Positions 1 to 64,000 of a stretch of DNA of 64,000 nucleotides are shown one piece after another. The notes under the pieces are model-generated. The model did not search any database. It was given only the letters and a program-made list of their open reading frames with translations, and was not told the origin of the DNA. The stretch is from the human T2T-CHM13v2.0 reference genome, Homo sapiens. The translations under genes were made by a program, and so were the position numbers. Within the stretch, counting starts at the first letter, position 1; the number at the start of each line of letters is the position of its first letter. Location of the stretch: contig CP086569.2 in assembly GCA_009914755.4 (NCBI GenBank), positions 12,288,001 through 12,352,000 on the forward strand, given 5' to 3'.

Positions 1-490
1 AATGGACCGGAAAGGAATGGAATCCAATGGAATGGAATTGAATGGAATCAAAAGGAATAGAAAGGAATAGAATGTAATTGAATGATATCGAATGGAAGGG
101 AATGGAATGAAGTCGAATGGAATGCACTGGAATGGAATGGACACGATCAGAACGGACTGGGGAGGAATGTACACAAATGGAATGGAAACGAATGGAATGG
201 AATGAAAAGGAATGGAATGAAATGGAATTGAAAGGAACGGAATGAAATGGAATGGAATGGAATGGAATGGATTGGAATAGAATGGATTCAAATAAAATAG
301 AATCGATTGGAATGCTATTGAATGGAAGGGACTTGAATGGAATGGAAAGCAATGGAAGATATTCGAATTGAATGGCATCGAATGAAATGGAATGGAACGC
401 AATGGAACGGACCCGAATGGAATGGAATGGACTCAAATGTAATGGACTCGAATGGAATCGACTGAAATATAATAGACTCGAATGGAATGG
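1..490 (+). repeat. Partial S-type HOR copy (distal end), upstream of the first complete copy
   Basis: Sequence at 1-490 is colinear with the last ~490 bp of the S-type copies (e.g. 11131-11618). Confidence 0.7.
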
Positions 491-3400
491 CCTCGAGCGG
501 AATTTATTTGAATAGAATGGAATCAAATGGAATACAATAGTATTGAATGGAATAGAATGGAATGGAATCGAATGGAATGTAATCCAATGGAATGGAACGG
601 AATTCAATATAATGGAGTAGAATGGAATGCATTGGAAAGCAGCAGAGTGGAATCGAGTGGAATGGAATCGAGTGGAATGGAATCAAAGGGAACGAAATCG
701 AATTGAATGGACTTGAATGGAATTGACTCGAAAGGAATTGACTCGAAAGGAATGGACTGGAACAAAAAGGAATCAAATGGACAGGAATGGAATGGAATGG
801 ACTCGAATGGAATGGAGTCAAATGCAAACGCATCGAATGGAATGGATTCAAATGGAATGCAATTGAATGGAATAGAAAGGAAGAGAATGGAATTGAGAGT
901 AATGGAAAGATATGGATTGGAATGAAATGGAATGGAAAGGAATTGAATGGAAAGGAATGGACTCGAAAGAAATGGATTGGAATGGAATGGTCTCCAATGG
1001 AATGGACTGGAGTGGAATGGAATCGAATGGAATGAAAAGAATGGAACGGAATGGAACGGAAAGGAATAGAAAGTTATGGGATCCGATGGGACAGAATGGA
1101 ATGGAATGGACTTTCATGAAATGGAGTCGAATAGAGTGGCATCAAAAGGAATGGAATGGAATGGAGTGGACTCAAAAGGAATGGACTCAAAAGGAATGGA
1201 GTCGAACCAAATTGAATCAAATGGATTGGAGTCGAACAGAACGGAATGGAATGGAATGAACTCGACTGGAGCAGAGAGGAATGTAAAGGAATAGAATGGA
1301 ATGTAATCAAATGGATTGCAAGCGAATGGAATCAAAAATAATAGAAAGGAATGGAGTGTAAAGGGATGATATTGAATAAAATGGAATGGAATGGAATTTA
1401 ATGGAATGGAGTCGAAGGAATGGACAGGAATGTAATGGACTCCAATGGAATGGAATGGATGAAAATGGATTTGAACAGATTGGTATCGAACGGAATGGAA
1501 TGCAGTGGAATGGAATGGACTCGAATGGAGAAGAGACAAATGGTAGGGAAACGAATTCAATGGAATTGAAAAGAATAGAATGGAATGGCGTGTAATGGTA
1601 AGATACTAAATGGAATGGAATTGAATGGAATGTAATGGAATGGAACCAAATGTAATGCACTCAAATGGAATATACTCAAATAGAATGGAATCGAAAGGAA
1701 AGGTCTCCAATGGAATTTATTCAATACAATGGAATCAAAAGAAATGCAATAGAAAGAAAAGGAATCGAATGTAATGGAATCAAATAGTATGGACCAGAAT
1801 GGAATGGACTGCCATAGAACGGACTGCAGTGTAATGGATTGAATTCTAATTCATTCAAATGGAATGGAATTGAATGGAATGGAATCCAATGGAATGGATA
1901 GGATTGTACTGGAATGGAATAGCATGGAATGCAACGGAGTGGAATGGAGTTGAATGAAGTGGAATGGAATCGATTGGAATGGAATCAAATGGAATGGACG
2001 GGAATGGAATGGACTGGAAGAGAACAGACTCCAATATAATGGATTGCAATGTAATTGATTCAAATGGAATGGAATCGAATGGAATGTCATAAAATTGAAG
2101 GGATTGGAGTTCAATGCAATGGAATAGAATGGAATGCAAAGGAAAGAAAAGGCACGGAGTGAAATCGAGTGTAATGGAATCGAATGGAATGAAATCGAAT
2201 GGAATGGACTCAAAAGAAATGGACGAGGGACAAAACGGAATCGAACTGATTGGAATGGAACGGAAGGGAATGGAATGGAATGGTCTCCATTGGATGGGAG
2301 TAGAACGGATTGGAATGGAATGGAATGAAATGGAATGGAAAGGAATAGAATGGAATGGAATGGATTGGAAGGTAATGGAAAGATATCAAACGGATTGGAA
2401 AGGAATGGAATGGACCCTAATGGAATGGAATGGAATTCAAAAGAAACGAACGGAATGGACTGGAGTGAAATGGAGTCGAATGTAATTGAGTGGAGAGGAA
2501 TGGACTCGAAAGGAATGGACTCGAATAGAATGGACTGGAATGGATTGTACTCGAATGGAGTGGAAAGGAATAAAATGGATTCCACCAGATTGGAATGGAA
2601 CAGAATGTAATGGAATGGAATGGAATGCAATGGAATGGCTCGAATGCAATGGAAGAGAAAGGAAAGGAATTGAATGGTATTGAAAGTAATAGAATTAAAT
2701 GGAGTGAAAAGGAAAGATATCGAATGGAATGGATCGAAAAGAAATAGAATGGAATGGACAGGAATGGAATGGAATAGAATGGAATAGACTGGCGTGCAAT
2801 GCAAACGAATGGAATGGAAACGAATGGAATGGAATGGAAAGGAATGGAGTAGAATAAATACAATGGAATGGAATGGAATGGAGGCGAAAGGAAAAGAATG
2901 GATTGGAGTGTCACCGAATGGAAAGATATGGAATGGAAAGGAATGGATACGAATGGAATGGAATAGAAAGGAACGGAAAGGTAAAGAATGGAATGGAATC
3001 GGATAGAATGGAATGCAATGTAATGGAGTCGAATGGAAAATAATCGAGTAGAATGATATCGAACGGAATGGAATTTAATAGAATGGAATGGAATGGAATG
3101 GACTCGAATGGAATGTACTCAAATGGATTAGAATAGAATGGAGTGGAAATAAACGTAGTGAACTCGAATGGAATGGACACTAATAGAATGGAAGAGAAAG
3201 GAATGGTATTGAATGGAATTTATTCGAATAGAATGGAATTCAACGGAATGCAACAGTGTGGCATGGAATCAAATGGAATGGAATCGAATGGCATGGACCC
3301 GAGTGGAATGGACTCACATAGAAGAGCCTCGAATGTAATGGATTACAATGTATTAGATTCGAAAGGACTGAAATCGAATGGAATGTAATCAAATAGAACG

Positions 3401-6045
3401 GAACTGAATGCGTGGAATGGCATAGAAAGTAATGCAATGGAATGGAATAGACTGGAAAGGAATGGAATCGGATGGAATGTAATGAAATGTAATGGAAGGA
3501 ATGCCATGCAATGGAATGGAATGCAATGCAATGGGACGGTGTATAATGGAGTGCAATGGATTTCAGTGGAATGTAGTGAAAAGGAATGAAATAGAATGGG
3601 ATTCAATATAATGGAATGGCATCCAATGGCAAGGGATGGAGCGGACTCCAATGGAAACATGAAAGGAATATAATATAATGGAATGGCATTGAACGAAATG
3701 GAATGCAATGGAGTTAAAAGGTAAAATATCGAATGGAAAAGAATTGTATGGACTCGAATGGAATATAATGAAATGGAATGGACTCGAATGGAATGTAATA
3801 GAGTTGAATGGAATCGAAAGGAATTTAAAACAATGGAAAGGAAAGGAAGGGAATTGAAAGGAACGGAATAGAATGGAACGGAATCGGATGGAATGGAATT
3901 GAATGGAATGGAAACTAAAGGAATAGAATAGAAAGGAATGCCATTGAATGGAATGGAATGGAATAAGATGGAACAGAATGGAATGGAATAGAATTGAATG
4001 GAATGGCATCAAATGGATTGGAATGGAATGTAATGGAATGGAATGGAAAGGAATGGAATGGACTCGAATGGAATGTACTGAAATGGAATAGAATAGAATG
4101 GAATGGAAGTAAATATAATGGACTCGAGTGGAATGGATTGGAATAAATTGGAATTGAATGTATTGGATTCGAATGGAAAGGAATGGAATGGAATGGAATG
4201 GAATGGAATGGAATGGAATGGAATGGAATGAAATGGATTCGAATGGAATGGAACGAATTGGAATGTAATTGAATGGAGTCGAAAGCAGTAGAAAGAAAAG
4301 AAGTTTAATCAAATGATATCGAATGGAATTGAATGGAATGTACGCGAATGGAATGGACTGGAATGGAATGGAGTGACATGTAATGGAATCGAAAGGAATG
4401 GAATCGAATGAAATGGAATTGAATGGAATAGAAAGGAATAGAATGGAATGGAGTTTAATGGAAAGATATTAAAAGTAATGGAATGGAATTGAGTGGACAC
4501 AAATGGAATGGACTGGAATGGAAAGGACTCGAATGAAATGGAGCGCATTAGAATGGACTCGAATGGAATGGATTGGAGTGGAATGGTCTCGAATGGATTG
4601 GAAACGAATGTAATGGAAAGGAATAGAATGGAATGTAATCAACTGGAAAGAAATGTAATGGAATGGGTTCAACTGGAACAGAATTGAATGGAGTGGAATT
4701 GAATGGAATGGAATGCAATCGAATGGAATGCACACGAATGGAATAGAATGAAATGAAATGGCATAGAATGGAATGGAATGGAATGAAATGGAATGGAATT
4801 GAATGGAATGGAATGGAATGGAATGGAATGGAATGGTATGGAATGAAATGGATTGGAATGGGATGTTCCCAAAAGTAATGGACTCAAATAAAAGGGACTC
4901 AAATAGAATGAATTGGAAAGAAACGGTCTCGAATGTAATTTATTCGAATAGAATGATATTGAATGGAATGCAATAATATGGAATGGTATCGAATAGAATG
5001 GAATAGAATGGAATGGAATGGAACGGTATGGAGTGCATTTGAACGGACTCCAATGCAATAAATTGCAATATAATTGATTCAAATGGAATGGAATCGAATA
5101 GAATGTAAACAAATGCAATGGAAGGCAATGCAATGGAAAGGAATCGAATGAAATGGAATAAATGGGATGGAATCGAATGGAAAGGACGCGAATGTAATGG
5201 ACTGTTAAGGAAAGGCCTCGAATCGAATTTATTCCGATAGAATGGAATCGAATGGAATGCAATACTATTGAATCGAATCAAATGGAATGGAATTGAATGG
5301 AATGGACAGGAATGGAATGAACTGGAAGTGAATGGACAAGAACGTAATATAGTGCAATGTAATTTATTCAAATGGAATGGAATGCAATCGAATGGAATGG
5401 ACTCGATTGGAATGGACTGGAGTGGAATGGACTGAAATGGAATGGAAACGAATGTAATGGAATGGAACGGAAAGCAAAGGAATCTACTGTAATAGAATCG
5501 AACGGAACAGAAAGGAATGGAATGGAATGGAGTGGAATGGACTCGAATGGAATGTATTCGAATGTAATGGACTGGAAAGGAATGGAATCCAATGGAATGG
5601 AATTGAATGGAATCAAAAGGAATAGAAAGGAATAGAGTGTAATTGAATGATATCGAATGGAAGGGAATGGGATGAAGTCGAATGGAATGCACTGGAATGG
5701 AATGGACACGATCAGAACGGACTGGAGAGGAATGTACACAAATGGAATGGAAACGAATGGAATGGAATGAAAAGGAATGGAATGAAATGGAATTGAAAGG
5801 AACGGAATGAAATGGAATGGAATGGATTGGAATAGAATGGATTCAAATAAAATAGAATCGATTGGAATGGTATTGAATGGAAGGGACTTGAATGGAATGG
5901 AAAGCAATGGAAGATATTCGAATTGAATGGCATCGAATGAAATGGAATGGAACGCAATGGAACGGACCCGAATGGAATGGAATGGACTCAAATGTAATGG
6001 ACTCGAATGGAATCGACTGAAATATAATAGACTCGAATGGAATGG
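491..6045 (+). repeat. S-type higher-order repeat copy S1 (5555 bp)
   Basis: Unit phase is anchored on the recurring landmark CCTCGAGCGGAATTTATTTGAATAGAATGG, first base at 491, 6046, 11619, 17168, 22710. Near-identical ORF sets recur at this period (e.g. 504..851 = 6059..6406 = 11632..11979 = 17181..17528). The phase is arbitrary; the period is robust. Confidence 0.8.
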
Positions 6046-9000
6046 CCTCGAGCGGAATTTATTTGAATAGAATGGAATCAAATGGAATGCAATAGTATTG
6101 AATGGAATAGAATGGAATGGAATCGAATGGAATGTAATCCAATGGAATGCAGCGGAATTCAATATAATGGAGTAGAATGGAATGCATTGGAAAGCAGCAG
6201 AGTGGAATCGAGTGGAATGGAATCGAGTGGAATGGAATCAAAGGGAACGAAATCGAATTGAATGGACTTGAATGGAATTGACTCGAAAGGAATTGACTCG
6301 AAAGGAATGGACTGGAAAAAAAAGGAATGAAATGGACAGGAATGGAATGGAATGGACTCGAATGGAATGGAGTCAAATGCAAACGCATCGAATGGAATGG
6401 ATTCAAATGGAATGCAATTGAATGGAATAGAAAGGAAGAGAATGGAATTGAGAGTAATGGAAAGATATGGATTGGAATGAAATGGAATGGAAAGGAATTG
6501 AATGGAAAGGAATGGACTCGAAAGAAATGGATTGGAATGGAATGGTCTCCAATGGAATGGACTGGAGTGGAATGGAATCGAATGGAATGAAAAGAATGGA
6601 ACGGAATGGAACGGAAAGGAATAGAAAGTTATGGAATCCGATGGGACAGAATGGAATGGAATGGACTTTCATGAAATGGAGTCGAATAGAGTGGCATCAA
6701 AAGGAATGGAATGGAATGGAGTGGACTCAAAAGGAATGGAGTCGAACCAAATTGAATCAAATGGATTGGTGTCGAACAGAACGGAATGGAATGGAATGAA
6801 CTCGACTGGAGTAGTGAGGAATGTAAAGGAATAGAATGGAATGTAATCAAATGGATTGCAAGCGAATGGAATCAAAAATAATAGAAAGGAATCGAGTGTA
6901 AAGGGTTGATATTGAATAAAATGGAATGGAATGGAATTTAATGGAATGGAGTCGAAGGAATGGACAGGAATGTAATGGACTCCAATGGAATGGAATGGAT
7001 GAAAATGGATTTGAACAGATTGGTATCGAACGGAATGGAATGCAGTGGAATGGAATGGACTCGAATGCAGAAGAGACAAATGGAATGGAAACGAATTCAA
7101 TGGAATTGAAAAGAATAGAATGGAATGGCGTGTAATGGTAAGATACTAAATGGAATGGAATTGAATGGAATGTAATGGAATGGAACCAAATGTAATGCAC
7201 TCAAATGGAATATACTCAAATAGAATGGAATCGAAAGGAAAGGTCTCCAATGGAATTTATTCAATACAATGGAATGAAAAGAAATGCAATAGAAAGAAAG
7301 GGAATCGAATGTAATGGAATCAAATAGTATGGACCAGAATGGAATGGACTGCCATAGAACGGACTGCAGTGTAATGGATTGAATTCTAATTCATTCAAAT
7401 GGAATGGAATTGAATGGAATGGAATCCAATGGAATGGATAGGATTGTACTGGAATGGAATAGCATGGAATGCAACGGAGTGGAATGGAGTTGAATGAAGT
7501 GGAATGGAATCGATTGGAATGGAATCAAATGGAATGGACGGGAATGGAATGGACTGGAAGAGAACAGACTCGAATATAATGGATTGCAATGTAATTGATT
7601 CAAATGGAATGGAATCGAATGGAATGTAATAAAATTGAAGGGATTGGAGTTCAATGCAATGGAATAGAATGGAATGCAAAGGAAAGGAAAGGCACGGAGT
7701 GAAATCGAGTGCAATGGAATCGAATGGAATGAAATCGAATGGAATGGACTCAAAAGAAATGGACGAGGGACAAAACGGAATCGAACTGATTGGAATGGAA
7801 CGGAAGGGAATGGAATGGAATGGTCTCCATTGGATGGGAGTAGAACGGATTGGAATGGAATGGAATGAAATGGAATGGAAAGGAATAGAATGGAATGGAA
7901 TGGAATGGAAGGTAATGGAAAGATATCAAACGGATTGGAAAGGAATGGAATGGACCCTAATGGAATGGAATGGAATTCAACAGAAACGAATGGAATGGAC
8001 TGGAGTGAAATGGAGTCGAATGTAATTGAGTGGAGAGGAATGGACTCGAAAGGAATGGACTCGAAAAGAATGGACTGGAATGGATTGTACTCGAATGGAG
8101 TGAAAGGAATAAAATGGATTCCACCAGATTGGAATGGAACAGAATGTAATGGAATGGAGTGGAATGCAATGGAATGGCTCGAATGCAATGGAAGAGAAAG
8201 GAAAGGAATTGAATGGTATTGAAAGTAATAGAATTAAATGGAGTGCAAAGGAAAGATATCGAATGGAATGGATCGAAAAGAAATAGAATGGAATGGACAG
8301 GAATGGAATGGAATAGAATGGAATAGACTGGCGTGCAATGCAAACGAATGGAATGGAAACGAATGGAATGGAATGGAAAGGAATGGAGTAGAATAAATAC
8401 AATGGAATGGAATGGAATGGAGGCGAAAGAAAAGAATGGATTGGAGTGTCACCGAATGGAAAGATATGGAATGGAAAGGAATGGATACGAATGGAATGGA
8501 ATAGAAAGGAACGGAAAGGTAAAGAATGGAATGGAATCGGATAGAATGGAATGCAATGTAATGGAGTCGAATGGAAAATAATCGAGTAGAATGATATCGA
8601 ACGGAATGGAATTTAATAGAATGGAATGGAATGGAATGGACTCGAATGGAATGTACTCAAATGGATTAGAATAGAATGGAGTGGAAATAAACGTAGTGAA
8701 CTCGAATGGAATGGACACTAATAGAATGGAAGAGAAAGGAATGGTATTGAATGGAATTTATTCGAATAGAATGGAATTCAACGGAATGCAACAGTGTGGC
8801 ATGGAATCAAATGGAATGGAATCGAATGGCATGGACCCGAGTGGAATGGACTCACATAGAAGAGCCTCGAATGTAATAGATTACAATGTATTAGATTCGA
8901 AAGGACTGAAATCGAATGGAATGTAATCAAGTAGAACGGAACTGAATGCGTGGAATGGCATAGAAAGTAATGCAAAGGAATGGAATAGACTGGAAAGGAA

Positions 9001-11618
9001 TGGAATCGGATGGAATGTAATGAAATGTAATGGAAGGAATGCCATGCAATGGAATGGAATGCAATGCAATGGGACGGTGTATAATGGAGTGCAATGGATT
9101 TCAGTGGAATGTAGTCAAAAGGAATGAAATAGAATGGAATTCAATATAATGGAATGGCATCCAATGGCAAAGGATGGAGCGGACTCCAATGGAAACATGA
9201 AAGGAATATAATATAATGGAATGGCATTGAACGAAATGGAATGCAATGGAGTTAAAAGGTAAAATATCGAATGGAAAAGAATTGTATGGACTCGAATGGA
9301 ATATAATGAAATGGAATGGACTCGAAAGGAATGTACTAGAGTTGAATGGAATCGAAAGGAATTTAAAACAATGGAAAGGAAAGGAAGGGAATTGAAAGGA
9401 ACGGAATAGAATGGAATGGAATCGGATGGAACGGAATTGAATGGAATGGAAACTAAAGGAATAGAATAGAAAGGAATGCCATTGAATGGAATGGAATGGA
9501 ATGGAATGGAATAAGATGGAACAGAATGGAATGGAATAGAATTGAATGGAATGGCATCGAATGGATTGGAATGGAATGTAATGGAATGGAATGGAAAGGA
9601 ATGGAATGGACTCGAATGGAATGTACAGAAATGGAATAGAATAGAATGGAATGGAAGTAAATATAATGGACTCGAGTGGAATGGATTGGAATAAATTGGA
9701 ATTGAATGTATTGGATTCGAATGGAAAGGAATGGAATGGAATGGAATGGAATGGAATGGAATGGAATGGAATGCAATGGAATGGAATGGATTCGAATGGA
9801 ATGGAACGAATTGGAATGTAATTGAATGGAGTCGAAAACAGTAGAAAGAAGAGAAGTTTAATCGAATGATATAGAATGGAATTGAATGGAATGTACGCGA
9901 ATGGAATGGATTGGAATGGAATGGAGTGACATGTAATGGAATCGAAAGGAATGGAATCGAATGAAATGGAATTGAATGGAATAGAGAGGAATAGAATGGA
10001 ATGGAGTTTAATGGAAAGATATTAAAAGTAATGGAATGGAATTGAGTGGACACAAATGGAATGGACTGGAATGGAAAGGACTCGAATGAAATGGACCGCA
10101 TTAGAATGGACTCGAATGGAATGGATTGGAGTGGAATGGTCTCTAATGGATTGGAAACGAATGGAATGGAAAGGAATAGAATGGAATGTAATCAACTGGA
10201 AAGAAATGTAATGGAATGCGTTCAACTGGAACAGAATTGAATGGAGTGGAATTGAATGGAATGGAATGCAATCGAATGGAATGCACACGAATGGAATAGA
10301 ATGAAATGAAATGGCATAGAATGGAATGGAATGGAATGGAATGGAATGGAATGGAATGGAATGGAATGGAATGGAATGGCATGGAATGGAATGGAAAGGT
10401 ATGGCATGAAATGGATTGGAATGGGATGTTCCCAAAAGTAATGGACTCAAATAAAAGGGACTCAAATAGAATGAATTGGAAAGAAACGGTCTCGAATGTA
10501 ATTTATTCGAATAGAATGATATTGAATGGAATGCAATAACATGGAATGGTATCGAATAGAATGGAATAGAATGGAATGGAATGGAACGGTATGGAGTGCA
10601 TTTGAACGGACTCCAATGCAATAAATTGCAATATAATTGATTCAAATGGAATGGAATCGAATAGAATGTAAACAAATGGAATGGAAGGCAATGCAATGGA
10701 AAGGAATCGAATGAAATGGAATAAATGGGATGGAATCGAATGGAAAGGACGCGAATGTAATGGACTGTTAAGGAAAGGCCTCGAATCGAATTTATTCCGA
10801 TAGAATGGAATCGAATGGAATGCAATACTATTGAATCGAATCGAATGGAATGGAATTGAATGGAATGGACAGGAATGGAATGAACTGGAAGTGAATGGAC
10901 AAGAACGTAATATAGTGCAATGTAATTTATTCAAATGGAATGGAATGCAATCGAATGGAATGGACTCGATTGGAATGGACTGGAGTGGAATGAACTGAAA
11001 TGGAATGGAAACGAATGTAATGGAATGGAACGGAAAGCAAAGGAATCTACTGTAATAGAAACGAACGGAACAGAAAGGAATGGAATGGAATGGAGTGGAA
11101 TGGACTCGAATGGAATGTATTCGAATATAATGGACCGGAAAGGAATGGAATCCAATGGAATGGAATTGAATGGAATCAAAAGGAATAGAATGGAATAGAG
11201 TGTAATTGAATGATATCGAATGGAAGGGAATGGAATGAAGTCGAATGGAATGCACTGGAATGGAATGGACACGATCAGAACGGACTGGAGAGGAATGTAC
11301 ACTAATGGAATGGAAACGAATGGAATGGAATGAAAAGGAATGGAATGAAATGGAATTGAAAGGAACGGAATGAAATGGAATGGAATGGAATGGAATGGAT
11401 TGGAATAGAATGGATTCAAATAAAATAGAATCGATTGGAATGCTATTGAATGGAAGGGACTTGAATGGAATGGAAAGCAATGGAAGATATTCGAATTGAA
11501 TGGCATCGAATGAAATGGAATGGAACGCAATGGAACGGACCCGAATGGAATGGAATGGACTCAAATGTAATGGACTCGAATGGAATCGACTGAAATATAA
11601 TAGACTCGAATGGAATGG
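6046..11618 (+). repeat. S-type HOR copy S2 (5573 bp)
   Basis: Same landmark spacing. Slightly longer than S1, mainly because of an expanded pure (GGAAT)n tract at ~10319-10379. Confidence 0.8.
10319..10379 (+). repeat. Uninterrupted (GGAAT)12 tract (example; coordinates approximate to one or two bases)
   Basis: Pure GAATGGAATGG... run read directly. The homologous tract in S1 (~4790-4850) is shorter and interrupted. Confidence 0.8.
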
Positions 11619-14600
11619 CCTCGAGCGGAATTTATTTGAATAGAATGGAATCAAATGGAATACAATAGTATTGAATGGAATAGAATGGTATGGAATCGAA
11701 TGGAATGTAATCCAATGGAATGGAACGGAATTCAATATAATGGAGTAGAATGGAATGCATTGGAAAGCAGCAGAGTGGAATCGAGTGGAATGGAATCGAG
11801 TGGAATGGAATCAAAAGGAACGAAATCGAATTGAATGGACTTGAATGGAATTGACTCGAAAGGAATTGACTCGAAAGGAATGGACTGGAACAAAAAGGAA
11901 TCAAATGGACAGGAATGGAATGGAATGGACTCGAATGGAATGGAGTCAAATGCAAACGCATCGAATGGAATGGATTCAAATGGAATGCAATTGAATGGAA
12001 TAGAAAGGAAGAGAATGGAATTGAGAGTAATGGAAAGATATCGATTGGAATGAAATGGAATGGAAAGGAATTGAATGGAAAGGAATGGACTCGAAAGAAA
12101 TGGATTGGAATGGAATGGTCTCCAATGGAATGGACTGGAGTGGAATGGAATCGAATGGAATGAAAAGAATGGAACGGAATGGAACGGAAAGGAATAGAAA
12201 GTTATGGAATCCGATGGGACAGAATGGAATGGAATGGACTTTCATGAAATGGAGTCGAATAGAGTGGCATCAAAAGGAATGGAATGGAATGGAGTGGACT
12301 CAAAAGGAATGGACTCAAAGGAATGGAGTCGAACCAAATTGAATCAAATGGATTGGAGTCGAACAGAACGGAATGGAATCGAATGAACTCGACTGGTGTA
12401 GAGAGGAATGTAAAGGAATAGAATGGAATGTAATCAAATGGATTGCAAGCGAATGGAATCAAAAATAATAGAAAGGAATGGAGTGTAAAGGGATGATATT
12501 GAATAAAATGGAATGGAATGGAATTTAATGGAATGGAGTCTCAGGAATGGACAGGAATGTAATGGACTCCAATGGAATGGAATGGATGAAAATGGATTTG
12601 AACAGATTGGTATCGAACGGAATGGAATGCAGTGGAATGGAATGGACTCGAATGGAGAAGAGACAAATGGAATTTAAACGAATTCAATGGAATTGAAAAG
12701 AATAGAATGGAATGGCGTGTAATGGTAAGATACTAAATGGAATGGAATTGAATGTAACGTAATGGAATGGAACCAAATGTAATGCACTCAAATGGAATAT
12801 ACTCAAATTGAATGGAATCGAAAGGAAAGGTCTCCAATGGAATTTATTCAATACAATGGAATCAAAAGAAATGCAATAGAAAGAAAAGGAATCGAATGTA
12901 ATGGAATCAAATAGTATGGACCAGAATGGAATGGACTGCCATAGAACGGACTGCAGTGTAATGGATTGAATTCTAATTCATTCAAATGGAATGGAATTGA
13001 ATGGAATGGAATCCAATGGAATGGATAGGATTGTACTGGAATGGAATAGCATGGAATGCAACGGAGTGGAATGGAGTTGAATGAAGTGGAATGGAATCGA
13101 TTGGAATGGAATCAAATGGAATGGACGGGAATGGAATGGACTGGAAGAGAACAGACTCGAATATAATGGATTGCAATGTAATTGATTCAAATGGAATGGA
13201 ATCGAATGGAATGTAATAAAATTGAAGGGATTGGAGTTCAATGCAATGGAATAGAATGGAATGCAAAGGAAAGAAAAGGCACGGAGTGAAATCGAGTGTA
13301 ATGGAATCGAATGGAATGAAATGGAATGGAATGGACTCAAAAGAAATGGACGAGGGACAAAATGGAATCGAACTGATTGGAATGGAACGGAAGGGAATGG
13401 AATGGAATGGTCTCCATTGGACGGGAGTAGAACGGATTGGAATGGAATGGAATGAAATGGAATGGAAAGGAATAGAATGGAATGGAATGGAATGGAAGGT
13501 AATGGAAAGATAACAAACGGATTGGAAAGGAATGGAATGGACCCTAATGGAATGGAATGGAATTCAACAGAAACGAATGGAATGGACTGGAGTGAAATGG
13601 AGTCGAATGTAATTGAGTGGAGAGGAATGGACTCGAAAGGAATGGACTCGAATAGAATGGACTGGAATGGATTGTACTCGAATGGAGTGGAAAGGAATAA
13701 AATGGATTCCATCAGATTGGAATGGAACAGAATGTAATGGAATGGAATGGAATGCAATGGAATGGCTCGAATGCAATGGAAGAGAAAGGAAAGGAATTGA
13801 ATGGTATTGAAAGTAATAGAATTAAATGGAGTGCAAAGGAAAGATATCGAATGGAATGGATCGAAAAGAAATAGAATGGAATGGACAGGAATGGAATGGA
13901 ATAGAATGGAATAGACGGGCGTGCAATGCAAACGAATGGAATGGAAACGAATGGAATGGAATGGAAAGGAATGGAGTAGAATAAATACTATGGAATGGAA
14001 TGGAATGGAGGCGAAAGGAATAGAATGGATTGGAGTGTCACCGAATGGAAAGATATGGAATGGAAAGGAATGGATATGAATGGAATGGAATAGAAAGGAA
14101 CGGAAAGGTAAAGAATGGAATGGAATCGGATAGAATGGAATGCAATGTAATGGAGTCGAATGGAAAATAATCGAGTAGAATGATATCGAACGGAATGGAA
14201 TTTAATAGAATGGAATGGAATGGAATGGACTCGAATGGAATGTACTCAAATGGATTAGAATTGAATGGAATGGAAATAAACGTAGTGAACTCGAATGGAA
14301 TGGACACTAATAGAATGGAAGAGAAAGGAATGGTATTGAATGGAATTTATTCGAATAGAATGGAATTCAACGGAATGCAACAGTGTGGCATGGAATCAAA
14401 TGGAATGGAATCGAATGGCATGGACCCGAGTGGAATGGACTCACATAGAAGAGCCTCGAATGTAATGGATTACAATGTATTAGATTTGAAAGGACTGAAA
14501 TCGAATGGAATGTAATCAAATAGAACGGAACTGAATGCGTGGAATGGCATAGAAAGTAATGCAATGGAATGGAATAGACTGGAAAGGAATGGAATCGGAT

Positions 14601-17167
14601 GGAATGTAATGAAATGTAATTGAAGGAATGCCATGGAATGGAATGGAATGCAATGCAATGGGACGGTGCATAATGGAGTGCAATGGATTTCAGTGGAATG
14701 TAGTCAAAAGGAATGAAATAGAATGGAATTCAATATAATGGAATGGCATCCAATGGCAAGGGATGGAGCGGACTCCAATGGAAACATGAAAGGAATATAA
14801 TATAATGGAATGGCATTGAACGAAATGGAATGCAATGGAGTTAAAAGGTAAAATATCGAATGGAAAAGAATTGTATGGACTCGAATGGAATATAATGAAA
14901 TGGAATGGACTCGAATGGAATGTACTAGAGTTGAATGGAATCGAATGGAATTTAAAACAATGGAAAGGAAAGGAAGGGAATTGAAAGGAACGGAATAGAA
15001 TGGAATGGAATCGGAAGGAACGGAATTGAATGGAATGGAAACTAAAGGAATAGAATAGAAAGGAATGCCATTGAATGGAATGGAATGGAATGGAATACGA
15101 TGGAACAGAATGGAATGGAATAGAATTGAATGGAATGGCATCAAATGGATTGGAATGGAATGTAATGGAATGGAATGGAAAGGAATGGAATGGACTCGAA
15201 TGGAATGTACTGAAATGGAATAGAATAGAATGGAATGGAAGTAAATATAATGGTCTCGAGTGGAATGGATTGGAATAAATTGGAATTGAATGTATTGGAT
15301 TCGATTGGAAAGGAATGGAATGGAATGGAATGGAATGGATTCGAATGGAATGGAACGAATTGGAATGTAATTGAATGGAGTCGAAAACAGTAGAAAGAAA
15401 AGAAGTTTAATCGAATGATATAGAATGGAATTGAATGGAATGTACGCGAATGGAATGGACTGGAATGGAATGGAGTGACATGTAATGGAATCGAAAGGAA
15501 TGGAATCGAATGAAATGGAATTGAATGGAATAGAAAGGAATAGAATGGAATGGAGTTTAATGGAAAGATATTAAAAGTAATGGAATGGAATTGAGTGGAC
15601 ACAAATGGAATGGACTGGAATGGAAAGGACTCGAATGAAATGGAGCACATTAGAATGGACTCGAATGGAATGGATTGGAGTGGAATGGTCTCGAATGGAT
15701 TGGAAACGAATGTCATGGAAAGGAATAGAATGGAATGTAATCAAATGGAAAGAAATGTAATGGAATGGGTTCAACTGGAACAGAATTGAATGGAGTGGAA
15801 TTGAATGGAATGGAATGCAATCGAATGGAATGCACACGAATGGAATAGAATGAAATGAAATGGCATAGAATGGAATGGAATGGAATGGAATGGAATGGAA
15901 TGGAATGGAATGGAATGGAATGGAATGGCATGGAATGGAATGGAATGGTATGGAATGAAATGGATTGGAATGGGATGTTCCCAAAAGTAATGGACTCAAA
16001 TAAAAGGAACTCAAATAGAATGAATTGGAAAGAAACGGTCTCGAATGTAATTTATTCGAATAGAATGATATTGAATGGAATGCAATAATATGGAATGGTA
16101 TCGAATAGAATGGAATAGAATGGAATGGAATGGAACGGTATGGAGTGCATTTGAACGGACTCCAATGCAATAAATTGCAATATAATTGATTCAAATGGAA
16201 TGGAATCGAATAGAATGTAAACAAATGGAATGGAAGGCAATGCAATGGAAAGGAATCGAATGAAATGGAATAAATGGGATGGAATCGAATGGAAAGGACG
16301 CGAATGTAACGGACTGTTAAGGAAAGGCCTCGAATCGAATTTATTCCGATAGAATGGAATCGAATGGAATGCAATACTATTGAATCGAATCAAATGGAAT
16401 GGAATTGAATGGAATGGACAGGAATGGAATGAACTGGAAGTGAATGGACAAGAACGTAATATAGTGCAATGTAATTTATTCAAATGGAATGGAATGCAAT
16501 CGAATGGAATGGACTCGATTGGAATGGACTGGAGTGGAATGGACTGAAATGGAATGGAAACGAATGTAAAGGAATGGAACGGAAAGCAAAGGAATCTACT
16601 GTAATAGAATCGAACGGAACAGAAAGGAATGGAATGGAATGGAGTGGAATGGACTCGAATGGAATGTATTCGAATGTAATGGACTGGAAAGGAATGGAAT
16701 CCAATGGAATGGAATTGAATGGAATCAAAAGTAATAGAAAGGAAAAGAGTGTAATTGAATGATATCGAATGGAAGGGAATGGAATGAAGTCGAATGGAAT
16801 GCACTGGAATGGAATGGACACGATCAGAACGGACTGGAGAGGAATGTACACAAATGGAATGGAAACGAATGGAATGGAATGAAAAGGAATGGAATGAAAT
16901 GGAATTGAAAGGAAAGGAATGAAATGGAATGGAATGGAATGCAATGGATTGGAATAGAATGGATTCAAATAAAATAGAATCGATTGGAATGGTATTGAAT
17001 GGAAGGGACTTGAATGGAATGGAAAGCAATGGAAGATATTCGAATTGAATGGCATCGAATGACATGGAATGGAACGGAATGGAACGGACCCGAATGGAAT
17101 GGAATGGACTCAAATGTAATGGACTCGAATGGAATCGACTGAAATATAATAGACTCGAATGGAATAT
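11619..17167 (+). repeat. S-type HOR copy S3 (5549 bp)
   Basis: Same landmark spacing and the same order of blocks as S1/S2. Confidence 0.8.
15868..15928 (+). repeat. Uninterrupted (GGAAT)12 tract (example)
   Basis: Pure run read directly, homologous to 10319-10379, followed by GGCATGG interruptions. Confidence 0.8.
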
Positions 17168-20100
17168 CCTCGAGCGGAATTTATTTGAATAGAATGGAAT
17201 CAAATGGAATACAATAGTATTGAATGGAATAGAATGGAATGGAATGGAATGGAATGTAATCCAATGGAATGGAACGGAATTCAATATAATGGAGTAGAAT
17301 GGAATGCATTGGAAAGGAGCAGAGTGGAATCGAGTGGAATGGAATCGAGTGGAATGGAATCAAAGGGAACGAAATCGAATTGAATGGACTTGAATGGAAT
17401 TGACTCGAAAGGAATTGACTCGAAAGGAATGGACTGGAACAAAAAGGAATCAAATGGACAGGAATGGAATGGAATGGACTCGAATGGAATGGAGTCAAAT
17501 GCAAACGCATCGAATGGAATGGATTCAAATGGAATGCAATTGAATGGTATAGAAAGGAAGAGAATGGAATTGAGAGTAATGGAAAGATATCGATTGGAAT
17601 GAAATGGAATGGAAAGGAATTGAATGGAAAGGAATGGACTCGAAAGAAATGGATTGGAATGGAATGGTCTCCAATGGAATGGACTGGAGTGGAATGGAAT
17701 CGAATGGAATGAAAAGAATGGAACGGAATGGAACGGAAAGGAATAGAAAGTTATGGAATCCGATGGGACAGAATGGAATGGAATGGACTTTCATGAAATG
17801 GAGTCGAATAGAGTGGCATCAAAAGCAATGGAATGGAATGGAGTGGACTCAAAAGGAATGGACTCAAAAGGAATGGAGGCGAACCAAATTGAATCAAATG
17901 GATTGGAGTCAAACAGAACGGAATGGAATGGAATGAACTCGACTGGAGTAGAGAGGAATGTAAAGGAATAGAATGGAATGTAATCAAATGGATTGCAAGC
18001 GAATGGAATCAAAAATAATAGAAAGGAATGGAGTGTAAAGGGATGATATTGAATAAAATGGGATGGAATGGAATTTAATGGAATGGAGTCGAAGGAATGG
18101 ACAGGAATGTAATGGACTCCAATGGAATGGAATGGATGAAAATGGATTTGAACAGATTGGTATCGAACGGAATGGAATGCAGTGGAATGGAATGGGCTCG
18201 AACGGAGAAGAGACAAATGGAATGGAAACGAATTCAATGGAATTGAAAAGAATAGAACGGAATGGCGTGTAATGGTAAGATACTAAATGGAATGGAATTG
18301 AATGGAATGTAATGGAATGGAACCAAATGTAATGCACTCAAATGGAATATACTCAAATAGAATGGAATCGAAAGGAAAGGTCTCCAATGGAATTTATTCA
18401 ATACAATGGAATCAAAAGAAATGCAATAGAAAGAAAAGGAATCGAATGTAATGGAATCAAATAGAATGGACCAGACTGGAATGGACTGCCATAGAACGGA
18501 CTGCAGTGTAATGGATTGAATTCTAATTCATTCAAATGGAATGGAATTGAATGGAATGGAATCCAATGGAATGGATAGGATTGTACTGGAATGGAATAGC
18601 ATGGAATGCAACGGAGTGGAATGGAGTTGAATGAAGTGGAATGGAATCGATTGGAATGGAATCAAATGGAATGGACGGGAATGGAATGGACTGGAAGAGA
18701 ACAGACTCGAATATAATGGATTGCAATGTAATTGATTCAAATGGAATGGAATCGAATGGAATGTAATAAAATTGAAGGGATTGGAGTTCAATGCAATGGA
18801 ATAGAATGGAATGCAAAGGAAAGGAAAGGCACGGAGTGAAATCGAGTGCAAGGGAATCGAATGGAATGAAATCGAATGGAATGGACTCAAAAGAAATGGA
18901 CGAGGGACAAAACGGAATCGAACTGATTGGAATGGAACGGAAGGGAATGGAATGGAATGGTCTCCATTGGATGGGAGTAGAACGGATTGGAATGGAATGG
19001 AATGAAATGGAATGGAAAGGAATAGAATGGAATGGAATGGAATGGAAGGTAATGGAAAGATATCAAACGGATTGGAAAGGAATGGAATGGACCCTAATGG
19101 AATGGAATGGAATTCAACAGAAACGAACGGAATGGACTGGAGTGAAATGGAGTCGAATGTAATTGAGTGGAGAGGAATGGACTCGAAAGGAATGGACTCG
19201 AATAGAATGGACTGGAATGGATTGTACTCGAATGGAGTGGAAAGGAATAAAATGGATTCCACCAGATTGGAATGGAACAGAATGTCATGGAATGGAATGG
19301 AATGCAATGGAATGGCTCGAATGCAATGGAAGAGAAAGGAAAGGAATTGAATGGTATTGAAAGTAATAGAATTAAATGGAGTGCAAAGGAAAGATATCGA
19401 ATGGAATGGATCGAAAAGAAATAGAATGGAATGGACAGGAATGGAATGGAATAGAATGGAATAGACTGGCGTGCAATGCAAACGAATGGAATGGAAACGA
19501 ATGGAATGGAATGGAAAGGAATGGAGTAGAATAAATACTATGGAATGGAATGGAATGGAGGCGAAAGGAAAAGAATGGATTGGAGTGTCACCGAATGGAA
19601 AGATATGGAATGGAAAGGAATGGATACGAATGGAATGGAATAGAAAGGAACGGAAAGGTAAAGAATGGAATGGAATCGGATAGAATGGAATGCAATGCAA
19701 TGGAGACGAATGGAAAATAATCGAGTAGAATGATATTGAACGGAATGGAATTTAATAGAATGGAATGGAATGGAATGGACTCGAATGGAATGTACTCAAA
19801 TGGATTAGAATAGAATGGAATGGAAGTAAACGTAGTGAACTCGAATGGAATGGACACTAATAGAATGGAAGAGAAAGGAATGGTATTGAATGGAATTTAT
19901 TCGAATAGAATGGAATTCAACGGAATGCAACAGTGTGGCATGGAATCAAATGGAATGGAATCGAATGGCATGGACCCGAGTGGAATGGACTCACATAGAA
20001 GAGCCTCGAATGTAATGGATTACAATGTATTAGATTCGAAAGGACTGAAATCGAATGGAATGTAATCAAATAGAACGGAACTGAATGCGTGGAATGGCAT

Positions 20101-22709
20101 AGAAAGTAATGCAATGGAATGGAATAGACTGGAAAGGAATGGAATCGGATGGAATGTAATGAAATGTAATGGAAGGAATGCTATGGAATGGAATGGAATG
20201 GAATACAATGGGACGGTGTATAATGGAGTGCAATGGATTTCAGTGGAATGTAGTCAAAAGGAATGAAATAGAATGGAATTCAATATAATGGAATGGCATC
20301 CAATGGCAAGGGATGGAGCGGACTCCAATGGAAACGACATGAAAGGAATATAATATAATGGAATGGCATTGAACGAAATGGAATGCAATGGAGTTAAAAG
20401 GTAAAATATCGAATGGAAAAGAATTGTATGGACTCGAATGGAATATAATGAAATGGAATGAACTCGAATGGAATGTACTAGAGTTGAATGGAATCGAATG
20501 GAATTTAAAACAATGGAAAGGAAAGGAAGGGAATTGAAAGGAACGGAATAGAATGGAATGGAATCGGATGGAACGGAATTGAATGGAATGGAAACTAAAG
20601 GAATAGAATAGAAAGGAATGCCATTGAATGGAATGGAATGGAATGGAATGGAATAAGATGAAACAGAATGGAATGGAATAGAATTGAATGGAATGGCATC
20701 GAATGGATTGGAATGGAATGTAAAGGAATGGAATGGAAAGGAATGGAATGGACTCGAATGGAATGTACTGAAATGGAATAGAATAGAATGGAATGGAAGT
20801 AAATATAATGGACTCGAGTGGAATGGATTGGAATAAATTGGAATTGAATGTATTGGATTCGAATGGAAAGGAATGGAATGGAATGGAATGGAATGGAATG
20901 GAATTGATTCGAATGGAATGGAACGAATTGGAATGTAATTGAATGGAGTCGAAAACAGTAGAAAGAAAAGAAGTATAATCGAATGATATAGAATGGAATT
21001 GAATGGAATGTACACGAATGGAATGGACTGGAATGGAATGGAGTGACATGTAATGGAATCGAAAGGAATGGAATCGAATGAAATGGAATTGAATGGAATA
21101 GAAAGGAATAGAATGGAATGGAGTTTAATGGAAAGATATTAAAAGTAATGGAATGGAATTGAGTGGACACAAATGGAATGGACTGGAATGGAAAGGACTC
21201 GAATGAAATGGAGCGCATTAGAATGGACTCGAATGGAATGGATTGGAGTGGAATGGTCTCGAATGGATTGGAAACGAATGTAATGGAAAGGAATAGAATG
21301 GAATGTAATCAAATGGAAAGAAATGTAATGGAATGGGTTCAACTGGAACAGAATTGAATGGAGTGGATTGAATGGAATGGAATGCAATCGAATGGAATGC
21401 ACACGAATGGAATAGAATGAAATGAAATGGCATAGAATGGAATGGAATGGAATGGAAAGGAATGGAATGGAATGGCATGGAATGGAATGGAATGGTATGG
21501 AATGAAATGGATTGGAATGGGATGTTCCCAAAAGTAACGGACTCAAATAAAAGGGACTCAAATAGAATGAATTGGAAAGAAACGGTCTCGAATGTAATTT
21601 ATTCGAATAGAATGATATTGAATGGAATGCAATAATATTGAATGGTATCGAATAGAATGGAATAGAATGGAATGGAATGGAACGGTATGGAGTGCATTTG
21701 AACGGACTCTAATGCAATAAATTGCAATATAATTGATTCAAATGGAATGGAATCGAATAGAATGTAAACAAATGGAATGGAAGGCAATGCAATGGAAAGG
21801 AATCGAATGAAATGGAATAAATGGGATGGAATCGAATGGAAAGGACGCGAATATAATGGACTGTTAAGGAAAGGCCTCGAATCGAATTTATTCCAATAGA
21901 ATGGAATCGAATGGAATGCAATACTATTGAATCGAATCAAATGGAATGGAATTGAATGGAATGGACAGGAATGGAATGAACTGGAAGTGAATGGACAAGA
22001 ACGTAATATAGTGCAATGTAATTTATTCAAATGGAATGGAATGCAATCGAATGGAATGGACTCGATTGGAATGGACTGGAGTGGAATGGACTGAAATGGA
22101 ATGGAAACGAATGTAATGGAATGGAACGGAAAGCAAAGGAATCTACTGTAATAGAATCGAACGGAACAGAAAGGAATGGAATGGAATGGAGTTTAATGGA
22201 CTCGAATGGAATGTATTCGAATGTAATGGACCGGAAAAGAATGGAATCCAATGGAATGGAATTGAATGGAATCAAAAGGAATAGAAAGGAATAGAGTGTA
22301 ATTGAATGATATCGAATGGAATGGAATGAAGTCGAATGGAACGCACTAGAATGGAATAGACATGATCAGAACGGACTGGAGAGGAATGTACACAAATGGA
22401 ATGGAAACGAATGGAATGGAATGAAAAGGAATGGAATGAAATGGAATTGAAAGGAACGGAATGAAATGGAATGGAATGGAATGGAATGGATTGGAATAGA
22501 ATGGATTTAAATAAAATAGAATCGATTGGAATGGTATTGAATGGAAGGTACTTGAATGGAATGGAAAGCAATGGAAGATATTCGAATTGAATGGCATCGA
22601 ATGAAATGGAATCGAACGGAATGGAACGGACCCGAATGGAATGGAATGGACTCAAATGTAATGGACTCGAATGGAATCGACTGAAATATAATAGACTCGA
22701 ATGGAATGG
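17168..22709 (+). repeat. S-type HOR copy S4 (5542 bp)
   Basis: Same landmark spacing. The landmark copy at 17168 carries a small variant (GGAATATCCTCGAGCGG). Confidence 0.8.
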
Positions 22710-25700
22710 CCTCGAGCGGAATTTATTTGAATAGAATGGAATCAAATGGAATACAATAGTATTGAATGGAATAGAATGGAATGGAATCGAATGGAATGTA
22801 ATCCAATGGAATGGAACGGAATTCAATATAATGGAGTAGAATGGAATGCATTGGAAAGGAGCAGAGTGGAATCGAGTGGAATGGAATCGAGTGGAATGGA
22901 ATCAAAGGGAACGAAATCGAATTGAATGGACTTGAATGGAATTGACTCGAAAGGAATTGACTCGAAAGGAATGGACTGGAACAAAAAGGAATCAAATGGA
23001 CAGGAATGGAATGGAATGGACTCGAATGGAATGGAGTCAAATGCAAACGCATCGAATGGAATGGATTCAAATGGAATGCAATTGAAAAGAATAGAAAGGA
23101 AGACAATGGAATTGAGAGTAATGGAAAGATATCGATTGGAATGAAATGGAATGGAAAGGAATTGAATGGAAAGGAATGGACTCGAAAGAAATGGATTGGA
23201 ATGGAATGGTCTCCAATGGAATGGACTGTAGTGGAATGGAATCGAATGGAATGAAAAGAATGGAACGGAATGGAACGGAAAGGAATAGAAAGTTATGGAA
23301 TCCGATGGGACAGAATGGAATGGAATGGACTTTCATGAAATGGAGTCGAATAGAGTGGCATTAAAAGCAATGGAATGGAACGGAGTGGACTCCAAAGGAA
23401 TGGACTGGAAAGAATGGAGACGAACCAAATTGAATCCAATGGATTGGAGTCGAACAGAATGGAATGGAATGGAATGAAGTCGACTGGAGTAGAGAGGAAT
23501 GTAAAGGAATAGAATGGATTGTAATCAAATGGATTGCAACGGAATGGAATGAAAAATAATAGAAAGGAATGGAGTGTAAAGGGATGATATTGAATATAAT
23601 GGAATGGAATGCAATTCAATGGAATGGAGTCGAAGGAATGGACAGGAATGTACTGGACTCCAATGGAACGGAATGGATGAAAATGGATTTGAACAGATTG
23701 GAACCGAACAGAATGGAATGCAATGGAATGGAATGGACTCGAATGGAGAAGAGACAAATGGAATGGAAACGAATTCAATGGAATTGAAAAGAATAGAATG
23801 GAATGGCGTGTAATGGTAAGATACTAAATGGAATGGAATTGAATGGAATGGTATGGAATGGACCCAAATGTAATGCACTCGAATGGAATATACTCAAATA
23901 GAATGGAATCGAAAGGAAAGGTCTCCAATGGAATTTATTCAATACAATGGAATCGAATGGAATGCAATAGAATGGAATGGAATCGAATGTAATGGAATCA
24001 AATAGAATGGACCAGAATGGAATGGACTGCCATAGAACGGACGGCAGTGTAATGGATTGAATTCTAATTCATTCAAATGGAATGGTATTGAATGGAATGG
24101 AATCCAATGGAATGGATAGGATTGTACTGGATTGGAATAGAATGGAATGCAACGGAGTGGAATGGAGTTGAATGAAGTGGAATGGAATCGATTGGAATGG
24201 AATCAAATGGAATGGACGGGAATGGAATGGACTGGAAGAGAACAGACTCGAATATAATGGATTGCAATGTAATTGATTCAAATGGAATGGAATCGAATGG
24301 AATGTAATAAAATTGAAGGGATTGGAGTTCAATGCAATGGAAAAGAATGGAATGCAAAGGAATGGAAAGGAACGGAGTGAAATCGAGTGTAATGGAATCG
24401 AATGGAATGAAATCGAATGGAATGGACTCAAAAGAAATGGACGAGGGACAAAACGGAATCGAACTGATTGGAATGGAACGGAAAGGAATGGAATGGAATG
24501 GTCTCCATTGGATCGGAGTAGAACGGATTGGAATGCAATGGAATGAAATGGAATGGAAAGGAATAGAATGGAATGGAAGGTAATGGAAAGATATCGAACG
24601 GATTGGAAAGGAATGCAATGGACCCTAATGGAATGGAATGGAATTCAACAGAAACCAATGGAATGGACTGGAGTGAAATGGAGTCGAATGTAATTGACTG
24701 GAATGGAATGGACTCGAAAGAAATGGACTCGAATAGAATGGACTGGAATGGATTGTACTCGAATGGAGTGGAAAGGAATAAAATGGATTCCACCAGATTG
24801 GAATGGAACAGACTGAAATGGAGTGGAATGGAATGCAATGGAGCGGCTCGACTGGAATGGAGTCGAATGCAGTGGAATAGAAAGGAAAGGAATTGAATGG
24901 AATTGAAAGTAATAGAATTAAATGGAGTGCAAAGGAAAGATATCGAATGGAATGGATCGAAAAGAAATAGAATGGAATGGACAGGAATGGAATGGAATAG
25001 AATGGAATAGACTGGCGTGCAATGAAAGCGAATGGAATGGAATGGCAAGGAATGGAGTAGAATAAATACTATGGAATGGAATGGAATGGAATTGAATGGA
25101 ATGGAATGGAATGGAGGCGAAAGGAAAAGAATGGATTGGAATGTCACCGAATGGAAAGATATGGAATGGAAAGGAGTGGATAGGAATGGAATGGAATAGA
25201 AAGGAACGGAAAGGTAAAGAATGGAATGGAATCGGATAGAATGGAATGCAATGAAATGGAGTCGAATGGGAAATAATCGAGTAGAATGATATCGAATGGA
25301 ATGGAATTTAATGGAATGGAATGGAATGGAATGGAATGGAATGGAATGTTCTCCAATGGATTAGAATAGAATGGAATGGAACTAAACGTAATGAACTCGA
25401 ATGGAATGGACACAAATAGAATGGAAGAGAAAGGAATGGTATTGAATGGAATTTATTCGAATAGAATGGAATTCAACGGAATGCAACAGTGTGGCATGGA
25501 ATCAAATGGAATGGAATCGAATGGAATGGACCCGAGTGGAATGGACTCACATAGAACAGCCTGGAATGTAATGGATGACAATGTATTAGATTCGAAAGGA
25601 CTGAAATCGAATGGAATGTAATCAAATTGAACGGAATTGAATGCATGGAATGGCATAGAAAGTAATGCAATGGAATGGAATAGACTGGAATGGAATGGAA

Positions 25701-26588
25701 TCGGATGGAATGTAATGAAATGTAATGGAAGGAATGCCATGGAATGGAATGGAATGGAATGCAATGGGCCTGTGTATAATGGAGTGCAATGGAATTCAGT
25801 GGAATGTAGTCAATAGGAATGAAATAGAATGGAATTCAATATAAGGGAATGGCATCCAATGGCAAGGAATGGAGTGGACTCCAATGGAAACAACATGAAA
25901 GGAATATAATATAATGGAATGGCATTGAACGAAATGGAATGCAATGGAGTTAAAAGGTAAGATATCGAATGGAAAAGAATTGAATGGACTCGAATGGAAT
26001 ATAACGGAATGGAAAGGACTCGAATGGAATGTACTAGAGTTGAATGGAATGGAATGGAATGGAAAACAATGGAAAGGAAAGGAAGGGAATAGAAAGGAAA
26101 GGAATAGAATGGAATGGAATCGGATAGAACGGAATTGAATGGAATGGAAACTAAAGGAATAGAATAGAAATGAATGGCATTGAATGGAATGGAATGGAAT
26201 GGAATCAGATGGAACAGAAAGGAATGGAATAGAATCGAATGGTATGGCATCGAATGGATTGGAATGGAATGTAATGGAATGGAAAGGAATGGAATGGACT
26301 CGAATGGAATGTACTCAAATGGAATAGAATAGAATGGAATGGAAGTAAATATAATGGACTCGAATGGAATGGATTGAAATAATATGGAATTGAATGTATT
26401 GGATTTGAATGGAAAGGAATGGAATGGATTGGAATGAATTCGAATGGAATGGAATCGAATGGAATGGAACGAATTGGAATGTAATTGAATGGCGTCGAAA
26501 ACAGTAGAAAGAAATGAAGTTTAATCGAATGATATCGAATGGAATTGAATGGAATGTACGCGAATGGAATGGACTGGAATGGAATGGA

Positions 26589-28686
26589 CTCTATGGGAAT
26601 GAAGAGGAGTGGAATGGACTCGAATGTCATGGAGACGATTGGAATGGAAGGGAATGCAAAGGAATGGAATGGAATGGAATCTGATGCATCGCAATGGAAT
26701 GGAATGGGGTCGATTGGAATAGAATCGAAAGGAATGGCATCCAATGGAATGGAAACGAATTGAATGGAATGGCAGGAATGGAATGGAAAGGAATATAATG
26801 GAAAGGAATCGGATGGAACGGAATGGAATGTAATGGAGTCGAATGGAATAGAATCTAATAGAATTGCATTGATAGGAATGGAATCGAACGGACTCGAAAG
26901 GATTGGAGCCTAACAGAAGAGAATCGAACAGAATAGCATCAAATGGAATGGAAATGAATGGAATGGAATGGAATGGAATGGAATGGAATGGAATGGAATG
27001 GAATGGACACACATGTAATGGACTTGAATGGAATGGAATCAAATAGAATGGACGCGAATGGAATGGTCTCGAATGGAATTTATGAAAATAGAATGGAATC
27101 GAAAGTCATTGAACATTATGGAATGGAATCAAATGGAATGAAATCCAATGGAAGGAACCGGAATGGAATGTACTGGAATAGAACGGACTCGAATGTTACG
27201 GAAAGAAAAGTAAATGATTCGGATGTCTTTTAATTGAAAGGAATGAAATTAAATGGAATGGAAAGGAATAAAATGGAATGGAATGAGATAGAATGCAATA
27301 GAATGGAAGTGAGTGGAGTCGAGTTGAATGGAATCGAATTGAATGGAATAGAATCAAATGGAATGGATTCGAATGCAATGGAATCGAATGGAATGGACTG
27401 GAACATAATGGAATTGAACGTATTGGAATGGAAAGGAATGGAAAGGAATTGAATGCAACGGAAAGCAATGGAATCGAATGTAATGGGGTCGTATGTAGTG
27501 GAGTAAAATGGAATGGAATCAAATGGAAGGAAAAGAATACAATCGAATTGAATAGAATAGAATGCAACAGAATGAAACAGAGTGGAATCGAGTGGAATGG
27601 AATAGAATTGAATGGAATGGAAAGGAATGGAATCGAATGGAATGGAATGGAATGGAAGGGAACCGAATGGAATGGAATGGAACAAAATGGAATTGAACAG
27701 ATTAGAATCGAATGGATCCGAATCGAATGGAATAGAATATAATGGAATAGAATGGAATGGAATAGAATGGAATGGAATGGAATATAATGGAATAGAATGG
27801 AATGGAATGGAATGGAATGGAATGGAATGGAATGGAATGGAATGGGATGGAATGGAATGGACCCAAATGTAATGAACTCTAATGATATGGACTTTAATAG
27901 AATGGATTAGAAAACAATGGGCTCGAATGGAATTTAATCAAGTCGAATTTAATGGAATGGAATGGAATGCAAAACTATGGAATAGCATCAAATGGAATGG
28001 AACAGAATAGAGTGGAATGGAATGGAATACACAGGTATAGAACAGACTCGAATGTAATGGATTGCAATGTAAGTGATTCAAAGGGAATGGAATCAAATGG
28101 AATATAATCAAATGGAATGGAATGGAGTGCATTGGAATGGAATAAAATGGAATGCAAACAATGGTACAGAACTCATTTGAATCTAGAGGAATGGAATCGA
28201 ATGCAATGGAAAAGAATGGAATGGACACGAATGGAATGGATTGGAAACAAATGGAATGGAAAGGATTTTAATCATACAGAACAAAATAGAATGCAATGGA
28301 CTCGAATGAAATGGAGTCGAAGAGAATAGTATCAAATGGAAAGGAATGGAATGCAATCGAATCGAATGGAATGTTAATGAAATTAATTGAAAGGAATAGA
28401 ATGGAATGAAGTGTAAAGGAAAGATATCGAATTGAATGGAATTGAATGGAATGGACACAAACGGAATGGACTGGAATGGAATGAACTCAAAAAGGAATGG
28501 AATGGAGCGGAACGGACTCGAGTGCAATGGAATCGAATGGTATAGAATAGAACGGAATGGAATGGAAAGGAATAGAAGGGAATGGAATCGGATCCAACGG
28601 GACAGATTGGAATGGGGTAGAATTGAATAGAATCGAATGGAATGGCATCGAATGTAATGGAATGGAATGGACTCGAATGGAATGGA
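26589..28686 (+). repeat. X block in L1 (~2.1 kb), a satellite segment present in L-type but absent from S-type HOR copies
   Basis: L1 is colinear with S copies up to ...GCGAATGGAATGGACTGGAATGGAATGGA (S1 ~4345-4370). It then diverges (CTCTATGGGAATGAAGAGG...). It rejoins S-type sequence at GGAATGGAGTGACATGTAATGG (28679 onward; S1 4363 onward). Both flanks of X carry GAATGGAATGGACT(G/C)GAATGGAATGGA. Confidence 0.75.
27196..27240 (+). other. Non-pentameric island inside X block (GAAAGAAAAGTAAATGATTCGGATGTCTTTTAATTGAAAGG), conserved in every L copy
   Basis: This stretch lacks GGAAT periodicity. It recurs at ~34845-34880, ~42460-42492, ~50000-50022 and ~57535-57562. The L5 copy lacks ~20 bp (AAGAAATCAAATGGAATGG) found after it in L4. 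Confidence 0.6.
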
Positions 28687-30369
28687 GTGACATGTAATGG
28701 AATCGAAAGGAATGGAATCGAATGAAATGGAATTGAATGGAATAGAAAGGAATAGAATGGAATGGAGTTTAATGGAAAGATATTAAAAGTAATGGAATGG
28801 AATTGAGTGGACACGAATGGAATGGACTGGAATGGAAAGGACTCGAATGAAATGGAGCGCATTAGAATGGACTCGAATGGAATGGATTGGAGTGGAATGG
28901 TCTCGAATGGATTGGAAACGAATGGAATGGAAAGGAGTAGAATGGAATGTAATCAAATGGAACGAAATGGAATGGAATGGATTCGACTGGAACAGAATTG
29001 AATGGAGTGGAATTGATTGGAATGGAATGCAATCGAATGGAATGAACACGAATGGAATAGAATGAAATGAAATGGCATAGAATGGAATGGAATGGAATGG
29101 AATGGAATGGAAGGGAATGGAATGGAATGGAATGGAATGGAATGGCATGGAATGTATTGGAATGGAATGAAATTGATTGGAATGGGATGGGCCCAAAAGT
29201 AATGGACTCAAATAAAAGGGACTCAAATAGAATGAATTGGAAAGAAACGGTCTCGAATGTAATTCATTCGAATGGAATGATATTGAATGGAATGCAATAG
29301 TATGGAATGGTATCGAATAGAATGGAATAGAATGGAATGGAATGGAACGGAATGGAGTGCATTTGAACGGACTCAAATGCAATAAATTGCAATATAATTG
29401 ATTCAAATGGAATAGAATCGAATAGAATGTAAACAAACGGAATGGAAGGCAATGTAATGGCAAGGAATGGAATGAAATTGAATAAATGGAATGGAATCGA
29501 ATGGAAAGGACGGGAATATAATGGACTGTTAAGGAAAGGTCTCGAATCGAATTTATTCCAATAGAATGGAATCGAATGGAATGCAATACTATTGAATCGA
29601 ATCGAATGGAATGGAATTGAATGGAATGGACAGGAATGGAATGAACTGGAAGTGAATGGACAAGAACGTAATATATTGCAAAGTAATTTATTCAAATGGA
29701 ATGGAATGCAATCGAATGGAATGGACTCGATTGGAATGGACTGGAGTGGAATGGACTCAAATGGAATGGAAACGAATGTAATGGAATGGAACTGAAAGCC
29801 AAGGAATCTACTGGAATAGAATCGAACGGAACAGAAAGGAATGAAATGGAATGGAGTGGAATGGACTCGAATGGAATGTATTCGAATGTAATGGACCTGA
29901 AGGAATGGAATCCAATGGAATGGAATTGAATGGAATCAAAAGGAATAGAATGCAATAGAGTGTAATTGAATGATATCGAATGGAAGGGAATGGAATGAAA
30001 TCGAATGTAATGCACTGGAATGGAATGGACTCGATCAGAACGGACTGTAGCGGCATGTACACAAATGAAATGGAAACGAATGGAATGGAATGAAATGGAA
30101 TGGAAATGGAATTGAAAGGAACGGAATGGAATGGAATGGAATGAAATGGATTGGAATAGAATGGATTCAAATAAAATAGAATCGATTGGAATGGTATTGA
30201 ATGGAAGGGACTTGAATGGAATGGAAAGCAATGGAAGATATTGGAATTGAATGGCATCGAATGAAATGGAATGGAACGGAATGGAACGGACCCGAATGGA
30301 ATGGAATGGACTCAAATGTAAAGGACTCGAAAGGAATCGACTGAAATATAATAGACTCGAAAAGAATGG

Positions 30370-33300
30370 CCTCGAGCGGAATTTATTTGAATAGAATGGA
30401 ATCAAATAGAATACAATAGTATGGAATTGAATAGAATGGAATGGAATCGAATGGAATGTAATCAAATTGAATGGAACGGAATTCAATATAATGGAATAGA
30501 ATGGAATGCATTGGAAAGGAGCAGAGTGGAATCGAGTGGAATGGAATCGAAAGGAATGGAATCAAAGGGAACGAAATCGAATTGAATGGACTTGAATGGA
30601 ATTGAGTCGAAAGGAATTGACTCGAAAGTAATGGACTGGAACAAAAAAGAATCAAATGGACAGGAATAGAATGGAATGGACTCGAATGGAATGGAGTCAA
30701 ATGCAAACGTATCGAATGGAATGGATTCAAATGGAATGCAATTGAATGGAATAGAAAGGAAGAGAATGGAATTGAGAGTAATGGAAAGATATGTATTGGA
30801 ATGAAATGGAATGGAAAGGAATTGAATGGAAAGGAATGGACTCGGAAGAAATGGATTGGAATTTAATGGTCTCCAATGGAATGGACTGGAGTTGGACGGA
30901 ATCGAATGGAATGAAAAGAATGGAACGGAATGGAACGGAAAGGAATAGAATGTTATGGAATCCGATTGGACAGAATGGAATGGAATGGAGTTTCATGAAA
31001 TGGAGTCGAATAGAGTGGCATCATAAGGAACGTAATGGAACTGAGTGGACTCCAAAGAATGGACTCGAAAGGAATGGAGACGAACCAAATTGAATCCAAT
31101 GGATTGGAGTCGAACAGAATGGAATGGAATGGAATGAACTCGACTGGAGTAGAGAGGAATGTAAAGGAATAGAATGGAATGTAATCAAATGGATTGCAAC
31201 TGAATGGAATCAAAAATAATAGAAAGGAATGGAGTGTAAAGGGATGATATTGAATATAATGGAATGGAATGGAATTCAATGGAATGGAGTCGAAGGAATG
31301 GACAGGAATGTAATGGATTCCAATGGAATGGAATGGATGAAAATGGATTTGAACAGATTGGAATCGAACGGAATGGAATGCAATGGAATTGAATGGACTC
31401 GAATGGAGAAGAGACAAATGGAATGGAAACGAATTCAATGGAATTGAAAAGAATAGAATGGAATGGCGTGTAATGGTAAGATAGTAAATGGAATGGAATG
31501 GAATGGAATGGAATGGAATGGAATGGACCCAAATGTAATGCCCTCGAATGGAATATACTCAAATAGAATGGAATCGAAAGGAAAGGTCTCAAATGGAATT
31601 TATTCAATACAATGGAATCGAATGGAATGCAATAGAATGGAATGGAATCGAATGTAATGGAATCAAATAGAATGGACCAGAATGGAATGGACTGCCATAG
31701 AACGGACGGCAGTGTAATGGATTGAATTCTAATTCATTCAAATGGAATGGTATTGAATGGAATGGAATCCAATGGAATGGATAGGATTGTACTGGATTGG
31801 AATAGAATGGAATGCAACGGAGTGGAATGGAGTTGAATGAAGTGGAATGGAATCGATTGGAATGGAATCAAATGGAATGGACGGGAATGGAATGGACTGG
31901 AAGAGAACAGAATCGAATATAATGGATTGCAATGTAATTGATTCAAATGGAATGCAATCGAATGGAATGTAATAAAATTGAAGGGATTGGAGTTCAATGC
32001 AATGGAAAAGAATGGAATGCAAAGGAATGGAAAGGAACGGAGTGAAATCGAGTGTAATGGAATCGAATGGAATGAAATCGAATGGAATAGACTCAAAAGA
32101 AATGGACGAGGGACAAAACGGAATCGAACTGATTGGAATGGAACGGAACGGAATGGAATGGAATGGTCTCCATTGGATGGGAGTAGAACGGATTGGAATG
32201 GAATGGAATGAAATGGAATGGAAAGGAATAGAAGGTAATGGAAGGTAATGGAAAGATATCGAACGGATTGGAAAGGAATGCAATGGACCCTAATGGAATG
32301 GAATGGAATGGAACAGAAACCAATGGAATGGACTGGAGTGAAATGGAGTCGAATGTAATTGACTGGAGTGGAATGGACTCGAAAGGAATGGACTCGAATA
32401 GAATGGACTGGAATGGATTGTACTCGAATGGAGTGGAAAGGAATAAAATGGATTCCAACAGATTGGAATGGAACAGACTGAAATGGAGTGGAATGGAATG
32501 CAATGGAACGGCTCGACTGGAATGGAGTCGAATGCAATGGAATAGAAAGGAAAGGAATTGAATGGAATTGAAAGTAATAGAATTAAATGGAGTGCAAAGG
32601 AAAGATATCGAATGGAATGGATCGAAAAGAAATAGAATGGAATATACAGGAATGGAATGGAATAGAATTGAATAGACTGGCGTGCAATGAAAACGAATGG
32701 AATGGAATAGCAAGGAATGGAGCAGAATAAATACTACGGAATGGAATGGAATGGAATTGAATGGAATGGAATGGAATGGAGGCGAAAGGAAAAGAATGGA
32801 TTGGAATGTCACCGAATGGAAAGACATGGAATGGAAAGGAGTGGATAGGAATGGAATGGAATAGAATGGAACGGAAAGGTAAAGAATGGAATGGAATCGG
32901 ATAGAATGGAATGCAATGAAATGGAGTCGAATGGGAAATAATCGAGTAGAATGATATCGAATGGAATGGAATTTAATGGAATGGAATGGAATGGAATGGA
33001 CTCGAATGGAATGTACTCAAATGGATTAGAATAGAATGGAATGGAACTAAACGTAATGAACTCGAATGGAATGGACACAAATAGAATGGAAGAGAAAGGA
33101 ATGGTATTGAATGGAATTTATTCGAATAGAATGGAATACAATGGAATGCAACAGTGTGGCATGGAATCAAATGGAATGGAATCGAATGGAATGGACCCGA
33201 GTGGAATGGACTCACATAGAACAGCCTGGAATGTAATGGATGACAAAGTATTAGATTCGAAAGGACTGAAATCGAATGGAATGTAATCAAATAGAACGGA

Positions 33301-36300
33301 ATTGAATGCATGGAATGGCATAGAAAGTAATGCAATGGAATGGAATAGACTGGAATGGAATGGAATCGGATGGAATGTAATGAAATGTAATGGAAGGAAT
33401 GCCATGGAATGGAATGGAATGGAATGCAATGGGCCAGTGTATAATGGAGTGCAATGGAATTCAGTGGAATGTAGTCAATAGGAATGAAATAGAATGGAAT
33501 TCAATATAAGGGAATGGCATCCAATGGCAAGGAATGGAGTGGACTCCAATGGAAACAACATGAAAGGAATATAATATAATGGAATGGCATGGAACGAAAT
33601 GGAATGCAATGGAGTTAAAAGGTAAGATATCGAATGGAAAAGAATTGAATGGACTCGAATGGAATATAACGGAATGGAATGGACTCGAATGGAATGTACT
33701 AGAGTTGAATGGAATGGAATGGAATGGAAAACAATGGAAAGGAAAGGAAGGGAATTGAAAGGAAAGGAATAGAATGGAATGGAATCGGATAGAACGGAAT
33801 TGAATGGAATGGAAACTAAAGGAATAGAATAGAAAGGAATGGCATTGAATGGAATGCAATGGAATGGAATCAGATGGAACAGAAAGGAATGGAATAGAAT
33901 CGAATGGTATAGCATCGAATGGATTGGAATGGAATGTAATGGAATGGAAAGGAATGGAATGGACTCGAATGGAATGTACTCAAATGGAATAGAATAGAAT
34001 GGAATGGAAGTAAATATAATGGACTCGAATGGAATGGATTGGAATAAATTGGAATTGAATGTATTGGATTCGAATGGAAAGGAATGGAATGGATTGGAAT
34101 GGATTCGAATGGAATGGAATCGAATGGAATGGAACGAATTGGAATGTAATTGAATGGCGTCGAAAACAGTAGAAAGAAATGAAGTTTAATCGAATGATAT
34201 CGAATGGAATTGAATGGAATGTACGCGAATGGAATGGACTGGAATGGAATGGACTCTATGGGAATGAAGAGGAGTGGAATGGACTCGAATGTCATGGAGA
34301 CGATTGGAATGGAAGGGAATGCAAAGGAATGGAATGGAATGGAATCTGTTGCATCGGAATGGAATAGAATGGGGTCGATTGGAATAGAATCGAAAGGAAT
34401 GGCATCCAATGGAATGGAAACGAATTGAATGGAATGGCATGGAATGGAATGGAAAGGAATATAATGGAAAGGAATCGGATGGAACGGAATGGAATGTAAT
34501 GGAGTCGAATGGAATAGAATCTAATAAAATTGCATTGATAGGAATGGAATCGAACGGACTCGAAAGGATTGGAGCCTAACAGAAGAGAATCGAACAGAAT
34601 AGCATCAAATGGAAAGGAAATGAATGAAATGGAATGGAATGGAATGGAATGGACACAAATGTAATGGACTTGAATGGAATGGAATCAAATAGAATGGACA
34701 CGAATGGAATGGTCTCGAATGGAATTTATGAAAATAGAATGGAATCGAAAGTCATTGAACATTATGGAATGGAATCAAATGGAATGAAATCGAATGGAAG
34801 GAACCGGAATGGAATGTACTGGAATAGAACGGACTCGAATGTTACGGAAAGAAAAGTAAGTGATTCGGATGTCTTTTAATTGAATGGAATGAAATCAAAT
34901 GGAATGGAAAGGAATAAAATGGAATGGAATGAAATAGAATGCAATAGAATGGAAGGGAGTGGAGTCGAGTTGAATGGAATCGAATTGAATGGAATAGAAT
35001 GGAATAGAATCAAATGGAATGGATTCGAATGCAATGGAACCGAATGGAATGGACTGGAACATAATGGAATTGAACGTATTGGAATGGAAAGGAATGGAAA
35101 GGAATTGAATGCAACGGAAAGCAATGGAATCGAATTTAATGGAGTCGTATGTAGTGGAGTCGAATGGAATGGAATCATATGGAAGGAAAAGAATACAATC
35201 GAATGGAATAGAATAGAATGCAACAGAATGAAACGGAGTGGAATCGAGTGGAATGGAATAGAATTGAATGGAATGGAAAGGAATGGAATCGAATGGAATG
35301 GAATCGAATGGAATGGAACCGAATGGAATGGAATGGAACAAAATGGTATTGAACAGATTAGAATCGAATGGATCCGAATCGAATGTAATGGAATATAATG
35401 GAATAGAATGGAATGGAATGGAATGGAACGGAATGGAATGGAATGGACCCAAATGTAATGAACTCTAATGATATGGACTTTAATGGAATGGATTAGAAAA
35501 CAATGGGCTCGAATGGAATTTAATCAAGTCGAATTTAATTGAATGGAATGGAATGCAAAACTATGGAATAGCATCAAATGGAATGGAACAGAATAGAGTG
35601 GAATGGAATGGAATACACAGGTATAGAACAGACTCGAATGTAATGGATTGCAATGTAAGTGATTCAAAGGGAATGGAATCAAATGGAATATAATCAAATG
35701 GAATGGAATGGAGTGCATTGGAATGGAATAAAATGGAATGCAAACAATGGTACAGAACTCATTTGAATGTAGAGGAATGGAATCAAATGCAATGGAAAAG
35801 AATGGAATGGACACGAATGGAATGGATTGGAAACAAATGGAATGGAAAGGATTTTAATCATACAGAACAAAATAGAATGCAATGGACTCGAATGAAATGG
35901 AGTCGAAGAGAATAGTATCAAATGGAAAGGAATGGAATGCAATCGAATCGAATGGAATGTTAATGAAATTAATTGAAAGGAATAGAATGGAATGAAGTGT
36001 AATGGAAAGATATCGAATTGAATGGAATTGAATGGAATGGACACAAACGGAATGGACTGGAATGGAATGAACTCGAAAGGAATGGAATGGAGTGGAACGG
36101 ACTCGAGTGCAATGGAATCGAATGGTATAGAATAGAATGGAATGGAATGGAAAGGAATAGAAGGGAATGGAATCGGATCCAACGGGACAGATTGGAATGG
36201 GGTAGAATTGAATAGAATCGAATGGAATGGCATCGAATGTAATGGAATGGAATGGACTCGAATGGAATGGAGTGACATGTAATGGAATCGAAAGGAATGG

Positions 36301-37925
36301 AATCGAATGAAATGGAATTGAATGGAATAGAAAGGAATAGAATGGAATGGAGTTTAATGGAAAGATATTAAAAGTAATGGAATGGAATTGAGTGGACACG
36401 AATGGAATGGACTGGAATGGAAAGGACTCGAATGAAATGGAGCGCTTTAGAATGGACTCGAATGGAATGGATTGGAGTGGAATGCTCTCGAATGGATTGG
36501 AAACGAATGGAATGCAAAGGAATAGAATGGAATGTAATCAAATGGAACGAAATGGAATGGAATGGATTCGACTGGAACAGAATTGAATGGAGTGGAATTG
36601 ATTGGAATGGAATGCAATCGATTGGAATGAACACGAATGGAATAGAATGAAATGAAATGGCATAGATTGGAATGGAATGGAATGGAATGGAATGGCATGG
36701 CATGGAATGTAATGGAATGGAATGAAATTGATTGGAATGGGATGGGCCCAAAAGTAATGGTCTCAAATAAAAGGGACTCAAATAGAATGAATTGGAAAGA
36801 AACGGTCTCGAATGTAATTCATTCGAATGGAATGATATTGAATGGAATGCAATAGTATGGAATGGTATCGAATAGAATGGAATAGAATGGAATGGAATGG
36901 AACGGAATGGAGTGCATTTGAACGGACTCAAATGCAATAAATTGCAATATAATTGATTCAAATGGAATGGAATCGAATACAATGTAAACAAACGGAATGG
37001 AAGGCAATGCAATGGCAAGGAATCGAATGAAATGGAATAAATGGAATGGAATCGAATGGAAAGGACGCGAATATAATGGACTGTTAAGGAAAGGTCTCGA
37101 ATCGAATTTATTCCAATAGAATGGAATCGAATGGAATACAATACTATTGAATCGAATCGAATGGAATGGAATTGAATGGAATGGACAGGAATGGAATGAA
37201 CTGGAAGTGAATGGACAAGAACGTAATATATTGCAATGTAATGTATTCAAATGGAATGGAATGCAATGGAATGGAATGGACTCGATTGGAATGGACTGGA
37301 GTGGAATGGACTCAAATGGAATGGAAACGAAAGTAATGGAATGGAACTGAAAGCAAATGAATCTATTGGAATAGAATCGAACGGAACAGAAAGGAATGAA
37401 ATGGAATGGAGTGGAATGGAGTCGAATGGAATGTATTCGAATGTAATGGACCTGAAAGGAATGGAATCCTATGGAATGGGATTGAATGGAATCAAAAGGA
37501 ATAGAATGGAATAGAGTGTAATTGAATGATATCGAATGGAAGGGAATGGAATGAAATCGAATGGAATGCACTGGAATGGAATGGACTCGATCAGAACGGA
37601 CTGGAGAGGCATGTAGACAAATGAAATGGAAACGAATGGAATGGAATGAAATGGAATGGAAATGGAATTGAAAGGAACGGAATGGAATGGAATGGAATGG
37701 AATGGATTGGAATAGAATGGTTTCAAATAAAATAGAATCGATTGGAATGGTATTGAATGGAAGGGACTTGAATGGAATGGAAAGCAATGGAAGATATTGG
37801 AATCGAATGGCATCGAATGAAATGGAATGGAACGGAATGGAACGGACCCGAATGGAATGGAATGGACTCAAATATAATGGACTCGAAAGGAATCGACTGA
37901 AATATAATAGACTCGAAAAGAATGG
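30370..37925 (+). repeat. L-type HOR copy L2 (7556 bp)
   Basis: Landmark CCTCGAGCGG at 30370 and 37926. Block order is identical to L1, including the X block. Confidence 0.8.
34254..36271 (+). repeat. X block in L2 (~2.0 kb)
   Basis: Same entry and exit junction strings as in L1 (CTCTATGGGAATGAAGAGG at the start, GTGACATGTAATGG immediately after the end). Confidence 0.75.
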
Positions 37926-40900
37926 CCTCGAGCGGAATTTATTTGAATAGAATGGAATCAAATGGAATACAATAGTATTGAATGGAATAGAATGGAATGG
38001 AATCGAATGGAATGTAATCAAATGGAATGGAACGGAATTCAATATAATGGAATAGAATGGAATGCATTGGAAAGGAGCAGAGTGGAATCGAGTGGAATGG
38101 AATCGAAAGGAATGGAATCAAAGGGAAAGAAATGGAATTGAATGGACTTGAATGGAATTGAGTCGAAAGGAATTGACTCGAAAGGAATGGACTGGAACAA
38201 AAAGGAATCAAATGGACAGGAATGGAATGGAATGGAATGGAATGGACTGGAATAGAATGGAGTCAAATGCAAACGCATCGAATGGAATGGATTGAAATGG
38301 AATGCAATTGAATGGAATAGAGAGGAAGAGAATGGAATTGAGAGTAATGGAAAGATATGGATTGGAATGAAATGGAATGGAAAGGAATTGAATGTTAAGG
38401 AATGGACTCGGAAGAAATGGATTGGAATTTAATGGTCTCCAATGGAATGGACTGGAGTGGAATGGAATCGAATGGAATGAAAAGAATGGAACGGAATGGA
38501 ACGGAAAGGAATAGAATGTTATGGAATCCGATTAGACAGAATGGAATGGAATGGAGTTTCATGAAATGGAGTCGAATAGAGTGGCATCAAAAGGAATGTA
38601 ATGGAACGGAGTGGACTCCAAAGGAATGGACTCGAAAGGAATGGAGACGAACCAAATTGAATCCAATGGATTGGAGTCGAACAGAATGGATTGGAATGGA
38701 ATGAACTCGACTGGAGTGGAGAGGAATGTAAAGGAATAGAATGGAATGTAATCAAATGGATTGCAACTGAATGGAATCAGAAATAATAGAAAGGAATGGA
38801 GTGTAAAGGGATGATTTTGAATATAATGGAATGGAATGGAATTCAATGGAATGGAGTCGAAGGAATGGACAGGAATGTAATGGACTCCAATGGAATGGAA
38901 TGGATGAAAATGGATTTGAACAGATTGGAATCGAACGGAATGGAATGCAATGGAATGGAATGGACTCGAATGGAGAAGAGACAAATGGAATGGAAACGAA
39001 TTCAATGGAATTGAAAAGAATAGAATGGAATGGCGTGTAATGGTAAGATAGTAAATGGAATGGAATGGAATGGAATGGAATGGAATGGAATGGACCCAAA
39101 TGTAATGCCCTCGAATGGAATATACTCAAATAGAATGGAATCGAAAGGAAAGGTCTCAAATGGAATTTATTCAATACAATGGAATCGAAAGGAATGCAAT
39201 AGAATGGAATGGAATCGAATGGAATGGAATCAAATAGAATGGACCAGAATGGAATGGACTGCCATAGAACGGACTGCAGTGTAAAGGATTGAATTCTAAT
39301 TCATTCAAATGGAATGGGATTGAATGGAATGGAATCCAATGGAATGGATAGGATTGTACTGGATTGGAATAGAATGGAATGCAACGGAGTGGAATGGAGT
39401 TGAATGAAGTGGAATGGAATCGATTGGAATGGAATCAAATGGAATGGACGGGAATGGAATGGACTGGAAGAGAACAGACTCGAATATAATGGATTGCAAT
39501 GTAATTGATTCAAATGGAATGCAATCGAATGGAATGTAATAAAATTGAAGGGATTGGAGTTCAATGCAATGGAAAAGAATGGAATGCAAAGGAATGGAAA
39601 GGAACGGAGTGAAATCGAGTGTAATGGAATCGAATGGAATGAAATCGAATGGAATGGACTCAAAAGAAATGGACGAGGGACAAAACGGAATCGAATTGAT
39701 TGGAATGGAACGGAACGGAATAGAATGGAATGGTCTTCACTGGATGGGAGTAGAACGGACTGGAATGGAATGGAATGAAATGGAATGGAAAGGAATAGAA
39801 TGGAATGGAATGGAATGGAATGGAAGGTAATGGAAAGATAACGAACGGATTGGAAACGAATGCAATGGACACTAATGGAATGGAATGGAATGGACTGGAG
39901 TGAAATGGAGTCGAATGTAATTGACTGGAGTGGAATGGACTCGAAAGGAATGGACTCGAATAGAATGGACTGGAATGGATTGTGTTCGAATGGAGTGGAA
40001 AGGAATAAAATGGATTCCACCAGATTGGAATGGAACAGAATGGAATGGAATGGAATGGAATGCAATGTAACGGCTTGACTGGAATGGAGTCGAATGCAAT
40101 GGAATAGAAAGGAAAGGAATTGAATGGAATTGAAAGTAATAGATTTAAATGGAGTGCAAAGGAAAGATGTCGAATGGAATGGATCGAAAAGAAATAGAAT
40201 GGAATGGACAGGAATGGAATGGAATAGAATGGAATAGACTGGCGTGCAATGAAAACGAATGGAATGGAATGGAAAGGAATGGAGTAGAATAAATACTATG
40301 GAATGGAATGGAATGGAATGGAATGGAATGGAATGGAATGGAATGGAGGCGAAAGGAAAAGAATGGATTGGAATGTCACCGAATGGAAAGATAAGGAATG
40401 GAAAGGAGTGGATACGAATGGAATGGAATAGAAAGGAACGGAAAGGTAAAGAATGGAATGGAATCGGATAGAATGGAATGCAATGTAATGGAGTCGAATG
40501 GAAAATAATCGAGTAGAATGATATTGAATGGAATGGAATTTAATGGAATGGAATGGAATGGAATGGACTCGAATGGAATGTACTCAAATGGATTAGAATA
40601 GAATGGAATGGAACTAAACGTAATGAACTCGAATGGAATGGACACAAATAGAATGGAAGAGAAAGGAATGGTATTGAATGGAATTTATTCGAATAGAATG
40701 TAATTCAATGGAATGCAACAGTGTGGCATGGAATCAAATGGAATGGAATCGAATGGAATGGACCCGAGTGGAATGGACTCACATAGAACAGCCTGGATGT
40801 AATGGATGACAATGTATTAGATTCGAAAGGACTGAAATCGAATGGAATGTAATCAAATAGAACGGAATTGAATGCATGGAATGGCATAGAAAGTAATGCA

Positions 40901-43900
40901 ATGGAATGGAATAGACTGGAATGGAATGGAATCGGATGGAATGTAATGAAATGTAATGGAAGGAATGCCATGGAATGGAATGGAATGGAATGGAATGGCC
41001 CGGTGTATAATGGAGTGCAATGGAATTCAGTGGAATGTAGTCAACAGGAATGAAATAGAATGGAATTCAATATAAGGGAATGGCATCCAATGGCAGGAAA
41101 TGGCATCCAATGGCAAGGAATGGAGTGGACTCCAATGGAAACAACATGAAAGGAATATAATATAATGGAATGACATTGAACGATATGGAATGCAATGGAG
41201 TTAAAAGGTAAGATATCAAATGGAAAAGAATTGAATGGACTCGAATAGAATATAACGGAATGGAATGGACTCGAATGGAATGTACTAGAGTTGAATGGAA
41301 TGGAATGGAATGGAAAACAATGGAAAGGAAAGGAAGGGAATTGAAAGGCAAGGAATAGAATGGAATGGAATCGGATAGAACGGAATTGAATGGAATGGAA
41401 ACTAAAGGAATAGCATAGAAAGGAACGGCATTGAATGGAATGCAATGGAATGGAATCAGATGGAACAGAAAGGAATGGAATAGAATCGAATGGTATGGCA
41501 TCGAATGGATTGGAATGGAATGTAATGGAATGGAAAGGAATGGAATGGACTCGAATGGAATGTACTCAAATGGAATAGAATAGAATGGAATGGAAGTAAA
41601 TATAATGGACTCGAATGGAATGGATTGGAATAAATTGGAATTGAATGTATTGGATTCGAATGGAAAGGAATGGAATGGAATGGAATGGATTCGAATGGAA
41701 TGGAATCGAATGGAATGGAACGAATTGGAATGTAATTGAATGGCGTCGAAAACAGTAGAAAGAAATGAAGTTTAATCGAATGATATCGAATGGAATTGAA
41801 TGGAATGTACGCGAATGGAATGGACTGGAATGGAATGGACTCTATGGGAATGAAGAGGAGTGGAATGGACTCGAATGTCATGGAGACGATTGGAATGGAA
41901 GGGAATGCAAAGGAATGGAATGGAATGGAATCTGATGCATCGCAATGGAATGGAATGGGGTCGAATGGAATAGAATCGAAAGGAATGGCATCCAATGGAA
42001 TGGAAACGAATTGAATGGAATGGCATGGAATGGAATGGAAAGGAATATAATGGAAAGGAATCGGATGGAACGGAATGGAATGTAATGGAGTCGAATGGAA
42101 TAGAATCTAATAGAATTGCATTGATAGGAATGGAATCGAACGGACTCGAAAGGATTGGAGCCTAACAGAAGAGAATCGAACAAAATAGCATCAAATGGAA
42201 TGGAAATGAATGGAATGGAACGGAATGGAATGGAATGGAATGGAATGGAATGGAATGGAATGGACACACATGTAATGGACTTGAATGGAATGGAATCAAA
42301 TAGAATGGACGCGAATGGAATGTTCTCAAATGGAATTTATGAAAATAGAATGGAATCGAAAGTCATTGAACATTATGGAATGGAATCAAATGGAATGAAA
42401 TCGAATGGAAGGAACCGGAATGGAATGTACTGGAATAGAACGGACTCGAATGTTACGGAAAGAAAAGTAAGTGATTCGGATGTCTTTTAATTGAATGGAA
42501 AGAAATCAAATGGAATGGAAAGGAATAAAATGGAATGGAATGAAATAGAATGCAATAGAATGGAAGGGAGTGGAGTCGAGTTGAATGGAATCGAATTGAA
42601 TGGAATAGAATGGAATAGAATCAAATGGAATGGACTCGAATGCAATGGAACCGAATGGAATGGACTGGAACATAATGGAATCGAACGTATTGGAATGGAA
42701 AGGAATGGAAAGGAATTGAATGCAACGGAAAGCAATGGAATCGAATGTAATGGAGTCGTATGTAGTGGAGTCGAATGTAATGGAATCAAATGGAAGGAAA
42801 AGAATACAATCGAATGGAATAGAATAGAATGCAACAGAATGAAACGGAGTGGAATCGAGTGGAATGGAATAGAATTGAATGGAATGGAAAGGAATGGAAT
42901 CGAATGGAATGGAATCGAATGGAATGGATCCGAATGGAATGGAATGGAACAAAATGGAATTGAACAGATTAGAATCGAATGGATCCGAATCGAATGGAAT
43001 GGAATATAATGGAATGGAATGGAATGGAATGGAATGGAATGGAATGGAATGGAATGGAATGGACCCAAATGTAATGAACTCTAATGAAATGGACTTTAAT
43101 AGAATGGATTAGAAAACAATGGGCTCGAATGGAATTTAATCAAGTCGAATTTAATGGAATGGAATGGAATGCAAAACTATGGAATAGCATCAAATGGAAT
43201 GGAACAGAATAGAGTGGAATGGAATGGAATACACAGGAATAGAACAGACTCGAATGTAATGGATTGCAATGTAAGTGATTCAAAGGGAATGGAATCAAAT
43301 GGAATATAATCAAATGGAATGGAATGGAGTGCATTGGAATGGAATAAAATGGAATGCAAACAATGGTACAGAACTCATTTGAATCTAGAGGAATGGAATC
43401 GAATGCAATGGGAAAGAATGGAATGGACACGAATGGAATGGATTGGAAACAAATGGAATGGAAAGGATTTTAATCATACAGAACAAAATAGAATGCAATG
43501 GACTCGAATGAAATGGAGTCGAAGAGAATAGTATCAAATGGAAAGCAATGGAATGCAATCGAATCGAATGGAATGTTAATGAAATTAATTGAAAGGAATA
43601 GAATGGAATGAAGTGTAATGGAAAGATATCGAATTGAATGGAATTGAATGGAATGGACACAAACGGAATGGACTGGAATGGAATGAACTGGAAAGGAATG
43701 GAATGGAGCGGAACGGACTCGAGTGCAATGGAATCGAATGGTATAGAATAGAATGGAATGGAATGGAAAGGAATAGAAGGGAATGGAATCGGATCCAACG
43801 GGACAGATTGGAATGGGGTAGAATTGAATAGAATCGAATGGAATGGCATCGAATGTAACGGAATGGAATGGACTCGAATGGAATGGAGTGACATGTAATG

Positions 43901-45455
43901 GAATCGAAGGGAATGGAATCGAATGAAATGGAATTGAATGGAATAGAAAGGAATAGAATGGAATGGAGTTTAATGGAAAGATATTAAAAGTAATGGAATG
44001 GAATTGAGTGGACACGAATGGAATGGACTGGAATGGAAAGGACTCCAATGAAATGGAGCACATTAGAATGGACTCGAATGGAATGGATTGGAGTGGAATG
44101 GTCTCGAATGGATTGGAAACGAATGGAATGCAAAGGAATAGAATGGAATGTAATCAAATGGAACGAAATGGAATGGAATGGATTCGACTGGAACAGAATT
44201 GAATGGAGTGGAATTGATTGGAATGGAATGCAATCGAATGGAATGAACACGAATGGAATAGAATGAAATGAAATGGCATAGAATGGAATGGAATGGAATG
44301 GAATGGAATGGCATGGAATGGAATGGAATGGAATGGAATGGCATGGAATGTAATGGAATGGAATGAAATTGATTGGAATGGGATGGGCCCAAAAGTAATG
44401 GACTCAAATAAAAGGGACTCAAATAGAATGAATTGGAAAGAAACGGTCTCGAATGTAATTCATTCGAATGGAATGATATTGAATGGAATGCAATAGTATG
44501 GAATGGTATTGAATAGAATGGAATAGAATGGAATGGAATGGAACGGAATGGAGTGCATTTGAACGGACTCAAATGCAATAAATTGCAATATAATTGATTC
44601 AAATGGAATGGAATCGAATACAATGTAAACAAACGGAATGGAAGGCAATGCAATGGCAAGGAATCGAATGAAATGGAATAAATGGAATGGAATCGAATGG
44701 AAAGGACGCGAATATAATGGACTGTTAAGGAAAGGTCTCGAATCGAATTTATTCCAATAGAATGGAATCGAAAGGAATGCAATACTATTGAATCGAATCG
44801 AATGGAATGGAATTCAATGGAATGGACAGGAATGGAATGAACTGGAAGTGAATGGACAAGAACGTAATATATTGCAATGTAATGTATTCAAATGGAATGG
44901 AATGCAATCGAATGGAATTGACTCGATTGGAATGGACTGGAGTGGAATGGACTCAAATGGAATGTATTCGAATGTAATGGACCTGAAAGGAATGGAATCC
45001 AATGGAATGGAATTGAATGGAATCAAAAGGAATAGAATGGAATAGAGTGTCATTGAATGATATCGAATGGAAGGGAATGGAATGAAATCGAATGGAATGC
45101 ACTGGAATGGAATGGACTCGATCAGAACGGACTGTAGCGGCATGTACACAAATCAAATGGAAACGAATGGAATGGAATGAAATGGAATGAAATGGAATTG
45201 AAAGGAACGGAATGGAATGGAATGGAATGGAATGGATTGGAATAAAATGGAGTAAAATAAAATAGAATCGATTGGAATGGTATTGAATGGAGGGGAATTG
45301 AATGGAATGGAAAGCAATGGAAGATATTGGAATCGAATGGCATCGAATGAAATGGAATGGAACGGAATGGAACGGACCCGAATGGAATGGAATGGACTCA
45401 AATGTAATGGACTCGAAAGGAATCGAATGAAATATAATAGACTCGAAAAGAATGG
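37926..45455 (+). repeat. L-type HOR copy L3 (7530 bp)
   Basis: Landmark at 37926; the next landmark at 45456 is the mutated form CCTCCAGCGG. L3 carries a ~115-bp deletion near 44960 relative to L1/L2. Confidence 0.8.
41840..43887 (+). repeat. X block in L3 (~2.05 kb)
   Basis: Same junction strings as in L1/L2. Confidence 0.75.
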
Positions 45456-48400
45456 CCTCCAGCGGAATTTATTTGAATAGAATGGAGTGAAATGGAATAC
45501 AATAGTATTGAATGGAATAGAATGGAATGGAATCGAATGGAATGTAATCCAATGGAATGGAACGGAATTCAATATAATGGAATAGAATGGAATGCATTGG
45601 AAAGGAGCAGAGTGGAATCGAGTGGAATGGAATCGAAAGGAATGGAATCAAAGGGAAAGAAATGGAATTGAATGGACTTGAATGGAATTGAGTCGAAAGG
45701 AATTGACTCGAAAGGAATGGACTGGAACAAAAAGGAATCAAATGGACAGGAATGGAATGGAATGGAATGGAATGGACTGGAATAGAATGGAGTCAAATGC
45801 AAACGCATCGAATGGAATGGATTGAAATGGAATGCAATTGAATGGAATAGAAAGGAAGAGAATGGAATTGAGAGTAATGGAAAGATATGGATTGGAATGA
45901 AATGGAATGGAAAGGAATTGAATGTTAAGGAATGGACTCGGAAGAAATGGATTGGAATTTAATGGTCTCCAATGGAATGGACTGGAGTGGAACGGAATCG
46001 AATGGAATGAAAAGAATGGAACGGAATGGAACGGAAAGGAATAGAATGTTATGGAATCCGATTGGACCGAATGGAATGGAATGGAGTTTCATGAAATGGA
46101 GTCGAATAGAGTGGCATCAAAAGGAATGTAATGGAACGGAGTGGACTCCAAAGGAATGGACTCGAAAGGAATGGAGACGAACCAAATTGAATCCAATGGA
46201 TTGGAGTCGAACAGAATGGAATGGAATGGAATGAATTCGACTGGAGTGGAGAGGAATGTAAAGGAATAGAATGGAATGTAATCAAATGGATTGCAACTGA
46301 ATGGAATCAAAAATAATAGAAAGGAATGGAGTGTAAAGGGATGATATTGAATATAATGGAATGGAATGGAATTCAATGGAATGGAGTCGAAGGAATGGAA
46401 AGGAATGTAATGGACTCCAATGGAATGGAATGGATGAAAATGGATTTGAACAGATTGGAATCGAACGGAATGGAATGCAATGGAATGGAATGGATTCGAA
46501 TGGAGAAGAGACAAATGGAATGGAAACGAATTCAATGGAATTGAAAAGAATAGAATGGAATGGCGTGTAATGGTAAGATACTAAATGGAATGGAATGGAA
46601 TGGAATGGAATGGATTGGAATGGACCCAAATGTAATGCCCTTGAATGGAATATACTCAAATAGAATGGAATCGAAAGGAAAGGTCTCAAATGGAATTTAT
46701 TCAATACAATGGAATCGAATGGAATGCAATAGAATGGAATGGAATCGAATGTAATGGAATCAAATAGAATGGACCAGAATGGAATGGACTGCCATAGAAC
46801 GGACTGCAGTGTAATGGATTGAATTCTAATTCATTCAAATGGAATGGAATTGAATGGAATGGAATCCAATGGAATGGATAGGATTGTACTGGATTGGAAT
46901 AGCATGGAATGCAACGGAGTGGAATGGAGTTGAATGAAGTGGAATGGAATCGATTGGAATGGAATCAAATGGAATGGACGGGAATGGAATGGACTGGAAG
47001 AGAACAGACTCGAATATAATGGATTGCAATGTAATTGATTCAAATGGAATGGAATCGAATGGAATGTAATAAAATTGAAGGGATTGGAGTTCAATGCAAA
47101 GGAAAAGAATAGAATGCAAAGGAATGGAAAGGAATGGAGTTAAATCGAATGTAATGGAATCGAATGGAATGAAATCGAATGGAATGGACTCAAAAGAAAT
47201 GGACGAGGGACAAAACTGAATCGAACTGATTGGAATGGAACGGAACGGAATGGAATGGAATGGTCTCCATTGGATCGGAGTAGAACGGATTGGAATGGAA
47301 TGGAATGAAATGGAATGGAAAGGAATAGAATGGAATGGAATGGAATGGAATGGAAGGTAATGGAAAGATAACGAACGGATTGGAAAGGAATGCAATGGAC
47401 CCTAATGGAATGGAATGGAATTCAACAGAAACCAATGGAATGGACTGGAGTGAAATGGAGTCGAATGTAATTGACTGGAGTGGAATGGACTCGAAAGGAA
47501 TGGACTCGAATAGAATGGACTGGAATGGATTGTGTTCGAATGGAGTGGAAAGGAATAAAATGGATTCCACCAGATTGGAATGGAACAGAATGGAATGGAA
47601 TGGAATGGAATGCAATGGAACGGATTGACTGGAATGGAGTCGAATGCAATGGAATAGAAAGGAAAGGAATTGAATGGAATTGAAAGTAATAGATTTAAAT
47701 GGAGTGCAAAGGAAAGATGTCGAATGGAATGGATCGAAAAGAAATAGAATGGAATGGACAGGAATGGAATGGAATAGAATGGAATAGACTGGCGTGCAAT
47801 GAAAACGAATGGAATGGAATGGAAAGGAATGGAGTAGAATAAATACTATGGAATGGAATGGAATGGAATGGAATGGAATGGAATGGAGGCGAAAGGAAAA
47901 GAATGGATTGGAATGTCACCGAATGGAAAGATAAGGAATGGAAAGGAGTGGATACGAATGGAATGGAATAGAAAGGAACAGAAAGGTAAAGAATGGAATG
48001 GAATCGGATAGAATGGAATGCAATGTAATGGAGTCGAATGGAAAATAATCGAGTAGAATGATATTGAATGGAATGGAATTTAATGGAATGGAATGGAATG
48101 GAATGGACTCGAATGGAATGTACTCAAATGGATTAGAATAGAATGGAATGGAACTAAACGTAATGAACTCGAATGGAATGGACACAAATAGAATGGAAGA
48201 GAAAGGAATGGTATTGAATGGAATTTATTCGAATAGAATGCAATTCAATGGAATGCAACAGTGTGGCATGGAATCAAATGGAATGGAATCGAATGGAATG
48301 GACCCGAGTGGAATGGACTCACATAGAACAGCCTGGAATGTAATGGATGACAGTGTATTAGATTCGAAAGGACTGAAATCGAATGGAATGTAATCAAATA

Positions 48401-51400
48401 GAACGGAATTGAATGCATGGAATGGCATAGAAAGTAATGCAATGGAATGGAATAGACTGGAATGGAATGGAATCGGATGGAATGTAATGAAATGTAATGG
48501 AAGGAATGCCATGGAATGGAATGGAATGGAATGCAATGGCCCGGTGTATAATGGAGTGCAATGGAATTCAGTGGAATGTAGTCAACAGGAATGAAATAGA
48601 ATGGAATTCAATATAAGGGAATGGCATCCAATGGCAGGGAATGGCATCCAATGGCAAGGAATGGAGTGGACTCCAATGGAAACAACATGAAAGGAATATA
48701 ATATAATGGAATGGCATTGAACGATATGGAATGCAATGGAGTTAAAAGGTAAGATATCAAATGGAAAAGAATTGAATGGACTCGAATGGAATATAACGGA
48801 ATGGAATGGACTCGAATGGAATGTACTAGAGTTGAATGGAATGGAATGGAATGGAAAACAATGGAAAGGAAAGGAAGGGAATTGAAAGGAAAGGAATAGA
48901 ATGGAATGGAATCGGATAGAACGGAATTGAATGGAATGGAAACTAAAGGAATAGCATAGAAAGGAATGGCATTGAATGGAATGGAATGGAATGGAATCAG
49001 ATGGAACAGAAAGGAATGGAATAGAATCGAATGGTATGGCATCGAATGGATTGGAATGGAATGTAATGGAATGGAAAGGAATGGAATGGACTCGAATGGA
49101 ATGTACTCAAATGGAATAGAATAGAATGGAATGGAAGTAAATATAATGGACTCGAATGGAATGGATTGGAATAAATTGGAATTGAATGTATTGGATTCGA
49201 ATGGAAAGGAATGGAATGGAATGGAATGGATTCGAATGGAATGGAATCGAATGGAATGGAACGAATTGGAATGTAATTGAATGGCGTCGAAAACAGTAGA
49301 AAGAAATGAAGTTTAATCGAATGATATCGAATGGAATTGAATGGAATGTACGCGAATGGAATGGACTGGAATGGAATGGACTCTATGGGAATGAAGAGGA
49401 GTGGAATGGACTCGAATGTCATGGAGACGATTGGAATGGAAAGGAATGCAAAGGAATGGAATGGAATGGAATCTGATGCATCGCCATGGAATGGAATGGG
49501 GTCGAATGGAATAGAATCGAAAGGAATGGCATCCAATGGAATGGAAACGAATTGAATGGAATGGCATGGAATGGAATGGAAAGGAATATAATGGAAAGGA
49601 ATCGGATGGAACGGAATGGAATGTAAAGGAGTCGAATGGAATAGAATCTAATAGAATTGCATTGATAGGAATGGAATCGAACTTACTCGAAAGGATTGGA
49701 GCCTAACAGAAGAGAATCGAACAGAATAGCATCAAATGGAATGGAAATGAATGGAATGGAATGGAATGGAATGGAATGGAATGGAATGGAATGGACACAC
49801 ATGTAATGGACTTGAATGGAATGGAATCAAATAGAATGGACGCGAATGGAATGTTCTCGAATGGAATTTATGAAAATAGAATGGAATCGAAAGTCATTGA
49901 ACATTATGGAATGGAATCAAATGGAATTAAATCGAATGGAAGGAACCGGAATGGAATGTACTGGAATAGAACGGACTCGAATGTTACGGAAAGAAAAGTA
50001 AGTGATTCGGATGTCTTTTAATTGAATGGAAAGAAATCAAATGGAATGGAAAGGAATAAAATGGAATGGAATGAAATAGAATGCAATAGAATGGAAGTGA
50101 GTGGAGTCGAGTTGAATGGAATCGAATTGAATGGAATAGAATGGAATAGAATCAAATGGAATGGACTCGAATGCAATGGAACCGAATGGAATGGACTGGA
50201 ACAAAATGGAATCGAACGTATTGGAATGGAAAGGAATGGAAAGGAATTGAATGCAACGGAAAGCAATGGAATCGAATGTAATGGAGTCGTATGTAGTGGA
50301 GTCGAATGGAATGGAATCAAATGGAAGGAAAAGAATACAATCGAATGGAATAGAATAGAATGCAACAGAATGAAACGGAGTGGAATCGAGTGGAATGGAA
50401 TAGAATTGAATGGAATGGAAAGGAATGGAATCGAATGGAATGGATCCGAGTGGAATGGATCCGAATGGAATGGAATGGAACAAAATGGAATTGAACAGAT
50501 TAGAATCGAATGGATCCGAATCGAATGGAATGGAATAGAATGGAATGGAATGGAATGGAATGGAATGGAATGGAATGGAATGGAATGGAATGGACCCAAA
50601 TGTGATGAACTCTAATGAAATGGACTTTAATAGAATGGATTAGAAAACAATGGGCTCGAATGGAATTTAATCAAGTCGAATTTAATGGAATGGAATGGAA
50701 TGCAAAACTATGGAATAGCATCAAATGGAATGGAACAGAATAGAGTGGAATGGAATGGAATACACAGGAATAGAACAGACTCGAATGTAATGGATTGCAA
50801 TGTAAGTGATTCAAAGGGAATGGAATCAAATGGAATATAATCAAATGGAATGGAATGGAGTGCATTGGAATGGAATAAAATGGAATGCAAACAATGGTAC
50901 AGAACTCATTTGAATCTAGAGGAGTGGAATCGAATGCAATGGGAAAGAATGGAATGGACACGAATGGAATGGATTGGAAACAAATGGAATGGAAAGGATT
51001 TTAATCATACAGAACAAAATAGAATGCAATGGACTCGAATGAAATGGAGTCGAAGAGAATAGTATCAAATGGAAAGGAATGGAATGTAATCGAATCGAAT
51101 GGAATGTTAATGAAATTAATTGAAAGGAATAGAATGGAATGAAGTGTAATGGAAAGATATCGAATTGAATGGAATTGAATGGAATGGACACAAACGGAAT
51201 GGACTGGAATGGAATGAACTGGAAAGGAATGGAATGGAGCGGAACGGACTCGAGTGCAATGGAATCGAATGGTATAGAATAGAATGGAATGGAATGGAAA
51301 GGAATAGAAGGGAATGGAATCGGATCCACGGGACAGATTGGAATGGGGTAGAATTGAATAGAATCGAATGGAATGGCATCGAATGTAATGGAATGGAATG

Positions 51401-52990
51401 GACTCGAATGGAATGGAGTGACATGTAATGGAATCGAAAGGAATGGAATCGAATGAAATGGAATTGAATGGAATAGAAAGGAATAGAATGGAATGGAGTT
51501 TAATGGAAAGATATTAAAAGTAATGGAATGGAATTGAGTGGACACGAATGGAATGGACTGGAATGGAAAGGACTCGAATGAAATGGAGCGCATTAGAATG
51601 GACTCGAATGGAATGGATTGGAGTGGAATGGTCTCGAATGGATTGGAAACGAATGGAATGCAAAGGAATAGAATGGAATGTAATCAAATGGAACGAAATG
51701 GAATGGAATGGATTCGACTGGAACAGAATTGAATGGAGTGGAATTGATTGGAATGGAATGCAATCGAATGGAATGAACACGAATGGAATAGAATGAAATG
51801 AAATGGCATAGAATGGAATGGAATGGAATGGAATGGAATGGCATGGAATGGAATGGAATGGAATGGAATGGAATGGCATGGAATGTAATGGAATGGAATG
51901 AAATTGATTGGAATGGGATGGGCCCAAAAGTAATGGACTCAAATAAAAGGGACTCAAATAGAATGAATTGGAAAGAAACGGTCTCGAATGTAATTCATTC
52001 GAATGGAATGATATTGAATGGAATGCAATAGTATGGAATGGTATTGAATAGAATGGAATAGAATGGAATGGAATGGAACGGAATGGAGTGCATTTGAACG
52101 GACTCAAATGCAATAAATTGCAATATAATTGATTCAAATGGAATGGAATCGAATACAATGTAAACAAACGGAATGGAAGGCAATGCAATGGCAAGGAATC
52201 GAATGAAATGGAATAAATGGAATGGAATCGAATGGAAAGGACGCGAATATAATGGACTGTTAAGGAAAGGTCTCGAATCGAATTTATTCCAATAGAATGG
52301 AATCGAAAGGAATGCAATACTATTGAATCGAATCGAATGGAATGGAATTCAATGGAATGGACAGGAATGGAATGAACTGGAAGTGAATGGACAAGAACGT
52401 AATATATTGCAATGTAATGTATTCAAATGGAATGGAATGCAATCGAATGGAATTGACTCGATTGGAATGGACTGGAGTGGAATGGACTCAAATGGAATGT
52501 ATTCGAATGTAATGGACCTGAAAGGAATGGAATCCAATGGAATGGAATTGAATGGAATCAAAAGGAATAGAATGGAATAGAGTGTCATTGAATGATATCG
52601 AATGGAAGGGAATGGAATGAAATCGAATGGAATGCACTGGAATGGAATGGACTCGATCAGAACGGACTGTAGCGGCATGTACACAAATGAAATGGAAACG
52701 AATGGAATGGAATGAAATGGAATGAAATGGAATTGAAAGGAACGGAATGGAATGGAATGGAATGGAATGGATTGGAATAAAATGGATTCAAATAAAATAG
52801 AATCGATTGGAATGGTATTGAATGGAGGGGAATTGAATGGAATGGAAAGCAATGGAAGATATTGGAATCGAATGGCATCGAATGAAATGGAATGGAACGG
52901 AATGGAACGGACCCGAATGGAATGGAATGGACTCAAATGTAATGGACTCGAAAGGAATCGAATGAAATATAATAGACTCGAAAAGAATGG
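45456..52990 (+). repeat. L-type HOR copy L4 (7535 bp)
   Basis: Landmark CCTCCAGCGG at 45456 and 52991. ORF translations are essentially identical to L5 (e.g. 44788..45045 = 52323..52580). Confidence 0.8.
49381..51417 (+). repeat. X block in L4 (~2.04 kb)
   Basis: Same junction strings as in L1/L2. Confidence 0.75.
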
Positions 52991-55900
52991 CCTCCAGCGG
53001 AATTTATTTGAATAGAATGGAGTGAAATGGAATACAATAATATTGAATGGAATAGAATGGAATGGAATCGAATGGAATGTAATCAAATGGAATGGAACGG
53101 AATTCAATATAATGGAATAGAATGGAATGCATTGGAAAGGAGCAGAGTGGAATCGAGTGGAATGGAATCGAAAGGAATGGAATCAAAGGGAAAGAAATGG
53201 AATTGAATGGACTTGAATGGAATTGAGTCGAAAGGAATTGACTCGAAAGGAATGGACTGGAACAAAAAGGAATCAAATGGACAGGAATGGAATGGAATGG
53301 AATGGAATGGACTGGAATAGAATGGAGTCAAATGCAAACGCATCGAATGGAATGGATTGAAATGGAATGCAATTGAATGGAATAGAAAGGAAGAGAATGG
53401 AATTGAGAGTAATGGAAAGATATGGATTGGAATGAAATGGAATGGAAAGGAATTGAATGTTAAGGAATGGACTCGGAAGAAATGGATTGGAATTTAATGG
53501 TCTCCAATGGAATGGACTGGAGTGGAACGGAATCGAATGGAATGAAAAGAATGGAACGGAATGGAACGGAAAGGAATAGAATGTTATGGAATCTGATTAG
53601 ACAGAATGGAATGGAATGGAGTTTCATGAAATGGAGTCGAATAGAGTGGCATCAAAAGGAATGTAATGGAACGGAGTGGACTCCAAAGGAATGGACTCGA
53701 AAGGAATGGAGACGAACCAAATTGAATCCAATGGATTGGAGTCGAAAAGAATGGAATGGAATGGAAGGAACTCGACTGGAGTGGAGAGGAATGTAAAGGA
53801 ATAGAATGGAATGTAATCAAATGGATTGCAACTGAATGGAATCAAAAATAATAGAAAGGAATGGAGTGTAAAGGGATGATATTGAATATAATGGAATGGA
53901 ATGGAATTCAATGGAATGGAGTCGAAGGAATGGAAAGGAATGTAATGGACTCCAATGGAATGGAATGGATGAAAATGGATTTGAACAGATTGGAATCGAA
54001 CGGAATGGAATGCAATGGAATGGAATGGATTCGAATGGAGAAGAGACAAATGGAATGGAAACGAATTCAGTGGAATTGAAAAGAATAGAATTTAATGGCG
54101 TGTAATGGTAAGATACTAAATGGAATGGAATGGAATGGAATGGAATGGATTGGAATGGACCCAAATGTAATGCCCTTGAATGGAATATACTCAAATAGAA
54201 TGGAATCGAAAGGAAAGGTCTCAAATGGAATTTATTCAATACAATGGAATCGAATGGAATGCAATAGAATGGAATGGAATCGAATGTAATGGAATCAAAT
54301 AGAATGGACCAGAATGGAATGGACTGCCATAGAACGGACTGCAGTGTAATGGATTGAATTCTAATTCATTCAAATGGAATGGAATTGAATGGAATGGAAT
54401 CCAATGGAATGGATAGGATTGTACTGGATTGGAATAGCATGGAATGCAACGGAGTGGAATGGAGTTGAATGAAGTGGAATGGAATCGATTGGAATGGAAT
54501 CAAATGGAATGGACGGGAATGGAATGGACTGGAAGAGAACAGACTCGAATATAATGGATTGCAATGTAATTGATTCAAATGGAATGGAATCGAATGGAAT
54601 GTAATAAAATTGAAGGGATTGGAGTTCAATGCAAAGGAAAAGAATGGAATGCAAAGGAATGGAAAGGAATGGAGTGAAATCGAGTGTAATGGAATCGAAT
54701 GGAATGAAATCGAATGGAATGGACTCAAAAGAAATGGACGAGGGACAAAACTGAATCGAACTGATTGGAATGGAACGGAACGGAATGGAATGGAATGGTC
54801 TCCATTGGATCGGAGTAGAACGGATTGGAATGGAATGGAATGAAATGGAATGGGAAGGAATAGAATGGAATGGAATGGAATGGAATGGAAGGTAATGGAA
54901 AGATAACGAACGGATTGGAAAGGAATGCAATGGACCCTAATGGAATGGAATGGAATGGAACAGAAACCGATGGAATGGACTGGAGTGAAATGGAGTCGAA
55001 TGTAATTGACTGGAGTGGAATGGACTCGAAAGGAATGGACTCGAATAGAATGGACTGGAATGGATTGTGTTCTAATGGAGTGGAAAGGAATAAAATGGAT
55101 TCCACCAGATTGGAATGGAACAGAATGGAATGGAATGGAATGGAATGCAATGGAACGGCTTGACTGGAATGGAGTCGAATGCAATGGAATAGAAAGGAAA
55201 GGAATTGAATGGAATTGAAAGTAATAGATTTAAATGGAGTGCAAAGGAAAGATGTCGAATGGAATGGATCGAAAAGAAATAGAATGGAATGGACAGGAAT
55301 GGAATGGAATAGAATGGAATAGACTGGCGTGCAATGAAAACGAATGGAATGGAATGGAAAGGAATGGAGTAGAATAAATACTATGGAATGGAATGGAATG
55401 GAATGGAATGGAATGGAATGGAGGCGAAAGGAAAAGAATGGATTGGAATGTCACCGAATGGAAAGATAAGGAATGGAAAGGAGTGGATACGAATGGAATG
55501 GAATAGAAAGGAACGGAAAGGTAAAGAATGGAATGGAATCGGATAGAATGGAATGCAATGTAATGGAGTCGAATGGAAAATAATCGAGTAGAATGATATT
55601 GAATGGAATGGAATTTAATGGAATGGAATGGAATGGAATGGACTCGAATGGAATGTACTCAAATGGATTAGAATAGAATGGAATGGAACTAAACGTAATG
55701 AACTCGAATGGAATGGACACAAATAGAATGGAAGAGAAAGGAATGGTATTGAATGGAATTTATTCGAATAGAATGTAATTCAATGGAATGCAACAGTGTG
55801 GCATGGAATCAAATGGAATGGAATCGAATGGAATGGACCCGAGTGGAATGGACTCACATAGAACAGCCTGGAATGTAATGGATGACAGTGTATTAGATTC

Positions 55901-56915
55901 GAAAGGACTGAAATCGAATGGAATGTAATCAAATAGAACGGAATTGAATGCATGGAATGGCATAGAAAGTAATGCAATGGAATGGAATAGACTGGAATGG
56001 AATGGAATCGGATGGAATGTAATGAAATGTAATGGAAGGAATGCCATGGAATGGAATGGAATGGAATGCAATGGCCCGGTGTATAATGGAGTGCAATGGA
56101 ATTCAGTGGAATGTAGTCAACAGGAATGAAATAGAATGGAATTCAATATAAGGGAATGGCATCCAATGGCAGGGAATGGCATCCAATGGCAAGGAATGGA
56201 GTGGACTCCAATGGAAACAACATGAAAGGAATATAATATAATGGAATGGCATTGAACGATATGGAATGCAATGGAGTTAAAAGGTAAGATATCAAATGGA
56301 AAAGAATTGAATGGACTCGAATGGAATATAACGGAATGGAACGGACTCGAATGGAATGTACTAGAGTTGAATGGAATGGAATGGAATGGAAAACAATGGA
56401 AAGGAAAGGAAGGGAATTGAAAGGAAAGGAATAGAATGGAATGGAATCGGATAGAACGGAATTGAATGGAATGGAAACTAAAGGAATAGCATAGAAAGGA
56501 ATGGCATTGAATGGAATGGAATGGAATGGAATCAGATGGAACAGAAAGGAATGGAATAGAATCGAATGGTATGGCATCGAATGGATTGGAATGGAATGTA
56601 ATGGAATGGAAAGGAATGGAATGGACTCGAATGGAATGTACTCAAATGGAATAGAATAGAATGGAATGGAAGTAAATATAATGGACTCGAATGGAATGGA
56701 TTGGAATAAATTGGAATTGAATGTATTGGATTCGAATGGAAAGGAATGGAATGGAATGGAATGGATTCGAATGGAATGGAATCGAATGGAATGGAACGAA
56801 TTGGAATGTAATTGAATGGCGTCGAAAACAGTAGAAAGAAATGAAGTTTAATCGAATGATATCGAATGGAATTGAATGGAATGTACGCGAATGGAATGGA
56901 CTGGAATGGAATGGA

Positions 56916-58948
56916 CTCTATGGGAATGAAGAGGAGTGGAATGGACTCGAATGTCATGGAGACGATTGGAATGGAAAGGAATGCAAAGGAATGGAATGGA
57001 ATGGAATCTGATGCATCGCCATGGAATGGAATGGGGTCGAATGGAATAGAATCGAAAGGAATGGCATCCAATGGAATGGAAACGAATTGAATGGAATGGC
57101 ATGGAATGGAATGGAAAGGAATATAATGGAAAGGAATCGGATGGAACGGAATGGAATGTAATGGAGTCGAATGGAATAGAATCTAATAGAATTGCATTGA
57201 TAGGAATGGAATCGAACGGACTCGAAAGGATTGGAGCCTAACAGAAGAGAATCGAACAGAATAGCATCAAATGGAATGGAAATGAATGGAATGGAATGGA
57301 ATGGAATGGAATGGAATGGAATGGAATGGAATGGAATGGACACACATGTAATGGACTTGAATGGAATGGAATCAAATAGAATGGACGCGAATGGAATGTT
57401 CTCAAATGGAATTTATGAAAATAGAATGGAATCGAAAGTCATTGAACATTATGGAATGGAATCAAATGGAATTAAATCGAATGGAAGGAACCGGAATGGA
57501 ATGTACTGGAATAGAACGGACTCGAATGTTACGGAAAGAAAAGTAAGTGATTCGGATGTCTTTTAATTGAATGGAAAGGAATAAAATGGAATGGAATGAA
57601 ATAGAATGCAATAGAATGGAAGTGAGTGGAGTCGAGTTGAATGGAATCGAATTGAATGGAATAGAATGGAATAGAATCAAATGGAATGGACTCGAATGCA
57701 ATGGAACCGAATGGAATGGACTGGAACAAAATGGAATCGAACGTATTGGAATGGAAAGGAATGGAAAGGAATTGAATGCAACGGAAAGCAATGGAATCGA
57801 ATGTAATGGAGTCGTATGTAGTGGAGTCGAATGGAATGGAATCAAATGGAAGGAAAAGAATACAATCGAATGGAATAGAATAGAATGCAACAGAATGAAA
57901 CGGAGTGGAATCGAGTGGAATGGAATAGAATTGAATGGAATGGAAAGGAATGGAATCGAATGGAATGGATCCGAGTGGAATGGATCCGAATGGAATGGAA
58001 TGGAACAAAATGGAATTGAACAGATTAGAATTGAATGGATCCGAATCGAATGGAATGGAATAGAATGGAATGGAATGGAATGGAATGGAATGGAATGGAA
58101 TGGAATGGAATGGAATGGAATGGACCCAAATGTGATGAACTCTAATGAAATGGACTTTAATAGAATGGATTAGAAAACAATGGGCTCGAATGGAATTTAA
58201 TCAAGTCGAATTTAATGGAATGGAATGGAATGCAAAACTATGGAATAGCATCAAATGGAATGGAACAGAATAGAGTGGAATGGAATGGAATACACAGGAA
58301 TAGAACAGACTCGAATGTAATGGATTGCAATGTAAGTGATTCAAAGGGAATGGAATCAAATGGAATATAATCAAATGGAATGGAATGGAGTGCATTGGAA
58401 TGGAATAAAATGGAATGCAAACAATGGTACAGAACTCATTTGAATCTAGAGGAGTGGAATCGAATGCAATGGGAAAGAATGGAATGGACACGAATGGAAT
58501 GGATTGGAAACAAATGGAATGGAAAGGATTTTAATCATACAGAACAAAATAGAATGCAATGGACTCGAATGAAATGGAGTCGAAGAGAATAGTATCAAAT
58601 GGAAAGGAATGGAATGCAATCGAATCGAATGGAATGTTAATGAAATTAATTGAAAGGAATAGAATGGAATGAAGTGTAATGGAAAGATATCGAATTGAAT
58701 GGAATTGAATGGAATGGACACAAACGGAATGGACTGGAATGGAATGAACTGGAAAGGAATGGAATGGAGCGGAACGGACTCGCGTGCAATGGAATCGAAT
58801 GGTATAGAATAGAATGGAATGGAATGGAAAGGAATAGAAGGGAATGGAATCGGATCCAACGGGACAGATTGGAATGGGGTAGAATTGAATAGAATCGAAT
58901 GGAATGGCATCGAATGTAATGGAATGGAATGGACTCGAATGGAATGGA
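56916..58948 (+). repeat. X block in L5 (~2.03 kb)
   Basis: Same junction strings as in L1/L2. Confidence 0.75.
58063..58124 (+). repeat. Uninterrupted (GGAAT)12 tract inside X block of L5 (example)
   Basis: Pure run read directly. Homologous tracts are at ~50535-50590, ~43008-43062, ~35400-35450 and an expanded, interrupted version at ~27720-27860. Confidence 0.8.
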
Positions 58949-60526
58949 GTGACATGTAATGGAATCGAAAGGAATGGAATCGAATGAAATGGAATTGAAT
59001 GGAATAGAAAGGAATAGAATGGAATGGAGTTTAATGGAAAGATATTAAAAGTAATGGAATGGAATTGAGTGGACACGAATGGAATGGACTGGAATGGAAA
59101 GGACTCGAATGAAATGGAGCGCATTAGAATGGACTCGAATGGAATGGATTGGAGTGGAATGGTCTCGAATGGATTGGAAACGAATGGAATGGAAAGGAGT
59201 AGAATGGAATGTAATCAAATGGAACGAAATGGAATGGAATGGATTCGACTGGAACAGAATTGAATGGAGTGGAATTGATTGGAATGGAATGCAATCGAAT
59301 GGAATGAACACGAATGGAATAGAATGAAATGAAGTGGCATAGAATGGAATGGAATGGAATGGAATGGAATGGAATGGAATGGAATGGAATGGAATGGCAT
59401 GGCATGGAATGTGATGGAATGGAATGAAATTGATTGGAATGGGATGGGCCCAAAAGTAAAGGACTCAAATAAAAGGGACTCAAATAGAATGAATTGGAAA
59501 GAAACGGTCTCGAATGTAATTCATTCGAATGGAATGATATTGAATGGAATGCAATAGTATGGAATGGTATCGAATAGAATGGAATAGAATGGAATGGAAT
59601 GGAACGGAATGGAGTGCATTTGAACGGACTCAAATGCAATAAATTGCAATATAATTGATTCAAATGGAATGGAATCGAATACAATGTAAACAAACGGAAT
59701 GGAAGGCAATGCAATGGCAAGGAATCGAATGAAATGGAATAAATGGAATGGAATCGAATGGAAAGGACGCGAATATAATGGACTGTTAAGGAAAGGACTC
59801 GAATCGAATTTATTCCAATAGAATGGAATCGAAAGGAATGCAATACTATAGAATCGAATCGAATGGAATGGAATTCAATGGAATGGACAGGAATGGAATG
59901 AACTGGAAGTGAATGGACAAGAACGTAATATATTGCAATGTAATGTATTCAAATGGAATGGAATGCAATCGAATGGAATTGACTCGATTGGAATGGACTG
60001 GAGTGGAATGGACTCAAATGGAATGTATTCGAATGTAATGGACCTGAAAGGAATGGAATCCAATGGAATGGAATTGAATGGAATCAAAAGGAATAGAATG
60101 GAATAGAGTGTCATTGAATGATATCGAATGGAAGGGAATGGAATGAAATCGAATGGAATGCACTGGAATGGAATGGACTCGATCAGAACGGACTGTAGCG
60201 GCATGTACACAAATGAAATGGAAACGAATGGAATGGAATGAAATGGAATGAAATGGAATTGAAAGGAACGGAATGGAATGGAATGGAATGGAATGGATTG
60301 GAATAAAATGGATTCAAATAAAATAGAATCGATTGGAATGGTATTGAATGGAGGGGAATTGAATGGAATGGAAAGCAATGGAAGATATTGGAATCGAATG
60401 GCATCGAATGAAATGGAATGGAACGGAATGGAACGGACCCGAATGGAATGGAATGGACTCAAATGTAATGGACTCGAAAGGAATCGAATGAAATATAATA
60501 GACTCGAAAAGAATGGCCTCCAGCGG

Positions 60527-63500
60527 AATTTATTTGAATAGAATGGAGTGAAATGGAATACAATAGTATTGAATGGAATAGAATGGAATGGAATCGAATG
60601 GAATGTAATCAAATGGAATGGAACGGAATTCAATATAATGGAATAGAATGGAATGCATTGGAAAGGAGCAGAGTGGAATCGAGTGGAATGGAATCGAAAG
60701 GAATGGAATCAAAGGGAAAGAAATGGAATTGAATGGACTTGAATGGAATTGAGTCGAAAGGAATTGACTCGAAAGGAATGGACTGGAACAAAAAGGAATC
60801 AAATGGACAGGAATGGAATGGAATGGAATGGAATGGACTGGAATAGAATGGAGTCAAATGCAAACGCATCGAATGGAATGGATTGAAATGGAATTCAATT
60901 GAATGGAATAGAAAGGAAGAGAATGGAATTGAGAGTAATGGAAAGATATGGATTGGAATGAAATGGAATGGAAAGGAATTGAATGTTAAGGAATGGACTC
61001 GGAAGAAATGGATTGGAATTTAATGGTCTCCAATGGAATGGACTGGAGTGGAACGGAATCGAATGGAATGAAAAGAATGGAACGGAATGGAACGGAAAGG
61101 AATAGAATGTTATGGAATCCGATTGGACCGAATGGAATGGAATGGAGTTTCATGAAATGGAGTCGAATAGAGTGGCATCAAAAGGAATGTAATGGAACGG
61201 AGTGGACTCCAAAGGAATGGACTCGAAAGGAATGGAGACGAACCAAATTGAATCCAATGGATTGGAGTCGAACAGAATGGAATGGAATGGAATGAACTCG
61301 ACTGGAGTGGAGAGGAATGTAAAGGAATAGAATGGAATGTAATCAAATGGATTGCAACTGAATGGAATCAAAAATAATAGAAAGGAATGGAGTGTAAAGG
61401 GATGATATTGAATATAATGGAATGGAATGGAATTCAATGGAATGGAGTCGAAGGAATGGAAAGGAATGTAATGGACTCCAATGGAATGGAATGGATGAAA
61501 ATGGATTTGAACAGATTGGAATCGAACGGAATGGAATGCAATGGAATGGAATGGATTCGAATGGAGAAGAGACAAATGGAATGGAAACGAATTCAATGGA
61601 ATTGAAAAGAATAGAATGGAATGGCGTGTAATGGTAAGATACTAAATGGAATGGAATGGAATGGAATGGAATGGATTGGAATGGACCCAAATGTAATGCC
61701 CTTGAATGGAATATACTCAAATAGAATGGAATCGAAAGGAAAGGTCTCAAATGGAATTTATTCAATACAATGGAATCGAATGGAATGCAATAGAATGGAA
61801 TGGAATCGAATGTAATGGAATCAAATAGAATGGACCAGAATGGAATGGACTGCCATAGAAGGGACTGCAGTGTAATGGATTGAATTCTAATTCATTCAAA
61901 TGGAATGGAATTGAATGGAATGGAATCCAATGGAATGGATAGGATTGTACTGGATTGGAATAGCATGGAATGCAACGGAGTGGAATGGAGTTGAATGAAG
62001 TGGAATGGAATCGATTGGAATGGAATCAAATGGAATGGACGGGAATGGAATGGACTGGAAGAGAACAGACTCGAATATAATGGATTGCAATGTAATTGAT
62101 TCAAATGGAATGGAATCGAATGGAATGTAATAAAATTGAAGGGATTGGAGTTCAATGCAAAGGAAAAGAATGGAATGCCAAGGAATGGAAATGAATGGAG
62201 TGAAATCGAGTGTAATGGAATCGAATGGAATGAAATCGAATGGAATGGACTCAAAAGAAATGGACGAGGGACAAAACTGAATCGAACTGATTGGAATGGA
62301 ACGGAACGGAATGGAATGGAATGGTCTCCATTGGATCGGAGTAGAACGGATTGGAATGGAATGGAATGAAATGGAATGGAAAGGAATAGAATGGAATGGA
62401 ATGGAATGGAATGGAAGGTAATGGAAAGATAACGAACGGATTGGAAAGGAATGCAATGGACCCTAATGGAATGGAATGGAATTCAACAGAAACCAATGGA
62501 ATGGACTGGAGTGAAATGGAGTCGAATGTAATTGACTGGAGTGGAATGGACTCGAAAGGAATGGACTCGAATAGAATGGACTGGAATGGATTGTGTTCGA
62601 ATGGAGTGGAAAGGAATAAAATGGATTCCACCAGATTGGAATGGAACAGAATGGAATGGAATGGAATGGAATGCAATGGAACGGCTTGACTGGAATGGAG
62701 TCGAATGCAATGGAATAGAAAGGAAAGGAATTGAATGGAATTGAAAGTAATAGATTTAAATGGAGTGCAAAGGAAAGATGTCGAATGGAATGGATCGAAA
62801 AGAAATAGAATGGAATGGACAGGAATGGAATGGAATAGAATGGAATAGACTGGCGTGCAATGAAAACGAATGGAATGGAATGGAAAGGAATGGAGTAGAA
62901 TAAATACTATGGAATGGAATGGAATGGAATGGAATGGAATGGAATGGAATGGAATGGAGGCGAAAGGAAAAGAATGGATTGGAATGTCACCGAATGGAAA
63001 GATAAGGAATGGAAAGGAGTGGATACGAATGGAATGGAATAGAAAGGAACGGAAAGGTAAAGAATGGAATGGAATCGGATAGAATGGAATGCAATGTAAT
63101 GGAGTCGAATGGAAAATAATCGAGTAGAATGATATTGAATGGAATGGAATTTAATGGAATGGAATGGAATGGAATGGACTCGAATGGAATGTACTCAAAT
63201 GGATTAGAATAGAATGGAATGGAACTAAACGTAATGAACTCGAATGGAATGGACACAAATAGAATGGAAGAGAAAGGAATGGTATTGAATGGAATTTATT
63301 CGAATAGAATGTAATTCAATGGAATGCAACAGTGTGGCATGGAATCAAATGGAATGGAATCGAATGGAATGGACCCGAGTGGAATGGACTCACATAGAAC
63401 AGCCTGGAATGTAATGGATGACAGTGTATTAGATTCGAAAGGACTGAAATCGAATGGAATGTAATCAAATAGAACGGAATTGAATGCATGGAATGGCATA

Positions 63501-64000
63501 GAAAGAAATGCAATGGAATGGAATAGACTGGAATGGAATGGAATCGGATGGAATGTAATGAAATGTAATGGAAGGAATGCCATGGAATGGAATGGAATGG
63601 AATGCAATGGCCCGGTGTATAATGGAGTGCAATGGAATTCAGTGGAATGTAGTCAACAGGAATGAAATAGAATGGAATTCAATATAAGGGAATGGCATCC
63701 AATGGCAGGGAATGGCATCCAATGGCAAGGAATGGAGTGGACTCCAATGGAAACAACATGAAAGGAATATAATATAATGGAATGGCATTGAACGATATGG
63801 AATGCAATGGAGTTAAAAGGTAAGATATCAAATGGAAAAGAATTGAATGGACTCGAATGGAATATAACGGAATGGAATGGACTCGAATGGAATGTACTAG
63901 AGTTGAATGGAATGGAATGGAATGGAAAACAATGGAAAGGAAAGGAAGGGAATTGAAAGGAAAGGAATAGAATGGAATGGAATCGGATAGAACGGAATTG
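60527..64000 (+). repeat. Partial L-type HOR copy L6 (first ~3.47 kb; the window ends before its X block)
   Basis: Colinear with L4/L5 from the landmark onward (e.g. ORF 60993..61295 identical to 45932..46234). Confidence 0.75.

What the first reader, a model, noticed from the sequence alone, without database searches (positions are those of the whole stretch)
22710..23500. Junction between two higher-order-repeat subfamilies: ~5.55-kb S-type and ~7.5-kb L-type
Landmark spacing is 5555, 5573, 5549 and 5542 bp for the first four copies. It then becomes 7660, 7556, 7530, 7535 and 7536 bp. Diagnostic substitutions switch from S-type to L-type within copy L1 at about 23.37-23.40 kb. One example is AAAAGCAATGG / CTCAAAAGG changing to CTCCAAAGG, with translations changing from EWSRTKLNQ to EWRRTKLNP. 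Downstream L copies differ from S copies by a few percent, estimated by eye from about 10 aa differences per 115-aa translated block. The window therefore captures the boundary between two array domains. Such boundaries are where unequal exchange, conversion tracts or array-expansion histories can be read.
Basis: seen in the sequence. Interest (0 to 1): 0.6.

Follow-up and report, generated by a model that had tools for sequence, protein, structure and literature searches.

The report
Boundary between two satellite repeat variants
Inside a long (GGAAT)n-derived satellite, very probably human satellite 3, a block of 5.55-kb repeat units meets a block of 7.5-kb units at one hybrid unit whose sequence type switches within 8 bp; this is a clean example of a known process, unequal exchange in satellite arrays.

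Summary
The window is 64 kb of one-stranded (GGAAT)n-derived satellite.

- **Periods:** about 5.55 kb on the left and 7.53-7.66 kb on the right.
- **Two types:** they differ by about 4.5% in substitutions. S copies are 98.4-98.9% alike; L4-L6 are 99.4% alike.
- **Hybrid unit (20991-28634):** it carries the S state at 61 of 64 diagnostic sites up to 23373. From 23381 on it carries the L state at 73 of 93 sites (14 S, 6 other). Max chi-square is 97.9, reached by 0 of 2000 permutations.

Four refinements:
- The length difference is a 2.0-kb segment X that first appears at 26589, 3.2 kb right of the sequence switch.
- X has no paralogue in the rest of the unit.
- The S unit carries a chimeric 52-bp junction, the footprint of a homology-mediated deletion of X, so S most likely derives from an L-like unit.
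- The L side is graded. L1 and L2 are older-looking, and L4-L6 are a recent sub-block marked by a 110-bp deletion.

Contigs from metagenome assemblies, at least one from human skin, carry both unit forms.

Varying periodicity within HSat2/3 arrays is already described, so this is an ordinary, well-resolved instance.

The parts
1..23377 (+). S-type block: 5.55-kb units (S1 partial 1-4317, S2 4318-9873, S3 9874-15422, S4 15423-20990, plus the S-type left part of the hybrid unit 20991-23373)
   Evidence: Self-BLAST diagonal at +5.55 kb. S-S identity is 98.4-98.9%. The left part of the hybrid is 98.2-98.4% identical to S copies and 95.3-95.4% to L copies.
23373..23381 (+). Switch interval: last S-state diagnostic site at 23373, first L-state site at 23381
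   Evidence: max chi-square 97.9, 0/2000 permutations.
20991..28634 (+). Hybrid unit 'L1' (7644 bp): S-type 20991-23373, L-type 23381-26588, then X
   Evidence: Overall it is equally distant from S (96.4-96.6%) and L (96.5-96.9%). This resolves into two segments.
23381..64000 (+). L-type block: 7.53-7.66-kb units (L2 28635-36219, L3 36220-43835, L4 43836-51365, L5 51366-58896, L6 partial 58897-64000)
   Evidence: Identity to L4-L6 rises away from the junction: L1 right part 97.4-97.6% (segment II), L2 97.7-97.8%, L3 98.5-98.7%, and L4-L6 99.4% among themselves.
26589..28634 (+). X segment, first copy (about 2.0 kb, present only in L units). Later copies: 34254-36219, 41840-43835, 49381-51365, 56916-58896
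   Evidence: Gap blocks in the alignment and HSP ends. X copies are 97.9-99.7% alike. X against the rest of the unit gives only 68-71% on every diagonal, which is satellite background.
20991..21042 (+). S-type deletion junction (52-mer). Also at 4321-4372, 9874-9925 and 15423-15474. It carries all seven X-left-specific bases and then continues into the start of the common part
   Evidence: alignment. X-left and A-left 52-mers are 45/52 identical, and only 0.028% of 52-mer pairs within a unit are that similar. Junction strings are located.
30572..30830 (+). S/ancestral-state patch in L2 (7 of 8 consecutive diagnostic substitutions, plus a 10-bp indel state)
   Evidence: The metagenome contigs also carry the S state here, so the L3-L6 states are the derived ones.
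23362..23710 (+). Cluster of 12 substitutions private to the hybrid unit, immediately around and right of the switch
   Evidence: 12 private sites fall in the 400-column bin just right of the switch, against about 3.6 per bin on average. None of the 12 is shared with a metagenome contig.
37315..37424 (+). 110-bp stretch present in S2-S4 and L1-L3 (S1 does not reach it) and deleted in L4, L5 and L6 (deletion points 44955/6, 52490/1, 60016/7). It marks the recent L4-L6 sub-block
27740..27810 (+). Pentamer expansion of about 65-70 bp, private to the X copy of the hybrid unit
   Evidence: Metagenome contig alignments to this unit also end at 27763.

Best explanation
The window is a (GGAAT)n-derived pericentromeric-type satellite, HSat3-like and most likely human, organised in multi-kb nested tandem repeats. 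Two locally homogenised variants of one unit lie side by side.

The longer unit (common part A of 5.55 kb plus segment X of 2.0 kb) is the older form. The 5.55-kb S unit arose from it by one deletion of X, through misalignment of two about 87%-identical 52-bp direct repeats at the left ends of X and of A. The exchange fell inside a shared 12-bp GAATGGAATGGA. The S unit was then amplified.

The S and L blocks are joined by one exchange that was in register within the unit but between different units. This is unequal homologous crossover, or an equivalent template switch during repair replication. It resolved between 23373 and 23381 and left one hybrid unit.

Both blocks went on homogenising separately. 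On the L side a younger sub-block (L4-L6, marked by a 110-bp deletion) expanded away from the junction and left older-looking copies (L1 right part, L2, L3) next to it.

Shown: periods, unit types, the hybrid unit, the breakpoint interval, the chimeric deletion junction, and the gradient of identity. Inferred: the direction of the X event, the crossover mechanism, and the order of events.
For: - **Satellite nature:** TRF period 5/10/15 across 1-63998 and constant strand skew.
- **Two periods:** one change-over.
- **Clean hybrid:** the left segment is 98.2-98.4% identical to S and 95.3-95.4% to L. The right segment is 97.3-98.0% to L and 95.0-95.2% to S.
- **Breakpoint:** between 23373 and 23381, max chi-square 97.9, 0/2000 permutations.
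- **X is not a duplicate of A:** 68-71% on all diagonals. L therefore cannot be a duplication product of S.
- **S junction:** X-left sequence followed by A sequence. The two 52-mers are 45/52 identical, a level reached by 0.028% of random pairs.
- **Independent samples:** 15 contigs from metagenome assemblies, at least one named as human skin, match the family. L-type X boundaries occur in 8-12 of them, including contigs of 7626 and 7698 bp. The S deletion junction occurs in 2, including a 5628-bp contig.
- **Both types are derived:** these contigs carry the L state at about 57% and the S state at about 40% of diagnostic sites, so both window types are locally fixed lineages.
- **Literature:** periodicity varies across HSat2/3 arrays and nested tandem repeats expand hyper-locally (bioRxiv 10.1101/2021.07.12.452052). 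Unequal exchange and sister-chromatid exchange occur in Yq12 HSat3 (10.1101/2022.12.01.518724).
Against: - No reads are available, so the join cannot be validated.
- Only 4.2 S and 5.4 L copies are seen, so 'blocks' may be small.
- The 5628-bp metagenome contig has the S deletion junction on a non-S sequence background. Either the deletion is older than the S type or the contig is a short-read chimera, so the order of events is not fixed.
- Crossover, long conversion and replication template switching leave the same hybrid and cannot be told apart here.
- Species and chromosome are not established.
Confidence: 0.82

Rival explanations
1. Assembly misjoin. Two separate arrays or haplotypes, one S and one L, were falsely joined where they are similar.
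For: A misjoin would also give one in-register hybrid unit. No read data were available to check.
Against: S and L differ at 4.5% of sites. The switch lies in a 7-bp interval, with further differences 42 bp to the left and 11 bp to the right, so there is no long identical stretch to mislead a long-read assembler. S4 and the hybrid share a private variant just left of the switch (column 2417), as neighbours in one array do. Both unit forms exist in independent samples.
Confidence: 0.06
2. Opposite polarity. The 5.55-kb unit is ancestral, and the L unit arose by insertion of about 2 kb of foreign pentamer satellite.
For: X has no paralogue in the unit, so it could have come from elsewhere. The S array is not less diverse than the L array: S-S identity is 98.4-98.9% and L4-L6 is 99.4%.
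Against: The inserted piece would have to end, by chance, in a 52-mer that is 45/52 identical to the sequence just before the insertion point (p about 3e-4). X-bearing units occur in two diverged lineages, the window's L type and the metagenome type, and are the majority form in other samples.
Confidence: 0.12
3. There was no reciprocal crossover. The boundary is the end point of a multi-unit amplification, by break-induced or rolling-circle-like replication with a template switch, or of a long gene-conversion tract.
For: Twelve private substitutions cluster in 23362-23710, right at the switch, against about 3.6 per 400 bp elsewhere. Error-prone repair synthesis could produce this. The product is indistinguishable from a crossover.
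Against: Other private-substitution clusters exist away from the switch (22193-22363 and 27146-27734), so the cluster may be chance or ordinary. Nothing in the sequence requires replication-based repair.
Confidence: 0.25
4. The translated differences reflect a coding repeat, that is a protein with variant repeats.
For: Long open frames exist, because pure GGAAT repeats have no stop codon on this strand (read directly from the sequence).
Against: The whole 64 kb is a pentamer satellite with 5-bp and other non-triplet indels between copies. There is no Rfam family. The open frames are a by-product of the motif.
Confidence: 0.01

Closest known systems
Human satellite 3 (HSat3) nested tandem repeats, e.g. 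the 3.6-kb DYZ1 unit on Yq12 and NTRs found by NTRprism in T2T-CHM13
   Same: A (CATTC)n/(GGAAT)n-derived satellite organised in multi-kb units of irregular internal structure, with copies 95-99% alike. Periodicity changes within an array, and evolution is by unequal exchange.
   Different: I found no paper in the held library that mentions unit lengths of 5.55 and 7.5 kb. Subfamily and chromosome are unassigned. The classical 10-mer CAACCCGA is absent.
Alpha-satellite HOR structural variants and HOR-haplotype domains (layered expansion model)
   Same: Adjacent blocks of variant units differ by an internal deletion, with hybrid units at in-register breakpoints. The youngest, most homogeneous copies lie away from older flanking copies.
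   Different: There is no 171-bp monomer and no discrete monomer count, so the units are not HORs in the strict sense. No link to kinetochore position is known or tested.
Hybrid repeat units from unequal crossover in other tandem families (rDNA, minisatellites, Lepore-type fusions)
   Same: A single in-register switch of diagnostic variants within one unit.
   Different: Here the partners were about 4.5% diverged, and the exchange resolved in a 7-bp interval between mismatches.

Membership tests
HSat3 (human satellite 3) | Derived from the pentamer CATTC/GGAAT, on one strand over long distances | tested here: met
   TRF periods 10 and 15 with consensus AATGGAATGG cover 1-63998. There are 3888 GGAAT against 20 ATTCC, and GC skew is about +0.6 throughout.
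HSat3 (human satellite 3) | Multi-kb nested tandem repeat unit with irregular internal structure | tested here: met
   Units are 5.55 and 7.53-7.66 kb. Within a unit every off-diagonal gives only about 69-71% identity.
HSat3 (human satellite 3) | Interspersed 10-mer CAACCCGA(A/G)T of classical satellite III (feature recalled from memory, not from a paper read here) | tested here: not met
   Zero occurrences of CAACCCGA or its complement. This may only mean a subfamily that lacks the motif. It lowers confidence in 'classical satellite III', not in 'GGAAT-derived HSat2/3-type satellite'.
HSat3 (human satellite 3) | Assignment to one of the 11 HSat3 subfamilies by subfamily-specific k-mers, and a chromosomal location | not testable with these tools
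   No human assembly or subfamily k-mer set is available. The literature was read.
HSat3 (human satellite 3) | Human origin | tested here: inconclusive
   Fifteen metagenome contigs, one named human skin metagenome, match at 92-98.5%. There were no matches in bacterial or archaeal genomes. Another great ape is not excluded.
HSat2 | Units of about 23-26 bp built on ATCATCGAATGGA-type motifs (recalled from memory) | tested here: not met
   Zero occurrences of ATCATCGAATGGA or CGAATGGAATCATC.
Higher-order repeat in the alpha-satellite sense | A unit made of a whole number of monomers of similar length | tested here: not met
   The only array-wide sub-periods are multiples of 5 bp (10 and 15 bp). 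Arrays of 19, 24, 34-35 and 94 bp are local and short. The T2T authors reserve 'NTR' for this case.
Array-domain junction made by unequal homologous exchange | One hybrid unit with a single in-register switch of diagnostic variants, and pure copies on either side | tested here: met

The most novel reading that the evidence does not exclude
The 12 private substitutions packed into about 350 bp at the switch (23362-23710) are the scar of error-prone repair synthesis. The S/L boundary would then record a break-induced-replication template switch rather than a meiotic or mitotic crossover. Such junctions could be used genome-wide to read which repair pathway expands human satellites.
Probability: 0.1. 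Interest if true: 0.5.

Novelty: new member of a known kind. Interest (0 to 1): 0.25.

Why it matters
The junction gives a base-resolved example of how a multi-kb satellite unit changes length and how two variants abut. It shows one homology-mediated 2-kb deletion, one in-register hybrid unit, and separate homogenisation on each side.

The hybrid 8-bp interval, the chimeric 52-mer and the 110-bp deletion are unique markers in otherwise unmappable sequence. They could be genotyped across haplotypes to time and order expansions.

It does not change what is already understood about HSat2/3 array evolution.

Tried and rejected
- **X as a diverged duplicate of part of the unit:** rejected. Every diagonal gives 68-71%, which is the satellite background.
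- **Third sequence type right of the switch (S | other | L mosaic):** not supported. None of the 12 private bases clustered at the switch occurs in any metagenome contig.
- **L2 patch (30572-30830) as conversion from the neighbouring S-type sequence:** not supported as stated. The metagenome contigs also carry the S state there, so the L3-L6 states are the derived ones. The clustering is still unexplained.
- **Chromosome or subfamily assignment from the literature:** no paper found mentions 5.5- or 7.5-kb HSat3 units.
- **Exact-match scan of bacterial and archaeal genomes:** nothing found.
- **Rfam scan of the window:** nothing found.
- **Dating from divergence:** not attempted, because mutation and conversion rates in satellites are unknown.

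Full report
**What the window is**

Tandem Repeats Finder reports one array over 1-63998 with periods 10 and 15 and consensus AATGGAATGG. GC content is 0.36-0.39 and GC skew about +0.6 in every 2-kb window. GGAAT occurs 3888 times against 20 for its complement. The whole window is therefore a single-orientation (GGAAT)n-derived satellite of the HSat2/3 type.

HSat2-type motifs are absent. So is the classical satellite III 10-mer CAACCCGA, a feature I recall from memory. No Rfam family matches. The amino-acid strings in the finding are only a reading aid, because pure GGAAT repeats have no stop codon on this strand.

**The observation**

Offsets between shared 24-mers peak at 5.54-5.59 kb and 7.53-7.67 kb. 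By position, the 5.55-kb offset holds up to about 21 kb and the 7.55-kb offset from about 21 kb on, with no overlap of the two regimes.

Self-BLAST gives three long diagonals:
- 1-21042 to 5566-26588, 97.1% identity
- 20991-37340 to 28635-44981, 95.9% identity
- 37400-56464 to 44931-64000, 98.7% identity

In a MAFFT alignment of ten units, the column of position 22710 gives spacings of 5555, 5573, 5549, 5542, 7660, 7556, 7530, 7535 and 7526.

**Anatomy**

L units consist of a 5.55-kb part A, homologous to the S unit, plus a 2.0-kb segment X. The X copies lie at 26589-28634, 34254-36219, 41840-43835, 49381-51365 and 56916-58896.

Substitution identity over part A:

| Comparison | Identity |
|---|---|
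| Among S copies | 98.4-98.9% |
| Among L4-L6 | 99.4% |
| S against L | 95.3-95.6% |

The unit at 20991-28634 is equally far from both types, 96.4-96.9%. Split at the switch, it resolves cleanly. Its left part is 98.2-98.4% identical to S and 95.3-95.4% to L. Its right part is 97.3-98.0% identical to L and 95.0-95.2% to S.

There are 157 substitution sites fixed differently in S2-S4 and L3-L5. The hybrid carries the S state at 61 of 64 sites up to 23373. From 23381 on it carries the L state at 73 of 93 sites, the S state at 14 and another base at 6. Ten of those 14 residual S states are shared with L2.

A maximum chi-square test places the breakpoint between 23373 and 23381, with chi-square 97.9. 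The largest value in 2000 permutations was 18.8.

Copies left out of the site definition behave as pure types: S1 is 150/150 S, S4 is 182/190 S and L6 is 176/179 L.

The substitutions behind EWSRTKLNQ to EWRRTKLNP are at about 23420 and 23437.

**Origin of the length difference**

X aligns to the rest of the unit at only 68-71% on every diagonal, which is the satellite background. It is therefore not a duplicated piece of A.

At each S-S boundary the first 52 bp are the left end of X, carrying all seven X-specific bases. The sequence then continues with A. The positions are 4321-4372, 9874-9925, 15423-15474 and 20991-21042.

The X-left and A-left 52-mers are 45/52 identical, and only 0.028% of 52-mer pairs in a unit reach that level. 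The exchange point lies in a shared GAATGGAATGGA.

This is the expected footprint of a deletion between short direct repeats, so the 5.55-kb unit most likely derives from an X-bearing unit. The reverse, an insertion, would need the inserted DNA to end by chance in a matching 52-mer.

**Outside evidence**

An exact-match scan of metagenome contigs with a 43-mer from the unit found 15 contigs, one of them labelled human skin metagenome. A scan of bacterial and archaeal genomes found none.

The contigs align to the window at 92-98.5%. Several have unit length (7626, 7698 and 5628 bp), as expected when an assembler collapses a tandem array.

L-type X boundaries occur in 8-12 contigs. The S deletion junction occurs in two, including the 5628-bp contig.

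At the diagnostic sites these contigs share one pattern, about 57% L state and 40% S state. Both window types are therefore derived, locally fixed lineages of a wider family.

The 5628-bp contig has the S junction on this third background. Either the deletion predates the S type or the contig is a short-read chimera, and I cannot tell which.

**The L side is graded**

Private substitutions per unit are 69 (hybrid), 66 (L2), 39 (L3) and 18, 13 and 10 (L4-L6).

L4-L6 also share a 110-bp deletion. The stretch is present at 37315-37424 in L3 and in S2-S4, L1 and L2 (S1 does not reach it). The deletion points are 44955/6, 52490/1 and 60016/7.

The youngest copies therefore lie away from the junction.

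**Mechanism**

The S and L blocks are joined in register within the unit. This is what an unequal homologous exchange between an S unit and an L unit produces. A long conversion tract or a template switch during repair replication would give the same product.

The exchange resolved in a 7-bp interval between mismatches in partners about 4.5% apart.

A misjoin is unlikely, because no long identical stretch surrounds the switch. In addition, S4 and the hybrid share a private variant just to its left. Without reads, however, a misjoin is not excluded.

**Comparison with what is known**

The T2T centromere study names such units nested tandem repeats. It already reports that periodicity varies across HSat2/3 arrays, consistent with hyper-local expansion (10.1101/2021.07.12.452052).

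The T2T-Y study reports 3.6-kb HSat3 units, higher divergence in the peripheral satellite blocks, and evolution by unequal exchange (10.1101/2022.12.01.518724).

This junction is a well-resolved new instance of that known behaviour. I found no paper describing 5.55- or 7.5-kb units. Species, chromosome and subfamily remain unassigned.

**Verdict**

Novelty is low, and interest is modest at 0.25.

Noticed in passing
window 4321-4372, 9874-9925, 15423-15474, 20991-21042: Each S-S boundary is a chimeric 52-mer: the left end of X joined to the start of the common part. This is the footprint of a homology-mediated 2-kb deletion that created the short unit.
   Followed up: yes
window 23362-23710: Twelve substitutions private to the hybrid unit cluster at and just right of the switch, about three times the unit's average density. 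None of the 12 is shared with any other copy or metagenome contig.
   Followed up: partly
window 30572-30830: L2 carries S/ancestral states at 7 of 8 consecutive diagnostic sites, plus a 10-bp indel state. It is a clustered patch that a simple tree does not explain.
   Followed up: partly
window 37315-37424 (deletion points 44955/6, 52490/1, 60016/7): A 110-bp deletion is shared by L4-L6 only. Together with their 99.4% identity it marks a second, younger sub-block boundary between L3 and L4.
   Followed up: partly
window 27740-27810: A pentamer expansion of about 65-70 bp is private to the X copy of the hybrid unit.
   Followed up: no
loci L002 (7626 bp), L012 (7698 bp), L010 (5628 bp): Contigs from metagenome assemblies have lengths equal to one satellite unit, that is collapsed tandem arrays. 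This shows that both unit forms exist in other samples.
   Followed up: partly
loci L009 and L013 (8985 and 8990 bp): Two contigs are longer than one unit. Only about 6.7 kb aligned in the top hits, and the remaining 2.3 kb was not examined. It could be a further structural variant.
   Followed up: no
window 22193-22363 and 27146-27734: Further clusters of substitutions private to the hybrid unit lie away from the switch.
   Followed up: no

What the first reader, a model, noticed from the sequence alone, without database searches (positions are those of the whole stretch)
44900..64000. Recent homogenisation block: L3-distal/L4/L5/L6 are near-identical and share derived variants
The last three landmarks (45456, 52991, 60527) read CCTCCAGCGG instead of CCTCGAGCGG. 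The same copies share a ~115-bp deletion relative to L1/L2 and the S copies, first seen near 44960. In L2 the corresponding sequence at ~37300-37440 is intact, including GGAATGGAAACGAAAGTAATGG...GGAGTGGAATGGAGTCGAATGG. Many ORF translations are letter-for-letter identical among these copies (e.g. 45932..46234 = 60993..61295; 44788..45045 = 52323..52580). L1 and L2 differ from them at numerous sites. This gradient suggests a recent local amplification or conversion domain inside the L array.
Basis: seen in the sequence. Interest (0 to 1): 0.5.

Follow-up and report, generated by a model that had tools for sequence, protein, structure and literature searches.

The report
Locally homogenised block in human satellite III
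The last three 7.5-kb repeat units of this human satellite III array are about 99.5% identical and share private variants because they were copied from one another fairly recently, which is the ordinary way such satellite arrays evolve.

Summary
The window is pure (GGAAT)n-derived satellite arranged in multi-kb units: four S units (~5.55 kb), then five and a half L units (~7.55 kb).

- **Identity:** L4, L5 and L6 are 99.44-99.60% identical. They are 98.6-98.8% to L3, 97.5-97.8% to L2 and 96.8-97.4% to L1. The (L4,L5,L6) clade has 100% bootstrap support.
- **Shared variants:** An identical 110-bp deletion (not ~115 bp) has junctions at 44955, 52490 and 60016.
- **Extent:** the block starts near 39,800 inside L3, not 44,900. 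An isolated 0.6-0.9 kb island lies at 38,128-38,718.
- **Identity of the sequence:** it carries the HSat3A3-specific 24-mer once per unit, a subfamily reported as Y-specific. It matches 21 contigs from metagenome assemblies, one of them titled human skin. All 21 have the G allele and none has the deletion junction.

Best explanation: in-register unequal exchange duplicated a 7.5-kb unit, short conversion tracts were added, and point mutations followed. This is the textbook mode of satellite evolution and is already described for HSat2/3 nested tandem repeats. Interest is low. "Recent" is only relative, roughly 0.2-3 My.

The parts
1..22224 (+). Four short (S) nested-tandem-repeat units of GGAAT-type satellite: S1 1-5565, S2 5566-11128, S3 11129-16677, S4 16678-22224.
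   Evidence: TRF finds a 5-bp-based array over 1-63998. Chunk BLAST offsets are about 5.55 kb. Unit lengths and 98.4-98.8% mutual identity come.
22225..29889 (+). L1 (7665 bp), the first long unit. Its first ~1.1 kb is S-type and the rest is L-type, so it is the hybrid unit at the S/L domain boundary.
   Evidence: In the sliding windows, S4-L1 identity is 98.4-99.0% for alignment columns 250-1000 and drops to ~95% after column 1000. L1-L2 identity rises to 98.6-99.4% from column 1500.
29890..37444 (+). L2 (7555 bp), an older L unit with the ancestral landmark and the intact 110-bp segment.
37315..37424 (+). The intact 110-bp segment in L2 that is missing from L3, L4 and L5. It is bracketed by ~25-bp direct repeats GGAGTGGAATGGA[C/G]TC[A/G]AATGGAATG.
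   Evidence: Sequence printed. The alignment gap of 110 columns is.
37445..44975 (+). L3 (7531 bp), a mosaic at the sites that define the L4-6 block. It is older-type at 37445-37959, block-type at 38128-38718, older-type at 38870-39687 and block-type at 39798-44975.
   Evidence: Site-by-site map. Runs test: 26 runs against 38.8 expected, permutation p = 0.0016. Sliding-window identity.
38128..38718 (+). Island of block-type sequence inside proximal L3. It spans at least 590 bp and at most ~910 bp (37960-38869), and is a candidate gene-conversion tract.
   Evidence: Nine consecutive 001111 events, including a 10-bp insertion, are flanked by runs of 000111 sites.
39798..64000 (+). The homogenised block as far as the window shows it: distal L3 + L4 + L5 + partial L6. 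Mutual identity is 99.0-100% in 500-bp windows. The right edge is not seen because the window ends.
44976..52510 (+). L4 (7535 bp).
   Evidence: It carries 10 private substitutions in the first 3,964 bp.
52511..60036 (+). L5 (7526 bp).
   Evidence: It carries 11 private substitutions in the first 3,964 bp and a private 20-bp deletion.
60037..64000 (+). L6, partial (3964 bp), cut by the window end.
   Evidence: It carries 5 private substitutions and groups with L4 in 95% of bootstraps.
45456..45465 (+). Landmark with the block allele CCTCCAGCGG. The G>C change destroys the XhoI/TaqI site CTCGAG. The same allele is at 52991-53000 and 60517-60526.
   Evidence: All 21 independent metagenome-derived contigs carry the G allele.
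44955..44956 (+). Junction of the 110-bp deletion. Identical junctions lie at 52490/52491 and 60016/60017.
   Evidence: The 81-bp junction contexts are identical in all three copies. The junction 36-mer is absent from all 21 metagenome contigs and from genome contigs.
49369..51405 (+). The L-specific ~2.03-kb segment, shown here in L4. The other copies are L1 26577-28674, L2 34242-36259, L3 41828-43875 and L5 56904-58936. S units lack it.
   Evidence: Alignment gap of 2114 columns in S1-S4. Boundaries share the direct repeat ATGGAATGGACT[G/C]GAATGGAATGGA, and the segment is only ~70% similar to the rest of the unit.

Best explanation
The window is a stretch of human satellite III. It belongs to the A family and carries the marker of subfamily HSat3A3, which is reported as Y-specific, so it probably comes from the pericentromeric Yq HSat3/DYZ17 region. 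It is organised as multi-kb nested tandem repeats.

The proposed history of the L4/L5/L6 block is as follows. Within the L-type (7.5 kb) domain, one unit had already acquired a G>C change in the CTCGAG landmark. It had also lost 110 bp by slippage or unequal exchange between two ~25-bp direct repeats. That unit was then duplicated, in register, by unequal exchange between misaligned copies; on a Y chromosome these would be sister chromatids. This produced the run distal-L3 / L4 / L5 / L6, and the private variants were copied along passively. One exchange breakpoint lies near 39,700-39,800 in L3. A separate short gene-conversion tract of 0.6-0.9 kb pasted block-type sequence into proximal L3 at 38,128-38,718. 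After copying, each unit accumulated its own point mutations and 5-bp-multiple indels.

Shown directly: the unit structure, the identity hierarchy, the shared variants, the mosaic in L3 and the star-like private mutations. Inferred: the mechanism (unequal exchange plus conversion), the chromosomal origin and the timing. No function is implied. This is neutral concerted evolution of a satellite.
For: - Satellite nature: TRF finds a 5-bp-based array across 1-63998. There are 3,888 GGAAT against 20 ATTCC, and no Rfam hit.
- Subfamily: the HSat3A3-specific 24-mer from Table 1 of PMC4022460 occurs exactly 9 times, once per unit. No HSat2 or HSat3B marker is found even at 2 mismatches or fewer for most of them.
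- Human origin: 21 contigs from metagenome assemblies, one titled human skin metagenome, share the 31-bp landmark. The S- and L-type contigs are about 95-97.5% identical to the window, and all 21 carry the A3 24-mer. Collapsed circular contigs reproduce unit sizes of 5,564 and 7,571 bp.
- Identity hierarchy and clade support.
- Whole-unit, in-register tract: identity is 99-100% continuously over more than 24 kb, with constant offsets of 7,526-7,541 bp.
- Shared variants absent elsewhere: the C landmark and the deletion junction are missing from S1-4, L1, L2 and all 21 outside contigs. Of the distinguishing substitutions that could be polarised, 41 of 55 are derived in L4-6.
- Deletion flanked by direct repeats.
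- Star-like private substitutions (10, 11 and 5). Their transition/transversion ratio matches that of older differences.
- Mosaic L3: clustering has p = 0.0016, and tree topology differs between segments.
[quoted passage not shown] Y heterochromatin evolves by unequal exchange with observed sister-chromatid exchanges (10.1101/2022.12.01.518724). De novo SNVs were seen in DYZ17, and de novo events consistent with gene conversion in Yq12 (10.64898/2026.06.03.729890).
Against: - Amplification and pure conversion are not cleanly separable from one haplotype. No copy-number comparison was possible.
- The right edge is beyond the window, so the block may be the start of a much larger domain rather than a three-copy event.
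- L4 and L6 are closer to each other than either is to the intervening L5 (95% bootstrap). A single simple one-unit duplication series does not predict this. It needs either a two-step history or extra changes in L5, four of which match other copies.
- At the genome-wide Y substitution rate, the 0.13-0.28% private divergence per copy implies roughly 3 My, which is not 'recent' in absolute terms.
- The Y/DYZ17 assignment rests on one published subfamily-specific 24-mer and was not verified against a reference genome.
- The best outside contigs are only ~96-97.5% identical. That may reflect chimeric short-read assembly, but it leaves room for a different individual or array region.
Confidence: 0.7

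Rival explanations
1. Homogenisation by gene conversion alone. L4, L5 and L6 already existed as diverged units and were overwritten by sequence from one donor unit, with no change in copy number.
For: L3 shows an isolated block-type island of 0.6-0.9 kb flanked by older-type sequence, which is the signature of a conversion tract. A few L5 sites carry alleles that also occur in other copies. Events consistent with gene conversion are reported de novo in Yq12 satellite.
Against: The near-identity is continuous over more than 24 kb and includes every indel, with zero indel events between L4 and L5 in the first 3,974 columns. That would need conversion tracts of at least 7.5 kb, several times over. 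Unit offsets are constant. The pattern of private mutations is star-like.
Confidence: 0.15
2. The block is not a small local event. It is the left edge of a large homogeneous L-type core that continues beyond position 64,000. L1-L3 are progressively older transition units between the S domain and that core, in a layered-expansion geometry.
For: The tree is ladder-like, L1,(L2,(L3,(L4,L5,L6))), with identity rising monotonically towards the window end. The block is truncated by the window. Layered expansion is documented for centromeric satellites.
Against: None of the 21 contigs recovered with an allele-neutral landmark pattern carries the C allele or the deletion junction. These contigs include collapsed consensus L-type units from other human-associated samples. 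So this unit type is not the majority L type in those samples. This argument is weak, because the samples are few and the assemblies are collapsed.
Confidence: 0.3
3. Assembly artefact: one real unit was falsely duplicated, or reads were mis-phased, by the assembler in a hard-to-assemble satellite.
For: Satellite arrays are error-prone in assembly, and no read-level data are available here.
Against: The copies are not identical. They differ by 16-42 substitutions per pair plus private 5-, 10- and 20-bp indels. The transition/transversion ratio of private L4-6 changes (9:15) matches that of older singletons (42:63 and 48:65) and of fixed S/L differences (38:57). Unit lengths also differ (7535 and 7526 bp).
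Confidence: 0.04
4. The high identity reflects purifying selection on a functional element, such as a transcript or a protein-binding platform, within L4-L6.
For: HSat3 arrays are reported to carry transcription-factor motifs (PMC11526998). No evidence specific to this block was found.
Against: The similarity is uniform over whole units rather than focused on any element. The shared variants are a site loss and a deletion. The ORFs are translated pentamers with no hits on record. Rfam finds nothing. The S units, with the same motifs, are less similar to each other.
Confidence: 0.01

Closest known systems
Human satellite III subfamily HSat3A3 (Altemose et al. 2014, PMC4022460), in the pericentromeric Yq HSat3 / DYZ17 arrays (Hallast et al. 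2023 preprint 10.1101/2022.12.01.518658)
   Same: It is a diverged (CATTC)n/(GGAAT)n pentamer satellite. The published HSat3A3-specific 24-mer is present exactly once per unit. It matches contigs from metagenome assemblies, one of them titled human skin.
   Different: Chromosomal location was not verified here. I found no published description of the 5.55 / 7.55 / 8.93-kb unit classes of this array in the papers I could read.
Nested tandem repeats (NTRs) of HSat2/3, e.g. the 3.6-kb DYZ1 unit (HSat3A6) and the 1.77-kb chr1 HSat2 unit
   Same: Multi-kb repeat units are built from diverged pentamers. Units are 95-99.6% identical. [quoted passage not shown]
   Different: Unit lengths are different and longer. 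Here two length classes abut within 64 kb, joined by a hybrid unit.
Concerted evolution of tandem arrays by unequal crossing-over and conversion (the classic unequal-exchange model, from established knowledge; HOR-haplotype / layered expansion in alpha satellite)
   Same: Neighbouring copies are more alike than distant ones. Private variants are spread through a run of adjacent units. Genealogy is ladder-like. Mosaic units mark exchange points.
   Different: This is not alpha satellite and not centromeric chromatin. If it is Y-linked, only intrachromosomal (sister-chromatid or intrachromatid) exchange is available.

Membership tests
Human satellite III (HSat3) | Array derived from the pentamer (CATTC)n = (GGAAT)n | tested here: met
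   TRF gives period 5/10/15 over 1-63998. GGAAT occurs 3,888 times and AATGG 4,460 times on the + strand.
Human satellite III (HSat3) | Interspersed CAACCCGA(A/G)T decamer, described for classical satellite III clones (from my own knowledge; it applies to only some subfamilies) | tested here: not met
   CAACCC occurs 0 times. This fits the A family: among the published markers, ACTCGGGTTG appears only in the HSat3B1 24-mer. I do not treat this feature as defining for HSat3A.
HSat3 subfamily A3 (Altemose 2014) | Presence of the subfamily-specific 24-mer CTTTACACTCCATTCCTTTCTATT | tested here: met
   There are 9 exact matches on the minus strand, one per unit. The only other exact marker hit is a single HSat3A2 24-mer. 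Only one of the subfamily's many specific 24-mers was available to test.
HSat3 subfamily A3 (Altemose 2014) | Y-chromosome localisation | not testable with these tools
   No human reference genome is available among the tools. The inference rests only on Table 1 of PMC4022460.
HSat2 | HSat2A1, HSat2A2 or HSat2B specific 24-mers | tested here: not met
   There are 0 matches at up to 2 mismatches for all three.
Nested tandem repeat / higher-order organisation | Multi-kb periodicity, with units far more similar to each other than the subrepeats within a unit are | tested here: met
   Units are 95.4-99.6% identical, whereas different parts within a unit are ~70% similar.
Local homogenisation domain (unequal exchange / conversion) | Adjacent copies form a well-supported clade with shared private variants | tested here: met
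   The clade has 100% bootstrap support. The C landmark and the 110-bp deletion are shared. The variants are absent from 21 outside contigs.
Local homogenisation domain (unequal exchange / conversion) | Recombinant (mosaic) units at tract edges | tested here: met
   L3's states are clustered, p = 0.0016. Tree topologies are segment-specific. L1 is an S/L hybrid.
Local homogenisation domain (unequal exchange / conversion) | Copy-number polymorphism of the block between individuals or lineages | not testable with these tools
   This needs population long-read assemblies or k-mer counts in short-read data.

The most novel reading that the evidence does not exclude
The C-allele/110-bp-deletion unit type is a young, lineage-restricted and copy-number-polymorphic expansion in the Y pericentromeric HSat3 array. 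Its two diagnostic k-mers could then serve as a Y-haplogroup-informative satellite marker. They could also give a direct read-out of intrachromosomal unequal-exchange and conversion rates on a non-recombining chromosome.
Probability: 0.25. Interest if true: 0.3.

Novelty: already known. Interest (0 to 1): 0.12.

Why it matters
It matters little beyond bookkeeping. The finding is a clean, small-scale example of concerted evolution in a human satellite III nested-tandem-repeat array:
- a run of freshly copied units carrying hitch-hiking private variants;
- a mosaic unit marking an exchange point;
- a short conversion island.

If the array is the Y-linked HSat3A3/DYZ17 region, all exchange must be intrachromosomal. 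The block's diagnostic k-mers could then be used to count this unit type across male genomes. None of this changes current understanding. Local, hyper-local expansion of HSat NTRs and unequal exchange in Y heterochromatin are already published.

Tried and rejected
- **ORFs as genes:** rejected. The 'identical ORF translations' are identical DNA of pentamer repeat (WNGME-type peptides). Exact-product look-ups for three ORFs, two of which span the deletion junction or the landmark, found nothing on record.
- **Structured RNA:** Rfam at the gathering threshold gave 0 hits.
- **HSat2 or HSat3B assignment:** their marker 24-mers and the CAACCC motif are absent.
- **Independent copies of the block alleles:**
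  - The allele-neutral landmark scan of metagenome contigs gave 21 loci, all with the G allele.
  - Genome contigs gave 0 hits for the landmark and 0 for the deletion junction.
  - Viral contigs gave 0 hits.
  - The block-type unit was therefore not seen anywhere else. This is uninformative about its population frequency, because these are collapsed short-read contaminant contigs.
- **L-specific 2-kb segment as a recent internal duplication:** rejected. It is only ~70% similar to the rest of the unit, which is the background pentamer similarity.
- **Private L4-6 differences as assembly errors:** not supported. Their transition/transversion ratio equals that of older differences.
- **Published unit lengths for HSat3A3/DYZ17:** I could not find any in the searchable library.
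Full report
**What the window is**

The whole 64-kb window is one uninterrupted tandem array built from the pentamer GGAAT on the + strand. TRF finds periods of 10 and 15 over 1-63998. GC content is 0.36-0.39 and GC skew is about +0.6 throughout. GGAAT occurs 3,888 times against 20 ATTCC. Rfam finds nothing.

Superimposed on the pentamers is a multi-kb periodicity. BLAST of 1-kb chunks against the window gives one hit per unit. Offsets are about 5.55 kb in the first 22 kb and about 7.53-7.66 kb afterwards.

Phasing units from window position 1 gives these units:

| Unit | Coordinates | Length (bp) |
|---|---|---|
| S1 | 1-5565 | 5565 |
| S2 | 5566-11128 | 5563 |
| S3 | 11129-16677 | 5549 |
| S4 | 16678-22224 | 5547 |
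| L1 | 22225-29889 | 7665 |
| L2 | 29890-37444 | 7555 |
| L3 | 37445-44975 | 7531 |
| L4 | 44976-52510 | 7535 |
| L5 | 52511-60036 | 7526 |
| L6 (partial) | 60037-64000 | 3964 |

**Checking the observation**

- **Landmark.** The 10-mer CCTCSAGCGG occurs 10 times, against 0.03 expected by chance. The first seven read CCTCGAGCGG. The last three read CCTCCAGCGG, at 45456, 52991 and 60517.
- **Deletion.** It is 110 bp, exactly 22 pentamers. It is present at the ends of my L3, L4 and L5 and absent from S1-S4, L1 and L2. The 81-bp contexts of the three junctions (44955|6, 52490|1, 60016|7) are identical.
- **ORF pairs.** Both named pairs are identical at the DNA level.

| Comparison | Identity (%) |
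|---|---|
| L4-L5 | 99.44 |
| L4-L6 | 99.60 |
| L5-L6 | 99.49 |
| L4-6 vs L3 | 98.6-98.8 |
| L4-6 vs L2 | 97.5-97.8 |
| L4-6 vs L1 | 96.8-97.4 |
| S vs S | 98.4-98.8 |
| S vs L | 95.4-96.0 |

- **Raw counts.** L4 and L5 differ by 42 substitutions over 7.5 kb. L1 or L2 differ from L4 by 161-182.
- **Tree support.** Neighbour-joining with column bootstrap gives 100% support for (L4,L5,L6) and for (L3,L4,L5,L6) in the half shared by all ten units.

**Where the block really starts**

Sliding 500-column windows show that L3 joins L4-6 at 99.0% identity or more from about window position 39,900 to its end.

I collapsed the sites where L4=L5(=L6) differ from both L1 and L2 into 81 events. L3's state at these events runs as follows:
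- older-type at 37445-37959;
- block-type at 38128-38718;
- older-type at 38870-39687;
- predominantly block-type from 39798 onward.

This clustering is non-random: 26 runs against 38.8 expected, permutation p = 0.0016.

The block visible in the window therefore spans about 39,800-64,000, plus a 0.6-0.9-kb island in proximal L3. Its right edge lies beyond the window.

Tree topology also changes by segment. Columns 0-2300 give a ladder L1,(L2,(L3,(L4-6))). Columns 2300-3974 give two clean clades, (L1,L2) and (L3-L6), each with 100% support. Different segments have different genealogies, which means exchange has occurred.

**Are the shared variants derived?**

S units serve as an outgroup outside the L-specific segment. 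For an independent outgroup, I scanned the metagenome collection with the landmark 31-mer, using S at the variable base so that either allele would match. This returned 21 contigs.

- One contig is titled 'human skin metagenome'. I take all of them to be host contamination.
- All 21 carry the G allele, and none has the deletion junction.
- All 21 carry the HSat3A3 marker 24-mer.

Testing 25-mers centred on the 74 distinguishing substitutions gave this split:

| Result | Sites |
|---|---|
| Only the L1/L2 state is seen outside (derived in L4-6) | 41 |
| Only the L4-6 state is seen outside (derived in L1/L2) | 14 |
| Both states seen | 8 |
| Uninformative | 11 |

'Shared derived variants' is therefore right for about three quarters of the polarised sites, and for both headline variants.

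**What the sequence is**

Table 1 of Altemose et al. 2014 (PMC4022460) lists one diagnostic 24-mer per HSat2/3 subfamily.

- The HSat3A3 24-mer occurs exactly 9 times, once per unit.
- The only other exact marker hit is a single HSat3A2 24-mer.
- The HSat2 markers and the HSat3B1 and B4 markers give 0 hits even at 2 mismatches.
- The CAACCC motif, found in the HSat3B1 marker, is absent.

HSat3A3 is described as a Y-specific subfamily of about 0.84 Mb. The Y pericentromere holds an HSat3 array of 372-488 kb followed by DYZ17 of 0.86-1.74 Mb.

Three collapsed, circularly overlapping contigs give unit sizes of 5,564 bp (L013), 7,571 bp (L003) and 8,929-8,939 bp (L012, L019). The S and L unit classes of the window therefore recur in other human-associated samples, and a third, longer class exists.

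I conclude the window is human HSat3, A3-type, probably Yq pericentromeric. The chromosomal assignment is inference, because no human reference was available to test it.

**Mechanism**

Several features together fit duplication of whole units by in-register unequal exchange, followed by independent mutation:
- Near-identity is continuous over more than 24 kb.
- Register is constant, with offsets of 7,526-7,541 bp.
- All indels are shared. L4 and L5 have zero indel events between them in the first 3,974 columns.
- The differences are star-like: 10, 11 and 5 private substitutions in L4, L5 and L6 over the shared 3,964 bp. Only a handful of sites match other copies.

The switch in L3 near 39,700-39,800 is a plausible exchange breakpoint. 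The 38,128-38,718 island is best read as a short conversion tract.

The 110-bp deletion lies between two ~25-bp direct repeats, GGAGTGGAATGGA[C/G]TC[A/G]AATGGAATG. It probably arose once by slippage or small-scale unequal exchange and was then copied along with its unit. The G>C landmark change was copied the same way.

If the array is on the male-specific Y, only sister-chromatid or intrachromatid exchange is available. This matches published evidence:
- unequal exchange and sister-chromatid exchange in Y heterochromatin;
- de novo events consistent with gene conversion in Yq12, and de novo SNVs in DYZ17.

The T2T centromere paper already states that HSat2/3 nested tandem repeats vary in periodicity within arrays and expand hyper-locally.

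**How recent is it?**

Private divergence per copy is 0.13-0.28%.
- At the Y substitution rate quoted (95% CI 0.67-0.86e-9 per site per year), that is about 3 My.
- The same preprint reports 2 de novo SNVs in DYZ17 across six transmissions. For an array of ~1.1 Mb, that would imply a rate more than ten times higher and an age nearer 0.2 My. This figure rests on n = 2 and is very rough.

'Recent' is therefore safe only in the relative sense.

**Rivals**

- **Conversion without copy-number change.** It cannot be excluded from one haplotype, but it would need repeated tracts of at least 7.5 kb.
- **Edge of a larger homogeneous L core.** The ladder-like rise of identity toward the window end makes this a live possibility. 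The absence of the block alleles from outside contigs argues weakly against this unit type being the majority.
- **Assembly duplication.** This is unlikely. The copies differ by 16-42 substitutions and by private indels. Their transition/transversion ratio (9:15) matches that of older singletons (42:63, 48:65) and of fixed S/L differences (38:57).
- **Selection on a functional element.** Nothing supports it.

**Verdict**

- the deletion is 110 bp, not ~115 bp;
- the third landmark is at 60517, not 60527;
- the left edge is at about 39.8 kb, and L3 is a mosaic;
- about a quarter of the distinguishing sites are derived in L1/L2 rather than in L4-6.

This is the ordinary, already-described mode of evolution of human satellite III arrays. 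It is not a new kind of feature, and interest is low.

Noticed in passing
window 49369-51405 (L4); also 26577-28674, 34242-36259, 41828-43875, 56904-58936; S junctions after 4360, 9913, 15462, 21030: S and L units differ by a single ~2.03-2.10-kb segment. Its two boundaries share the direct repeat ATGGAATGGACT[G/C]GAATGGAATGGA. The segment is only ~70% similar to the rest of the unit, which is background pentamer similarity. The S unit therefore looks like a deletion derivative of an L-type unit, not L an internal duplication of S.
   Followed up: partly
window 22225-23600 (start of L1): L1 is an S/L hybrid. Its first ~1.1 kb is 98.4-99.0% identical to S4 and only ~95-96% to L2. From about 23,600 it becomes L-type (98.6-99.4% to L2). 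This marks the exchange point where the 5.55-kb domain switches to the 7.55-kb domain.
   Followed up: partly
loci L012 (8985 bp), L019 (8990 bp), L007, L018: Some contigs from metagenome assemblies carry the landmark twice, 1,373 bp apart. Two of them close on themselves as units of 8,929 and 8,939 bp. This suggests a third, longer unit class with an internal 1.37-kb duplication elsewhere in the same satellite family. These contigs are only ~83-90% identical to the window.
   Followed up: partly
loci L001-L021: Contigs in public metagenome assemblies, one of them titled human skin metagenome, are HSat3A3-type human satellite, i.e. unremoved host DNA. Three (L003, L013, L012/L019) are circularly collapsed repeat units.
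   Followed up: yes
window 44976-64000: L4 and L6 are closer to each other (16 substitutions) than either is to the intervening L5 (26 and 20). The L4+L6 grouping has 95% bootstrap support. L5 carries four sites whose alleles match other copies. This hints at a two-step history or small conversions into L5.
   Followed up: partly
whole window: The transition/transversion ratio is low, about 0.6-0.75, in every class of difference: fixed S vs L 38:57, S singletons 42:63, L1-3 singletons 48:65, L4-6 singletons 9:15. This is unlike the ~2:1 typical of the human genome (from my own knowledge). The cause is unknown. It may reflect interconversion between pre-existing pentamer variants.
   Followed up: partly
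window CTCGAG sites: 492, 4123, 6047, 9671, 11620, 15255, 17169, 20813, 22711, 28517, 30371, 36102, 37927, 43718, 51249: Each older unit has two XhoI sites. L4-L6 lost the landmark site. L5 also privately lost the second site through an A>C change at the position homologous to 51253. No CTCGAG occurs from 51,250 to the window end, so the block would be visible as a large XhoI-resistant fragment.
   Followed up: no
window ~6880 (S2): S2 is the only complete unit that lacks an exact copy of the HSat3A3 marker 24-mer. Exact hits fall in nine of the ten units.
   Followed up: no
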